DNA of 64,000 bases from a virus (lineage: Duplodnaviria > Heunggongvirae > Uroviricota > Caudoviricetes). Location of the stretch: positions 1 to 64,000 of the IMG/VR virus record IMGVR_UViG_3300005527_000046, one strand, 5' to 3'. Below, in pieces: positions 1 through 64,000 of this stretch; positions within the stretch are counted from its first letter, which is position 1; each line of letters starts with the position of its first letter. The notes beneath the pieces were generated by a model, which did no database searches, was not told the DNA's origin, and saw only the letters and a list, made by a program, of their open reading frames with translations. A program made the translations under genes and the position numbers.

Positions 1-90
1 TTCCTAATATTTATATAGATAGTCCTCAAGCTAACTGTATTTCTATAAAAGCGTTTAAAGATCATATTGAATTAAAGTTTTTTAAGTCAG

Positions 91-855
91 TTGCAACTTC
101 TAATTATATATATATACAATGTAAGATTTTATAAAGGTGGTTATTTCATTAATAACAACAAACATAAAGCATCTTATAAAGATTTACTAAAGTTTATTGA
201 TTCCTTTTACAACATTAAACAAAGATCTTTGGCTTATAGTTTAGACACATTATGTCCAGGCTTATACATTTGGTTTTTTAATACATATATTATACTTGGC
301 GGTGACATATGCCCTGCTAACTATAACTATGTTATACCTACTAAATTAGGCTTTGGATTTGTATTTCCTAGTCTTGATCATTGGCACACACCATTTAAAC
401 AATTTAAAAAAAATATGACGTTAGAAGAGTTACTTAAATATAATAATCCTTTAGATGGTTTAGAAGCTATTTATAAAGAATATAATTTATTAGGTGTAGA
501 AGAAGAGAATGATCCTAATGCACCTAATATAAGTCAAGAAGAAAAAGAGCTTAGACAACAAAATCTAATTATGAAAAAGAAATATGGATGGGCTTTCTCT
601 GATCTTTGGAACTTAGATGACGTTATATTTAAGTTTATTCTTCCCAGATTATATGTGTTTTATAAAGAAGATGTTGAAGGTAGACAGGATGTTTATCTTG
701 ATGAAGGAAGTTGGGCAGACATTGTTAAAGATATCTTAAGAATGATTCTACTTAATCTAGAACATGATGGTAGTGGCTTTACTCCTAAAGAAAGTATGAT
801 TCATATTAATGGTATGACTTTATTAGCAAGGTATATTAGAAGACTATGGATTTAA
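91..855 (+). CDS. hypothetical protein, first member of a tandem paralog pair; carries the YGW...(E)LWNLDD...RLYVFYK...EGSW(A/G)DI...RRLW motif
   Basis: ORF track; strong similarity of its C-terminal half to the downstream ORF 846..1253; 10-nt overlap with that ORF. Confidence 0.5.
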   Translation: MQLLIIYIYNVRFYKGGYFINNNKHKASYKDLLKFIDSFYNIKQRSLAYSLDTLCPGLYIWFFNTYIILGGDICPANYNYVIPTKLGFGFVFPSLDHWHTPFKQFKKNMTLEELLKYNNPLDGLEAIYKEYNLLGVEEENDPNAPNISQEEKELRQQNLIMKKKYGWAFSDLWNLDDVIFKFILPRLYVFYKEDVEGRQDVYLDEGSWADIVKDILRMILLNLEHDGSGFTPKESMIHINGMTLLARYIRRLWI

Positions 856-1253
856 CAACTTTATTAGCCTTTGAGGATTATAAAGAAGGATTAAAAGCCC
901 TCTATGAAAGATATGATTTAACATTAGGATATAAGGATTATGATGCCTCTGAAGAAGAAACTATACAATATCTAAATAGTAATTATGGTTGGAATACAAC
1001 TGAACTGTGGAATTTGGATGATACAATAACTAGATTTCTTGTTTCTAGATTATATGTATTTTATAAGTTAGATGACAGTACTTCTCAAGAGTTTGAAGAA
1101 GGTAGTTGGGGTGATATTTTAAAAAGTATATTAGAAGGATTATTAATGATGTTGTATACCAAAGAAGGGTTTGAACAACCTAATAGAGATGAAAAGATTA
1201 TTAATGATGCAACTATGCTATTAGGTAAATATTTTAGAAGATTATGGAATTAA
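846..1253 (+). CDS. hypothetical protein, paralog of 91..855
   Basis: Shared motifs with upstream ORF (YGWxxxELWNLDDxIxRF, RLYVFYK, EGSWxDIxKxIL, YxRRLW). Confidence 0.55.
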   Translation: MDLTTLLAFEDYKEGLKALYERYDLTLGYKDYDASEEETIQYLNSNYGWNTTELWNLDDTITRFLVSRLYVFYKLDDSTSQEFEEGSWGDILKSILEGLLMMLYTKEGFEQPNRDEKIINDATMLLGKYFRRLWN

Positions 1254-1256
1254 ATA

Positions 1257-2030
1257 ATGAGATTTCAACCTCTTAGTGATATTCATTTAGAGTTTTATAA
1301 AGATAGTAGTACTGTAAAAATAAAAGATACTGATAGTGACTGTATTATTTTAGCTGGTGATATACATACTAAAACAAGAGCTATTAAATGGTTGTTAGAT
1401 CAAAAGATTAATAAGCCAATATTTTATATATGTGGTAATCATGAGTTTTATGGAACTAACTGGCCTAGAAATATAGATAAGTTAAAAGAAGCTGCCAAAG
1501 ACACAAATATACATGTATTAGAAAATGATTATTATATTTTTAAAGATTGGATAATCTTAGGCTGTACTTTGTGGACAGATTATAAATTATTAGAACCTAT
1601 TGTTCCTCAACAATTAGCAATGTCTGCTTGTTTTAAAGGAATGAATGATTTTTATAAAATTAGAAATAGTAATTTTGGCTATAAAAAGATTATACCCTCT
1701 GATTTATTACATGCTCATTATGAATCTGTTGATTTTTTAAAGACATACTTAGAAGTATTTAATGGATGTAATATAGCTGTATTAACACATCATACTCCTT
1801 CTATAAAATGTATTGATCCTACATATCATAAAGATATTTTAAGTGCCGCTTATGCTTCTAACTTAGATGAGTTTGTTGCTTATAGTGGGGCTAAGATTTG
1901 GTTTACAGGTCATACTCATTATAAGTATAAAAAGTTTATGCTTGGAGACACATTATTGGTATCTAATCCAATGGGTTATTTAAATTATATTAATGAAGAT
2001 TTTGATCCTAAACAAGTAGAAGAAGTGTAA
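1257..2030 (+). CDS. calcineurin-like metallophosphoesterase
   Basis: Motifs LAGDIH, GNHEFYG, GHTH in the order typical of binuclear metallophosphoesterases. Confidence 0.6.
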   Translation: MRFQPLSDIHLEFYKDSSTVKIKDTDSDCIILAGDIHTKTRAIKWLLDQKINKPIFYICGNHEFYGTNWPRNIDKLKEAAKDTNIHVLENDYYIFKDWIILGCTLWTDYKLLEPIVPQQLAMSACFKGMNDFYKIRNSNFGYKKIIPSDLLHAHYESVDFLKTYLEVFNGCNIAVLTHHTPSIKCIDPTYHKDILSAAYASNLDEFVAYSGAKIWFTGHTHYKYKKFMLGDTLLVSNPMGYLNYINEDFDPKQVEEV

Positions 2031-2377
2031 TGAGTAATCATTTAGAAGAAGAAACAAAAGATAATATTATAAGACATTTAATAATAAAGATTGATGTTTT
2101 AAAAGAAGATAAAAGAGCACTCTATAAAGTAATTGAAGATGCACAACAAAAGATTTATAAATTAAAACATATTATTAATGATTTTACAAATCTTACTGTT
2201 AAGCCTAAATTTGAAATTGGAGATAAAGTAAATATATTTCTTGATAGTGATACTACTTATGTAATTCAAGACTATATGTATGAACAGTCTTACCCAGTCT
2301 ATAATATAATTCCTCTTGGTAGCACAAGTGAAGATGATATTGAAACAGTCTCAGAAATGGACTTAATAAAAATATAA
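2030..2377 (+). CDS. hypothetical protein
   Basis: ORF track; start overlaps stop of the upstream gene (ATGA). Confidence 0.45.
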   Translation: MSNHLEEETKDNIIRHLIIKIDVLKEDKRALYKVIEDAQQKIYKLKHIINDFTNLTVKPKFEIGDKVNIFLDSDTTYVIQDYMYEQSYPVYNIIPLGSTSEDDIETVSEMDLIKI

Positions 2378-2570
2378 ATACAATAGAAAGTCATTAATAT
2401 ATGAATAAAAAAGATGTTTTTATGATAAGTATAAATAAAGAAGATGTAAGACAAATTGTAAATGAGCAGATTGAATTACATGAAAGCAAAGGAAGAAAGT
2501 ATGGATATCTAGGCTTATGTATATTTCTTTCTACATATATGTTTCTTTTATATCTAATTGTGGCTAAACA

Positions 2571-3224
2571 ATGAAGGATCTTATAATTAATGCATATCCT
2601 TGTAAATATCTAATTGCAGTTCAAGATAGTTCTGAGAACTATGTAATTGAGTCTAAAAGTATATTTAATTGGGTAATTACTAAGAAGGATGATACTAATA
2701 ATGTATTAGAAAAGGATCTTTCTTGGGTCAACTATTTATCAGCAAAGGACAAAAATAATTACTTATTTAACACTTTTGAAGATGCTTTTGCCTTTCTTAA
2801 GTTATATATACATCATCAAGAAATAATAAATCATCAATTAGAGATGCATAAAAAAGAACTACACTTACTAAAACAAGAGTTTGATGTAGATCCTATTTAT
2901 GCTGTTGGTGATCTTTATTTAGATCTTGATGTTTGTATATCTCCAACAGATATTGAAGATATATTAAAAAGATATTCAGTCTTTATTAGTGGCATTGTAA
3001 ATAAAAGTGGTAATCCTTTTGGTGGTGTGCAAATTACAATTAGATCCCTCTCTGAGTTGTTATTTATTGAAGATACTTTAAAAAAGATTCAAAAAGATAA
3101 CAACTATGAGATTGTAAATTACTTTAATTTTAGTCAACCCTCAATATCAAAGACAGCCCCTTTATGTTATTATTGGCAGGTTTGTGACACTTATACTAGA
3201 CATTTTACTTTTATTAAAAAGTAA
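2571..3224 (+). CDS. hypothetical protein
   Basis: ORF track; a small upstream membrane-peptide ORF (about 2401..2573) ends in an ATGA overlap with it. Confidence 0.5.
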   Translation: MKDLIINAYPCKYLIAVQDSSENYVIESKSIFNWVITKKDDTNNVLEKDLSWVNYLSAKDKNNYLFNTFEDAFAFLKLYIHHQEIINHQLEMHKKELHLLKQEFDVDPIYAVGDLYLDLDVCISPTDIEDILKRYSVFISGIVNKSGNPFGGVQITIRSLSELLFIEDTLKKIQKDNNYEIVNYFNFSQPSISKTAPLCYYWQVCDTYTRHFTFIKK

Positions 3225-3276
3225 AAAAATTAAGTTTGATTTTAATATAAATAAATAATTTACTTAATAAAAAATC

Positions 3277-3705
3277 ATGTCTAGAAAAATAACTGTTACT
3301 CAAGATCAAATCAATAACATTTTAGATACTGCTGAAACACAAGAAACTATTTTTTGGAATAAAGAACTATTAATAAGTTATAGAATTTATAATGGCTTTA
3401 CTATTACAGGAAGGGGAGCTTGTGTTGATCCTAATTACTTTGATATACAATTAGGTAGAAAGTATGCTAGAGAAGATGCTGCTAATCAACTATGGCAGTT
3501 AGAAGGTTATTTATTACAGAATAAAATGCATAATGAAAAAGCATCTAACTGTAATAATGAGTGTAAGTGTTCTTCTAAAAAAGAACCTAGAACAAGAGAA
3601 GAATGGACTGCTCTATTTAGTTCTTATGACTTTGTAGATGAGCAAGGACATTCTTTAACTATGTGTACAGACTTTATTGATCTTGTTGAATTAGCTGTTA
3701 GATAA
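3277..3705 (+). CDS. hypothetical protein (Cys-rich segment CNNECKCSS)
   Basis: ORF track. Confidence 0.45.
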   Translation: MSRKITVTQDQINNILDTAETQETIFWNKELLISYRIYNGFTITGRGACVDPNYFDIQLGRKYAREDAANQLWQLEGYLLQNKMHNEKASNCNNECKCSSKKEPRTREEWTALFSSYDFVDEQGHSLTMCTDFIDLVELAVR

Positions 3706-3716
3706 AAAGTTATTAT

Positions 3717-4037
3717 ATGAAAGATGTAAGCCTTCAAAGAGAGATGTTGACTCTTTTAAATAATAAAATAGAAGATTTAAAAGAGCAAATTAGATTAAAA
3801 GATGTAATAAATAAAGAATTAACAAAGATAATAGAACAACAAGAGACTATAATAAAGTCTCTTGTTTTAACAATAAAAACTCCTAAATATAAAAGAAAGG
3901 ATATTGTTTCTATTGTAGGAGAAGGTGATGAAAGATATACTGTTGAAGGTTGTTCTTCTTATTTTCCTGTTTATACTTTAACTAGTATTATAGATAATTC
4001 TGTAAGAGAATCTATATTAGAATGTGAAATAGTTTGA
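3717..4037 (+). CDS. hypothetical coiled-coil protein
   Basis: ORF track. Confidence 0.4.
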   Translation: MKDVSLQREMLTLLNNKIEDLKEQIRLKDVINKELTKIIEQQETIIKSLVLTIKTPKYKRKDIVSIVGEGDERYTVEGCSSYFPVYTLTSIIDNSVRESILECEIV

Positions 4038-4175
4038 CATGTTAATGTAAATGTGTTATAAGTATATTAATACTATATTAGTAAAGTAGAAGCTAATTAA
4101 GTTTAGTGCCAGAAGTTAATATCTGGTACAAGTAAAAATCTTGTTGCTTGCGATGATATATAGTATTAATAATAA

Positions 4176-4249
4176 GTGGGTATAGCTCAGAAGAAAAGAG
4201 TGCTGGCTTTGGGAGCCAGAGGCCGCAGGTTTAAGCCCTGCTACCCGCA
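4176..4249 (+). tRNA. tRNA-Pro (anticodon UGG)
   Basis: Hand-folded cloverleaf: acceptor GTGGGTA/TACCCGC, D-stem GCTC/GAGT, anticodon stem CTGGC/GCCAG with loop TTTGGGA, T-arm GCAGG-TTTAAGC-CCTGC, discriminator A, no encoded CCA. Confidence 0.7.
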
Positions 4250-4254
4250 TTTAT

Positions 4255-4297
4255 TAAAAAAAAGAGAGTTGTTAAACACTAACTCTCTTTTTTTTTG
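4255..4297. terminator. bidirectional rho-independent terminator (A-run, hairpin AGAGAGTT/AACTCTCT, T-run)
   Basis: Perfect 8-bp stem flanked by A9 upstream and T9 downstream, between tRNA-Pro (+) and the minus-strand HNH gene. Confidence 0.55.
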
Positions 4298-4300
4298 TAT

Positions 4301-5032
4301 TTACTTTTTCTTTTTATAATCAACTTCTAATTTAATACATCTTTTTTTTACAGCATTATCACTTACATCAAATATCTTTCCTATATAAACCATAGGATAT
4401 TTATCTACTAATTCTTGTAGTTCTTCTTTTGTAACTTCAAATTTTAAAGGACGTGAAAAGTTTACTTTATTATTTATCTTAGAGCATTTACCACATCTTG
4501 TAGATTTTATATGTATATTACAGTTACAATCTACACATTTGTTTTGAATGATCTCTTTTCTTCTTCCTCTACCAGCATAAGTTTCTGTTTGAGTGTGACA
4601 GTTAGGACATAAGAATCTAAGATTTTCTAATCTATTATCACTATTAATTCCATTAATATGATCTAATTGAAGAACTAATTCTTGATTATTCCAATGTCCA
4701 GGGTTATTACAAATAGAACATTTATATTTTAATAGATTTTCTTTTACTAATCTTCTTTTTAGATCTTGTCTGCTATATGTGGAATTTTCTACTAATATTT
4801 TATCTAAATCAAGAGCATTAATCCCTCCAAAAGATTTTGCTTTTCTATTTTTATTTAACTTGTCTAAAGATAAACTATCTTCTTTTATTCTATTGTTTAA
4901 TTCTTTGTAATTATTTCCATGAAGAGACATATCAATTTTTAAAAGAACTTCAGCTAAAGTATTACAGCTATTTAATATATCTTGTAATTTATCTTTATCT
5001 AATTTCCAAATTGTATTATGCATACTTTTCAT
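4301..5032 (-). CDS. HNH homing endonuclease with extra Cys-rich zinc-binding region
   Basis: HNH motif LDHINGINSDNRLENLRFLCPNCH; additional CxxC pairs; opposite strand to neighbours, adjacent to tRNA island. Confidence 0.7.
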   Translation of the reverse strand: MKSMHNTIWKLDKDKLQDILNSCNTLAEVLLKIDMSLHGNNYKELNNRIKEDSLSLDKLNKNRKAKSFGGINALDLDKILVENSTYSRQDLKRRLVKENLLKYKCSICNNPGHWNNQELVLQLDHINGINSDNRLENLRFLCPNCHTQTETYAGRGRRKEIIQNKCVDCNCNIHIKSTRCGKCSKINNKVNFSRPLKFEVTKEELQELVDKYPMVYIGKIFDVSDNAVKKRCIKLEVDYKKKK

Positions 5033-5062
5033 AATAATTGAATCTTGTAGTAATTAACAGCA

Positions 5063-5092
5063 ATTATACTACAAGGTTTAATAACTTGTCAA
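5063..5092 (-). promoter_or_regulatory. sigma70-like promoter for the minus-strand HNH gene (TTGACA-18-TATAAT on the minus strand)
   Basis: Reverse complement of 5063..5092 reads TTGACAAGTTATTAAACCTTGTAGTATAAT; located about 30 nt upstream of ATG at 5032. Confidence 0.45.
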
Positions 5093-5103
5093 ATAATATT
5101 AAC

Positions 5104-5132
5104 TTGACAAACATATTACTTTAATGTATTAT
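5104..5132 (+). promoter_or_regulatory. sigma70-like promoter (TTGACA-17-TATTAT) upstream of tRNA-like element
   Basis: TTGACA 5104-5109, 17-nt spacer, TATTAT 5127-5132; the -35 box is the palindromic partner of the minus-strand -35 (ACTTGTCAA...ACTTGACAA). Confidence 0.45.
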
Positions 5133-5142
5133 ATTAAAATAT

Positions 5143-5217
5143 GGCGGGGTGTGGTAGTAGTAACCAATCACTCTCATAAGGTGAAATCAAGGCAGTGTGC
5201 AAATCCTGCCCCCGCAA
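5143..5217 (+). tRNA. initiator-tRNA-Met-like element (anticodon loop CTCATAA, CAU) with degenerate T-arm
   Basis: Acceptor GGCGGGG...CCCCGCA-A with a 1:72 mismatch as in bacterial tRNA-fMet; D-arm TGGT/ACCA; anticodon stem TCACT/GGTGA; T-stem does not pair canonically. Confidence 0.35.
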
Positions 5218-5253
5218 TTTAACTATATTACTAATATTAATTTAGTTATTCTT

Positions 5254-5347
5254 AGTAAGATGTGGTAGTAGAATATGTAGTAATACATTAACCAGTCTCC
5301 GCTTATATTGGAGAGATCAAGGCATGGTGCAAATCCTGTTCTTACAA
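5254..5347 (+). tRNA. paralogous tRNA-like element (shares TGGTAGTAG and ATCAAGGCA..GTGCAAATCCTG with 5143..5217); possible UAU anticodon loop CTTATAT; enlarged D-loop
   Basis: Acceptor AGTAAGA/TCTTACA with 1:72 mismatch; hairpin CTCCG-CTTATAT-TGGAG. Confidence 0.25.
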
Positions 5348-5559
5348 TTAACTATAGTAAAATATAGTTAAACTTATACTTAATAAATTATGGCTAAATG
5401 AGATTTATACTGCTATTAGAAATAATAATGAGGCCAAATCTCTTTTTTATTAGGTATATTTAATATTATTACTGAACCTATAATTTATAGATACTTGGGA
5501 GAAGAACCCATGTAGGAAACATTAGTTGTCTATAATGTGTAATAATATAAAACATATAA

Positions 5560-5665
5560 ATAAAGTTGACTGAGTTTGGTTGAAAGTTGATACTAACTAG
5601 ATTGCTTAAGTGAGGTTAGATACTCTATACTTAAGCAACCAAGGGTTCAAATCCCTTACTTTATT
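5560..5665 (+). tRNA. long tRNA-like gene (perfect 7-bp acceptor ATAAAGT/ACTTTAT, canonical T-arm AAGGG-TTCAAAT-CCCTT) with extra 10-bp hairpin in the anticodon/variable region
   Basis: Canonical T-arm and acceptor pairing; about 106 nt so it contains an insertion or long arm; anticodon not assignable by hand. Confidence 0.35.
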
Positions 5666-6195
5666 TATATAAAAATATCTTTATCAGATCCAACGCTAGT
5701 GCAAGACTAGGGGTTTAGTAAAGTGGATGGTTTACTTGTAATTTGTCAGCCATAAAGTCCGGCCCTATTGGTATAAAGATATATGAAGTACAGCAAAGGT
5801 TTAGGGTTTTAACAAAGTATATTTGTGGCCTGTTAATGTGATGGCTGGAACTTCTAAAACTAGAACCTATAAAGAATAGGAACAGCTATTAGATGGTGAA
5901 CTTGGCAAGCCTTTTGTATTTAAACAGAATAAAACTGTTTGTAATGCAGAAGAAAGATTTACATCTGTTTGGAATTATTAATATATGGACCCAATCTCTA
6001 TAGGAGTTGCTATGTTTATTGGTTGTTTGTTTTTTAAAACACAGCAAGATATGTTTATTGAGGAACAAAAGAAGTCTGCTTCTAAACCACAACAACAGAC
6101 TTCTTCTCAACAACAAAGAAAACCACCACAAACAAATAAGACTATTACTAAATGTCCTCATTGTGGTGGTAGTTTAGATAATGAAAAAGATTAAT

Positions 6196-6738
6196 TTAAG
6201 GGCTTAGTTTTTTAAGATATTTGGCTACTGTTTTATCTGAAACACCTAAATATTCTGCAACTGCTAATTTAGTTTTTAATTTAGAATATAAATCTAATAA
6301 ATCAATAGATTCCCAATCTAATTTCTTTTTACTTTGTTGAGAACATTTTGTAGAACAATATTTATGAGATTTTAATTTTGTATTATTACATAAAGGACAT
6401 TTATCATAATATTGCTTAAACTTATAATCCGCAAATTCTTCATTGAATGAAGTAAATATATTAGGTAAAATAGCTTTATCATTATGTATTTCTCTATGAC
6501 AATTAGAACAAAGCAATATGCATTTTCTAAGTTCTTTTATAACTGTTTCCCAGGAACCACAGTTTGCTCTAAGTTTACTTAAACTATGTTCTTTTTCATT
6601 TGGATCTATATGATGTAATTCTAAAGCCTCATGACATTTATTGTAACTACATATTTGACAACAGCCTCCCATAGATTCTACAATTCTAGATTTAGAATTC
6701 TTTCTCCAGTTTTTTACTTGTTCAGATTTTATAGTCAT
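6196..6738 (-). CDS. HNH homing endonuclease with C-terminal HTH
   Basis: Motifs GGCCQIC...HHID...N...LLCSNCHREIH; C-terminal LAVAEYLGVSDKTVAKYLKKL helix-turn-helix; opposite strand to neighbours, inside the tRNA island. Confidence 0.65.
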   Translation of the reverse strand: MTIKSEQVKNWRKNSKSRIVESMGGCCQICSYNKCHEALELHHIDPNEKEHSLSKLRANCGSWETVIKELRKCILLCSNCHREIHNDKAILPNIFTSFNEEFADYKFKQYYDKCPLCNNTKLKSHKYCSTKCSQQSKKKLDWESIDLLDLYSKLKTKLAVAEYLGVSDKTVAKYLKKLSP

Positions 6739-6815
6739 ATATTTATCTGTACTTGTATTAATACAATAACAAATAATGTTATTAAAATGTATTCAGATTC
6801 ATATAATACAAATCT

Positions 6816-6844
6816 TTGACAAGTGTTTATTATTAATATATAAT
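6816..6844 (+). promoter_or_regulatory. sigma70-like promoter TTGACA-17-TATAAT upstream of the tRNA at 6862
   Basis: TTGACA 6816-6821, 17-nt spacer, TATAAT 6839-6844. Confidence 0.5.
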
Positions 6845-6861
6845 AAACACTATAAATATAA

Positions 6862-6998
6862 TGTTTAGTAGCTCAGTTGGTAGAGCGTCTGACTGTGGCT
6901 TTTTAGTTTAATGTAAAACTATAGTTAACTATATTATAGGTTCAATTCCTATAAAGGTCTTAATCAGAATGTCCCTGGTTCGATTCCAGGCTAGACAG
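6862..6998 (+). tRNA. tRNA gene interrupted by a roughly 64-nt insertion in the anticodon loop (possible anticodon GUG or CUU depending on insertion point)
   Basis: Perfect cloverleaf apart from the loop: acceptor TGTTTAG/CTAGACA, D-arm GCTC-AGTTGGTA-GAGC, anticodon stem TCTGA (6888-6892) / TCAGA (6964-6968) separated by 71 nt, variable ATGTC, T-arm CCTGG-TTCGATT-CCAGG, discriminator G. Confidence 0.5.
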
Positions 6999-7450
6999 TT
7001 GCTATTAAAACAATAGCAAACAAACAACTAACTATAAAGGAGGTAACTGTGTTACTAGATATTATAATTGGTTAAAACAAATAGTAGTGGTGGAAAGATA
7101 TACACTCATATCATGCGTTAGGTTGTGGTCCTAAAGAAGCAGTAAAATGAAAGATGATTGACAAGTGTACATAGTTAATTAGATCGCATGTGGTATGGAT
7201 TGGGCACAAGTATAGGGTTAAATTCCCTACCTACTATTTCTCTTAAACATGTAGTAATAGATATACAAATATATATATATATGATTTTATAGAAGCTTCT
7301 ATGAGTATGGCTGACTATAACATTGAGTATTATACTATTAACTCTCATAGAGTATAATGCAGATTCAATAAGAAAGTGTTAACTATACCATATTTAGTCC
7401 TCTTTCTTATATATCCCTTTGTATATTACTACATGTTTATTTTTCTACAA

Positions 7451-7523
7451 TCTGGAAACGTCTAACGGTCTGACAGCACACTTTGACTGTGTACAATTGG
7501 AGGTTCAAATCCTTCTTCCAGAG
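7451..7523 (+). tRNA. tRNA-Gln (anticodon UUG)
   Basis: Acceptor TCTGGAA/TTCCAGA, D-stem GTC/GAC, anticodon stem GCACA/TGTGT with loop CTTTGAC, T-arm GGAGG-TTCAAAT-CCTTC, discriminator G. Confidence 0.7.
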
Positions 7524-7581
7524 TAGTTATTTATATATAACAAGGAGGTTATTATGTCAGATATGGAATATTAATAAAACT

Positions 7582-7815
7582 ATGATAAAAGTAGATCTTA
7601 AATTTAATAAAGAGAGTGACGGTCAACATAGTTATATACTATCTTTTACTTCTGATAAGAATAAAGATAAATATGCTGACATTGAGTTTGTTAATGATGG
7701 TGAAATATTAACAGGTAAAACAGATAGGATTAATCCTTCTGAAATTAAAACTATTACAACAGAATCTTTGTTTGATGTATTAGAAGATTTAATTAAATTT
7801 ATGAATAAAGATTAA
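7582..7815 (+). CDS. hypothetical protein (ORF-track start 7483 trimmed to the first ATG downstream of tRNA-Gln)
   Basis: ORF track 7483..7815 overlaps tRNA-Gln; AAGGAGG at 7543-7549 upstream; ATG at 7582. Confidence 0.45.
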   Translation: MIKVDLKFNKESDGQHSYILSFTSDKNKDKYADIEFVNDGEILTGKTDRINPSEIKTITTESLFDVLEDLIKFMNKD

Positions 7816-8060
7816 TGAAATTAAAGTATTTTTTTATTCTCTTTATCCGACTCTTTATAGTAGTCGGATTTTTAATGACTATTATTTATTTGTTAGCCCT
7901 TGCAACTAAATTGATAATAGGTAGTAATTTAATGATTATTGCTGGCATATGTTTATATGTTGTATGTGTAGGGTTGATAGTTATCTTTTTAGAGGTAGCT
8001 AAAGACTTTTGGGTATTCTTGTGTAAATTTATTAGGCGGATGTTTAACTTGTATGATTAA
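7815..8060 (+). CDS. small integral membrane protein (two predicted TM helices)
   Basis: Hydrophobic composition; ATGA overlap with upstream gene. Confidence 0.5.
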   Translation: MKLKYFFILFIRLFIVVGFLMTIIYLLALATKLIIGSNLMIIAGICLYVVCVGLIVIFLEVAKDFWVFLCKFIRRMFNLYD

Positions 8061-8916
8061 TAAAAAAGTAGTTATTCCTTTTTTTGCTGGTCTTGTTGGA
8101 GTTGTTAGTGTTGCTTGTGGTTCAGTTCCTGAACCTGGAGAAACAGTATTAAAAGTATATAAAGCTGGTGATAATGCTGGGTTTGAAAAAGCAGAAATTG
8201 TTACTGGAAACTATGGAAATGACTTGAATGTAGTATATTACAAAATTAATAATAAGATTGTTAATTATGTTTATACTAATAGTATGACAGAAGGTAGAGC
8301 AGCAGATGAATCTATTAAATTTAGAACATCTGATGGTTTTGTAATGAGTTCTAATATAGGCATCTCTTATATTATTGTAGATCCTAAAAAGTTTCTATCT
8401 GTGCAGAAGATGGAAGATGAAAGCTTAACATTAGGGCCTCTATATATCCTACTTAGAGATAAAGTAAATAGTATTGGTAATACTTATTCCTTGAATGATC
8501 TAATTGCTATTCCTGGTCAAACTAATAAGCTTAATAACACTTCAAAAACTCTTGCTGATTTCCAAGCAAATGTTCTAAAACAATTGAATGAAGAAACAGC
8601 TAAATATGGTGTTAAGGTACTTAGTGTTACTTTTGTAAATGGTTTTACTCCTCCTAAAGAAATTGCTGAGCAGGTTCTAAATAGTCAAATGCAGCTTATT
8701 GAGACTCAAAAACAGACTAGCCTTTCTCAAACTAAAGCAACTCAGTATGAAAGTGAATTGAGGGCTGCTAATGCTAAACTTCAACTAGCAAAGATTGAGG
8801 CGGAAACAAGAAAGCTTGATTCAGTTGGTGTAACTAATGAATATGTAACTCTGCAAGTCATTGCTCTTCTTAAAGAGAAGTGGAATGGCAGCTTTGTTAT
8901 TATTGATGGTAAGTAA
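8053..8916 (+). CDS. SPFH/band-7-like lipoprotein
   Basis: Lipoprotein-type signal FAGLVGVVSVAC; segment IKFRTSDGFVMSSNIGISYIIVDPKKFL resembles the SPFH core; C-terminal coiled coil. Confidence 0.45.
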   Translation: MINKKVVIPFFAGLVGVVSVACGSVPEPGETVLKVYKAGDNAGFEKAEIVTGNYGNDLNVVYYKINNKIVNYVYTNSMTEGRAADESIKFRTSDGFVMSSNIGISYIIVDPKKFLSVQKMEDESLTLGPLYILLRDKVNSIGNTYSLNDLIAIPGQTNKLNNTSKTLADFQANVLKQLNEETAKYGVKVLSVTFVNGFTPPKEIAEQVLNSQMQLIETQKQTSLSQTKATQYESELRAANAKLQLAKIEAETRKLDSVGVTNEYVTLQVIALLKEKWNGSFVIIDGK

Positions 8917-8972
8917 TTAGTTTAATATTAACTCTGTTAGTATATAATTAACAGAGTTAATATTATAATAAT

Positions 8973-9182
8973 ATGATTGATACTATTGCTTCAAGTGAAG
9001 AATATGGATACATATATAAAAGAATTAGAATTACAAATATAAGCTCTTTACCTCTTACTATATCTTTTAAATATAATATAGAAGTTGAAAAGAAAAAGGT
9101 TAAAAACTTATTAGCCAATAGACATGAATACAAAGCAAGTAGGACTGATTTAGATATATATGGAAACCAAATATTTCATTGA
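8973..9182 (+). CDS. hypothetical protein
   Basis: ORF track. Confidence 0.35.
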   Translation: MIDTIASSEEYGYIYKRIRITNISSLPLTISFKYNIEVEKKKVKNLLANRHEYKASRTDLDIYGNQIFH

Positions 9183-17910: not shown

Positions 17911-18129
17911 ATGAAACAAAAACAAATTTATACTCCAAAGTATTGGATGTTTCATAGTTTATTATCAGATGATGTTTATATTGAAACTGCTTCTAAGAGT
18001 TTAGAAGAGTCTAAGATTAAAGCATCTATTTTATATAAGGAAGAGTATGATCATTATGAAAATCATAATCATACTTGTTTTGAATTTTGTCTGTTTGAAA
18101 TAAAAAATATCGTTGTAAATAAAACCTAA
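17911..18129 (+). CDS. hypothetical small protein
   Basis: ORF track. Confidence 0.35.
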   Translation: MKQKQIYTPKYWMFHSLLSDDVYIETASKSLEESKIKASILYKEEYDHYENHNHTCFEFCLFEIKNIVVNKT

Positions 18130-19346
18130 TGAAAAACAAAAGCAAGGTAACTATTGTTATTGTTAATAATGCTCTAAGACTTCTTGATAACCCTTTGCTA
18201 GAAGACTTAGATGGACAAGTAATATTTGTTTTTGCTCTTACTCCTTATTATTTTAGTGTGGCTCATTATACTAAAATTCCTAGTGTAGGTGAGAATAGAT
18301 TTAAGTATTTATTTGCTTGTTTGGCAAAGTTTAAACAACTTCTTAAGGAGAAATTTAATGCTGATCTATTAGTATTAGAAGGTAGTTATAAGCAAGTTGT
18401 TGATGAGATTGTAAAGACTGCAGGGCATTTTAATCAAATAGAAGTAAGGGTGTTACATCAGCCTTATCAATATGAGATTATGTATGAACAAGAGTTACTA
18501 GATGATCCTTATTACAACTTATTAGCTAATAGAGTTGACATTATTAATGAAGGTATGACTTTAGTTCCTTTTAATATTTTATGTAACTTATATCCACAAT
18601 ATAAAGGAAGATCTTTTAAAGATTTTCACTTTGCTTGTTTGAGAGAACAACATCATATTAAATTTGTTGATATTAGTAACATTAATGTTATTCCTGTCAG
18701 TGTTGATATAAAGTCAATAGAAGGAGATGCAGATTGTAATAACTTCTATTATGATATGAAAGGTATAGAGAACTACAAAGACAATAAGTCAGCCATCACA
18801 GGTGCAAGCACTACAAAGATAGAAGCTGCTCTTTCTCTAGGTACTATGTCTAAAAAAATAGCTTATGGTCTTGCTTTAAACTATAAAACTAGTGATAGTG
18901 ATAAAGGTGAATTTATTAGATCCCTTTTATGGGGCGACTATTGTTACATTATTGCTGAGTTTGAAGGTAATAAAATATTCTACAAAGACGGCCTAAGTAA
19001 GAATATAAATAAAACTAAAATTGAACCACTACCAGACTTTATTAAAGGCACTGGAACTGAAGTTAAGTTCTATAATAAAGCAATGGGTAAGCTTAGATCT
19101 GAAGGTTATTTACCTAATAGAGTAAGAATTATTCTTGGTTATTATGTTATTAAAGTTTTAAAATATTCTCCTTTAGCTTTGGCTGAATACTTTGAGCATT
19201 ACTTAATTGGTTTTAATAATGCAAATAACTGGATTGGCGCTCACTCTTGTAATGGCACAGGAGTAGATACCATTCCTGGAGGTAGACCTTTTAATATTAA
19301 AAGACAATTAGATGATTGGGATTTAAATAAGGAGTACCTTAGATGA
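18129..19346 (+). CDS. DNA photolyase / cryptochrome family protein (short form)
   Basis: N-terminal IVIVNNALRLLDNPLL resembles the photolyase WFRRDLRLxDNPAL motif; C-terminal LIGFNNANNWIGAHSCNGTGVDTIPGGRPFNIKRQLDDWD resembles the FAD-binding domain signature (D-x-D-x-A-x-N-x-G-x-WQW...FR.FNP). Confidence 0.5.
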   Translation: MKNKSKVTIVIVNNALRLLDNPLLEDLDGQVIFVFALTPYYFSVAHYTKIPSVGENRFKYLFACLAKFKQLLKEKFNADLLVLEGSYKQVVDEIVKTAGHFNQIEVRVLHQPYQYEIMYEQELLDDPYYNLLANRVDIINEGMTLVPFNILCNLYPQYKGRSFKDFHFACLREQHHIKFVDISNINVIPVSVDIKSIEGDADCNNFYYDMKGIENYKDNKSAITGASTTKIEAALSLGTMSKKIAYGLALNYKTSDSDKGEFIRSLLWGDYCYIIAEFEGNKIFYKDGLSKNINKTKIEPLPDFIKGTGTEVKFYNKAMGKLRSEGYLPNRVRIILGYYVIKVLKYSPLALAEYFEHYLIGFNNANNWIGAHSCNGTGVDTIPGGRPFNIKRQLDDWDLNKEYLR

Positions 19347-19650
19347 TTATTGATTGGTTTATTGGAATTAGTTTTGTTTTAATTTTAGGTTATATTTTAC
19401 TTAAGATATTTGAATAATGAGTAATGAAGCAAAACAATTTCTTTTATATGTAGCGGGTTATTTATATAACCTTACAGATAATCATGAAGGCATGGGTAGA
19501 GAATGGCATATATAACAGAACATGATGGTGATTGTACTCAAAAGCCTTGGTCTTGTTGGCGCTGTTTTTGTTTTATAGAAAGTTACTTAGAAAAGCTTCA
19601 AATATTATTAAAAGGCGAGCTTTAGAAGATCACTTAAAAGGGTTAGAAGA

Positions 19651-20193
19651 ATGACAAACATTAGTCAATATGATATAGAATTAACAGCTAATACATGTGG
19701 TGTTTGTGCTTCTAAGAGAGCATTTAATATAGCTAGCTTATATTATCCTAAATCAGTATTAGAGTTATGTGTTGGTCCTTCTTTACCTGTATTAGCACAT
19801 CATTATAGAGATTATAATATTCTTACTACTGGTAATGATATTGATAAAAAGTATTTAAAACAATCTCCAAATAATATGTTAATTGGAGATTGCTTTTCTA
19901 TTAATTATAATCCCTATGATGTTGTTGTATTTGCTCCACCTTTATCTAAAGGTTGTAGTGGTAAAAGAGAAGACAGTTTAAGTATTAATCAAGTCACTCC
20001 TAGTTATTATGACTTTATAAAGCTAAGAAAAGAGAAGGCAGTATTAGTATTGCCTGGGAGATCTAAGGCTACAAAACAAGACAGAGAGCAATATTATACA
20101 TTAATTACACAATTGTATTATCACAATATTAATTTTATAGTGGTGCCTCTAATAAACAAAGTTGTTAAGTATTATGATGTGTATTTAATTTGA
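19651..20193 (+). CDS. hypothetical protein (weak methyltransferase-like motifs LELCVGPS and VFAPPLS)
   Basis: ORF track; motif resemblance only. Confidence 0.35.
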   Translation: MTNISQYDIELTANTCGVCASKRAFNIASLYYPKSVLELCVGPSLPVLAHHYRDYNILTTGNDIDKKYLKQSPNNMLIGDCFSINYNPYDVVVFAPPLSKGCSGKREDSLSINQVTPSYYDFIKLRKEKAVLVLPGRSKATKQDREQYYTLITQLYYHNINFIVVPLINKVVKYYDVYLI

Positions 20194-20205
20194 AGGATAT
20201 TAGTA

Positions 20206-20847
20206 ATGTATAAATCAAAAAGATATAGACAAAGACATAGAGTTGCTAAACTTTATACTTGTAAGAAGCATTGGCAATTAGATAAGTTATTAGATAGTTT
20301 TAGTAACATTGAAGATTTAGTGTTGGATGATTCTAGAGAGAATAGTTATGACATCTATCTTAACAATGCTATAGCTAAACTTAAACCTTTTCTACCCTTT
20401 ATGATTAGATATTATGAGCTTAGATTATTACCTAAAGAAAGAGACTATAGAAGTGGCTTTGAAACCTATGATTATGTTAGTAACTATTCTATTCTGTCTA
20501 ACCTAGAATATATAAGTGATAGATGGTGTGCTGCATTTAGACTTAGATGGTTGATTAATCTAATTGATAAAGACTATACATATAAAGGTAAAGAACTAAT
20601 CTATGAGTATGATAAAGTTATATCAGATAATAAGTATGGTTGTTGGAAAAGTGACATTACAAAAGCACCTATTGGTAAGTTTGTAATTGTAAGTTTAACT
20701 GATAGAGTTGGTTTCTATGTTGCTAAGAAAAGAAAAGATGGCACTTTTATAACTAAGGATGTAAATACAAAATGTAAAGTTGTATTATCAAATGTTAAAG
20801 AGTGGCTGTTTCCAAGATATAAAATCAATAGTTATTATGATAGATAA
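20206..20847 (+). CDS. hypothetical protein
   Basis: ORF track. Confidence 0.5.
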   Translation: MYKSKRYRQRHRVAKLYTCKKHWQLDKLLDSFSNIEDLVLDDSRENSYDIYLNNAIAKLKPFLPFMIRYYELRLLPKERDYRSGFETYDYVSNYSILSNLEYISDRWCAAFRLRWLINLIDKDYTYKGKELIYEYDKVISDNKYGCWKSDITKAPIGKFVIVSLTDRVGFYVAKKRKDGTFITKDVNTKCKVVLSNVKEWLFPRYKINSYYDR

Positions 20848-21196
20848 AGACATATTAGAACATTTACTGCAAGTTAATACTCCTATAATTATGTGCACAT
20901 TGCAGGAGTTTAGACAACAGGTTGTACAATATAACTGGCTCTTTGATAGAGAGCTTAATAAAGTGTTTATAGACCTACCAATTGGCTCACATGAATGTAC
21001 TTTAGCTCTATTACAAATAGGTTATACTAAGCCTAAAGATATACATTGGATTGACTGGATTGATTTATTTGATCTTAACTTTGGGCCTCTTGCTGAGAAG
21101 TGGTTAAAACAAAATAGAGGAGCTTATATGACTTCTGTTAATGGTGATGTTGTTGGTAAATTAAGTGCTATAGAGAGAAGAATATTATGCTGTTAA
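20780..21196 (+). CDS. hypothetical protein
   Basis: ORF track. Confidence 0.45.
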   Translation: MYYQMLKSGCFQDIKSIVIMIDKDILEHLLQVNTPIIMCTLQEFRQQVVQYNWLFDRELNKVFIDLPIGSHECTLALLQIGYTKPKDIHWIDWIDLFDLNFGPLAEKWLKQNRGAYMTSVNGDVVGKLSAIERRILCC

Positions 21197-21513
21197 ATGT
21201 AAATAAACAGTTTGTAAAAGAATTAGAAGAGGCTTTAGAGTTAACTCTTTCAGGCCATCTTAAAGGTTATTATATTTTTGAAGATCTTAACAAAGTATTA
21301 TTAGAAAGGATTTATTACGATAATAATGTTATGCATAGAACCATTGCTGTAGTAGAAAAAAGAGCTACTGAATATTTACCTCCATTTAAAGTAATTTTTA
21401 ATAATACTTTTTTATCTAATCCTGTTTGTAGTTGGATTGAATCATTATCAATCAAAGAACATATAGAGTTAATTCAATATGTATTAAGTAAAATTGGTAC
21501 GAAGTATTATTAA
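21187..21513 (+). CDS. hypothetical protein
   Basis: ORF track. Confidence 0.45.
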   Translation: MLLNVNKQFVKELEEALELTLSGHLKGYYIFEDLNKVLLERIYYDNNVMHRTIAVVEKRATEYLPPFKVIFNNTFLSNPVCSWIESLSIKEHIELIQYVLSKIGTKYY

Positions 21514-21838
21514 TATGACAACAGTTGAATTTAATGAGAAGTATGCAGCCTATTTACCTGAAGGTTGGTATGGTTTAGACATTAATGATGAAGAGGTTAT
21601 TGCATGGCTTGATAATTTATTTGAACATTATTTAACTAAAATTGAAGGCTTTGAATATCATCAAATTAAAACTAAATTTGGCATTAATGATATTAGATTT
21701 TATAGTAATTTAGATCATAGTAGTGTTATACAAAAGGCTTTAATATCAGCAATTGAAGCTAATATTAGTTCTATATTAAAACTAAAGCGTTCACAGATTA
21801 CAACAGATAAAATTATTAAAGAATTATTAAAGAGTTAA
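21494..21838 (+). CDS. hypothetical protein
   Basis: ORF track. Confidence 0.45.
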   Translation: MVRSIINMTTVEFNEKYAAYLPEGWYGLDINDEEVIAWLDNLFEHYLTKIEGFEYHQIKTKFGINDIRFYSNLDHSSVIQKALISAIEANISSILKLKRSQITTDKIIKELLKS

Positions 21839-22050
21839 AAGTTAATTGTATAAATTAGGTCAGCTTTTAGGAAGAATATTAACTGCAAGTGTATTAACTT
21901 ATTGTATCTTATGGATTGCTAGTAATATATTTAATCTAGTATTTCCATTTTGGTCCTTCTTCTATGTTTGTTTTATCATTGCATTTATACTTTGGTATTA
22001 AGTGCAATCACAAGTTAAGTATATAAATAAGAATAAATAAATAAATTAAT

Positions 22051-24261
22051 ATGTCTAAAAAATTATCATTTGAATCATTTGCATCATTGATTAGAGAACA
22101 GTTTGCTCTAATGTGTAAGACTGGTAAATTGTTTGTATCATCTGTTAGTGGTGATGCTTTATGGAATTTATACTTAAAGTCATTTGCACCAGAAGATGAT
22201 CCAGTATTTAGAGATCCAAATAGTTCTAGTAACAATTGCAATAGAGATCATCATTTTATTAAAACTTATGGCAATATTGTTGCCATAGATGATAACAATG
22301 AAATAGTTACAATGTTTGACATTGATGTTGAAGATAGTAGTTATCACAATTCTGTCTTTAAAGTTAGAAATGCTTTAAAAGGTGCATCTATTAGTAGCGT
22401 ATTTGCTATTCACTACGATGATCTTGTAAAGCAGCCTTATGAAAAGATTAAGAAGAATGCTGATACATTTCAACTTGGTTATAAGCTATCTACTAAACAG
22501 TACACACCAGAAGAAGTAGCTAAGTATGGTGTTGTTGTAGAGAATAAAGTATATACATTTTATCACTTTTATACTAACTTGCCTAAGCAGTATGTACTTA
22601 CTGGTAATGAGTCTATTGGTACTTATCTAAGTAAGAGGAACAGCACTCATCAAGTGTTTGTTAAGGGTTTATCTATTCCACTTGAAACGCTGCAAGTTGT
22701 ATCAGAACTAATGGCACAAGGCTCCCTATTAAGGGCTGATTTGTATAAGTACAAAGTAGATGAGTTTATTAATATTAAACAAGAGTATGACAGCTTAGAA
22801 GGTTCTACTTTAAATAAGGATAACTGGACTTGGAAGAGGTTTAGTGATATTCCTTTTGCTGGCTTTGCTAATGAGTTAGTTGGTACAACTTGTCTTGATC
22901 TTGCAGAGGGTAAAGACATTAATGTTGTGCAGAAGGAGTTTAACTTTAGAGTTGATCCTGCTAATCATATGAAAGCAAAGGTTGCTGTAACTGAAAGACA
23001 GAAGCAAGATGCTGCTAATAAGATTGTTGAGTTGGGTTATGAAGATTCATTTAAGAGGCGCTTTGCTACATTAGAAGATGCTCTTAATGGTAGTATCAAT
23101 GAAGTAAGTCATATTAATATTAGTAAGAAGAAGGCTCCAGCTTCTAACTTATTTGCTAATGTTAAAACTGTTAATAGTGGCACCTTATCTAGACACAAGA
23201 AGGCTGAATTTGATGCTATAGAGACTGTTGACATTCAAACATTCATTGATAGTATATTACCTAATAGTAAGTCTATTGCAATCTTCTTAGAAAATGGCTT
23301 TGGCAATAATCTAGTAACACTAACAACTGCAATTGATCCTACTTGTAAGAATCCTTTTAAATGGAAGGATAATATGTTCAGTTGGACTTATAATGGTAAC
23401 TTAGCTGGTAGAAGTAACTTAACTCAAGCAGTTATTAGTAAAGGTGGTAGAGTTGATGGTGTTTTTAGGTTTACTCATAGTTGGAATGAACTAGAACCTA
23501 ATGATAGTCTTATGGATTTGCATGTATTTATGCCTGGTAATAGGGGCCCTTCTGCTAAAGTCTGTGATAACTATGGGGATTCTACTAATAGAGTTGGTTG
23601 GAATAGAAGAAATGATCCTACAAGTGGTGGTGTGCAAGATGTAGACTATACTTCTGCTGCTCCTGCTGGCTATATCCCTGTTGAGAATATTACATTTCCT
23701 TCTATGGATAAACTAAAAGATGGAAAGTATAAATGTAAGATTCATAACTGGAGTAAGAGAAGAAGCTATGGTAGAGGTAAAGCTGAGATTGCATTTAATG
23801 ATAAGTTGTATGAATACATTTATCCTGCTACTGGTCATAAAGAATGGGTTGATGTTGCTACTGTTACTCTAAGTAATAGTCAATGGTCAATTGAGCATCA
23901 CTTAGAACCAGTTGCATCTAGCTCTAAAACTATGTGGGGTCTTGATTCTAATCAATTCCACAAAGTAAATCTAATCTCACTATCACCTAACTATTGGGGT
24001 GAAAATAGGGTAGGTATTAAGCATTACTTCTTCTTTTTAGATGGGTGTCATTCAGATAGTCCAATGAGATCCTTTCATATTGAAAACTTGAATGGTGAGC
24101 TTCTAGCACATAGAAAAGTGTTAGAGATTTATGGTATGACTGATAAGTTGGAGCCAACTACTAAACAGTTAGCAGGATTAGGCTTTACTGATGATAGTAA
24201 AGAAACTCTTATTGTTAAAGTTGAAGGCAGCTTTAAAAGGACTGTAAGAGTTAAGTTTTAA
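22051..24261 (+). CDS. large hypothetical protein (736 aa)
   Basis: ORF track; no recognisable catalytic motif found by eye. Confidence 0.55.
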   Translation: MSKKLSFESFASLIREQFALMCKTGKLFVSSVSGDALWNLYLKSFAPEDDPVFRDPNSSSNNCNRDHHFIKTYGNIVAIDDNNEIVTMFDIDVEDSSYHNSVFKVRNALKGASISSVFAIHYDDLVKQPYEKIKKNADTFQLGYKLSTKQYTPEEVAKYGVVVENKVYTFYHFYTNLPKQYVLTGNESIGTYLSKRNSTHQVFVKGLSIPLETLQVVSELMAQGSLLRADLYKYKVDEFINIKQEYDSLEGSTLNKDNWTWKRFSDIPFAGFANELVGTTCLDLAEGKDINVVQKEFNFRVDPANHMKAKVAVTERQKQDAANKIVELGYEDSFKRRFATLEDALNGSINEVSHINISKKKAPASNLFANVKTVNSGTLSRHKKAEFDAIETVDIQTFIDSILPNSKSIAIFLENGFGNNLVTLTTAIDPTCKNPFKWKDNMFSWTYNGNLAGRSNLTQAVISKGGRVDGVFRFTHSWNELEPNDSLMDLHVFMPGNRGPSAKVCDNYGDSTNRVGWNRRNDPTSGGVQDVDYTSAAPAGYIPVENITFPSMDKLKDGKYKCKIHNWSKRRSYGRGKAEIAFNDKLYEYIYPATGHKEWVDVATVTLSNSQWSIEHHLEPVASSSKTMWGLDSNQFHKVNLISLSPNYWGENRVGIKHYFFFLDGCHSDSPMRSFHIENLNGELLAHRKVLEIYGMTDKLEPTTKQLAGLGFTDDSKETLIVKVEGSFKRTVRVKF

Positions 24262-24375
24262 GTTATAATGTATGTGGTTGTAATCTGTTTTACAACTACT
24301 ACATTTAAGTTTGAAAGCTTAATAGATAAACACAAACAAAACAATAATTAAACAAAAAGGAACAATAATAATAAT

Positions 24376-24804
24376 ATGTCTGATTTATTTGTACAAGGTA
24401 TTAGAAGTAAGGTAAGATTTCAACTTCCTCAAGGTGAGCTTACAATGGAACAACTGTTTGATCTTAAGCCTATTAAGAGTAGAACAGAGAAGAATGAAGA
24501 TGGCACTCCTAAAGTAATTGATGTTCTTGCTGATTATGAAGCTGAACTACAAAATGAAGTAGAATCTTTTGCTAAGATTACTAGAAGAGGTTCTAGTACT
24601 AGAAGTGCTGCCCAAAATGCAACTCAATTGAAGCTATCAATTGTCACTGCTATTCTTGATATTAGAGACAGTGAAGCAGAAGAAGCTGCTACTAAAGCTG
24701 CTGTTAGAGCACATAATGCAGAGATTGATGAACAACTTGCTGAGCTTGATAGAAAAGACAGAGCTAATCTTACCAGAGAACAATTGCTTGCCATGAGAAA
24801 GTAA
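24376..24804 (+). CDS. hypothetical protein
   Basis: ORF track; followed by a terminator hairpin. Confidence 0.5.
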   Translation: MSDLFVQGIRSKVRFQLPQGELTMEQLFDLKPIKSRTEKNEDGTPKVIDVLADYEAELQNEVESFAKITRRGSSTRSAAQNATQLKLSIVTAILDIRDSEAEEAATKAAVRAHNAEIDEQLAELDRKDRANLTREQLLAMRK

Positions 24805-24831
24805 TAGTACTTTCTAATCTATATAAACAAT

Positions 24832-24870
24832 AAGGACTAAACTGTAATATACTTAGTCCTTTTGTTTATT
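24832..24870 (+). terminator. rho-independent terminator (stem AAGGACTAA/TTAGTCCTT, 12-nt loop, T-rich tail)
   Basis: 9-bp perfect stem followed by TTGTTTATT. Confidence 0.5.
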
Positions 24871-24903
24871 ATTTAATAATGTTGTTATAAGAAGAGTTTT
24901 AAT

Positions 24904-24975
24904 ATGACCAAGCCATTTAGTATTGTATGTGAAGATTATACTGTTTATATGATGGTGGGACCATCAAATTGTGGT
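24904..24975 (+). CDS. pnkp: Pnkp exon 1: N-terminal 24 codons ending in the first half of the kinase P-loop (MTKPFSIVCEDYTVYMMVGPSNCG)
   Basis: Short ORF ending in G-P-S-N-C-G; joining to 26289 recreates GPSNCGKS (Walker A GxxxxGK[ST]); exon ends in T as required for group I 5' splice sites. Confidence 0.5.
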
Positions 24976-26288
24976 AGTACAAATTTTGCCTAGTTTTATA
25001 TGTTAATTTTAGAGTAAACTACTTTTATAAATTATTATAAAAGTAGTTATGACATACTCTCAAGAATTAAGAAATATAGCTTTAGAAATGTATCAATCCG
25101 GAATTAGTTCAAGCAATATAGCTAATGAATTAAATATAAATCCTAGAACCGTTTTAAACTGGATACCTAAAGAACTTATAAGATCTATAATACCTCCTTA
25201 TTCTAAAGAAGTAATAGATAAAGTTTTAGATATGTATAATTCAGGCTTAAGTGCTAATAATATAGCAATTAAATTAGGATTAAATAAAAAAACCGTTCTA
25301 AGATGGATTCCTAAAAACCTTAAAAGATCTGTAAAGGATTATGATTTAGGTTATGAAAGAAACCATAACTTTTTTAGAGATATTAAATCTGAACAACAAG
25401 CTTATTTTTTAGGCTTAATAACCGCAGATGGAAGTATATCTAAAACAGGAACATTAGGCTTAGAATTAAAGCATTCTGATGGTTATTTAATAGAAAAATT
25501 TAGAGATCTTTTATCTCCTAATGCTAAAATAAGTTTTTCATCTAGAACTAAAGTATATAAAGGAAATTCTATAATAAGTGAAACTAGCTATCTTAAAATC
25601 ACTTCTAGACATTATTTAGAAGATTTAGCAAGATATGATATTGTTCCTAATAAAACTTATCTAGATATAAGATTACCTATTTTTGATTCAAATTTAATGA
25701 ATCATTATATAAGAGGTTTATTTGATGGAGATGGAAGTGTTTATACTCGTAGTAAATATAAATCTTTATTAACTGTTACTTTTGTTGGTGGAGAGCTTTT
25801 ATTAAATCAAGTAAAAGACTATTTAAAATTAAATTTAGATCTAAAAGGAAATCTTAATATAAGAGCAAGACAAACTAATTGTTTTGATTTTTCTTTAACT
25901 ACTCAAGAAGATATACATAAGTTTAAAGAATACATCTATAAAGATGCAACTATATTTCTTAAAAGAAAACATGCAAAATTTTATAATGAAATTATTGCCA
26001 CATAAGTCTGTGAATTGCTGGGATAACTTGAAGGTTAATTAACTACAACATAATTAGTAATAATAAGTGTGAATGTTTAAAAATAATTAATTATAAGTCA
26101 ATCAGCAGCCAAGTGTCCTAGTAATAGGATAAAGGTTCAACGCATAGTACATGGAGTCCTATTTATATAGGATAGTAAAGTACCAAGAGTGCAGACTACT
26201 AGTTAAACTTAACTGGTAAAGATATATGCTGGACTACTAAGTGATTAGTAGAACTAAGGGATAAAAAGCCTTTAGGTTAACAAAATTG
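24976..26288 (+). mobile_element. candidate group I intron carrying a LAGLIDADG homing-endonuclease ORF, inserted in the Pnkp P-loop codons
   Basis: Last exon base U, last intron base G (26288); GC-rich structured 3' part (26006-26288) with GACUA-type and AAGAUAUA-type core-like elements; internal ORF 25049..26005. Confidence 0.5.
25049..26005 (+). CDS. LAGLIDADG homing endonuclease with two N-terminal HTH repeats
   Basis: Two LAGLIDADG motifs (YFLGLITADGSI and IRGLFDGDGSVY); duplicated N-terminal module (SxISSSNIANELNINPRTVLNWIPK / LSANNIAIKLGLNKKTVLRWIPK). Confidence 0.75.
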   Translation: MTYSQELRNIALEMYQSGISSSNIANELNINPRTVLNWIPKELIRSIIPPYSKEVIDKVLDMYNSGLSANNIAIKLGLNKKTVLRWIPKNLKRSVKDYDLGYERNHNFFRDIKSEQQAYFLGLITADGSISKTGTLGLELKHSDGYLIEKFRDLLSPNAKISFSSRTKVYKGNSIISETSYLKITSRHYLEDLARYDIVPNKTYLDIRLPIFDSNLMNHYIRGLFDGDGSVYTRSKYKSLLTVTFVGGELLLNQVKDYLKLNLDLKGNLNIRARQTNCFDFSLTTQEDIHKFKEYIYKDATIFLKRKHAKFYNEIIAT

Positions 26289-28628
26289 AAGAGTTTCATT
26301 TCAAAAGAATTAGAGTTACAACTAAAAGCTAATAATACTGATGTTACTATTCTTTCATCTGATGATATTAGAAGAGAATTATTAGATGATTATAGTATTA
26401 ATAAATATGATCCAAGAATGCTTGAAGTGTCTTCTCAAGCTTTTAATTTGTTATATGCTAAGCTTAGAAATTACATCAGTTATCCAGTAAATAAGAAGTT
26501 TGTAATCATTGATAATACTGGTTTGAACCAACAATTTAGAACTGACATTCTTAACATCTGTAGAGATAATAATTATAAGGTTGTCTGTATCTTGTTTGAT
26601 TATAAGAACGGAGAAGACTGGTTTGTTAATGATGGTGGTGATAAGTTTGTTATTCAAAAGCATTTAGACAGATTGCAGAAACATGTGTTTAAAGAACTGA
26701 AAGCTAAAGACTATCACAAAGTTATAAGAGTCACAGATAGGATTGAAAGTGTTAATGTTACTTATATACAAGATAAGAATAACTTACTTGTAGATGGTAA
26801 TAACTACACTGTCATTGGTGATGTTCATGGTTGTGTTGATGAGTTAAAACAGCTTATTAGTAACATTAAAGATGAACATAATGTGCCAATCTTGATGGGT
26901 GATTGGATTGATAGTAAACTTGGCAGCGTAAGTTGTAATGCAGCTATTATTGATTACTTATTAGATAATCCTCAAATACTACTTGTTAAAGGTAATCATG
27001 AAGAGAACTTATATAAGAATTTAAATGACTTAACACGGGAGAAATTAGATAATAAATTCTTTAATAGTAGACAATTAATCTATGACTTTCCAGAGTATAA
27101 GACTAAGTTTATAGAACTTTATAATAGAAGTTATACTAGTATTAGAGGTCAAGGCTTTATTGTTACTCATGCTCCTTGTAAGAGTAAGTACTTGTTAACA
27201 AGTCTTAATAAGATGACTAACTTATATTATACGACTGAAGAGAAGTGTGATCTTATTAATGAGATATATACTGACAAGTATTATAATAGCTGCTGGCCTC
27301 TTCACTTATATGGTCATCTAACATTTGATAGACCTGTTAAGACTAGATTTAGTATTGGTCTTGACACTGGTGTTGGTTATGGTGGTGTGTTAACTGGTTA
27401 TAATGTTGCTACTAGAAAGTTTATTATTGTTCAATCTACCTTAGATAATAGTCTTAAACAACTTGATAATCTTACTAAGTTTAAGTATCCTGTACAAGAC
27501 TTAGAAGTTAAGTTAGATGATGATGATACTAGAAAGTTAAGTAGTTTTATCAGAAACAAGGTGCCTTATATCAGTGGAACTATGTGTCCTGCTGATAAGA
27601 CTGAAACAACCTTAGAAGATATTAAAACTGTGTTAGCCTACTATGCTTCTACTGGACAAACACAAGTGTTAATACAACCTAAATACATGGGTAGTAGAGC
27701 ACAAGTATTATTAACTAGAAATAGTTATGAGGTGTTTACTAGAAGTGGCTTTAAGTTAAAACATACACCTGAATTAGACACTGCTATACAAGCACTAGAA
27801 GATAATGTATCCAATGAGTTAATGACTTGGCTTAATAGTTTAGGGCCTTATACTTCAACATTATTAGATTGTGAGTTGATGCCTTGGTCTTATCTTGGTA
27901 AAGGTTTAATTGAGGATACATTTGAATCTTATTATTATAGTCATAAGTTACACATTGAAGCTATGATTAAACATGGTTTTTATACTGATTTAGAATCTTA
28001 TAAGATTAGTGATGATTATGTTAATAAGGTGCCATCAGCAAACAAACAAGTTGGTAATCTTAATCAATGGAGAAACACTAGTAATCTAGATAATCTAAAT
28101 ATCTTTGGCACTGAACTAGATAAGTATGCCTCAACTGAAGCACCTTACTTTGTTCCTTTTAATATTCTTAAAGTTGAGTCTGAAGATAAAATTCTTTATA
28201 GTAATAGTGAGTTTAATAGATTTAATAACTTTGAGTTGTTAAGCTTATTACAAACACCATTACATGTGGTTGATGTTAATGATTTAACAGAAGGGATAAA
28301 AGTACAAAACTTATATAGTCACCTCGAAGGTATTGTTGTTAAACCTTACTACAATATTGAAGGCCAAGCACCATATATTAAAGTTAGAAACATAGATTAT
28401 TTAAGATTAGTTTATGGTCATGACTATACTTCTAAGTTGGATAAGTTCATTGATAAGAAAAACATTAAAGGTAAACTTAGGGTGTCTATTAATGAATGGC
28501 AACTTGGTAATGCTTTATTAGATATGCATTCCTCTGAGTTTGTTGAATCTAATAAAGAGTATGTTAATACTTTAATTAGACTAATGTTTGAGTTGAAAAA
28601 AGAACAAGGACTAGATCCAAAATTATAA
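26289..28628 (+). CDS. pnkp: Pnkp exon 2: polynucleotide kinase - metallophosphoesterase phosphatase - ligase-like RNA repair enzyme (ORF track 26286..28628 with apparent TTG start)
   Basis: N-terminus aligns with T4 Pnk after the P-loop (KSFISKEL...SSDDIRREL); central GDVHGC / GDWIDS / GNHE metallophosphatase motifs; C-terminal KYMGSRA nucleotidyltransferase-like motif; no ATG start and no P-loop in this ORF. Confidence 0.65.
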   Translation, partial: KSFISKELELQLKANNTDVTILSSDDIRRELLDDYSINKYDPRMLEVSSQAFNLLYAKLRNYISYPVNKKFVIIDNTGLNQQFRTDILNICRDNNYKVVCILFDYKNGEDWFVNDGGDKFVIQKHLDRLQKHVFKELKAKDYHKVIRVTDRIESVNVTYIQDKNNLLVDGNNYTVIGDVHGCVDELKQLISNIKDEHNVPILMGDWIDSKLGSVSCNAAIIDYLLDNPQILLVKGNHEENLYKNLNDLTREKLDNKFFNSRQLIYDFPEYKTKFIELYNRSYTSIRGQGFIVTHAPCKSKYLLTSLNKMTNLYYTTEEKCDLINEIYTDKYYNSCWPLHLYGHLTFDRPVKTRFSIGLDTGVGYGGVLTGYNVATRKFIIVQSTLDNSLKQLDNLTKFKYPVQDLEVKLDDDDTRKLSSFIRNKVPYISGTMCPADKTETTLEDIKTVLAYYASTGQTQVLIQPKYMGSRAQVLLTRNSYEVFTRSGFKLKHTPELDTAIQALEDNVSNELMTWLNSLGPYTSTLLDCELMPWSYLGKGLIEDTFESYYYSHKLHIEAMIKHGFYTDLESYKISDDYVNKVPSANKQVGNLNQWRNTSNLDNLNIFGTELDKYASTEAPYFVPFNILKVESEDKILYSNSEFNRFNNFELLSLLQTPLHVVDVNDLTEGIKVQNLYSHLEGIVVKPYYNIEGQAPYIKVRNIDYLRLVYGHDYTSKLDKFIDKKNIKGKLRVSINEWQLGNALLDMHSSEFVESNKEYVNTLIRLMFELKKEQGLDPKL

Positions 28629-28662
28629 ATAATAATAATAATAATAAAGGAGAAATAACAAT

Positions 28663-28878
28663 ATGCCTTTCTGGAAAGCAAGAGTACTTGATCATGATGA
28701 TTAAGGTAGAGAGTCTGAATCTGTATACTATGTATCAGAACCAGATGAATTAGAAGCTTTACTTACTACATATGATGTTCATAGTATGAGTGATGATTTG
28801 CATGAAGGGACAGATGATGTTCCTAATGTTGATTTAAAAGAGATTAATGATGATACTGCTAGTAAATCAGGCGGCTAG
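28663..28878 (+). CDS. small acidic protein whose frame from an RBS-preceded ATG contains an in-frame TAA at 28702-28704 (MPFWKARVLDHDD*GRESE...SGG)
   Basis: AAAGGAG at 28646-28652; 13 codons, TAA, then 58 open in-frame codons to TAG with no early alternative start. Confidence 0.35.
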
Positions 28879-29199
28879 ATTAGTAACTTCTTTGGTAGGC
28901 AATAAATAAACTATTACAAGTTAGTTGTAGCAATATAATTAACTTGTAATAGCTATAATAAGGTATTAATTAATATGTATTTAATTGTGGCTGGTTTAAG
29001 TGATTTAGATGATATTGATACTGCTAAGTATGCAGATATAAACACCAATAAAAAAGGCTTCTGTTGCTATTAGGTATGCTCAAATAATGACAAGTAGAAC
29101 TGATGAAGGTACTTATGATAATGCTTTTGTTTATGAGTTAAAGAGTAATAGTATTAAATTGTTATCAGCAAGTTATAGACGTAAAGAGAATGGTTTAAT

Positions 29200-30408
29200 A
29201 TGATAATTGACGTTAATTCTAGCAACTTTAACATGTCTTACATTCTTAATAAGAATCCTAGTAGTGGCTTGCTTATTAGAGATTGTAGAAAGGGTTTTGT
29301 AGTGGGTAAGTATGTTAATCCTTTAACATATATGGCTGTCTTTGAAGAAGGTACTGGACAGGATTCCTTTGAGAAAGAAGGTAATTATTTAGTTTATAGA
29401 GGTTATTGTTCTGCTGAAGCTGCTCTTACAGTAATAACAGCATTGTTTGATTGTATTAAAAAAGATAGTAATAATAAGTATGAGGAAGGACCTTCTTTAA
29501 ATACTATTACTATTAAATGTTTAGATATTGATGTTAAACATTTATCTATATTTAACACTGAAAGCTTTAACATTACAGAGTATACAATAGCTGATAATTG
29601 TAATTTAGTACAATTAAATGTTACTAATAATAGTAGTTTAATTGATGTTTTAAGGTATACAGCTTTAATTCTATTCATGCAACTTGTTAAGGATAATGTG
29701 AGTTATCTAACACTTGATCAAGTTAATGTTTATGCTAACATCATCAAAAAAAATGACAACATTCCTTTTATTGTTAGACATAGATTTAGAGGCATTCTTG
29801 AAGATAATATGTCTAAAAAAGTAGTACCTTTATTAAATAATGATTCAATTAAACTATCTAATATTGGCAGAAATGAACAACAAAGATTTGCATTTGTAAG
29901 TCAACACATTTTATTTAAAAATAGTGTTTTAGATATTGGTTGTGGTCCTGGAAAATATATTAAAGTGTCTAAAGCTGCAAAATATGTTGGTGTAGATATA
30001 GATGAAAAGTGTATTGAAAAAGCTAAAACTAAGGCTAGCCATTTGAATGTAGATGCTTCCTTTTATACTGATTGGGCATTTGCTTTAGAACAATTAACAG
30101 AGCCTACAACAGTCCTTTTAATAGAGTTTATTGAACATATTGAAAAGGATGTAGCAATGCTTATATTAGAAAAACTTTGTTTATGTGAACAGGTTAAGCA
30201 AATACTTATTAGTACTCCTAATAAAGATTTTAATAAGCACTTTAATATTGCAGATGATGGTCTTAGGTTTGAAGACCATATCTATGAAATGACAGAAGAG
30301 GAGTTTAAAAGACTTCCTGGAAAAGATATAACTTGGGGAGATTCAGTTGATGGATGTCCTATGACTTTGTATAAAGATTTAAGATTAGAGGTAAGTATTC
30401 TTGACTAG
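29200..30408 (+). CDS. hen1: Hen1-like RNA 3'-terminal 2'-O-methyltransferase (MTase domain in C-terminal half)
   Basis: SAM motif I VLDIGCGPGKY; Hen1-specific metal-binding motifs LLIEFIEHIEKD (E-x-x-E-H) and RFEDHIYEMTEEEF (H-x-F-E-x-T-x-x-E-F); located immediately downstream of Pnkp as in bacterial Pnkp-Hen1 operons. Confidence 0.7.
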   Translation: MIIDVNSSNFNMSYILNKNPSSGLLIRDCRKGFVVGKYVNPLTYMAVFEEGTGQDSFEKEGNYLVYRGYCSAEAALTVITALFDCIKKDSNNKYEEGPSLNTITIKCLDIDVKHLSIFNTESFNITEYTIADNCNLVQLNVTNNSSLIDVLRYTALILFMQLVKDNVSYLTLDQVNVYANIIKKNDNIPFIVRHRFRGILEDNMSKKVVPLLNNDSIKLSNIGRNEQQRFAFVSQHILFKNSVLDIGCGPGKYIKVSKAAKYVGVDIDEKCIEKAKTKASHLNVDASFYTDWAFALEQLTEPTTVLLIEFIEHIEKDVAMLILEKLCLCEQVKQILISTPNKDFNKHFNIADDGLRFEDHIYEMTEEEFKRLPGKDITWGDSVDGCPMTLYKDLRLEVSILD

Positions 30409-31573
30409 TTTATTAGCATATCAACAACCAGATGGCAGTATTGATTTTAGAAGTAATGCTGCTACTTGTCCTAAGGTAAAAGCCGGCGTTTATAGAGCTT
30501 TAAATTCTATGGACAGAGGAATTTATTTAAGTCCTACAACTGAATTTAAATATCTAGATGAATACTTTCTATTAGATGAATTTGAAGAGTTAGTCTTAGA
30601 AAGTTTTAAACAGTCTAATAAGAGTTTAGCTGTTATATATCTTGGTCTTAAGGGTAGTGGAAAAACTAAAAGGGCGCATAAACTGGCCCTAGACTCAGGA
30701 ATGCCAGTGCTAATTATTGATAACTTAGATATTATTAATAGTCAACGTTGGAATGATATTGTTGGCAGTGATACATTAAATAACTGGATCATCTTTGTGG
30801 ATGAGTATGAAAAGAAGTTAGACAATGATAATTCAGTTGCCTTCTTAAATTGGCTAGACGGGTCAGTTAGTACTAAGCAATTGTTTATATTGATTGGCAA
30901 TGAACAAGCTAAGACTAAGTATAGTGATCCTCTTTTAGATAGACTCTCAAGGGTCTTATGGAAGAAAGAATTTGGCTCATTAACCAATGAGCATGTTGAA
31001 ACATTAGTAAATAAACTCTCCAAGAGAGAAGAAAAGTCTGAGTTATTAGATCTGCTTAATAATATTCCTGTGTTGTCTATGGATAATACGATGCAGATTA
31101 TTAGAATAACTAATATGTTTCCAGATAGGTCTATTGAGTCTTTACTTACTAAACTAAATATTAGCTTTAATAGTGTTGAAGAGTTTACATTTGTAGATGA
31201 GTTTTATAAACCTTTAACATATGGTGAAGATCATATTGGACTAACTATTACTAGAAGTGGTCCTATACTTAATGTTGCAAGAATTATTAGATTCTATATA
31301 GAATCTGATGATATTATAGAAAGGTTTAACCCTGAAGATAGTGATAAAAAGATCTATAGAATAAAGGTTGAAGCTCCTGCAAAGACTATTAAACTTACTA
31401 AAGTTAGTAGATTTATATATAAATTTGAAGCTCCTTATAGTGTTTGTTATAATTATACAGAGTGGGATGAAGATGCGTGGCAGCCTTCTGACAAAACTAT
31501 GACTGTATTCTTATATAAAACAATGGCCTGGAATTTATTAGCTAATCCTAATAGTAATACTTACTATATGTAG
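30401..31573 (+). CDS. P-loop NTPase (Walker A GLKGSGKTK, Walker B IIFVDEYE), translationally coupled to hen1
   Basis: Walker motifs; 8-nt overlap with upstream gene. Confidence 0.5.
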   Translation: MTSLLAYQQPDGSIDFRSNAATCPKVKAGVYRALNSMDRGIYLSPTTEFKYLDEYFLLDEFEELVLESFKQSNKSLAVIYLGLKGSGKTKRAHKLALDSGMPVLIIDNLDIINSQRWNDIVGSDTLNNWIIFVDEYEKKLDNDNSVAFLNWLDGSVSTKQLFILIGNEQAKTKYSDPLLDRLSRVLWKKEFGSLTNEHVETLVNKLSKREEKSELLDLLNNIPVLSMDNTMQIIRITNMFPDRSIESLLTKLNISFNSVEEFTFVDEFYKPLTYGEDHIGLTITRSGPILNVARIIRFYIESDDIIERFNPEDSDKKIYRIKVEAPAKTIKLTKVSRFIYKFEAPYSVCYNYTEWDEDAWQPSDKTMTVFLYKTMAWNLLANPNSNTYYM

Positions 31574-31578
31574 TAAAT

Positions 31579-31827
31579 ATGATTCAAAGACTTCCTAAGA
31601 TTGGTGAGGTTATAAAGATATATTGGTCTTCTCCTGAAGGAGAACAAAGAGCTAGAGTAATTAGTATTGTTCCTTATACAGGAAGATATTCTAATCACTT
31701 TACTCATATTATTAGACTAACTTCTAATACTAATAGAGGTTGGACTGAAATTGCTTGGAACAAAGATAAGCCTATTTGTGAGTGGTTTATACATAAAAAA
31801 ATGTATAAGCATGTTATGTGTTTCTAG
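31579..31827 (+). CDS. hypothetical protein
   Basis: ORF track. Confidence 0.4.
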   Translation: MIQRLPKIGEVIKIYWSSPEGEQRARVISIVPYTGRYSNHFTHIIRLTSNTNRGWTEIAWNKDKPICEWFIHKKMYKHVMCF

Positions 31828-32014
31828 CTTTTATTATGATCAAGCTTATTGGGTGTATAAATATTTAAATAATAGAAATATACCTTATAAGCTTGATTGT
31901 AATATTCATCTTGATGATGGCTTTCAATTGTTTGTACCAGAAGAATTTTTGTACAAGATTAGAAATGATTTGTGGTATATTGAAAGGCGGTTAGTGGAGT
32001 TAAATGATGGTTAA
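31751..32014 (+). CDS. hypothetical protein
   Basis: ORF track. Confidence 0.35.
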   Translation: MLGTKISLFVSGLYIKKCISMLCVSSFYYDQAYWVYKYLNNRNIPYKLDCNIHLDDGFQLFVPEEFLYKIRNDLWYIERRLVELNDG

Positions 32015-32540
32015 GATATATGTAATTAGTGACACTCACTTTGGTCATGAGAACAGTCTTAAGTGGCTTGATAGTGAGGGTAATAAGCTAAGACCTTTTG
32101 ATACAGTTGAAGAGCTAAACAACACTATGATTACTAATTGGAATAATACTGTTAAGCCAGAAGATCATGTGTATCATTTAGGAGATGTTGTTATTAAAAA
32201 GGAGTACTTAGAGTTAGTAAAACAACTTAATGGTCATAAGCGTCTGGTCAAAGGTAATCATGACCAACAGACCCTTAAAGAGTATATAGCTGTAGGTTTT
32301 CAAGAGATCTATGGAGTAAGAGTATTCCCTGGTTTAAAGTGTATTTTAAGTCATATACCAATACATCCAGAATGTCTAAAAGAAGACTGGATAAATGTAT
32401 CGGGCCACCTTCATTCCAACAACCTTTCTGACAGAAGATATATTAATGTTAGTGTTGAGCAGATAAATTATACTCCTGTTTTGCTAGAAGATATATTAAA
32501 ACAAAGAAGAAATGAAAATATCAATTCAAGAAGAAGTTGA
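32004..32540 (+). CDS. metallophosphoesterase (calcineurin-like)
   Basis: N-terminal IYVISDTHFGHEN and later GNHD / GHLH motifs. Confidence 0.55.
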   Translation: MMVKIYVISDTHFGHENSLKWLDSEGNKLRPFDTVEELNNTMITNWNNTVKPEDHVYHLGDVVIKKEYLELVKQLNGHKRLVKGNHDQQTLKEYIAVGFQEIYGVRVFPGLKCILSHIPIHPECLKEDWINVSGHLHSNNLSDRRYINVSVEQINYTPVLLEDILKQRRNENINSRRS

Positions 32541-32618
32541 TTTTATTTTTAGACATAGAAACAAAGCTAATTCAAAATACATTACTGTACTTTCAGAAGA
32601 TACTCAATTACACTATAA

Positions 32619-32930
32619 ATGACAAGTAATATTTATTATCATGGCAGTCCTATACTTGATCTAACATATTTAGCTGCTAATAGTTACATTACTTCTTATT
32701 TATATTTAGTTATAGTCTTTGGTAGATATCATATAAGTACAGGTAAAACATGGTGTGATAAAGATTTAATTAAGCCTTTTGATTTTATAAATAGCCCTTA
32801 TTTTAGAGAGAATTGTATATCAATGGGAATTCCAACTGTATACATGATTAAACCTAATGAAAAAGATATTGATTTTTTATCTAATCCATTTGAACATATA
32901 ATAACTGTAGACATTAAAGTAGAAAAGTAG
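32619..32930 (+). CDS. hypothetical protein
   Basis: ORF track. Confidence 0.4.
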   Translation: MTSNIYYHGSPILDLTYLAANSYITSYLYLVIVFGRYHISTGKTWCDKDLIKPFDFINSPYFRENCISMGIPTVYMIKPNEKDIDFLSNPFEHIITVDIKVEK

Positions 32931-32952
32931 AATTTTTAAATAAACCTGTTCT

Positions 32953-33714
32953 ATGCAACCTTTAAAATCATTAACATTTGTGAGAATTGGATCTGCTAAT
33001 TCTCACAAATACACTGTTAATAAGAAACAACTAAGAGCTTTTAGAACTGTTTGTAATAAGATTAATACTAGTTGGAAAGAGTTTGGCATTGAGTATGATG
33101 TTATCTCTTGGAATGATGATGTATATGATGAACATTGGTCTTATGCAGAGGGCGTTCAATATTATAAAGATAACATTGCACCACAACATCTAGTACAATA
33201 CAAAGACAAACAAGAAACTCTCATTGATGATTGGAAAGAAGCTAATAAAGACTTATATGATACTTTTTATAAAGCTAAAACGTATATTGGTTTTAGTAAA
33301 GATAGTTATCACAGTCCACCTCAAACTAGAGGTTTGTATGCTTTTCCACAATATAGATTAGAGACTTTTTTAACTCATTGGGATAGTAATAAAGTTACTA
33401 TAAAGCATTGTAATGTTGGCAAAGAAAATGAGTCTTATAGAACGAGGGTTAAAAAATATGTAACTATTAAGTATAATAAACCTACTCTTTGGTGTCATCT
33501 TATAGATGAAGCTAAGGAGTTAAAAGTGGATATTAAAGTTAATAAATATTGGGTTTTAATTAATAGTTGTGACTATTTAAAAGTGCTAGCTTTGTGGGAA
33601 AGAAGAAGGGTGAAACAACATAGAAATGAGATTAGTAATAAGTTTGGATTTATAAAACATTGCTATCAATATGGTAGTAAAGATGACCTAGAAGTATTTT
33701 TAGTAGGAGTTTAA
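32953..33714 (+). CDS. hypothetical protein
   Basis: ORF track. Confidence 0.5.
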   Translation: MQPLKSLTFVRIGSANSHKYTVNKKQLRAFRTVCNKINTSWKEFGIEYDVISWNDDVYDEHWSYAEGVQYYKDNIAPQHLVQYKDKQETLIDDWKEANKDLYDTFYKAKTYIGFSKDSYHSPPQTRGLYAFPQYRLETFLTHWDSNKVTIKHCNVGKENESYRTRVKKYVTIKYNKPTLWCHLIDEAKELKVDIKVNKYWVLINSCDYLKVLALWERRRVKQHRNEISNKFGFIKHCYQYGSKDDLEVFLVGV

Positions 33715-33716
33715 TA

Positions 33717-33983
33717 ATGTCTAAAGAGATTGATAAATATTGGCAAGAACAAATAACACATGTATTAAACAACTTGTTATTCTCTAGTATTAAGGCGGAA
33801 GATGCACCTTGTTCTAGCACTCAACATCTTGCAACTGCTATGCAGTTATTACATAGATTAGTTCCTGATTACACTATTGATGATAAAGAATGCCAAGAGG
33901 AATTAGAATGGTTATTAGAGCTTAATGATATAAAAAAGGTGATAGATAATTTAGAAACATATAATGCTAGTAAAAAGATTTAA
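33717..33983 (+). CDS. hypothetical protein
   Basis: ORF track. Confidence 0.4.
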   Translation: MSKEIDKYWQEQITHVLNNLLFSSIKAEDAPCSSTQHLATAMQLLHRLVPDYTIDDKECQEELEWLLELNDIKKVIDNLETYNASKKI

Positions 33984-34090
33984 TACATGCAACAAATACT
34001 TAATAAGTTTATAGAAAGATGGCATTTTTGTTTAGAGTATAAACAATGGTACTTAGAATATACTAGAGATAAAGGTATTAGAAGAAGACT

Positions 34091-34534
34091 ATGAACCCTA
34101 ATATATTTAAATCTAAGTTATACAGGAAGAACAACAATACCTGTCATGGTGCTCAATTAGGATGGGATTATACACCCTTATTTAAATATTTATTAAGTAA
34201 AGTGGGTCAGCCTTGGAACGATGTTTATAAGGATGTTAAGGCTAGATTAAATAGTATTATACCTATTTACTGGATGGTTAATAGATATAAAAATGTTGAT
34301 AATTTACTAGGATATATAAGGGTTGGTGAAAGCACTTATTATAGTTCTTTGTATGTTGATGAGAAGGGCTTATTACAATATGTAGATAAGAATATTAATC
34401 ACACCACCTTAGAACCTACTTGTAAGTGCTGTACTCACACTTTTAATGGTAAAAGATTTACAAAGAAGTACAAAGAAAAGAATATTTTAGATAGAGAATT
34501 TGTTGGTAATTTAGGATCTAGTATAGATATATAA
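34091..34534 (+). CDS. hypothetical protein
   Basis: ORF track. Confidence 0.45.
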   Translation: MNPNIFKSKLYRKNNNTCHGAQLGWDYTPLFKYLLSKVGQPWNDVYKDVKARLNSIIPIYWMVNRYKNVDNLLGYIRVGESTYYSSLYVDEKGLLQYVDKNINHTTLEPTCKCCTHTFNGKRFTKKYKEKNILDREFVGNLGSSIDI

Positions 34535-34537
34535 AAA

Positions 34538-34894
34538 ATGAATAATAATATAAAAGATTTACAAACGCTACAAGATAATAATGTTGATGTTAATAGCATC
34601 AAATTTTTATATAAAAGAACTAGTACTGGGGCTATTCAAATATGGGGCCAAGAGTTGCTACAAAATAAATATAGAAGTGTTATTGGTCAATTAGAAGGTA
34701 AGTTACAGGTTAGTGATTGGACCACTGCTAAGCCTAAGAACATTGGTAAAAAGAATGAAAGATTGGGGCCAGAACAAGCTAAATCTGAAGTAGATAATAA
34801 CTATACTAAGAAGTTAAAAGAAGGTTACTTTGAGTTAACAGAAGATGGTGCTCCTAGATTTGGCAAGGTTAAAGAGTTAGATAGGAAGTGTTAA
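34538..34894 (+). CDS. hypothetical protein
   Basis: ORF track. Confidence 0.45.
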   Translation: MNNNIKDLQTLQDNNVDVNSIKFLYKRTSTGAIQIWGQELLQNKYRSVIGQLEGKLQVSDWTTAKPKNIGKKNERLGPEQAKSEVDNNYTKKLKEGYFELTEDGAPRFGKVKELDRKC

Positions 34895-35065
34895 TATTAT
34901 GCCTTTATCTAGAAAACCTAATAGTCATAAAGCTAGTAGAAAATGGAAAAGATGTGGCAAGGTTATAAAGCATATATTACTGAGTGAAGGTGGGTCTAAT
35001 AAACGACCCACAAGAAAGTTAAAAGAATATATTGAAGAATTATTAGAAGAAGAAGAAGAGGAAGA

Positions 35066-35257
35066 ATGATTAAAACATTAAGACAATACATTGAAGAACT
35101 AGAAAGACTGGCAGATAAACATGGAGATGATTTGCCTGTTGTTGTTAGAGTATATGATAGGTTTAATAATTATAGAAAATACACTTATGAAGATGTGTAT
35201 AAATCAAAAGTTGTTTGTCCTAAAACTGATCCTAAAGTATTAGTAAATCCTATTTAG
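35066..35257 (+). CDS. small protein, member of a 3-copy family (LRxYIExLExxAxxxGDDLPV)
   Basis: Paralogy with 35563..35751 and 36862..37062. Confidence 0.45.
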   Translation: MIKTLRQYIEELERLADKHGDDLPVVVRVYDRFNNYRKYTYEDVYKSKVVCPKTDPKVLVNPI

Positions 35258-35260
35258 TAA

Positions 35261-35566
35261 ATGGATAATAATCTTAAAACAATAGTAGATGAATACTTTA
35301 ATAGTGTTTCTCCTCAAGAGGTGGTTAATAAATTAGAACTATTAAGAGGTCCTTGTGATGATTATTGTCCTTATATAACAGCAACTTGCTGTGGTCTACC
35401 AGAAGCTTTTGATCTATTACAAGCAGCTAAAAAAGGATTGTTTTGGGCTTGCCATAGTAATAATAAAGTGCCTTGTGTAGCAACTAATCATGATAAGTTT
35501 CCAGATAATGTTTTAATTATTACTAATGCTGAAGAATTTATTGAACTAAAGAACTATTTAAAATGA
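35261..35566 (+). CDS. hypothetical Cys-rich protein
   Basis: ORF track. Confidence 0.4.
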   Translation: MDNNLKTIVDEYFNSVSPQEVVNKLELLRGPCDDYCPYITATCCGLPEAFDLLQAAKKGLFWACHSNNKVPCVATNHDKFPDNVLIITNAEEFIELKNYLK

Positions 35567-35751
35567 CTATAACTCTTAGAAAGTATATTGAAGATTTAGA
35601 GAAGATTGCAGGAGAATTTGGAGATGATTTACCTGTATTACTTAAATTCACTCCATCTTATATACCTTATTGTCCTATTTATACAGATATTAAAGTAAGA
35701 GTTGAAAAGCCTAAAACCAACCCTACAGTAATTGTGTCAATTAAGAAATAA
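35563..35751 (+). CDS. small protein, second member of the 3-copy family
   Basis: MTITLRKYIEDLEKIAGEFGDDLPVLL vs MIKTLRQYIEELERLADKHGDDLPVVV. Confidence 0.45.
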   Translation: MTITLRKYIEDLEKIAGEFGDDLPVLLKFTPSYIPYCPIYTDIKVRVEKPKTNPTVIVSIKK

Positions 35752-36250
35752 TCTTATTCTTATTAAGTGCAATCATTAAAGGCAGTCCTACAAGTATATT
35801 GTAAAAGAAGTGTAGTTCTATTCTTGGAAACCACAGTTGACCTATGCTAATTGCTATTGTTTTATCAAAGAAGTAAACATGACTTATTGATTGTATGAGT
35901 AATAATAAATGTTCAAAGTGATGATAGAAAGCTAATAGTAATGTTAGATTCATCCACCACAAAGAATGTTTGTTATACATATACTTAGTTAAATAGTATA
36001 TACCAACTAACATAAATAAAGCATGTCCATAATGTAAGTATTCTGAGTGAATTAGTTGTGGCCATATTAAGCCTAATAAGCCTAATGATTGTGGTCTTGT
36101 CCAGCCTAATACATATAGCTGGAACATTTGAGCTATATGTTCAAATAGGTGTGAGTATACAACTATTAAAAAGTAATTTAAATAGTTTCTAATTTGTTTA
36201 TAAGATGTTGATGACATAAGTTTAGGAGGTAAGTTTGATAAGTATTTCAA
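35741..36250 (-). CDS. polytopic membrane protein with two FEH motifs (HLFEHIAQ, HHFEHLLL)
   Basis: ORF track; strongly hydrophobic, W/H/Y-rich; no competing plus-strand ORF over 35752-36234. Confidence 0.45.
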   Translation of the reverse strand: MKYLSNLPPKLMSSTSYKQIRNYLNYFLIVVYSHLFEHIAQMFQLYVLGWTRPQSLGLLGLIWPQLIHSEYLHYGHALFMLVGIYYLTKYMYNKHSLWWMNLTLLLAFYHHFEHLLLLIQSISHVYFFDKTIAISIGQLWFPRIELHFFYNILVGLPLMIALNKNKIIS

Positions 36251-36789
36251 GTAATAAAGAAAATGGATTTAAGCCAGATCATGAAGCAAATATTAACGTT
36301 ATAGGTAATGATATTTGGTTTACTGGTGATATAAGTTTAGTAGCAATGAGTGATTTAATTAAAGAGATTCAAGTGCGTCTTAATAATAAAGATGTTAATC
36401 TTAAAGTCAATTTATTTATAGCTAGTAGTGGCGGCTGTAGTACATCTGCTATGTTATTATATAACTATTTAAATTTAAATTATAAAGATGTAACAGTAGT
36501 AGGTACTAGCAAGTTATGTAGTAGTGCTACTTATTTCTTATTTACTAAGTGTGATACATTTGTATATCCAAATATGTATGCCTTGTTTCATCCAATGAAC
36601 TTTGAGTTTAATGATAATCAACAAGCTGTAAGTAAAAGAAATGGTTTTTATAAAAGGCTTATTAGAATGGTTAATGATATATACAAGTCAAAGAATTTTA
36701 GATGTAATTGGAATACAACAGATACATATTTATATGCTAATGATTTGATTAAAAAAGGTATTATTGAAGGAATTTGGAGAACTATTTAA
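36235..36789 (+). CDS. ClpP-family serine protease-like protein
   Basis: IASSGGCSTSAMLLYNYL resembles ClpP INSPGGSVTAGLAIYD; GTSKLCSSATYFL (active-site Ser region) and ALFHPM (His region). Confidence 0.5.
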   Translation: MISISSNKENGFKPDHEANINVIGNDIWFTGDISLVAMSDLIKEIQVRLNNKDVNLKVNLFIASSGGCSTSAMLLYNYLNLNYKDVTVVGTSKLCSSATYFLFTKCDTFVYPNMYALFHPMNFEFNDNQQAVSKRNGFYKRLIRMVNDIYKSKNFRCNWNTTDTYLYANDLIKKGIIEGIWRTI

Positions 36790-36861
36790 TATGAGTGCTG
36801 TTCAATTTAAAGTTGTTGATTTTGTGGATAATAATTAATTTTTATATTATAAGGATTTAAA

Positions 36862-37062
36862 ATGATACTTAATGAAGTAATTTCTCAGTTACAAGTACTA
36901 GCGTCTCAAGGACATGGTGAATTAGATGTTGTGGTTTATGAAGATGAGAATGCAGACTACAACGTTGATAATGTGAAGCCTCAATTAATAGTGGGTCTTA
37001 GAAAGAAAAAGAATGGAATTACTATTAATGGTAATGCTAAGTTTATATGTCTTAATATCTAA
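36862..37062 (+). CDS. small protein, third (divergent) member of the 3-copy family
   Basis: MILNEVISQLQVLASQGHGELDVVVY. Confidence 0.35.
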   Translation: MILNEVISQLQVLASQGHGELDVVVYEDENADYNVDNVKPQLIVGLRKKKNGITINGNAKFICLNI

Positions 37063-37400
37063 AGTCTTTTATTAGTGTTTAGCTTAGTGCAAATATACTT
37101 CTCACTAGCTTCATTGTAAAACTCTTGTTGTTTATACCAGACTTTCCAGTAATTTGTTCCTTTGCTGGTGTTACATGTTTGACATGCACCTACTAGATTA
37201 CTTTGGAGAGAGCTACCACCTCCGCATTTAGGTATTATATGATCTAATGTTGTAGCTAACTTAGAACAGTAAATACATCTATAATGTGTCTCTTGTAGTA
37301 TCTTACTTTTAAATAATAACTTATATAGCTTTGTATAAAAGTTCTTAGATTCAGGATTGTTATTAGTAACAAACTGTTCTATTTGATTTGTTATAAACAT
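37059..37400 (-). CDS. HNH endonuclease (small)
   Basis: Motif YRCIYCSKLATTLDHIIPKCGGGSSLQSNLVGACQTCNTSKG; opposite strand to neighbours. Confidence 0.6.
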   Translation of the reverse strand: MFITNQIEQFVTNNNPESKNFYTKLYKLLFKSKILQETHYRCIYCSKLATTLDHIIPKCGGGSSLQSNLVGACQTCNTSKGTNYWKVWYKQQEFYNEASEKYICTKLNTNKRL

Positions 37401-37462
37401 GCAGTTTTATAAGTGACAACTGATAGTATAAACATATAAACAATTATATAAATAGGAGACTT

Positions 37463-37933
37463 ATGTTTGATATATATGTGCACTCAAGAATGTCTATTGA
37501 ACAAGTTCAAACTGATAAACAATTTAGTTTAATTAGTATTATTGAGCCTGTTGATAAAAGAGTGCCAACTAATGATTGGCAAACCAGTCATATGAGTTTT
37601 CCTAGTATGGCAGCAAATAAACCTAATTGTGTTAGTAGTCTATACTTAAGATTCTATGATACAGATAAACATATAGAATGTGATAATGGATTAGTTATTA
37701 GTCCAATTAATGAATTTCAAAGTAATCTTATAGCTTTATTTGCCATTAATTGTTTTCAACAAAACATAGAACATTTGTATGTTAACTGTGCTGCCGGCAT
37801 TAGTAGAAGTGCTGGTGTGGCGGCTGCTATTAGTAAGTTTTATACTGGGGATGATGAGAGATTTTATAAGGAATACATACCTAATAGATATGTATATATG
37901 AAAGTGTTAGAGGCATTACATGAGCTTACATAA
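37463..37933 (+). CDS. dual-specificity / tyrosine protein phosphatase
   Basis: CX5R active-site signature VNCAAGISRSAG. Confidence 0.65.
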   Translation: MFDIYVHSRMSIEQVQTDKQFSLISIIEPVDKRVPTNDWQTSHMSFPSMAANKPNCVSSLYLRFYDTDKHIECDNGLVISPINEFQSNLIALFAINCFQQNIEHLYVNCAAGISRSAGVAAAISKFYTGDDERFYKEYIPNRYVYMKVLEALHELT

Positions 37934-38168
37934 GGTTTATTGTAATGTTTGTAATGTTTGTAATGATATAGTTACAGTTGGATTAGCTGGCAAGCCTCAT
38001 GATTTTATGAGTTGGTTTATAGAATGTCCTTGTGAGAAAAAAGAAGAAGTTGTTATTAAACAAGTATTAAATGGTTATGGCTTATTTAATATATGTAATT
38101 TAGAAGTGCCTAATAATATACAACAAAATATACTTGAATATTGTAGAAGCACTGGTAATTACTTTTAA
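37920..38168 (+). CDS. hypothetical Cys-rich protein (CNVCNVCN from a tandem 9-mer)
   Basis: ORF track. Confidence 0.35.
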   Translation: MSLHKVYCNVCNVCNDIVTVGLAGKPHDFMSWFIECPCEKKEEVVIKQVLNGYGLFNICNLEVPNNIQQNILEYCRSTGNYF

Positions 38169-38398
38169 ATTTTATGAAAAGATCTAAGATATTAAAACCA
38201 GAACATTGTAAAAGAGTTAGATTAAAAGATACTAATAAGTATGGCTCTCTTGTTGAATTTATTTGTTATAAGTCCTTAGTTAAGTGGGATGGAACAGATA
38301 GAGTTATAAAGGTATTAAATAATAAGTTAGATTTTATATCTTAAGTTGTATTTATTAAGTTTGTTTATTTAAGTAATTAATTATTTAAAATAAATACA

Positions 38399-38977
38399 AT
38401 GCAGAGACAAGATATTACTTATAGAATCGTTGTTAAAGATCCAGAACTTAAACAGGCTTATATTGATAGTTATAATACTAACTACAAGTTCGGTGATAGA
38501 GGATTTGATCTAATTGTGCCAAAGGATTACAAGATCAATGTGTTTAGTGGTAGTAATAAGATTGATCATGAGATTCAAGTTGCTGGTTATTATGTATATG
38601 AAAGGGGTGAAATATTTACAGAAGAAGCAACATTAACTACTGTTTCTATTGAACATGAAGTAGGTTATGACTTGAGAGTTAGATCTGGAACAGGTGCTAA
38701 TACTAGATTAAGACTTGCTAATGCAACAGGTACTATTGATTTATATAGAGGTAATATCATTGCTTTGATAGATCATATTCCTTTTACTAATGATTATGTT
38801 AAAGAAGATAAAAGACTTGATCTAGCTACCGGTAAGGAGTATATTTTCATACCTAAAGGCACTAGATTAGTACAACTTGTTAACCCTAATGGTTATGGTG
38901 TTTTAGTAGAGTTTGTAGATGAGTTACCTCCAACTGAAAGGGGTGATAGAGGCTTTGCTAGTAGTGGTGGTTTGTAA
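38399..38977 (+). CDS. dut: dUTPase
   Basis: Motifs RSGTGA (motif III) and GTIDLYRGNIIALI (G-x-ID-x-x-YRG, motif IV). Confidence 0.6.
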   Translation: MQRQDITYRIVVKDPELKQAYIDSYNTNYKFGDRGFDLIVPKDYKINVFSGSNKIDHEIQVAGYYVYERGEIFTEEATLTTVSIEHEVGYDLRVRSGTGANTRLRLANATGTIDLYRGNIIALIDHIPFTNDYVKEDKRLDLATGKEYIFIPKGTRLVQLVNPNGYGVLVEFVDELPPTERGDRGFASSGGL

Positions 38978-39392
38978 TTTATATGGCAATTCAGTGAGTA
39001 CAGATTTAAAAATAAAAGGCACTAGATTAATTACTATAAATAAAACTGGGAATGTAGAAACCCAGTTTTATAGTTTATATCCAACTGAATTTACAGCAGA
39101 AATTAATAAGTTAATCGTTAATAGTAATGAGCCATTTGATGAATGGTGTAAGTATATTAGAAGAGACTATAATATAAATGATATTGTTTATATTTGGGAC
39201 TTAGAAGATAACTATAATGTGCCTGAAATAGTAGAAAGAGAAAGGGCTTTTTATGAGGAACTTAATGAAATAGCTAGTCCAGAAGATATAGTTAGATATG
39301 AAATTAGATCTGAATATATTATTAATGAAATAACTCAAGATATACAAGAGCTTATAGATAGAAGTTGGGATTTTGAATGGGTATTAGAATAA
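38919..39392 (+). CDS. hypothetical protein
   Basis: ORF track. Confidence 0.45.
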   Translation: MSYLQLKGVIEALLVVVVCNLYGNSVSTDLKIKGTRLITINKTGNVETQFYSLYPTEFTAEINKLIVNSNEPFDEWCKYIRRDYNINDIVYIWDLEDNYNVPEIVERERAFYEELNEIASPEDIVRYEIRSEYIINEITQDIQELIDRSWDFEWVLE

Positions 39393-39393
39393 T

Positions 39394-39936
39394 ATGGGTT
39401 GTTGGACTGAGACTTGTGTTTTATCTGATAGACCTTTAGGCTACAAACATACAGAAGAAAGTAAAAAGATTATGTCTGAAAAGAAAAAAGGTATTAAACA
39501 AACTTCTGAAAATATAGCAAAAAGGATAGAGGGTATGAAAGGTCGTAAACATTCAGAACAGACTAAAGAAAAAATGCGTCAGAGTAAATTAGGAGAAAAG
39601 AATCCTATGTTTGGTGTAAAATATTCTGAAGAAAAAAGAAATGAAAAAGTAGCAAATATGCTATCAGTTACTAGATGGAATAAAGGTAAAACAAAAGAAA
39701 CTGATCCTTTAATGGCTAAACTTTCAGAGAAATTAAAAGGTCGTTCTGTCTACAACAGTTTAAAATGCAGATTAATTAATTTAGAATCTCTTGAAGAGTG
39801 GATTGCTGATTCTATAATAAAACTATCAGAAGGATGTCCATTAAGTTTAGCTTCTTTAAATAGATTAAAATCAAATAAAAACTGTCAAACAAAATTACTC
39901 AAGCAATATAAATTGGAAATTATTAATGAAAGTTGA
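39394..39936 (+). CDS. NUMOD3-repeat DNA-binding protein (probable homing-endonuclease remnant lacking a nuclease domain)
   Basis: Repeats KHTEESKKIMSEKKKG, KHSEQTKEKMRQSKLGEKNPMFG, KYSEEKRNEKVANM resemble NUMOD3 modules of GIY-YIG/HNH homing endonucleases; no GIY-YIG or HNH motif present. Confidence 0.4.
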   Translation: MGCWTETCVLSDRPLGYKHTEESKKIMSEKKKGIKQTSENIAKRIEGMKGRKHSEQTKEKMRQSKLGEKNPMFGVKYSEEKRNEKVANMLSVTRWNKGKTKETDPLMAKLSEKLKGRSVYNSLKCRLINLESLEEWIADSIIKLSEGCPLSLASLNRLKSNKNCQTKLLKQYKLEIINES

Positions 39937-40567
39937 ATTGTTATCATATTTTGGTTCTGATACAATGGTAGCAAATGTAGCCCGTGTCAGTTATCAAAAA
40001 GAAGCTTCTAATTACACTGAACAACAAAATGCTAAGCTTATAAATTATTTATATAGTCATAAACATACTAGTTGTTTTAGACATCCACAACTACAGTTTA
40101 GAGTTAGATGTAGTTTATATGTTGAGCGTCAATTATTTAAGCATCAAGTTGGGATTTCAGTTAACTCAATTAGTGGAAGATATGTTGATTTTAGTGATAG
40201 TTATTACTATATAGATGAGTGGAGAAAACAATCTAAGTCATCTAAACAAGGTAGTGAAGGGTTAATTGAAAATCAGGAAAGAGCTAATCAAATACAAGAT
40301 GAAGTAATTGAGTTTTGTAAAGCTAAATATAAAGAGTTATTAGAATTAGAAGTTGCTAAAGAACAAGCTAGATCAGCACTTCCTTTATCATTAGAAACAG
40401 AGTTTATATGGACTGGTAGCTTTTTAGCTTTTATGCATTTATGCAATCTTAGAATCAAAGATGATGTGCAAAAAGAAACTAGAGATGTAGCAGAGCAAAT
40501 GCTTGAATTAGTTAAAAATATAGAAAGTAATCCCTTTGAATATACTATTAAAGCTTGGGGTTATTAA
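39926..40567 (+). CDS. thyX: flavin-dependent thymidylate synthase ThyX-like protein with variant RHR motif (KHQ)
   Basis: FRVRCSLYVERQLFKHQVGISVNSISGRYV matches the ThyX signature ...CSRAVARQLVRHR-x7-S-x-RY except RHR replaced by KHQ. Confidence 0.55.
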   Translation: MKVELLSYFGSDTMVANVARVSYQKEASNYTEQQNAKLINYLYSHKHTSCFRHPQLQFRVRCSLYVERQLFKHQVGISVNSISGRYVDFSDSYYYIDEWRKQSKSSKQGSEGLIENQERANQIQDEVIEFCKAKYKELLELEVAKEQARSALPLSLETEFIWTGSFLAFMHLCNLRIKDDVQKETRDVAEQMLELVKNIESNPFEYTIKAWGY

Positions 40568-40965
40568 TGAGTAATGATCTACACTTACAAGCTACCAGAG
40601 ACATAGTTGTTAAAGGTAAAAATATAGAAGAACAACAGTCTTATTATATTGGTTTAATACAGATAAAAGAGTCTCAAGGTGCTATTGAAATAGCTAATAG
40701 TAAATATCCTTTTAAAGCTTATTGTGAATATCTTAGAAAGGTTGAAAAGGAGTATGAGTGGGAAGAAGAGCCAATATATTTATGGGATGTTGATAAGTCT
40801 AAAGAAGCTTATAAAATATTAATAAGTTGTGCTTGTGATTTTGAAGAACTTGATAAGCATATTATAGGTTATAAAAAAACTTCTGTTAGATTAATTAAAT
40901 CACTAGAAGAAGAAATAAAAGAAGCATTGATTAATGGATATAAATTAAATTGGGAAGTTTGGTAA
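40555..40965 (+). CDS. hypothetical protein
   Basis: ORF track. Confidence 0.45.
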   Translation: MGLLMSNDLHLQATRDIVVKGKNIEEQQSYYIGLIQIKESQGAIEIANSKYPFKAYCEYLRKVEKEYEWEEEPIYLWDVDKSKEAYKILISCACDFEELDKHIIGYKKTSVRLIKSLEEEIKEALINGYKLNWEVW

Positions 40966-40979
40966 TAGGTTGTTTATAA

Positions 40980-42164
40980 ATGACAGATTATAGATACTGT
41001 AAACTTATTATGATTACAGATGATAATCATAATAAGTATTATGAAATGCAGGAAACTAGTGAAAACATACAAATTAAATATGGGCGAGTTGATAGCTCTT
41101 GTATTACTATTACTAAGCCTATAAGTCAGTGGAATTCTTTAATTAAAAGTAAGTTAAAGAAAGGATATAAAGATGTTACTGATTTAGTTGCTATTGTTAA
41201 GGATGACAGTAAACCTAGAACTTTATTGTATAGCCAAGAATTATATGATATTTTTCTTAAAAAGATGATGGATTATAGAGATGGTCTTGTATCTTCTACT
41301 TACAGTGTTAAGGCTAATCAAGTTACTAGAAAGCAACTAGAACAGGCTCAGTTGTACATTAATGAATTAGCAAAAATAAAGACTGATTATGAATTAACAG
41401 AAGAAGATATAAAGAGTATTAATAACTTATTAATACAGTTATATACAGTCATTCCTAGGTATATGAATAAGGTTCAAAACTATTTAATACCTAATATTAG
41501 TCTTAATAACTTAGTACAAAAAGAACAAGATAATCTAGATGCTATTTCTTCTCAAGTTATAGAAGAGATACAGGAAAATACAGATGAGAAAACTACATAT
41601 TCTCCAGCAGAGCAGTTAGGTATAAAGATATCTAAAGTTGATAGTTCACCCACTGAAATTGAATATATCACTAAGCAAATATCCAAAAAGATAAAAGGTT
41701 TGTTTGAAGTAGAAATACCAAAACATAAAAATAAATACAGATCTTATTTAGAGTCTAATGCACAAAAACAACAAGATAACTCTAAATACTTAATACACGG
41801 TACTAGATGTAGTTCTGTTATTCCTATTATTGAGCAAGGCTTAAAGATTAGGCCTAGCGGCAATTATCATTATTCTGGAAAGGTATATGGAGATGGTAAT
41901 TACTTCTCAGAAGTAGTTAATAAATCCTTAGGATATACAGGCAATGATAATGATAAGATATTATTAATATATCAAGTATATATTGGTACTCCTTTTATTT
42001 ATAAAGGATGGTTTAGAGGTAATTCATTTGAACTAAGCTATGATGAATTAAAGAGTAGAGGTTATGATAGTACCTTTGTAAAGGCTGGCAACGGTCTTTT
42101 AAATAGTGAGATTATTGTTTATAAAGAAGAACAAGCTCACCTTAGATATATAATTTGGCTCTAA
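40980..42164 (+). CDS. PARP-like ADP-ribosyltransferase (C-terminal catalytic domain)
   Basis: H-Y-E triad context: LIHGTRCSSVIPIIEQGLKIRP (His), GKVYGDGNYFSEV (Tyr), LLNSEIIVYKEEQAHLRYIIWL (Glu), collinear with PARP catalytic-domain blocks. Confidence 0.55.
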   Translation: MTDYRYCKLIMITDDNHNKYYEMQETSENIQIKYGRVDSSCITITKPISQWNSLIKSKLKKGYKDVTDLVAIVKDDSKPRTLLYSQELYDIFLKKMMDYRDGLVSSTYSVKANQVTRKQLEQAQLYINELAKIKTDYELTEEDIKSINNLLIQLYTVIPRYMNKVQNYLIPNISLNNLVQKEQDNLDAISSQVIEEIQENTDEKTTYSPAEQLGIKISKVDSSPTEIEYITKQISKKIKGLFEVEIPKHKNKYRSYLESNAQKQQDNSKYLIHGTRCSSVIPIIEQGLKIRPSGNYHYSGKVYGDGNYFSEVVNKSLGYTGNDNDKILLIYQVYIGTPFIYKGWFRGNSFELSYDELKSRGYDSTFVKAGNGLLNSEIIVYKEEQAHLRYIIWL

Positions 42165-42185
42165 TAAATAACACAGAATAAAACA

Positions 42186-42725
42186 ATGACAGATATTACA
42201 GACCTTGCAAGTGACTTAGTACTATCAACAGCACATAGATTAATATATTTTAATCGTCAAACAACTACTAAAGAAATAAAAGAAGAAATTAGAATTAGAC
42301 ATCCTCAAGTTTGGATAACACAAAATATAGTCTCTGATTTAATGTTGATATTTGAAGGTATGAATATGTTTACCTTTACTGATAATGGAACATATAGAAC
42401 TTACTATTTAAATATTGAATATTATCTTGAGCAGATACAAAATGAAGAGCATAATACTCATGAAGAAATATCTGTGTCTAAGAAGGAAGCTTTAGATATT
42501 ATTAATACGCTGCAAGCTGGTGACTTTATCAAAGCAACCTTTACAAAGAAGGATAAGAATAAGAGAGTCTTAAATGGGCAGGTTCATACACCTAATAAAG
42601 GTGATGGCTTTTTATTAGTATATGACCAAGATCTAGCTGAGGATAATATTAGAAACATAGATCTAAGAAGACTTATTAGCTTTAACATTGGTCAAACTGA
42701 TTATATTATAACTAAAGCTAAATAA
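42186..42725 (+). CDS. hypothetical protein
   Basis: ORF track. Confidence 0.45.
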   Translation: MTDITDLASDLVLSTAHRLIYFNRQTTTKEIKEEIRIRHPQVWITQNIVSDLMLIFEGMNMFTFTDNGTYRTYYLNIEYYLEQIQNEEHNTHEEISVSKKEALDIINTLQAGDFIKATFTKKDKNKRVLNGQVHTPNKGDGFLLVYDQDLAEDNIRNIDLRRLISFNIGQTDYIITKAK

Positions 42726-42789
42726 ACTCTCATTTATATGAATATTCTTGTGTTATATTTTTTATATAAATTGACACAAGAATATAAAA

Positions 42790-43617
42790 ATGAAGTTAGA
42801 AGTATTTGAAAGAAATTTACATGCTAATGCTTCTATAAAAGTAATAGAAGCGCCAAAGAGTGTAGAAACTATAAAAATAATAAGTAAGCAAGAACCTTCT
42901 TTATTCTTTGAACTAAAGAAACTTATAGGAGTTGAAGCTTACTCTGATACTAGTTTTTTACTATATGTATTAATATCCTTATATGGGTTTCAAAAGATTA
43001 CAGAGCTTTATAAGTTTATAGTTAATCTAATAGCTTTGCCTAAACAAGTGTCAGAGGTTTACAACTTTATAACAAAAGAAGACATTATCCTATTAGATAA
43101 AATTGATGATTTAATGCATCAACTAATGGGTGTTACTGGAGCAGATAGAATAGCTATAGCTAAGATTCATAATGGTACATATGATGTCACTGGAAGTCAT
43201 CAAATGAAGTTTAGTATCATATATGAAATAACTAATAGACTCTCTCCTATTAGACATAACACTCAGAACATTCCTCTTGATTATATAAAAGAAGAAATTG
43301 TTTTAGGCTCTTGGTTAACCTTTGAAAGATATGAAAGAAGCTCTTTAGACTCTTTATGTGATCTTTACTTAGATAAGATTGGCATTAAGGCTAAAGATTA
43401 TAAACTATTAGCTATTAATAAAGTTATATATGGAATATTAGATATTCATTATATTGAGCTACCTGATGTGGACTTTACTCAGAATAAACAACTAGAAAGA
43501 AGAGTCGTTAAAATTACAAAAGAGATTGAAGAGTGTTTAGAAAGTATATTACTAAAAAGAAATTGGGCACAAAAACTATTTAGTAAGACTTTTAAAATAA
43601 ATCCTTTATTTAGATAA
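42790..43617 (+). CDS. hypothetical protein (last gene of the plus-strand block)
   Basis: ORF track; TTGACA-like/TATA-rich promoter-like sequence upstream (42736-42790). Confidence 0.5.
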   Translation: MKLEVFERNLHANASIKVIEAPKSVETIKIISKQEPSLFFELKKLIGVEAYSDTSFLLYVLISLYGFQKITELYKFIVNLIALPKQVSEVYNFITKEDIILLDKIDDLMHQLMGVTGADRIAIAKIHNGTYDVTGSHQMKFSIIYEITNRLSPIRHNTQNIPLDYIKEEIVLGSWLTFERYERSSLDSLCDLYLDKIGIKAKDYKLLAINKVIYGILDIHYIELPDVDFTQNKQLERRVVKITKEIEECLESILLKRNWAQKLFSKTFKINPLFR

Positions 43618-43620
43618 ATT

Positions 43621-43658
43621 AAAAGAAGCTGTTGGTTTAATCATCAACAGCTTCTTTT
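43621..43658. terminator. bidirectional rho-independent terminator between convergent gene blocks
   Basis: A4-AGAAGCTGTTG-loop(10)-CAACAGCTTCT-T4; the 3' strand also encodes the last codons of the minus-strand gene 43637..44416. Confidence 0.6.
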
Positions 43659-44416
43659 AATTCTTCTCTATGTGTTTTTATTGTTTGTTTGTCTACTTGA
43701 TGTAGGACTGGTTGAGATATTCCTCCTAATAATAAAGCATCCCATAAAGAACTCTTCATCTTTATTATTGTTATTAAATCTCTAGCTACTATTGGATTAT
43801 AAGCTCCAATAGTATTAACTATATCAGCTATAAGTGTTCTCATAGACTGCGCTCTTATTTGTGTTGAAACAAACTTATCTGCTGTTTCAGTTAACTGTCT
43901 CATCTCTTTGAAGAGTTCAATTAATACTTGTTCTTTTGTAGTAGATTTATTTTTAAAAGCTTTATTACCAACTAAGGAAATATCATCTAATAAAGTAGAT
44001 AACTTTTCATATAAGTCTTGATATCTGGAACTTGCATCAAAGATTGATCCAATTTTATTCTCATTTGGTTTTACATATAAACTGTTAGTTTCTTTATATG
44101 TAGTCAACCACTTATCTATATCTTCTGGTGTTATTGTCATTCCAGCTAATGTAGATAAAGAATTAGCCATACTTGCTACTGTCTGTCCTGCTTGATAAAA
44201 CTGAATTAAATAACTGGCCAAACCAGCTTGATCAATTACATTAGTAGGAATAATATTAGGCATGTCTAATTTATTTGATTCTTTTAAATTATCTTCTAAA
44301 TAATCTATGTCTGCTAATATTAGTTGATAAGCTTCTTCTCCAATTCTCTCATCAATAGTTAGTTGATCTCTTAAATCTTGCTTAATCTTTTTAACAAATA
44401 AATGAGCATCAATCAT
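43637..44416 (-). CDS. hypothetical protein
   Basis: ORF track; start overlaps stop of the gene at 44416..44814. Confidence 0.5.
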   Translation of the reverse strand: MIDAHLFVKKIKQDLRDQLTIDERIGEEAYQLILADIDYLEDNLKESNKLDMPNIIPTNVIDQAGLASYLIQFYQAGQTVASMANSLSTLAGMTITPEDIDKWLTTYKETNSLYVKPNENKIGSIFDASSRYQDLYEKLSTLLDDISLVGNKAFKNKSTTKEQVLIELFKEMRQLTETADKFVSTQIRAQSMRTLIADIVNTIGAYNPIVARDLITIIKMKSSLWDALLLGGISQPVLHQVDKQTIKTHREELKEAVDD

Positions 44417-44814
44417 TATTCAAGACCTTTTTCCATTCTAATTCTTATGTCTATTGGTTCTAAAATAGTGTCAAAGTCTTCTAGATTTACATACCTTGCA
44501 ATTAGATATTGCATTATTTGATCTACTGCTTTGTCTGCTCTTCTTTTAACAGTAGAACTGTTTAAGAATTGAGAGTCTGCTATTGCTTGTCTACTTCTAT
44601 CGCTAGTTGTTAGATACATTAGAATTTTATAATTCTCTGGATTTATACTTGCCATCCATTTTTTAGCGGAGTTTACCTGATTCCAACTAAATTCATGTAT
44701 TAAAATTCTTCCTTCTTCTTCAAACTTATATAAAAAAGGCATCTTCCACGGATACTCCTTTTTTAAATAATTAAAAAGCTTGATTCTTCCTGAGTGCGGC
44801 TGAGCCATTTTCAT
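44416..44814 (-). CDS. sigma-70 region-4-like HTH protein (candidate late transcription factor)
   Basis: Segment RSRQAIADSQFLNSSTVKRRADKAVDQI resembles sigma region 4.2. Confidence 0.35.
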   Translation of the reverse strand: MKMAQPHSGRIKLFNYLKKEYPWKMPFLYKFEEEGRILIHEFSWNQVNSAKKWMASINPENYKILMYLTTSDRSRQAIADSQFLNSSTVKRRADKAVDQIMQYLIARYVNLEDFDTILEPIDIRIRMEKGLE

Positions 44815-44934
44815 GTTTCCTTTATGTTTATGTTTTAAAATCTTTGACTTATTTATATATAAATAATATAAATGCCTATATAGTAAATGATTATACTATA
44901 TAGGCATTTATATTGCAACTAATTATGTGTTAGA

Positions 44935-45993
44935 TTAAATTAACTTAGCTGCTATTTCAGGATGACATAAAGCTAAAAAAGCACAAGGCCTATGAAACTG
45001 ATCTAAGCATGGAGAAGAGTTAGTCATTTGTTTATTTGGAATTTTCTTCTCATACTTTTCTGCAATTATATCTTTATGCACAGAGGTTAGTTGAGATATT
45101 GCTTGCTCTCTAAATGTAGGAACCATCTCAGATAAGATTAGTTTATTACTTCTAAGATTATAAACTCCAATATACTTTGGCTGTTCTCCTGTTAATTCTT
45201 CATATGCGTGACTATACATTAATAGTTGATCATTGTAAGCTATATCAACTTCTTGATAGTCTTGTGCGCCACTCTTATAATCTATAATAGCAATTTGTCC
45301 ATCTTGCAACTCTGCTACCAAGTCTATATAAGCTTCTAGTATTGGCCCATCTTTTCCAGTATTAGGAGTAATAATTACATTTGTTTCTGGTGAAAATGCT
45401 AACTCAACTCCTAGTATTTTCTTAATTCTAGGATCTAGATTAAACTTATTAGCAACCTTTATTACTGTGAGAACTAAGTCAAAAAAGTCTATGTTTTCCC
45501 ATCTACCATCAACTGATCTAATATATCTATTTATATTATCTTGTAAATCTGATAGTTTTAATTTGGCTATTTCTTTTTTCCAAGCGGCTGTCATTTCAGG
45601 TGCTTGTGCTACTGTTCCATCACCCTTTCTAATTGGGAAATTACCTGTATAGCCTTCTGAAGCTCTTTCATATAATTCTTTTATTATGTTGTAATAAGCT
45701 TCTACTTGTTTAATTTGTTCTGTTAAATCATGTACAAATACTTTACTTAATACTTCATTGGTTGAAGAAAGTATAGTTGAATCAGATAGGGTGCAAGGAG
45801 GATTATCTATGCCAATAAAAGGAGAATAGTTATCTTCTAATATCTGGTGTAATGAACTGCCAATTAGTGTGGCTTTAGATAAACTATTATCTCTTAGTTT
45901 ATCTACATATTTATATTTAAATAAGGTAGAACATACATGATATGTTCTAAGGCGGCTTACTGAATAAGTGGCAGATCTTGTAGTGTCAGACAT
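44935..45993 (-). CDS. Cas4/RecB-family PD-(D/E)XK nuclease with putative Fe-S cluster
   Basis: IAIIDYKSG (D-x-K) motif; one N-terminal Cys (YHVCST) plus three C-terminal Cys (SSPCLDQFHRPCAFLALCHPE). Confidence 0.5.
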   Translation of the reverse strand: MSDTTRSATYSVSRLRTYHVCSTLFKYKYVDKLRDNSLSKATLIGSSLHQILEDNYSPFIGIDNPPCTLSDSTILSSTNEVLSKVFVHDLTEQIKQVEAYYNIIKELYERASEGYTGNFPIRKGDGTVAQAPEMTAAWKKEIAKLKLSDLQDNINRYIRSVDGRWENIDFFDLVLTVIKVANKFNLDPRIKKILGVELAFSPETNVIITPNTGKDGPILEAYIDLVAELQDGQIAIIDYKSGAQDYQEVDIAYNDQLLMYSHAYEELTGEQPKYIGVYNLRSNKLILSEMVPTFREQAISQLTSVHKDIIAEKYEKKIPNKQMTNSSPCLDQFHRPCAFLALCHPEIAAKLI

Positions 45994-46036
45994 TATTTGT
46001 GTTGTTTGGTTTATTTGAATATATTATAACATATAT

Positions 46037-49000
46037 TTAGGTATTAATAATTCCATCAATAACTTTAGTTCCTCTCTTTATATTGAACTGTTGTAATGCA
46101 ATTTGTTCACTATCTCTAGAACTTGTTTGTGTAAATTCTAAGGTTGTTTGACCTTTATCTGTTTTTCCTTTAGTAACCTTTGTTGCTGCTTGAATGTTTG
46201 GTGTTCCATCATTTATAAGTTGAATGTGTGGATTAGGTACTATATGACTTCCAACTACATTTAATGCTAAGTTTTTCTTAGTATTAATCTCATTAACATC
46301 ATTAGCCATTTGACCCATCTTAGTACTAACCTCTCCTAACTTAACAATTGCTTCTCTTGTTATAGCGTTTATCTCTGTTGATCCTATAATAGGAGCAGAG
46401 GTTATCTTTCTATTTTCAAGTTCTACAACTCTATTGATCTGACCTTCCCATGCTTGTATTTGTAATCTTTCTGTAACAGACATATATTTAGATACTAATG
46501 CATGATTTAACTTGTCATCCATTCTTGTGTTCCAAAATTGTTTACCTGTTACTAGTTGATTATAAGCTTTACCTCTAATAGCAAATGCAAAGTCCTGAGA
46601 TGGATCAACAGATCCTGGTCCATATCCTTCAGCAGTAGCAGCATATCCAGTCATAGGAGCATCAAAAGATGTAACAAATCTACCAGCAGTCTTTCTGCCA
46701 GTTGGATCATCTAAGGTGTCTATTTGTGCCATCCATTCTTGTTTCATTGCATCATTTACTGTGCCTTGAAATAGAGGATTTCTATAGTCTTTATCCCTAT
46801 ACTTTGTATCATTATATATTTGATTGGCAGGTTTAAATAGATAAGATCCTGGCGCTCCAAACATCTGTGTTGGTAAGTTACTAAGATTAGATGCAAAGTC
46901 ATCTGCTGTCTCAGGACTGTTAAGTATCCAAACAATTTGTACTGCAGTTAATACTAAAGAAGCAACTAAACCCCAAGGTCCTGCTGCTACTCCAGAAATA
47001 GCTTTTAATCCAGCTCCTGCAAATTTTGCACCAGTTACTAATCCTTTAATTGCCATTCCTTGTGCTGTCTTTTGTATTGCAGCGTTTCTTATTGCTGTAC
47101 TAGCACTCTGTATAAGACCTACCTTAGCAACTTGTTCTGTTATCTTAGAAGTGATAGTCTTTGCAACTATAGTTTGTCCAATCTTATTGGCTATAAATGG
47201 AGTTACTAATGTACTACTTAAAGAATCTAATGCCTGTAAACTAGCACCTTCTAATCTGTTATTCTTAGAGTCTAATGAGTGTCCTAAACCAACTCCAAAT
47301 ATTAAAGCACCAATAGCTGCAACTCCCGCATTAATTAGATTGCCTGTCTTTAAGTAGTTAAGAGTTCCTCCAATACCTAAAGCTAAACCTCCAACAATGT
47401 TTATAACTCCACTTTGGTTTTGAATATTTCTTATTACTTGTCTTCCTCCTTGATAAAAGTCATCCATCTTAGAAGTAATATATCCACCCAACTCAGGACT
47501 TAAAGAAGATAGGGATGATCCAGCTAAGTCAAATACACTTCTACCAGCTAAGGTTAAACCAGCTAATCCTATAGAAACTCCCCAAGTTTTACTTGCTTTG
47601 AATAATGCTATAGATGATGCAGCTAAAGTAATACCTACAGCACCAGCAGTAATTCTTCCTCCAGTTCCATTATTCTTAAATAGTAAATCATAGCCAAAGA
47701 AACCAGCAGCTAGTCCTCCTATTCCAGGAATAATACTCTTCTGAATTGACTGATTCATTAATAATGTACCAAAGAATAAAGCCCCCCATATATTGTCAAA
47801 GCTTTCTTTGGCCATTTCTTCTCTGGCCATTTCTTTTTCTCTTTCTCCTGTTTTACTAGAAGCTACACTAGCTGCAGCTCTAAATGTTAATAAGTTAGTA
47901 CTAACAAACATAGCCATTTGATAGCCATTCATTAGTACTGTTCCCATTCTAGATAAACCCTCTAGAAATGTTAAACCTGCAGTAGTCTGTAATGCTTTAG
48001 GTGGCACTCCTACTGGCATACTTCCCTGAAGTCCAGATCTAGTATTTTGTTTTATATCAAGTTCAATAGCTTTTGCAACTTCTTCTTGTAACTCTTTAGT
48101 GGGGACATTAAACATACCTCCACCATATTTTCTTACATTGTCTAATACTTCTTTAGATGCATCTGTTGCTTCTAAAGTCATTCTGGTTATTAGATCTCTG
48201 TTAGTTCCTCCACTAACTATATTTAATAATCTATCAAAGACAGCAGTTAAACCAGTTCTCTTTGTTGAAATGATTGTGGTTAATCTATCTTTAATCTGTT
48301 CTCTAAGATGTAACTTGTTATTAAATCTTTGATCTACTGATACTTTATTAACATAATCTTCATCAATTATTGCTGTGCTGTTTAACTCCCTTCTAACAGA
48401 ATTAGTATAAATATTGTCTGCATCTTGTATAAAAGCTGCTTTAATTCTTTCATCAATAACATCATAGTAACTATCAATAACAATATCAAATTTGGCAGCA
48501 TATACTTCTGTCATAAGATCAATAGAATGTCTCATATTAGGGCTTCTATCTTTGCCAAATATATTGAAACCTCCTCCAAATTTTCCTGCCGCTTTAGATA
48601 TGAATTTATCAGCTTTAGCTTCTAATAAATCATCATAAGTAAAGCCTTTATAATATTTATCTACAAAGTCTGCTTTAGCTATAGGAGTTTTAGATTCAGC
48701 ATTATAAGCATCATATTGACCCTCTAAATAAGCATCAAGAACTTGCTTATTAGTATAATCATCTAATAAGTGTTCTGTTATTTTATGTGTTGTATGATTA
48801 TAAGTTATAGTTTCATCTAGGGTTTCTGAGAACATTACAGATTTAAATTCTCTAGCATGAGTTCTAGCTATTCTGTCATCTCTAGTAGATAATCTAGTTG
48901 TTTGACTTGGTGCTGATCTAGTTTCTAACTCATCATAAAAGTCATTTAATCTTGTTATTTGTTGAGTGTGTGCTTGTCCATAGTTCTTTGAATAGTCTCT

Positions 49001-52000
49001 ATAAGCACTATCAAACTTCATAGATAAAGCTCCACTTAATTCATTGATTTGACTTGTATATTTCTTAGCTTGATGATCTGTTAAGCCTTCAGCTATTGCA
49101 AATACAACTTGTGTTCTTCTTAGTAATAAGAATTTACCTGCCGCCGCTTTTAATTCTTCTGCTTCATATAAATGTTTAGAGAACCACTTTCCTTCATCAA
49201 AGTACTTATGTTGTTGTTCCCATAATAATGTATTGTCTTTTGTTACTTGACCTTGACTGGCTTTAGTGGCAGCAACAACTGATATAGCAGCAGTAACTAA
49301 ACCAAGAGAACCTATTCCAACTGCCATTATAGGCAGCCACATAAATGGTGGAAGAGCTTGAGTTAATCCTTGCAATGAAGATGTGTCTCTAACTTTTGTT
49401 AGAAATTCTCCAGCTCTTTCAAAGAAGCTTTTATTTGAATCATATTGATTTGCTGTTGATTGAATTGCAATTCCTTGCATCTCCATAAAAGCATTTTCAT
49501 TATCACTGTCTTGTATAGACATTTTAGCTGCTATAAAAGGATTAGAGTTAGATGCTAAACCACCTATTTGTTTTACAGTTATTTCACCTCCCATAAAGAA
49601 ATTTTGATTTATCTCTCCTAATCCAGTCTGACTTCCATTGCTTGATATATCTTTTAATGCTTTATAGAACTTACCTTGCATATCTGGTGAAGCTATGTTC
49701 ATATTATTCATTAAGGTATATAAAGCTATGTTTACATTAGTACCATAAGATAATGCTTGTAGTCTCTTATATCTTTGGTTGAGAGACATTGCTAAAGCTT
49801 TATTAGTAGTCATAGCTTCTAATGTATATTTATTAGGAGATGTAAACTTAATTCTATCTTTACCTGATCTTGTTGGTTGGCTATATACAGCAGTAATAAT
49901 GTTAGAAGCAAACTGTCTTAGTTGTGCTTGATTGTGTCCAGCAGCATCATCAATTCCTCTTAAATTAGCAATAATATTCTGTGCTAAGAAACCTTTCTTA
50001 GCTAATTCTTGTAGTCCAAATACAGATGACATACTATACATTGCAGATGAGAAATCTTGTGATGCTGATTGTATTTGGAAATAGTCTCTAAGTCTTACAT
50101 CACTATCATCTGGTCTTATTGTTATACCACCAACAGCCACACCAATAAAGGTATTTGGTGAATTTACAATTATTAAATTACTCAATTGTTTTAGTGAGTT
50201 GTTTATTGCTCCTTTAGTTGTACTGTCTGGATTTATTAAGAATTCACCTTTACTATTATGTAAATTAGGTCCTACTAAACCTTTAGCAATGTCATAAGAA
50301 TGGGCTCTATCATACTTTGTTTGTAGTTTAACAAAGTCTACTACACCTTTTCTAAAGTTTGCCCAAGGTGTGTTGCTGTCTTCATCTGCTCCTATTAAAG
50401 CATCTTGAAAGTCCTTATAACCCATGCCTTGAGATGCCCAATTTAAGCCATGAAATGTTAGTCCAAGTAAGGCTGTAGTTCCGCCTAATCTAGCCCATCT
50501 TTCTATATGAACTCTATTACTAGCAGATCTATTTATACTCATTCCTTTTAACACTGCTGAGGCTGGTTGATTGTTAGCAGGATTACTAAACTTATCTAAC
50601 TCAGCTAATACTGCTGAAGCTTGGTTATTCTTTATAATTGAGTTTAAGTCTGTACCAGCACTTATATCTAAGGACTGTAAACCTTTATAGACATTATTAG
50701 ATCTATTACTTGTTATTTGTTTAATGTTTGAATATGGATCACTTACATTAAAAGCATTTTTGAATATCTTTCCTTGTGCATCTTCTACTGCTTGAATAAT
50801 AGGAGAGTTGCCCATTCCTTCTTCTATTATTATTTGTACTTCTCTTGCTTCCATGTTTAACTTATATGTTTCATACTTTAAGCTTAGAGATTGTATAAAG
50901 CCAATATTCTTCTTTCCTATTGGCACTTGTTGTAGTCTTTCTACAACAGTTAATCTATTCCTAAATCTCTCAACAATTTGTTCAGGATTAATATCTGCAA
51001 AGATTAAACTCTTAGGATTAAAGGATGTAACTCCTGCTGTTAATGCGAATAAGGTTGCACCAAAAGCAACAGTTGTCATTCTTCTTGTATTGTCATATTT
51101 ATCTTCTGTTTGTTTTGTTAAATCTCCAAATGCTATTTCTGGATTTACTTTGCCTGATGTTGGATCTGTTATAAAATGATTCCACAAAGCTCCAACAGCT
51201 AGTAAGCCTAATCCTTTTCCTACTTTATTTTCTAATGTTCCTGTTTGGAATACAGCACTTTGTTTTACAAAGCCTCCAAACTTGCCTAATGTATTTCTAT
51301 ATAAACCTTTAAGACTGTTATTAGAATACATCCAAGCAACTAAAGGATCTATCTTTGTTTTGTCAAATCTTGCACTTGTAATATTTAATTCTGACTCTAA
51401 CATTGCTAGTCTTCTAGAGGCTGCTATTGTACCTTTAGCATAACTAATACCTCCTATAAGAGCAGCTCCTGCCATAATAGAAGCACCTCTTAAAGCAAAG
51501 TTTCCATCTTTATCTTCTTTCTTATTTGTAAAAGGTTGAGATAATGTATTAATAACACTATATAAGTGATTACCAATAGCACCTCCCATAAAGGCACTAA
51601 ATACAACAGGCACAAATGATGTTGATCTTAATCTTAAGCCTGGCATCCTAAAGTCACCAGTTGTTAGATTAAGAGACTGAGCAGCTATATAGAAAGGCAA
51701 TGTAGCAATCCCTAAGAACTTATCTCTGGCAGCCCTTGTTGATTGTGTTATTAAAGATTCAGTGGCAACAACAGTTCCAGTTGATTTAAGTATTTGATGG
51801 TTTCTTCCCCATATTCTATTCCTTACTAAGGTGTTAGATACTCCTATACCAACTCCACTCCATAAGGCTACTTGGCTATAGATGTTATAATAATCTTGTA
51901 AGCTTAAGGAGTCCTTATTCCCTTCATTAAGTATTAGACCAGTTCCTAGATAACCAGTTTTAATGGTTACATTATCAGCACTCTTAGCATTCATTGCAAA

Positions 52001-55000
52001 TGCAATTGGAAAGCTTACATTAATAGGTGCTACTCCAACAGCAGGAGGTCCTTGTAAACCTAAGTTAACAGTTGTATAACTACTACCATTACTATCTACT
52101 ACCTTTTTAATTACACTGTAATATTGAAATATAGGCAGAGGAGATTGTGTAGCAGTTACATATGCAGTGCTACCTTTTTGAGATGATGTAATTGGATTAA
52201 TAATCTTACCTAAAGCTACTGCTAATAAGGCAGCATTAACTTCAAGTGGTGATATAGAATCACTAATAGAAGCTGAACCACCATCTGAGGTTCTAGCTTG
52301 ATCTATTCTTTTATTAACATGTTCTACATAACTTCCAAGTCTAGCTATAGCTGTTTGATTTGTTTCATCTAGTTTTGGCCCATTTATATCACCTTGGAAA
52401 GGGCTTAGTCTGTTCCAATAAGCTATTCCTAATCCTATAAGACTAATTGCTGTAGTTGTAATAGGATTTCTACCAAATAGGTTAGCCGCTCCTTGTAATC
52501 CTTTTAGTAATGTATTACCTAACATACTTGTAACTTTGTAGTTACTATATCCAAGTTTACTACCACTAACCATATGTAATGAGTGAGCCATATTATCTAT
52601 AGTTGTAGTAACACCAAATGCTATGGCAGGAGCAGCTAAAAATGCAGTAGATAAAACAGCAGAACCCATTAAGTTTCTTTCATTGTTAATGGTAGAACTA
52701 ATCACATATCTAGCAGTTTGCATTGCTGCTAAGGTTAAGCCTAAACTAATAGAGAAAGATGTCCAGTTCTTTGCAACTTTAGCATTAAGAGCACTTAGTC
52801 CTGTTATATTTCCATTTTCCCTTACAACATTAAAACTTAATTCTTTACCACTAATTAATTTAACTGTAACTGCATTTTTACCAGCAGACAAAGTTGTAAG
52901 TTCAGCCATAGTTGCAGACTGAACAGCTTGACCATTTACTTCTGCTATATTATCTAATAAAGCTTGTCCAGTAAACATCTTTCCATGTATTTCAGGTGTG
53001 CTAGTAGATGCATGATCATACGCCCATCTAACTATTCCAGCCATTGTAACTAAACTTTGAGTACCTAATACAAAGTTAGCAACATGATCATTAGCACCAG
53101 CCATCTTTACTAATTCAGCAGCAGAGAAGAAGTTAGTGCTTTGTAATTCAATTGATGTGTTAGTTGTTCCTCTATTTAGTTGTATTTGAGCTAAGGTAGA
53201 TGTTAGTAAGGAGGCTCCAGTTGATTGAGCAAACTCTGTTAATACTAATTGAGGTATGAATAAAGCACCAATAATCCACTTAGCAGCAGCTAATTTAGTA
53301 CTAGATATCTTCATACCTACATAACTATTTCCCTTGTCTAAATGGTTTAATAAGAAACCAACACCACCTGAGCTGTGTGTTTTATTAGCATAAGTATATA
53401 AAGCATCGTCTAAAGTTATAGTTCTAAGGCCTACTCTTTTGCTTGATAAAGCTTTCCATTTAGCCTGATATGTTGCTTCATTGTCTAATAATTCTTCCAC
53501 TGATACCGCATCTAATGCATTAGTATTAAACACATCAAAACCTCTAGCAGATCTATTCTTTGCAGAATCTATAGAGTTATTTGTTCTTACTTTTACATTA
53601 TCTTCTAAGTTTATTTCTGCTTGTGAGTATGTTTTACTAATCTTACTAATGTCTTCTAAGTCTCTTTTAGATTGGCCACCTCTAGTATTAAAAGATAATA
53701 TAGATCTGGTCATTGTTGCTATATGATTCATTATTCTGAAGGCAGGATAGGAGGCTTTAGTACCATTCTCACTGAACAACATAAACTCATTAGCTGCGCC
53801 CCAAAAACCTTGATTGTTTAATGATGCATTAACATATCTGGCAAAACCTTCAATGTCTAATAAGTTACCAATCATAGGAGCTGTTACATTGTCTTTTCTG
53901 CCAGCAAATATTCCCCATGCCCAAGGCATAGGGACTAAGTTGATTACTCCTTGTATCTTCTTAGCAAGCATCATGTTTCTTTCTATAGAAACATTGGTTA
54001 TCTTTAATTCATATTGTTTGTTAACTGCATCATTAATCTCCTTAACAACATCAGATGTTGGTTTGATAGTTGCATCATTACCTCTAAGAATATCTATGGC
54101 TCTGGGTATATTAAAAGTTTTACCAGAAGCTGTTGTTATGTTTACTGTGTTCCAATCAATTGATTTGGCTCCACTAGTTATAACTTCTCCAGCTCTATCA
54201 ATAATCTTTATGTCAGCAGGTGATTGTAATACTTCTAGGTAATCATTAGTAGCAGAAATTAAGGCTTTAGATTTATTAGAGCCTAATGTATATGGATTAA
54301 TCTTACTTATTAAGAATTCTCTTGCAGTTGCTGAGAAGAAGAAACCACCTCTTTGTCTTTGATAGTTATCTAAATAATAAAGAGAGAATGTAGGATTATC
54401 TAATGAATAGTAAGCAGTTGTTGCACCCTTAACTTGTCTTTCAATGACAGACATTTTAAAGCCAATATTATCATTGTCTGTTCCTCCTAATGCCCACTTA
54501 GCAGCTTTATTTGTATCAGCAGCTTTAATAAGAGCCTCTTGACTATTAAGTAAAGCTCTAGAAGCCATTGCTTTAAGTGGCTCTCCAACTGCTAGATAAA
54601 CTCCAATAGAGGAGGCGGTAGCCAATACAGTAGCAGCACTATTTGCAAGTAAATCTTGAAAGAAACTTGTCTTAGTTGTAAAGTAATTTTCTCCATCATC
54701 TTTGTAGCTTCTTAGTACTGGATTATTAGTTAAATATGATTGATCAATGAGCGCACCAACTGCACTAAATAGAGAAGGAATTGGTCCTCTTTCTTCTTGT
54801 AATACTCTACCCATACCATTAGGTATAAAGAAGAATTCATTTATTCTACTCATTAATGATGGTGAATTGACAGCAAAATCAAATGCTTTAGCTACTGCTA
54901 CTTCATCTCTTGATAAGTTATTATTAGTCTTACTAGCTCTAAGTATGCCTTCATATGTTCCCATATCTTCAGCATCAACAACAGATGTAAACCTACCTGA

Positions 55001-56323
55001 TGCTCTCATAGAAGCATTATATCTAGCTAATTCAAATTGTTGTGAATGAGTTTTCTTATTACTAATAACTAAACCTCTATATTCCTTATCAGTGTCATAT
55101 AAAGGAGCTAATAAAGGATTGTGTATACCCTTAGCTCTAGCATTAATAACAGCCTTACTCTCAAAACTACTGTTTATATCATCTAAGTTTACATGTAATA
55201 ATCCTTTACCATCTTTAGGCGCATCATATACATTTTGTAATATTTGTTCTTCTACTTCTGGATCTAGATGAGGAAATAACCTTTTCATTCCTGTTAGTTC
55301 TCTAATCTGTCTACCATCTGCAAGTTTATAATCCTTCCAATTATCTTTTACATTTTGACTGTTAGGCATTATAACAGCAATAGTTTTTGTGTCTTTTGTT
55401 ATTGTTGTTTGTCCTGGCTCTAATACAACGGCTACCTTCCATAAAACTTTAGGTACTTCTACTCCATTAATACTCTCAACATAACCATTCTTACCAATAC
55501 CTCCTTTACCAGCACCACCTGTTATAATTTGAATCTCTCTTTCGGTATAACCAAATAAAGGAATGCCAAAAGGTCCTTTACCTTCATGTACTTTATTGTT
55601 TAAATAGTGTTCTAAATCTGCCCAAGGACCTGCATTAACTTCATGTGCTTGTGCTAACATGTTAGTCATTACATATGTAGAAGAGTTAATTCCTACAGTA
55701 CTTGTAAATGCAGCAGAGTTAGCCAAGTGACCTCTATCAAATCCTTTAAATCCTGTAAAGTCAACCTTCTTAAAGTTAGACGGTAGATTTGTATCATTTC
55801 TAAAATCATTCTGTCTACTAACATTACCTAAGTTATTTTTTGTCAGTTTAAAAGCAACCCAATTAGGCCTGCCTTTTTCATTGTTGTAACTAGTAACAAA
55901 TTGAGATCTGCCTTCTACTTTATTTTCTAATATGTAGTTATTACTGTCAGATGTATTAGCTCCCGTTGGATTGCCAATAAGTGATAGATTAGAATTGTTT
56001 TTATAGTTATAGCTGTCATTGCCAATATAACTTTGTTCTACTATTCTTTTATTTGTCTCTACATGTACATCTAAACCAGTTAGATCAAAAGAATAACCAA
56101 CCTTAGGAGCATTTCCATAGCCTCTTAGATAATCATTGTATCTACTTTTATTATCACTAAATGCAGAGAAGTTTCCTACTCTATCCTCAAATAACTTTCC
56201 TTTATATTGCCAATCCCAATTACCTTTGTTATAAGATGATGTTGCATCCTTAATAGCAAATGAGCCATAACCTAAAGTTGTGGCTCCTATTCCAGTGGCA
56301 ATTGCAATATTAAGTAAACTCAT
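46037..56323 (-). CDS. giant virion-associated protein (3428 aa): N-terminal signal peptide + DNA/RNA non-specific endonuclease (His-Me finger, DRGH) domain, long Gly/Ala/Ser/Thr-rich multi-TM tape-measure-like core
   Basis: Uninterrupted 10.3-kb ORF; N-terminus MSLLNIAIATGIGATTLGYGSFA; FKGFDRGHLANSAAF...N...GPWADLE matches the Serratia-nuclease (Endonuclease_NS) active-site region; many hydrophobic G/A-rich segments; sits next to terL. Confidence 0.7.
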   Translation of the reverse strand: MSLLNIAIATGIGATTLGYGSFAIKDATSSYNKGNWDWQYKGKLFEDRVGNFSAFSDNKSRYNDYLRGYGNAPKVGYSFDLTGLDVHVETNKRIVEQSYIGNDSYNYKNNSNLSLIGNPTGANTSDSNNYILENKVEGRSQFVTSYNNEKGRPNWVAFKLTKNNLGNVSRQNDFRNDTNLPSNFKKVDFTGFKGFDRGHLANSAAFTSTVGINSSTYVMTNMLAQAHEVNAGPWADLEHYLNNKVHEGKGPFGIPLFGYTEREIQIITGGAGKGGIGKNGYVESINGVEVPKVLWKVAVVLEPGQTTITKDTKTIAVIMPNSQNVKDNWKDYKLADGRQIRELTGMKRLFPHLDPEVEEQILQNVYDAPKDGKGLLHVNLDDINSSFESKAVINARAKGIHNPLLAPLYDTDKEYRGLVISNKKTHSQQFELARYNASMRASGRFTSVVDAEDMGTYEGILRASKTNNNLSRDEVAVAKAFDFAVNSPSLMSRINEFFFIPNGMGRVLQEERGPIPSLFSAVGALIDQSYLTNNPVLRSYKDDGENYFTTKTSFFQDLLANSAATVLATASSIGVYLAVGEPLKAMASRALLNSQEALIKAADTNKAAKWALGGTDNDNIGFKMSVIERQVKGATTAYYSLDNPTFSLYYLDNYQRQRGGFFFSATAREFLISKINPYTLGSNKSKALISATNDYLEVLQSPADIKIIDRAGEVITSGAKSIDWNTVNITTASGKTFNIPRAIDILRGNDATIKPTSDVVKEINDAVNKQYELKITNVSIERNMMLAKKIQGVINLVPMPWAWGIFAGRKDNVTAPMIGNLLDIEGFARYVNASLNNQGFWGAANEFMLFSENGTKASYPAFRIMNHIATMTRSILSFNTRGGQSKRDLEDISKISKTYSQAEINLEDNVKVRTNNSIDSAKNRSARGFDVFNTNALDAVSVEELLDNEATYQAKWKALSSKRVGLRTITLDDALYTYANKTHSSGGVGFLLNHLDKGNSYVGMKISSTKLAAAKWIIGALFIPQLVLTEFAQSTGASLLTSTLAQIQLNRGTTNTSIELQSTNFFSAAELVKMAGANDHVANFVLGTQSLVTMAGIVRWAYDHASTSTPEIHGKMFTGQALLDNIAEVNGQAVQSATMAELTTLSAGKNAVTVKLISGKELSFNVVRENGNITGLSALNAKVAKNWTSFSISLGLTLAAMQTARYVISSTINNERNLMGSAVLSTAFLAAPAIAFGVTTTIDNMAHSLHMVSGSKLGYSNYKVTSMLGNTLLKGLQGAANLFGRNPITTTAISLIGLGIAYWNRLSPFQGDINGPKLDETNQTAIARLGSYVEHVNKRIDQARTSDGGSASISDSISPLEVNAALLAVALGKIINPITSSQKGSTAYVTATQSPLPIFQYYSVIKKVVDSNGSSYTTVNLGLQGPPAVGVAPINVSFPIAFAMNAKSADNVTIKTGYLGTGLILNEGNKDSLSLQDYYNIYSQVALWSGVGIGVSNTLVRNRIWGRNHQILKSTGTVVATESLITQSTRAARDKFLGIATLPFYIAAQSLNLTTGDFRMPGLRLRSTSFVPVVFSAFMGGAIGNHLYSVINTLSQPFTNKKEDKDGNFALRGASIMAGAALIGGISYAKGTIAASRRLAMLESELNITSARFDKTKIDPLVAWMYSNNSLKGLYRNTLGKFGGFVKQSAVFQTGTLENKVGKGLGLLAVGALWNHFITDPTSGKVNPEIAFGDLTKQTEDKYDNTRRMTTVAFGATLFALTAGVTSFNPKSLIFADINPEQIVERFRNRLTVVERLQQVPIGKKNIGFIQSLSLKYETYKLNMEAREVQIIIEEGMGNSPIIQAVEDAQGKIFKNAFNVSDPYSNIKQITSNRSNNVYKGLQSLDISAGTDLNSIIKNNQASAVLAELDKFSNPANNQPASAVLKGMSINRSASNRVHIERWARLGGTTALLGLTFHGLNWASQGMGYKDFQDALIGADEDSNTPWANFRKGVVDFVKLQTKYDRAHSYDIAKGLVGPNLHNSKGEFLINPDSTTKGAINNSLKQLSNLIIVNSPNTFIGVAVGGITIRPDDSDVRLRDYFQIQSASQDFSSAMYSMSSVFGLQELAKKGFLAQNIIANLRGIDDAAGHNQAQLRQFASNIITAVYSQPTRSGKDRIKFTSPNKYTLEAMTTNKALAMSLNQRYKRLQALSYGTNVNIALYTLMNNMNIASPDMQGKFYKALKDISSNGSQTGLGEINQNFFMGGEITVKQIGGLASNSNPFIAAKMSIQDSDNENAFMEMQGIAIQSTANQYDSNKSFFERAGEFLTKVRDTSSLQGLTQALPPFMWLPIMAVGIGSLGLVTAAISVVAATKASQGQVTKDNTLLWEQQHKYFDEGKWFSKHLYEAEELKAAAGKFLLLRRTQVVFAIAEGLTDHQAKKYTSQINELSGALSMKFDSAYRDYSKNYGQAHTQQITRLNDFYDELETRSAPSQTTRLSTRDDRIARTHAREFKSVMFSETLDETITYNHTTHKITEHLLDDYTNKQVLDAYLEGQYDAYNAESKTPIAKADFVDKYYKGFTYDDLLEAKADKFISKAAGKFGGGFNIFGKDRSPNMRHSIDLMTEVYAAKFDIVIDSYYDVIDERIKAAFIQDADNIYTNSVRRELNSTAIIDEDYVNKVSVDQRFNNKLHLREQIKDRLTTIISTKRTGLTAVFDRLLNIVSGGTNRDLITRMTLEATDASKEVLDNVRKYGGGMFNVPTKELQEEVAKAIELDIKQNTRSGLQGSMPVGVPPKALQTTAGLTFLEGLSRMGTVLMNGYQMAMFVSTNLLTFRAAASVASSKTGEREKEMAREEMAKESFDNIWGALFFGTLLMNQSIQKSIIPGIGGLAAGFFGYDLLFKNNGTGGRITAGAVGITLAASSIALFKASKTWGVSIGLAGLTLAGRSVFDLAGSSLSSLSPELGGYITSKMDDFYQGGRQVIRNIQNQSGVINIVGGLALGIGGTLNYLKTGNLINAGVAAIGALIFGVGLGHSLDSKNNRLEGASLQALDSLSSTLVTPFIANKIGQTIVAKTITSKITEQVAKVGLIQSASTAIRNAAIQKTAQGMAIKGLVTGAKFAGAGLKAISGVAAGPWGLVASLVLTAVQIVWILNSPETADDFASNLSNLPTQMFGAPGSYLFKPANQIYNDTKYRDKDYRNPLFQGTVNDAMKQEWMAQIDTLDDPTGRKTAGRFVTSFDAPMTGYAATAEGYGPGSVDPSQDFAFAIRGKAYNQLVTGKQFWNTRMDDKLNHALVSKYMSVTERLQIQAWEGQINRVVELENRKITSAPIIGSTEINAITREAIVKLGEVSTKMGQMANDVNEINTKKNLALNVVGSHIVPNPHIQLINDGTPNIQAATKVTKGKTDKGQTTLEFTQTSSRDSEQIALQQFNIKRGTKVIDGIINT

Positions 56324-56334
56324 TTTTTTATTAG

Positions 56335-57162
56335 TTAGAAAGAAGAAACAGTATTTTGTAAGAATGAACTATTATTAATATAAATGTTCTGAGGAAATAA
56401 ACTATTCTTAAATAGTATTTGTTTAATATCAACTGGCTTTACATAGTTAATTGTAAACACTTGGCCCAGAGGAACATTAGTTGTTAGAAGAGTATCAGTT
56501 GTATTTTTATAGTTTATTGCTGCTTGTATAAGTGCATGTTCTGTTAGAGTTGTATCTACTGTAATAGTGTTACTAATTGAATATGTAACTGGATTTACAG
56601 TTGGAGATGTAACAGTATATAGTACATGTATATCAGGATGATCTAATAAGGATATGGGCGCTCCAGTAGATGTTAGAGATAAGCTTAAAGACTTGAAAGA
56701 TCTTGATAAATTTAAGTATTGATAATTTACTAAATATCTATTAGATGGATGTGGTATTAACCAATACTCAGTCTTTAATAGTCTATGTCTTAGTGGTGGT
56801 CTTTTATATGATTTAGGAAATATCATAGGCTGCCATTCCCAGTATTCAACAATATAACAAGAGCCTTCTCCCCATCCAACTGTAGGTTGTAACCCTACTC
56901 TTATTTGATTTTTATATATGCCTTCCCAAGGAATATTATAAACAAAGGTTCTAGGAATATACTCAGTATCATTTCTAATAGATGTTGGTGGTTTTATTTT
57001 TAAGTAATATCTAGGGGCTAATTTTATTGGTTTAGTTACTAGATTTAATATGTTATCAGTTGTTAATGGTGTTTGTAGTGTGCCTACTGGAATAGGAATG
57101 ATAGGGTCTACTGATTCTTCTATAAATTCCTCTACTGTAAATATAACTGGTGTCTTAATCAT
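56335..57162 (-). CDS. hypothetical virion protein
   Basis: ORF track; abuts terL. Confidence 0.5.
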   Translation of the reverse strand: MIKTPVIFTVEEFIEESVDPIIPIPVGTLQTPLTTDNILNLVTKPIKLAPRYYLKIKPPTSIRNDTEYIPRTFVYNIPWEGIYKNQIRVGLQPTVGWGEGSCYIVEYWEWQPMIFPKSYKRPPLRHRLLKTEYWLIPHPSNRYLVNYQYLNLSRSFKSLSLSLTSTGAPISLLDHPDIHVLYTVTSPTVNPVTYSISNTITVDTTLTEHALIQAAINYKNTTDTLLTTNVPLGQVFTINYVKPVDIKQILFKNSLFPQNIYINNSSFLQNTVSSF

Positions 57163-59349
57163 TTAATAGCCTCTATATGTATTTCTTTCTTTATGTTGCT
57201 GTAATCTATTTATAGAGCTTCCTACAGTTATTTTTCTAGGAGTATTAATATTAATAAGTTTAGGAGCTTTTAGTTCAATCTTATTAATTAGATTACAATT
57301 AGAACCATATGTATAAGCTTCAAATACTGATACTGCTAATGCATCTGGTAAGTCCTTTGTACCATATGGGTGAACTATTTGACCATTATCTTTAATAACT
57401 AAAGAAGGTAAATCTGTTTTTATAAGAGCTGTCCAAGGACTATCAATAGGAAATAATACATCTCCTCTTTGTATTAATTGTCTTAATAAGTTGTAGTAAG
57501 CTAATTGTTTTTCTCTAGAGAATGAAACAATTTTAGTATTAAGTCCTCTACTATATAAGTTTTGATTGAGAGAAGAAGAGTTAAAACCATCAAATGATAT
57601 AGACATGATGTTCATATATTGGCTTATATATATTAGTATTTCTTCTATATTTATATAAGATACTTCTCTAAATTTACCCTTCTCATCAATGCCTGGTGTC
57701 CAACATGCAATGCCAATAACTTCTATTTGTCCTCTATTATTAATAGTAGCTATAGACATAGCAGTAGCATCTTTCTTTAAACTTGTATCTACATGTATAA
57801 AACAAGCTGTATTTACATTAGATATTCTATTGATTTTAATGCCTCTATAATGTCTATCTTCTATGTCTAAGTTATATTCCATTACATCTATTGAAGACTG
57901 TAAAGAACATAATTTATCTAATAAATCAGCTTCTAGAAAGGAATTATCATTACTGCTTCTTATATTTTCATATTCTAATCTTGCTCTTTTAGGTTCTGAA
58001 GAATAATCAGATATAATGTCTGGATTACTTCTAGTTATAGTAGGATTAACATCAAAACAAGTTAGTTCTAATATAAGCGAGTAAGGGTCACCAGCAGCTT
58101 GATGTTTTAATGTTACCATTGGATCTGTAAAAGACCATGCAGAAGATACTACTATTTTTTTACCTTCTCCTTTGAATCTGTTGAGTGCGCGGCCCACATT
58201 TTGATAAATGTTAAGTCCTGTGTTTAAACCATCACCAGTAGTTTCAAAACGAGCCATTTCATCTATAAATAATAACTTTAAGTTATATCCTACAAGTGCT
58301 TTTGAATTTGTATGCTTAGCATAAAGAGATATAAATTTATCAGGACATCTAATCTCATCACTAAGTACTACTATTTTCTTCTTTTTAATCAGGGATTTAA
58401 AAAAGTTAGAACTATCAAGAAATGATTTAATAGCTTTGAAACTAGTTTCTAATACTTGTGCTTCTGTTTGTGCTATAGCAAAAAGGGCAATTGGAGAGAA
58501 TGACATTAGACCATAATGTAAACCTGGATCAGGCAATGAAATTAATTTGTAAAATTCATATAGACAAATAATAGAACTCATTGATGATTTACTGCTGTTA
58601 TGACTAACAATAGAATTGCCTATTATATGAGTGTCTTCTACTTCAAATCCAATAATGTTTTTATATCCAATAGCTTTAACTTTAACTACTTCTTCCCATT
58701 CAATAACATACTCTGTGTTGGAAGAGGCAAATGTTAAATTGTTTAATACAGCTACTTTATCTTTCTTATTTAAGTCTTTTATTTGTATCCAACAAGGGCC
58801 AAATGCAGTTTTTACTAAGTAAGGATGATCACTTGTTACTTCCTCTGTTTTACCTGATTTAAGTGTAATACTATAAGCTTTTTGTAAGCCCTGATCCCAT
58901 GTTCTAAATTTGTTAGTTGTAAATACTTTATAAGTTATTGAATCAACTGTATAAATGTATATATCTTCATCTTTTCTCTCATGCAATTCTTTATATGTAA
59001 TAGTGCCAACAGAGGTAATTATGTTAGAAGTTTCTACTGGGCAGCCACGTCCTGCTTCTAGTATTAAGTTTGTATACTTTCTTCCATTGATCCAATTAGT
59101 CTTTCCTTGTTCTCTCCATCTGTCTAATATATCTATATGTACTTGATCTAGTGGCTCATTATAGATGGCTTTTAATATTGCCTCTTGTGTGGGCCATAGC
59201 TTCGTTGTAGAGTCATTAAATAGTATTGAATTAGCAAAGGTAACAATGTCTATATTGCTACCTTGTGGAGTGTTTATTGAGGCTTCTGTGAGATCTGTTA
59301 ATAGATCATTTAAGAAGTCTTTAGTTGTATAATCTGCTTGTGGTCGCAT
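57163..59349 (-). CDS. terL: terminase large subunit, interrupted by a mini-intein in the ATPase P-loop region
   Basis: Walker B KLLFIDEMARF; C-terminal RNaseH-like nuclease region IHVDTSLKKDATAMSIATINNRGQIEVIGIACW; extein junction LILEAGRG / SSKSS forms the P-loop. Confidence 0.75.
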   Translation of the reverse strand: MRPQADYTTKDFLNDLLTDLTEASINTPQGSNIDIVTFANSILFNDSTTKLWPTQEAILKAIYNEPLDQVHIDILDRWREQGKTNWINGRKYTNLILEAGRGCPVETSNIITSVGTITYKELHERKDEDIYIYTVDSITYKVFTTNKFRTWDQGLQKAYSITLKSGKTEEVTSDHPYLVKTAFGPCWIQIKDLNKKDKVAVLNNLTFASSNTEYVIEWEEVVKVKAIGYKNIIGFEVEDTHIIGNSIVSHNSSKSSMSSIICLYEFYKLISLPDPGLHYGLMSFSPIALFAIAQTEAQVLETSFKAIKSFLDSSNFFKSLIKKKKIVVLSDEIRCPDKFISLYAKHTNSKALVGYNLKLLFIDEMARFETTGDGLNTGLNIYQNVGRALNRFKGEGKKIVVSSAWSFTDPMVTLKHQAAGDPYSLILELTCFDVNPTITRSNPDIISDYSSEPKRARLEYENIRSSNDNSFLEADLLDKLCSLQSSIDVMEYNLDIEDRHYRGIKINRISNVNTACFIHVDTSLKKDATAMSIATINNRGQIEVIGIACWTPGIDEKGKFREVSYINIEEILIYISQYMNIMSISFDGFNSSSLNQNLYSRGLNTKIVSFSREKQLAYYNLLRQLIQRGDVLFPIDSPWTALIKTDLPSLVIKDNGQIVHPYGTKDLPDALAVSVFEAYTYGSNCNLINKIELKAPKLININTPRKITVGSSINRLQQHKERNTYRGY
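58597..59043 (-). other. mini-intein (149 aa, Hint domain only) within terL
   Basis: Begins with Cys (CPVETSNIIT, block A), TxxH block B (VTSDHPY), ends NIIGFEVEDTHIIGNSIVSHN followed by +1 Ser. Confidence 0.6.
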
Positions 59350-59357
59350 GTTGTTTT

Positions 59358-60062
59358 TTATATTGTAATAAATAAATCTAATTCATTTTTTATAGTAGAT
59401 ATAGAATTCCCTGTTAGTTTTGCTGCTTGTGCTTTTGTATAATTAGTAGGACAAACTAATAAGAAGTAATCATTTACAACTTTAGTTCTAGTGTTACTTG
59501 TATTAAATTGTACGGGTCCTAATGCTGTTCTTATAAATAGGTAAAATGCAAAAGTAGGCTGTATTACTTCAATTACTCCAGCTTCAATTTCAATCAATGA
59601 AGATGGCTCAACAGGTTCAGATGTATAACTATAGTAAATTGATTGTTGCGTTGTATTGTTTATATTTATAGTACTTTTTTGAGGAGTATTTATAAATATC
59701 TGTTCCTCTATAAAAGGAGTTGTTACAGCATTCTTAGACACAAACAACATATAAGTAGATACTTCATTCTTCAAATATGCTATAAATGTTCCATATTTAA
59801 AAAGGGATTCAGTAGCAGTAAATATATCTGGAGTATTATTAGTTGCTAATACATTGCCGCATAAATCAAACACTTTGTAAGGCCCGTAGAACCCTTCAAT
59901 TGAAGGTGAAAGAGGATTAACATAGTATGTTTTATTGGGGTATGTACAGAAGGTAAATCTATCTTGCTCAGATAATACTGTCCAATTAAAATCTATATCT
60001 TGTATTACCTCAGATACTTCTGTATATGTATTAAATGATTGCTTAACTATTTCTCTAGCCAT
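59358..60062 (-). CDS. hypothetical structural-module protein
   Basis: ORF track. Confidence 0.5.
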   Translation of the reverse strand: MAREIVKQSFNTYTEVSEVIQDIDFNWTVLSEQDRFTFCTYPNKTYYVNPLSPSIEGFYGPYKVFDLCGNVLATNNTPDIFTATESLFKYGTFIAYLKNEVSTYMLFVSKNAVTTPFIEEQIFINTPQKSTININNTTQQSIYYSYTSEPVEPSSLIEIEAGVIEVIQPTFAFYLFIRTALGPVQFNTSNTRTKVVNDYFLLVCPTNYTKAQAAKLTGNSISTIKNELDLFITI

Positions 60063-60526
60063 TAGCCACTTCCAAGTTTTATATTAAATGTATAATCTAA
60101 TGTTGCTGGTGGATTTAGTGTAATTGGTGTATTAGAAATTGGCTTTACAAGTAATGGTATGCCTTGTACATTTCCTCTGTTGTTAAAGTTTATTTCTGTT
60201 GCTCCTGTTACTAAAGCTTTATATACATAACATATATGTGTTGCATTAACTATTGCTGTTGTGAATGATACTGGTGCTTCTATTGTTGCAAATATTTGAT
60301 CTCCAATTGTTTCTTCTACTAATAAAAGGGGTGGGAATATAAATCTTTTATATGTTCCTGTTAGTTCATACTTGACTATATCTTCCATTTTTATTGCATC
60401 TAATGCTTGAAGCTGAGATAGGTTTGGTGTGGTTCCTCCATATATAGGTGCATTAATAAGTATAGCAACTGCATCAGTTGTTACTTGAGTTATAATGTCT
60501 TTTCTTGATTCTAATGTATATCTCAT
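60062..60526 (-). CDS. hypothetical structural-module protein
   Basis: ORF track. Confidence 0.5.
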   Translation of the reverse strand: MRYTLESRKDIITQVTTDAVAILINAPIYGGTTPNLSQLQALDAIKMEDIVKYELTGTYKRFIFPPLLLVEETIGDQIFATIEAPVSFTTAIVNATHICYVYKALVTGATEINFNNRGNVQGIPLLVKPISNTPITLNPPATLDYTFNIKLGSG

Positions 60527-60527
60527 G

Positions 60528-60953
60528 TTAGTCCGTTGTTAATAATAAGTTTGCATCATCTAAATTAGTTAGTTTTATACCTATATATTGATTAGTTAAA
60601 TCTGTTTCTAATATTAAATTAGAGGACTTAGTTGGTGTTTTAAATGTAGGTGTTGGAGGATATATTGATTGAAATAATATATCTGTATTAAATTGTTTAT
60701 ATATAAATAGTATAGTATTGGTTGGAGTATAACTAACTCCATAATATCTCCCTTCATAGTTTGGATCTTCATATGTATATCCTGAATAACAAGGATCTTG
60801 TACTACTGGTAATGTAATTGGATACAAGTTATATAAAGTTGGCGGGCGGTAAGAAAGCCAACTAGTATTAAAATAATAGAACTGTTTAAAGTCCTCAGAA
60901 ATAAATCCAGAATATTCAACATCATTATCTATTTGATTATTATAAAAATTCAT
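60528..60953 (-). CDS. hypothetical structural-module protein (Y/T/P-rich)
   Basis: ORF track. Confidence 0.45.
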   Translation of the reverse strand: MNFYNNQIDNDVEYSGFISEDFKQFYYFNTSWLSYRPPTLYNLYPITLPVVQDPCYSGYTYEDPNYEGRYYGVSYTPTNTILFIYKQFNTDILFQSIYPPTPTFKTPTKSSNLILETDLTNQYIGIKLTNLDDANLLLTTD

Positions 60954-62298
60954 TGTTGACTCTTCTTTTTAATGTAAAACTTGAGTTAGTTGTGTCGTTT
61001 GGCACTAGATATACAAGACTTCCAGTCTTTGTTGTAAAAGCTAAGTAAGCTTTTGTTGGAGGATAACTTCCTGTTGGTTGAGGAATGTCTACTTTATTAT
61101 CAAATTTATATTCACTACTAATAGAAGAGTTAGTAACATAAGGTGCTAAATCACTTGATTTTATAACTCCTTCATTCTTAGTTAATATTTTTGTTATATT
61201 TAATCCTGCAGGACTATTACCTAAATTATCATTAACTATTTCATAATTTCTTGATATAGAAGTTGGAGTAACTGGAACAGGAGTAGAATTTAATATATTG
61301 TTAACTGAATTAGAAAAGTTAGTGCTTGGTGTAAAAGAAGGACTAGATTTAAAATCAGTTTTATCTGCTTTTAGTCTATCAAGGAGATTTGATAGACCTG
61401 TTGGTTGATAATAACTATTTGCTCTAACTATAGCCTCTCCTACTTGAGCTTCTGTTGGATTAGAGTTGCTAGGTAAGAATCCTTTTTCTTTAAGTAAGTC
61501 TTTATATATATTTTTATTTGCTGTAGATAATTTATTATATTCTAAAACTAATGCATCTCCTTTACAGGGATTTGTACTAGGTGTTGTTGTAGTTGGTGTG
61601 GCTGGTTTAGCACTCTTACATTGATTAGTTCCAAGATCTATAATCTCAAATTTAATCATGTAATAGTTTCTATCTTGTCTTACATATACAAGTTCAAATT
61701 CTTTAACATAGCCTTTAAACTTAATGTTAGAACTACTATCTCTAAAGGTTGTGGACTCACTTTTCTTAGGTATAAAAGAACCATCAGATGTGGCTATGTT
61801 AACTTCTATAAGAGCTTTATTTTTAACTGCAAAGTCATAAAACTCACAGGCAGGTGTATAACTATCTTGCCCTTCTTTTACAGTTAAATCCTGCCATCCT
61901 TCCCATTTAGCTGCATCAGATAAGTTTGATATACCATCATATCCAGTAAACATTCCAGATAAGGATACTGTTAATGATTCAACTCCTAAATGTTGATAGA
62001 TAGGAAAAAAGCCAGGAATCTTTAATTTAGATATGGCAATTCCTGCTTTTATTAGTAAGCCGGGCAATTGTATTGGATTACTTCTACCAGGATGTTTAGA
62101 CTCAATAGATGGCGGTAATAACATATTAAATGTTTTACCATTGGCTATCATCTTTACTTTATATACAGATGTTTGTGCGCCAGCAGCAGCATTAACTATA
62201 TTAGATTGTGCTACTTTAGCTGGCATAAATAAAGGACTATTAACAGTTCCAGTCTGAGGTAATGCTCTACCAGCAACAAGTATAGGACTATCTGACAT
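60940..62298 (-). CDS. hypothetical virion protein with Pro/Thr linker (PATPTTTTPSTNP)
   Basis: ORF track. Confidence 0.5.
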   Translation of the reverse strand: MSDSPILVAGRALPQTGTVNSPLFMPAKVAQSNIVNAAAGAQTSVYKVKMIANGKTFNMLLPPSIESKHPGRSNPIQLPGLLIKAGIAISKLKIPGFFPIYQHLGVESLTVSLSGMFTGYDGISNLSDAAKWEGWQDLTVKEGQDSYTPACEFYDFAVKNKALIEVNIATSDGSFIPKKSESTTFRDSSSNIKFKGYVKEFELVYVRQDRNYYMIKFEIIDLGTNQCKSAKPATPTTTTPSTNPCKGDALVLEYNKLSTANKNIYKDLLKEKGFLPSNSNPTEAQVGEAIVRANSYYQPTGLSNLLDRLKADKTDFKSSPSFTPSTNFSNSVNNILNSTPVPVTPTSISRNYEIVNDNLGNSPAGLNITKILTKNEGVIKSSDLAPYVTNSSISSEYKFDNKVDIPQPTGSYPPTKAYLAFTTKTGSLVYLVPNDTTNSSFTLKRRVNNEFL

Positions 62299-63568
62299 AT
62301 GATTTATATCCTTTTACTATAGGTTTGTTATTAGATTCTGTACTTAAATCAATTCTAATTGTGAGATAGTTTCTTGTTGCATCAGTTATTTTTCCTTCTC
62401 TATTTATAATAGATACAATTTCAGTTAAATTTTTATCATATAAATATCTATAGGTTTGATCATTGCCATCTACTAAATATCTAGAGGGATTTGTTAGTTC
62501 TTCCCATGTATATCCTTCATTAGATGATAGATAAACACTAACTGCCGTTGAATCTAATATAATTGCATCTAGTTCTAAATATATATTAGAGTACTTAAAG
62601 TTTGTTCTTATTGTCTTAGATATATAAGTAGATAGTGTTTTATTACTGCTAATAAGAACTGGATATACATAAGCATATTTGTTGATATTAAATATCAAGT
62701 CTACTGAATCTGTTTTGTTTATCTCAGCTTCATTGGTATATTCAATGTTGTTTATATTGAATTTGCCAGGATAATAAATGTGCTCAAATCTGTCAATATT
62801 ATCATTAACTGTAATTGTATTTGTAACACTAGCTGTGGCATAGATTGCAGTATTTAGTTTAAACTTTAAATCTTTATTTAGTTGAGTTGTTATGTTAGTT
62901 TGATTTGCATCTAAGGAGAATAAATAAGAATTGGCTAAAGTAGATGTAGTAGATATAAATATATCTGTTGGAGAATTTATAGAAGAAATAAGGAGGCTGT
63001 ATCTTCCTTTTGACAAAGTTATTGGAACATCCCATGTGAAATCTGTAGATGTTTTACCATCTACACTTGTAGTGATTTGATTGTTGTTAACTACTGCCTG
63101 TGCAACGACTTCTTGAGGCTTATCATTAAACTTAGTTAACAATATCTTAATAAGAGGAGTAGCAGAGTTTACTTTTCTAATGTAAATACTACCTCCAACT
63201 AAAGTTGTATTGTCTTCTTCTATGTTAATGGTTTGTCCTACATAACTAGTATCTATAGGATAATTAGAATTATATAAGGATGATGTTGCTGAGGAGCTAT
63301 TATTCTGAACTGTTATAACATCATTTAAAGATGAATTAGAAGGAAGTGTAAATGAAAAAGAAGCCTCTCCTTTAGCATTAGTTGTTATAATAGTTGAAAT
63401 TAATTTATCTCCTATTGTTAGTCTAAAGTCAGAAGAATTTGGAGTTAAGCCGTATGCTTGAGCATTTACAATAGTTTGAGTTAATATTATTTCTCTATCA
63501 CTAAGTCTTTGATATATACTAGTGTCTAATCTAGTTGGTCCAACTATTAACACACCTTTTTTAGTCAA
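62288..63568 (-). CDS. hypothetical virion protein (S/T/N-rich, beta-rich), TTG start
   Basis: ORF track; start codon TTG at 63566-63568. Confidence 0.5.
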   Translation of the reverse strand: MTKKGVLIVGPTRLDTSIYQRLSDREIILTQTIVNAQAYGLTPNSSDFRLTIGDKLISTIITTNAKGEASFSFTLPSNSSLNDVITVQNNSSSATSSLYNSNYPIDTSYVGQTINIEEDNTTLVGGSIYIRKVNSATPLIKILLTKFNDKPQEVVAQAVVNNNQITTSVDGKTSTDFTWDVPITLSKGRYSLLISSINSPTDIFISTTSTLANSYLFSLDANQTNITTQLNKDLKFKLNTAIYATASVTNTITVNDNIDRFEHIYYPGKFNINNIEYTNEAEINKTDSVDLIFNINKYAYVYPVLISSNKTLSTYISKTIRTNFKYSNIYLELDAIILDSTAVSVYLSSNEGYTWEELTNPSRYLVDGNDQTYRYLYDKNLTEIVSIINREGKITDATRNYLTIRIDLSTESNNKPIVKGYKSYVR

Positions 63569-63569
63569 G

Positions 63570-64000
63570 CCAATTGTTACAAAGGAGTCTGAAACTTGCT
63601 GAGATATATACTCTTTAGAAGTATATTCCTGTATTATTACATTTGGAGCGCCGTTTATTATTTTTGTATTTGTATCTACATTATTAATAAAAACATCTTT
63701 AGTTATTCTACTAAACTTGTTTAATATTAGATTTCCTTGTTCTATATCACAGTCAAATAATGGATGGTTTATATCAGCATTATCTGTGTTATTAAAAGTA
63801 TCTGTTATTAAGTTGGAAGTTGTATCAATAGGTTTTAGTAAAGTTGTTTCTAATAAGTAATCTCTAAGCTTATTTAAATTGCCCTCCAGTAGTAAAATAT
63901 CTTTGTTTTTTATCTGTTTATTTTGTAATGCTGGAATCCAAGTACTTTGTTTGTATGTACCAATTTCTAAGTCATTTATTGGATCTAATTTAGTTTTTGG
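63570..64000 (-). CDS. possible 3' part of a further minus-strand structural gene running off the window end
   Basis: Gene-dense minus-strand block continues to the window edge; not verified codon by codon. Confidence 0.25.

Follow-up and report, generated by a model that had tools for sequence, protein, structure and literature searches.

An endonuclease-less class 1 mini-intein, predicted to splice, in the terminase P-loop of an uncultivated freshwater phage

A single gene in the tailed-phage record IMGVR_UViG_3300005527_000046 raises the question of what a 149-residue segment is doing within the ATP-binding loop of a terminase large subunit (TerL), and whether the protein could rid itself of it. 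The gene lies on the minus strand (57163..59349) of the 64,000-nucleotide stretch analyzed here, referred to as the window, and is an uninterrupted reading frame of 728 codons plus a stop. The initial annotation had described a TerL with a 149-residue insertion at 58597-59043 that starts with CPVETSNIIT, contains VTSDHPY, and ends in IVSHN followed by Ser. Residues 103-251 of the product map exactly to this interval, and all of the named motifs are present. The GC content was 29.5% for the insert, 30.0% for the gene, and 29.5% for the window. Public sources name the 728-residue product "hypothetical protein." On the strand opposite the gene there are only two ORFs of 63 residues, which were taken as AT-rich noise.

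As had been proposed, the gene encodes a phage large terminase; the protein has an N-terminal ASCE ATPase domain and a C-terminal RNase-H-like nuclease domain. PHROG terminase large subunit families matched both the precursor (E = 1.6e-16) and the spliced sequence (E = 1.9e-11), and the matches fell within the C-extein. The protein is ~40% identical to gp118 of Microcystis phage Ma-LMM01, which is annotated as "terminase." Sequence searches of the PDB with the spliced extein and with a 17-sequence profile of intein-free relatives returned no solved structure, and the identification as TerL therefore rested on the PHROGs, on homologues annotated in other phages, and on comparison of folds. An intein-free allele, P0010, has a predicted fold that matched the large terminases of HK97, PhiV-1, T4 (gp17), Sf6, D6E, and T7; the top 10 Foldseek matches were all large terminases, HK97 reaching E = 1e-17. 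The nuclease part matched the terminase nuclease domains of G20c and P74-26 with TMt values of 0.68-0.75. No family was found when the spliced extein was scanned against the local Pfam copy; in a public database the protein is assigned to PF27249 (MJ0330_N), a family newer than that copy. The N-extein (residues 1-102, 59044..59349, minus strand) was delimited by alignment with intein-free homologues and ends in LILEAGRG. [quoted passage not shown] Walker B (LLFIDE, 58258..58275, minus strand) is part of the former, and its Asp-Glu pair, D215 and E216 in P0010, is invariant across the TerL family. The analysis covered the window, and the whole genome measures some 230-260 kb; a second terminase could conceivably lie outside the part covered.

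The position of the insertion was defined by comparison with relatives. Exactly the 149-residue segment is missing from Ma-LMM01, Microcoleus phage My-WqHQDG, and 27 other intein-free relatives, which rules out a native terminase subdomain. The window sequence A-G-R-G|S-S-K-S aligns where homologues read AGRRGSKS. The N-terminal half of Walker A (A99-G100-R101-G102, 59044..59055, minus strand) was recognized from the intein-free sequences EAGRRGSKS and ECGRRGGKS, and its Gly102 is the -1 residue. The C-terminal half (S252-S253-K254-S255, 58585..58596, minus strand) contains Ser252 (58594..58596) as the +1 nucleophile and Lys254 as the Walker lysine; the Walker Lys and the Ser next to it, K106 and S107 of P0010, are invariant in 27 intein-free relatives. 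In the P0010 model, the loop 101-105 lies between strand 95-100 (β1) and helix 106-122 (α1). Alignment and model place the insertion point (AGRG|SSKS) in the predicted Walker A loop, two residues N-terminal to the catalytic lysine. The earlier proposal that removal of the segment joins LILEAGRG to SSKSS in a P-loop is borne out by P0010, where the same protein junction, LILEAGRG-SSKSSMSS, occurs naturally and 75 of the 90 flanking nucleotides are identical. At the DNA level the empty site reads GGT|AGT AGC AAG in P0010 and GGG|GCA ACT AAA in P0006, an Ala+1 allele. The gene neighborhood is common to loci without intein, with the mini-intein, and with the full intein. A sharp recombination breakpoint was seen at the TerL intein.

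Profile searches and structure prediction agree that the segment is an intein. When it was scanned alone, Pfam PF14890 (Intein_splicing) matched with E = 3.8e-8 at 33.7 bits, slightly short of its cut-off of 35.8, and NCBIfam TIGR01445 (intein_Nterm) reached 28.6 bits, exceeding its cut-off of 24.5. The Pfam shortfall was counted against the intein reading. The best sequence matches in the PDB were the Pyrococcus horikoshii (Pho) RadA intein (E = 2.5e-5), followed by Ssp DnaB mini-inteins. An AF2 model of the 149 residues had a pLDDT of 90.9 and a pTM of 0.82 and is all-beta with a predicted HINT fold. Its top Foldseek matches were 1mi8, 4o1r, and 3ifj (TM 0.78-0.82, best E 1.3e-8), and among the matches listed, those named as inteins were inteins or Hedgehog/BIL HINT domains. 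HINT domains exist outside inteins, and the Hedgehog/BIL structures 1at0 and 2lwy rank further down this list, so that a non-intein insertion was considered, either as a native TerL subdomain or as a BIL domain that only cleaves. BIL domains occur in variable regions of non-essential proteins and usually lack a +1 nucleophile. The TerL segment, on the other hand, interrupts the best-conserved motif of an enzyme that is essential, and the full set of Cys1, His-Asn, and Ser+1 is present. Most homologues lack the segment with a precise junction, and the sequences closest to it are canonical inteins that carry LAGLIDADG domains. A BIL domain was rejected on these grounds, and the presence/absence alignment effectively refutes a non-intein origin as a whole, to which we assign a negligible probability.

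Assignment to class 3 was likewise rejected. Class 3 inteins are marked by the WCT triplet (Trp at B:12, Cys at F:4, Thr at G:5) and usually have no nucleophile at position 1. In the window intein these three positions hold Tyr, Gly, and Ser, respectively, and Cys1 is present. Inteins of class 3 do occupy the same P-loop in four relatives (P0019, P0024, P0030, and P0031).

The element (precursor residues 103-251, 58597..59043, minus strand) carries the landmarks of a class 1 mini-intein, an assignment based on HMMs, PDB matches, the AF2 model, and intein-free alleles. Block A, CPVETSNIITSVG (59005..59043, minus strand), opens with Cys1 (TGC, 59041..59043, minus strand), which directly follows Gly-1 (Gly102), is invariant in the related P-loop inteins, and would be the nucleophile for the N-S acyl shift. 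Block B, GKTEEVTSDHPYLV (58813..58854, minus strand), lines up with the equivalent block of the Pho RadA and Ssp DnaB inteins. It contains TSDH (58825..58836, minus strand) with intein residues Thr70 and His73; His73 and Pro74 are invariant among the related P-loop inteins. Block F, IIGFEVEDTHIIGNSI (58609..58656, minus strand), was assigned from HMMER alignments and conservation in related inteins, where Glu134 and Thr138 are invariant and His139 nearly so. Block G ends with the penultimate His148 and the terminal, succinimide-forming Asn149 (58597..58602, minus strand), both invariant in related inteins. The +1 residue is Ser; in P0003 it is Thr. Ser as +1 nucleophile is generally slower than Cys, and its presence was counted against the reading as a splicing mini-intein.

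The F:4 position deviates from standard inteins. Gly132 lies opposite the Asp of Pho RadA (ydlvipeth) and Ssp DnaB (vfdltvpgph) in the HMMER alignments. Asp at F:4 is usual in standard inteins, and in several that have been studied it matters at both splice junctions (PMC2807308). The deviation does not exclude the element from class 1.

Between blocks B and F, the mini-intein has a linker of 14 residues, LNNLTFASSNTEYV (58705..58746, minus strand), in place of a LAGLIDADG domain. This scar was located by MAFFT alignment with two longer inteins at the same GRG|SSKS site. The first, in P0004, is 429 residues long with two LAGLIDADG motifs, and its TerL exteins are 95% identical to those of the window; its endonuclease domain at the linker position comprises ~280 residues (Pfam PF14528). 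The second, in P0005, is 340 residues long and retains one LAGLIDADG half. The window intein aligns at 63% identity with residues 1-105 of the P0004 and P0005 inteins and at 65% identity with the final 37 residues of the P0005 intein. The residues with the lowest pLDDT in the AF2 intein model (101-110, 73) fall in the linker region. Profile scans of the 149 residues for LAGLIDADG, HNH, and other nuclease families gave no match, and the segment is collinear with the splicing parts of the 429-residue intein, in line with the earlier description as a mini-intein without endonuclease domain. Because full-length and half-decayed LAGLIDADG inteins occur at the same site, the sequence comparison identifies the window element as an endonuclease-deleted derivative of a LAGLIDADG intein. 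Two further relatives (P0046 and P0047) have a full-length LAGLIDADG intein at GRG|SSKS and, like P0004, keep the 280-residue endonuclease domain that the 14-residue linker replaces in the window copy. Another mini-intein at this site, in P0015, is 60% identical to the window intein, whereas the exteins are merely 36% identical; this contrast points to horizontal spread. Inteins of the window's TerL family were found at no fewer than five sites, that is, at least four besides the P-loop site.

A free-standing LAGLIDADG gene in the window (25049..26005) was examined as the lost endonuclease and rejected, as it had no significant BLASTP similarity to the endonuclease of P0004. An HMM built from the inteins of the family and run on the window recovered the TerL intein and, as second match, this free-standing ORF, presumably picked up by the endonuclease portion of the HMM. 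It detected no intein in the window other than that of TerL.

Whether the element still splices was assessed from substitution rates and from the junction residues. The dN/dS of the intein was 0.058-0.096 and that of the C-extein 0.078-0.115, at comparable dS values of about 1. This suggests that purifying selection on the intein sequence is as strong as on the exteins and that splicing has been maintained. It is possible to see in the Gly at F:4 and the missing homing endonuclease a decayed, splicing-dead remnant, with TerL as a pseudogene or inactive and the element defective or helper-dependent. Yet every junction residue is intact, the reading frame is continuous, and at least 24 contigs, some of them over 200 kb, encode an identical TerL protein. 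Gly or Ala occupies F:4 throughout the related intein clade, alleles with intact endonuclease included, and an intein dN/dS of 0.06-0.10 over a dS of about 1 indicates long-term purifying selection. We regard a dead remnant as highly improbable. A class 1 mini-intein in the TerL P-loop that is predicted to splice, has lost its endonuclease, and is inherited vertically is very likely the correct reading.

The ancestor of this mini-intein would have been a LAGLIDADG-endonuclease intein homing into the GRG|SSKS site. Having lost the endonuclease, the mini-intein should be unable to spread by itself, and it would be kept splicing-competent because the terminase is essential. The 728-residue precursor would be translated with the ATP-binding loop split by the HINT domain and should for this reason be inactive. 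Self-removal most likely follows the standard four steps, with chemistry and efficiency inferred from the conserved residues. Cys1 would undergo an N-S acyl shift at Gly102-Cys103, aided by Thr70 and His73 of block B, and the hydroxyl of Ser+1 would attack the thioester to form a branched ester. Asn149 would then cyclize with the help of His148 and release the intein. A final O-N shift would produce the Gly-Ser peptide bond and restore the P-loop AGRGSSKS.

A functional intein could also have been co-opted as a conditional switch, responding for example to redox state or temperature, that delays the terminase ATPase until late infection. Its P-loop position guarantees an inactive precursor, it has been kept under selection after endonuclease loss, and TerL inteins have been suggested to play regulatory roles (PMC5050341; PMC7156551). 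In addition, the window intein shares a second cysteine, Cys84 of a GPCW motif, with P0002 and P0003. The same cysteine is missing in P0015, P0004, and P0005, however, and many close relatives have no intein at all; moreover, an intein that has become fixed must splice, which fully accounts for the purifying selection. Such a switch is considered very unlikely. The broader idea that the intein acts as a post-translational timer or sensor, for instance with redox control through Cys1 and the lineage-specific Cys84, or that the clade with Gly or Ala at F:4 and Glu at F:6 coordinates the two junctions by a variant route, appears unlikely as well. Glu at F:6 is invariant in that clade.

TerL P-loop inteins are already known from mycobacteriophages and cyanophage Mic1, and the window element is another such case at a well-known site. 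The preference of inteins for terminase P-loops, noted in the initial annotation, is documented by Kelley et al. (2016, mBio, PMC5050341). The mycobacteriophage inteins TerL1-a and TerL1-b described there are likewise in the TerL Walker A motif, are sporadic among related phages, and occur with or without a homing endonuclease; splicing is required for ATPase function, and the P-loop inteins splice efficiently in reporter assays. The systems differ in TerL family (PF27249/Ma-LMM01-like in the window and Terminase_1 in the mycobacteriophages) and in site, as the window intein interrupts G|SSK, two residues before the Walker Lys, whereas TerL1-a uses the "classic" Lys|Thr site. The carrier is an uncultivated freshwater phage of 29% GC, unlike mycobacteriophages in host and habitat. 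A phmmer search of 1.84 billion representatives gave 164 matches at E ≤ 1e-3 and no close sequence kinship to the mycobacteriophage TerL inteins. In the freshwater cyanophage Mic1 (PMC7156551), TerL is also interrupted, with one intein with and one without an endonuclease domain. Mic1 has two inteins, in the ATPase and nuclease domains, compared with one in the window, and the TerL lineages differ.

Among inteins of solved structure, Ssp DnaB (1mi8), Npu DnaB (4o1r), and Mtu RecA (3ifj) have the HINT horseshoe in common with the window intein. They also possess Cys1, TxxH, and His-Asn at a length of about 140-155 residues without endonuclease. They are only about 20% identical to the window intein, are minis of natural or engineered origin hosted by DnaB or RecA, and have Asp at F:4 where the window intein has Gly. 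The Pho RadA intein (2lqm, 4e2t), the solved structure closest in sequence, is a natural mini-intein inside the ATPase domain of its host protein. In contrast to the window intein it is archaeal, resides in a recombinase, and has Asp at F:4.

The annotation of the gene should read TerL plus mini-intein; without it the 728-residue product looks like a hypothetical protein. The insert also disturbs phylogenies built on terminases as well as HMM searches. As an element it is ordinary, and its population context is richer: a single P-loop site shows empty, intact-LAGLIDADG, half-decayed, and fixed mini-intein alleles, a neat illustration, from uncultivated freshwater phages, of the homing cycle of inteins in nature. 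As a compact 149-residue Cys1/Ser+1 mini-intein from a mesophilic phage, it could be of minor interest for protein engineering. Megablast of positions 44000..64000 of the window against phage GenBank records gave no match, so the phage is not among the deposited isolates. The only match in genome collections was a 79% relative on a contig binned into a Bdellovibrionota MAG from Lake Mendota, which we suspect to be a mis-binned phage contig.

The TerL precursor (728 aa; 57163..59349 on the minus strand in the ORF list) is interrupted by an insert of 149 aa, which exact mapping placed at precursor residues 103–251 (58597..59043, minus strand). The insert starts with CPVETSNIIT, contains VTSDHPY, and closes with IVSHN, with Ser as the next residue. 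Conceptual excision fused LILEAGRG to SSKSSMSS. The GC content of the insert (29.5%) was the same as that of its surroundings (gene, 30.0%; window, 29.5%). When the 149 aa were searched alone, Pfam Intein_splicing matched with E = 3.8e-8 and 33.7 bits, marginally under the curated threshold of 35.8, and NCBIfam TIGR01445 (intein N-terminal splicing region) exceeded its cut-off of 24.5 with 28.6 bits. The intein portions of the intein-containing DnaB, RtcB, and PolII models of NCBIfam were matched as well, and no endonuclease family was matched in the insert in the profile scans. The top PDB sequence matches were the mini-inteins of Pyrococcus horikoshii RadA (E = 2.5e-5) and Synechocystis DnaB. 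An AlphaFold2 model based on an alignment of 11 sequences was confident (pLDDT 90.9, pTM 0.82) and all-beta. In a Foldseek search against the PDB it matched Ssp DnaB (1mi8), Npu DnaB (4o1r), and Mtu RecA (3ifj) with TM values of 0.78–0.82 and E of ~1e-8; the listed matches bearing intein names were inteins or other HINT domains. The initial annotation, which had proposed a mini-intein here, was correct to the base in coordinates, length, termini, internal motif, and following Ser, and its assignment is supported by the intein HMMs, the PDB matches, the HINT-fold model, and the lack of an endonuclease match. The insert is a real, cleanly delimited feature and almost certainly a functional mini-intein, predicted to splice.

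The class 1 catalytic set is full: Cys1, Thr70 and His73 of block B, His139 of block F, and, at the C-terminal end on the minus strand, penultimate His148 and terminal Asn149 followed by Ser+1. Assignment to class 3 was rejected, as the Trp/Cys/Thr triplet is missing and Cys1 is present. At block F position 4 the intein has Gly132, aligned with Asp in both Pho RadA and Ssp DnaB. According to Tori et al. (PMC2807308), Asp is the usual residue there in standard inteins, but functional inteins of other classes have Trp or Cys. Because the position is Gly or Ala throughout the related intein clade, endonuclease-intact alleles included, we read Gly132 as a clade trait rather than a sign of decay.

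The host protein matched PHROG "terminase large subunit" families both as precursor (E = 1.6e-16) and as conceptually spliced protein (E = 1.9e-11). By TerL, the closest deposited phages were Microcystis phage Ma-LMM01 with its relatives and Microcoleus phage My-WqHQDG, at ~40% identity; Ma-LMM01 gp118, one such ~40%-identical relative, carries a terminase annotation. In a three-way alignment, the Ma-LMM01- and My-WqHQDG-type proteins lacked exactly the 149 residues and have EAGRRGSKS or ECGRRGGKS opposite the EAGRG, insert, SSKS of the window TerL. Because PDB sequence searches with the exteins gave no match, P0010, an intein-free allele 90% identical to the spliced product, was modelled instead (27 relatives in the alignment; pLDDT 83.3). 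The top ten Foldseek matches of this model were large terminases, with HK97 first (E = 1e-17), followed by PhiV-1, T4 gp17, Sf6 gp2, D6E, and T7, and its C-terminal domain matched the G20c and P74-26 terminase nucleases. The model has a strand at residues 95–100, a loop at 101–105, and a helix at 106–122 opening at the invariant Lys-Ser. As modelled, this layout is canonical P-loop geometry and the intein position is mid-loop, two residues ahead of the Walker lysine. Past the insert, the TerL sequence contains a Walker B motif (LLFIDE, 58258..58275, minus strand). The earlier proposal of a TerL interrupted in its P-loop is thus borne out by the PHROG matches, the Ma-LMM01 homology, the terminase fold, and the strand-loop-helix geometry, and the comparison with intein-free terminases that it called for agreed. 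A class 1 mini-intein in the TerL P-loop, predicted to splice, is very probably the correct explanation.

From its position, the insert would leave the precursor with a split P-loop, which should neither bind ATP nor assemble; for the mycobacteriophage TerL inteins the unspliced precursor was likewise concluded to be inactive (Kelley et al., PMC5050341). By analogy with established intein biochemistry, splicing would most likely proceed through an N-S acyl shift at Gly102-Cys103, transesterification onto Ser+1, cyclisation of Asn149, and an O-N shift, restoring AGRGSSKS. With no endonuclease, the intein would be unable to home by itself. It would persist because exact removal seldom occurs and inexact removal is lethal, and recombination with a co-infecting relative might still mobilise it.

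A search of the precursor against 5.8 billion proteins yielded 45 relatives, in which long insertions were located by mapping onto an intein-free reference. At the same site, between GRG and S/T, two relatives (P0002 and P0003) carry 149-aa mini-inteins 87% identical to that of the window. A third 149-aa mini-intein (P0015) is 60% identical, in TerL exteins that are only 36% identical. The site also holds a 429-aa intein with two LAGLIDADG motifs (P0004) and a 340-aa intein with one LAGLIDADG half left (P0005). The window intein can be aligned collinearly to the first 105 residues of these long inteins at 63% identity and, for P0005, also to the final 37 residues at 65%. At the position of their endonuclease it has a 14-residue linker, the lowest-confidence stretch of the AlphaFold2 model. 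Seven close relatives with 85–94% extein identity (P0006 and P0008–P0013) lack the intein, and the junction of P0010, GRGSSKSS, is exactly the predicted ligated junction. Flanking genes were identical in kind across empty, mini, and full loci. With empty, mini, half-decayed, and full alleles at one site, every stage of the homing cycle is represented there; as read from the sequences, the cycle runs from an empty site through an active-looking endonuclease intein and endonuclease decay to a mini-intein.

For splicing, the +1 residue must be Ser, Thr, or Cys. Among the empty alleles it is Ser in P0010 and Thr in P0013 (GRGTSKSS), and Ala in P0006 (GRGATKSS), in P0008, P0009, and P0011 (GRGATKSS or GRAATKSS), and in P0012 (GRGASKSS). 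For the Ala+1 alleles, invasion would require the flank to be co-converted as well; alternatively, they may be resistant to homing.

Among the window, P0002, and P0003, dN/dS was 0.058–0.096 for the mini-intein and 0.078–0.115 for the C-extein, with similar dS (0.6–1.2). The intein has therefore long been inherited with its host gene under strong purifying selection, as expected if splicing failure kills the terminase. The window was also compared with L006, the locus of the full-length P0004-type allele, over 59044..60200 (upstream side) and 57163..58596 (downstream side). Nucleotide identity was at least 97% over at least 840 nt upstream, to ~60 nt from the insertion point, and ~80% from there onward; the inteins were 69–77% identical. 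Such a sharp breakpoint at the intein site points to recombination or gene conversion with the homing site as its anchor. Recombination breakpoints are expected around homing-endonuclease targets (compare PMC10448857).

A TerL P-loop intein is an already known type, and a specialist would find this case unsurprising. In mycobacteriophages, TerL is the commonest intein host, with ~40% of their inteins and two insertion sites one residue apart in Walker A; several of these inteins splice efficiently and some of the endonucleases are active (PMC5050341). Class 3 inteins were reported early from phage terminase P-loops (PMC2807308), and the TerL of cyanophage Mic1 has two inteins (PMC7156551). From these precedents the present case differs in the Ma-LMM01-like lineage (PF27249) of its TerL, in its source, an uncultivated freshwater phage with 29% GC and contigs of up to ~230–257 kb, in an insertion point two residues ahead of the Walker Lys rather than at the classic Lys-Thr/Ser site, and in Gly at F:4. 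An exhaustive phmmer search of 1.84 billion representatives gave no more than 164 relatives at E ≤ 1e-3; the majority were matched as separate N- and C-terminal stretches, as expected of inteins with endonucleases. The main appeal lies in the tidy homing-cycle polymorphism and the intein density of this TerL family rather than in the window element.

At least five intein insertion sites occur among the relatives (inteins at assorted sites in P0007, P0014, P0016–P0020, P0023, P0024, P0027, P0030, and P0031). Three are adjacent in the P-loop (G–SSK, G/A–SK, and K–S), one in the ATPase domain follows NIGRG (P0007, and P0027 from Calothrix sp. FACHB-1219), and one in the nuclease domain follows FDGFN (P0014). 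P0019, P0024, P0030, and P0031 carry mini-inteins of 145–197 aa that have the Trp/Cys/Thr triplet and begin with Ala1 or Pro1; by sequence these appear to be class 3. Some members have two inteins per TerL. In P0049 (1446 aa), two full LAGLIDADG inteins sit inside Walker A with only two extein residues between them (GRGG–intein–SK–intein–ST); in P0052 and P0060, the P-loop intein is accompanied by another at a second site (NVG(K)G, C...HN, S/T).

Elsewhere in the window, a free-standing LAGLIDADG homing endonuclease gene (25049..26005, plus strand; 318 aa; Pfam LAGLIDADG_3, 54.5 bits) encodes helix-turn-helix domains at the N terminus; BLASTP found no similarity between its product and the endonuclease inside related TerL inteins. 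A Pnkp-like protein with kinase, metallophosphatase, and PNKP ligase domains (26286..28628, plus strand) and a nearby Hen1 homologue (Hen1_N plus methyltransferase; 29200..30408, plus strand) together resemble an RNA repair pair of the Pnkp/Hen1 type encoded by the phage. One gene downstream of TerL lies a giant ORF of 3428 aa (46037..56323, minus strand), whose only Pfam match was an N-terminal DNA/RNA non-specific endonuclease domain (residues 133–345); giant genes are similarly positioned in Ma-LMM01, My-WqHQDG, and the P0015 locus. The window further encodes four tRNAs (4176..11396), a DNA photolyase (18129..19346, plus strand), a PARP catalytic domain protein (40980..42164, plus strand), and a PD-(D/E)XK nuclease (44935..45993, minus strand). 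A 79%-identical TerL with a half-decayed LAGLIDADG intein is located on a 56-kb contig from Lake Mendota (L010, JBIKWN010000122.1), deposited as "MAG: Bdellovibrionota bacterium". The contig probably belongs to a phage and was binned with a bacterial MAG by mistake; its lake source indicates a freshwater-lake habitat for the group.
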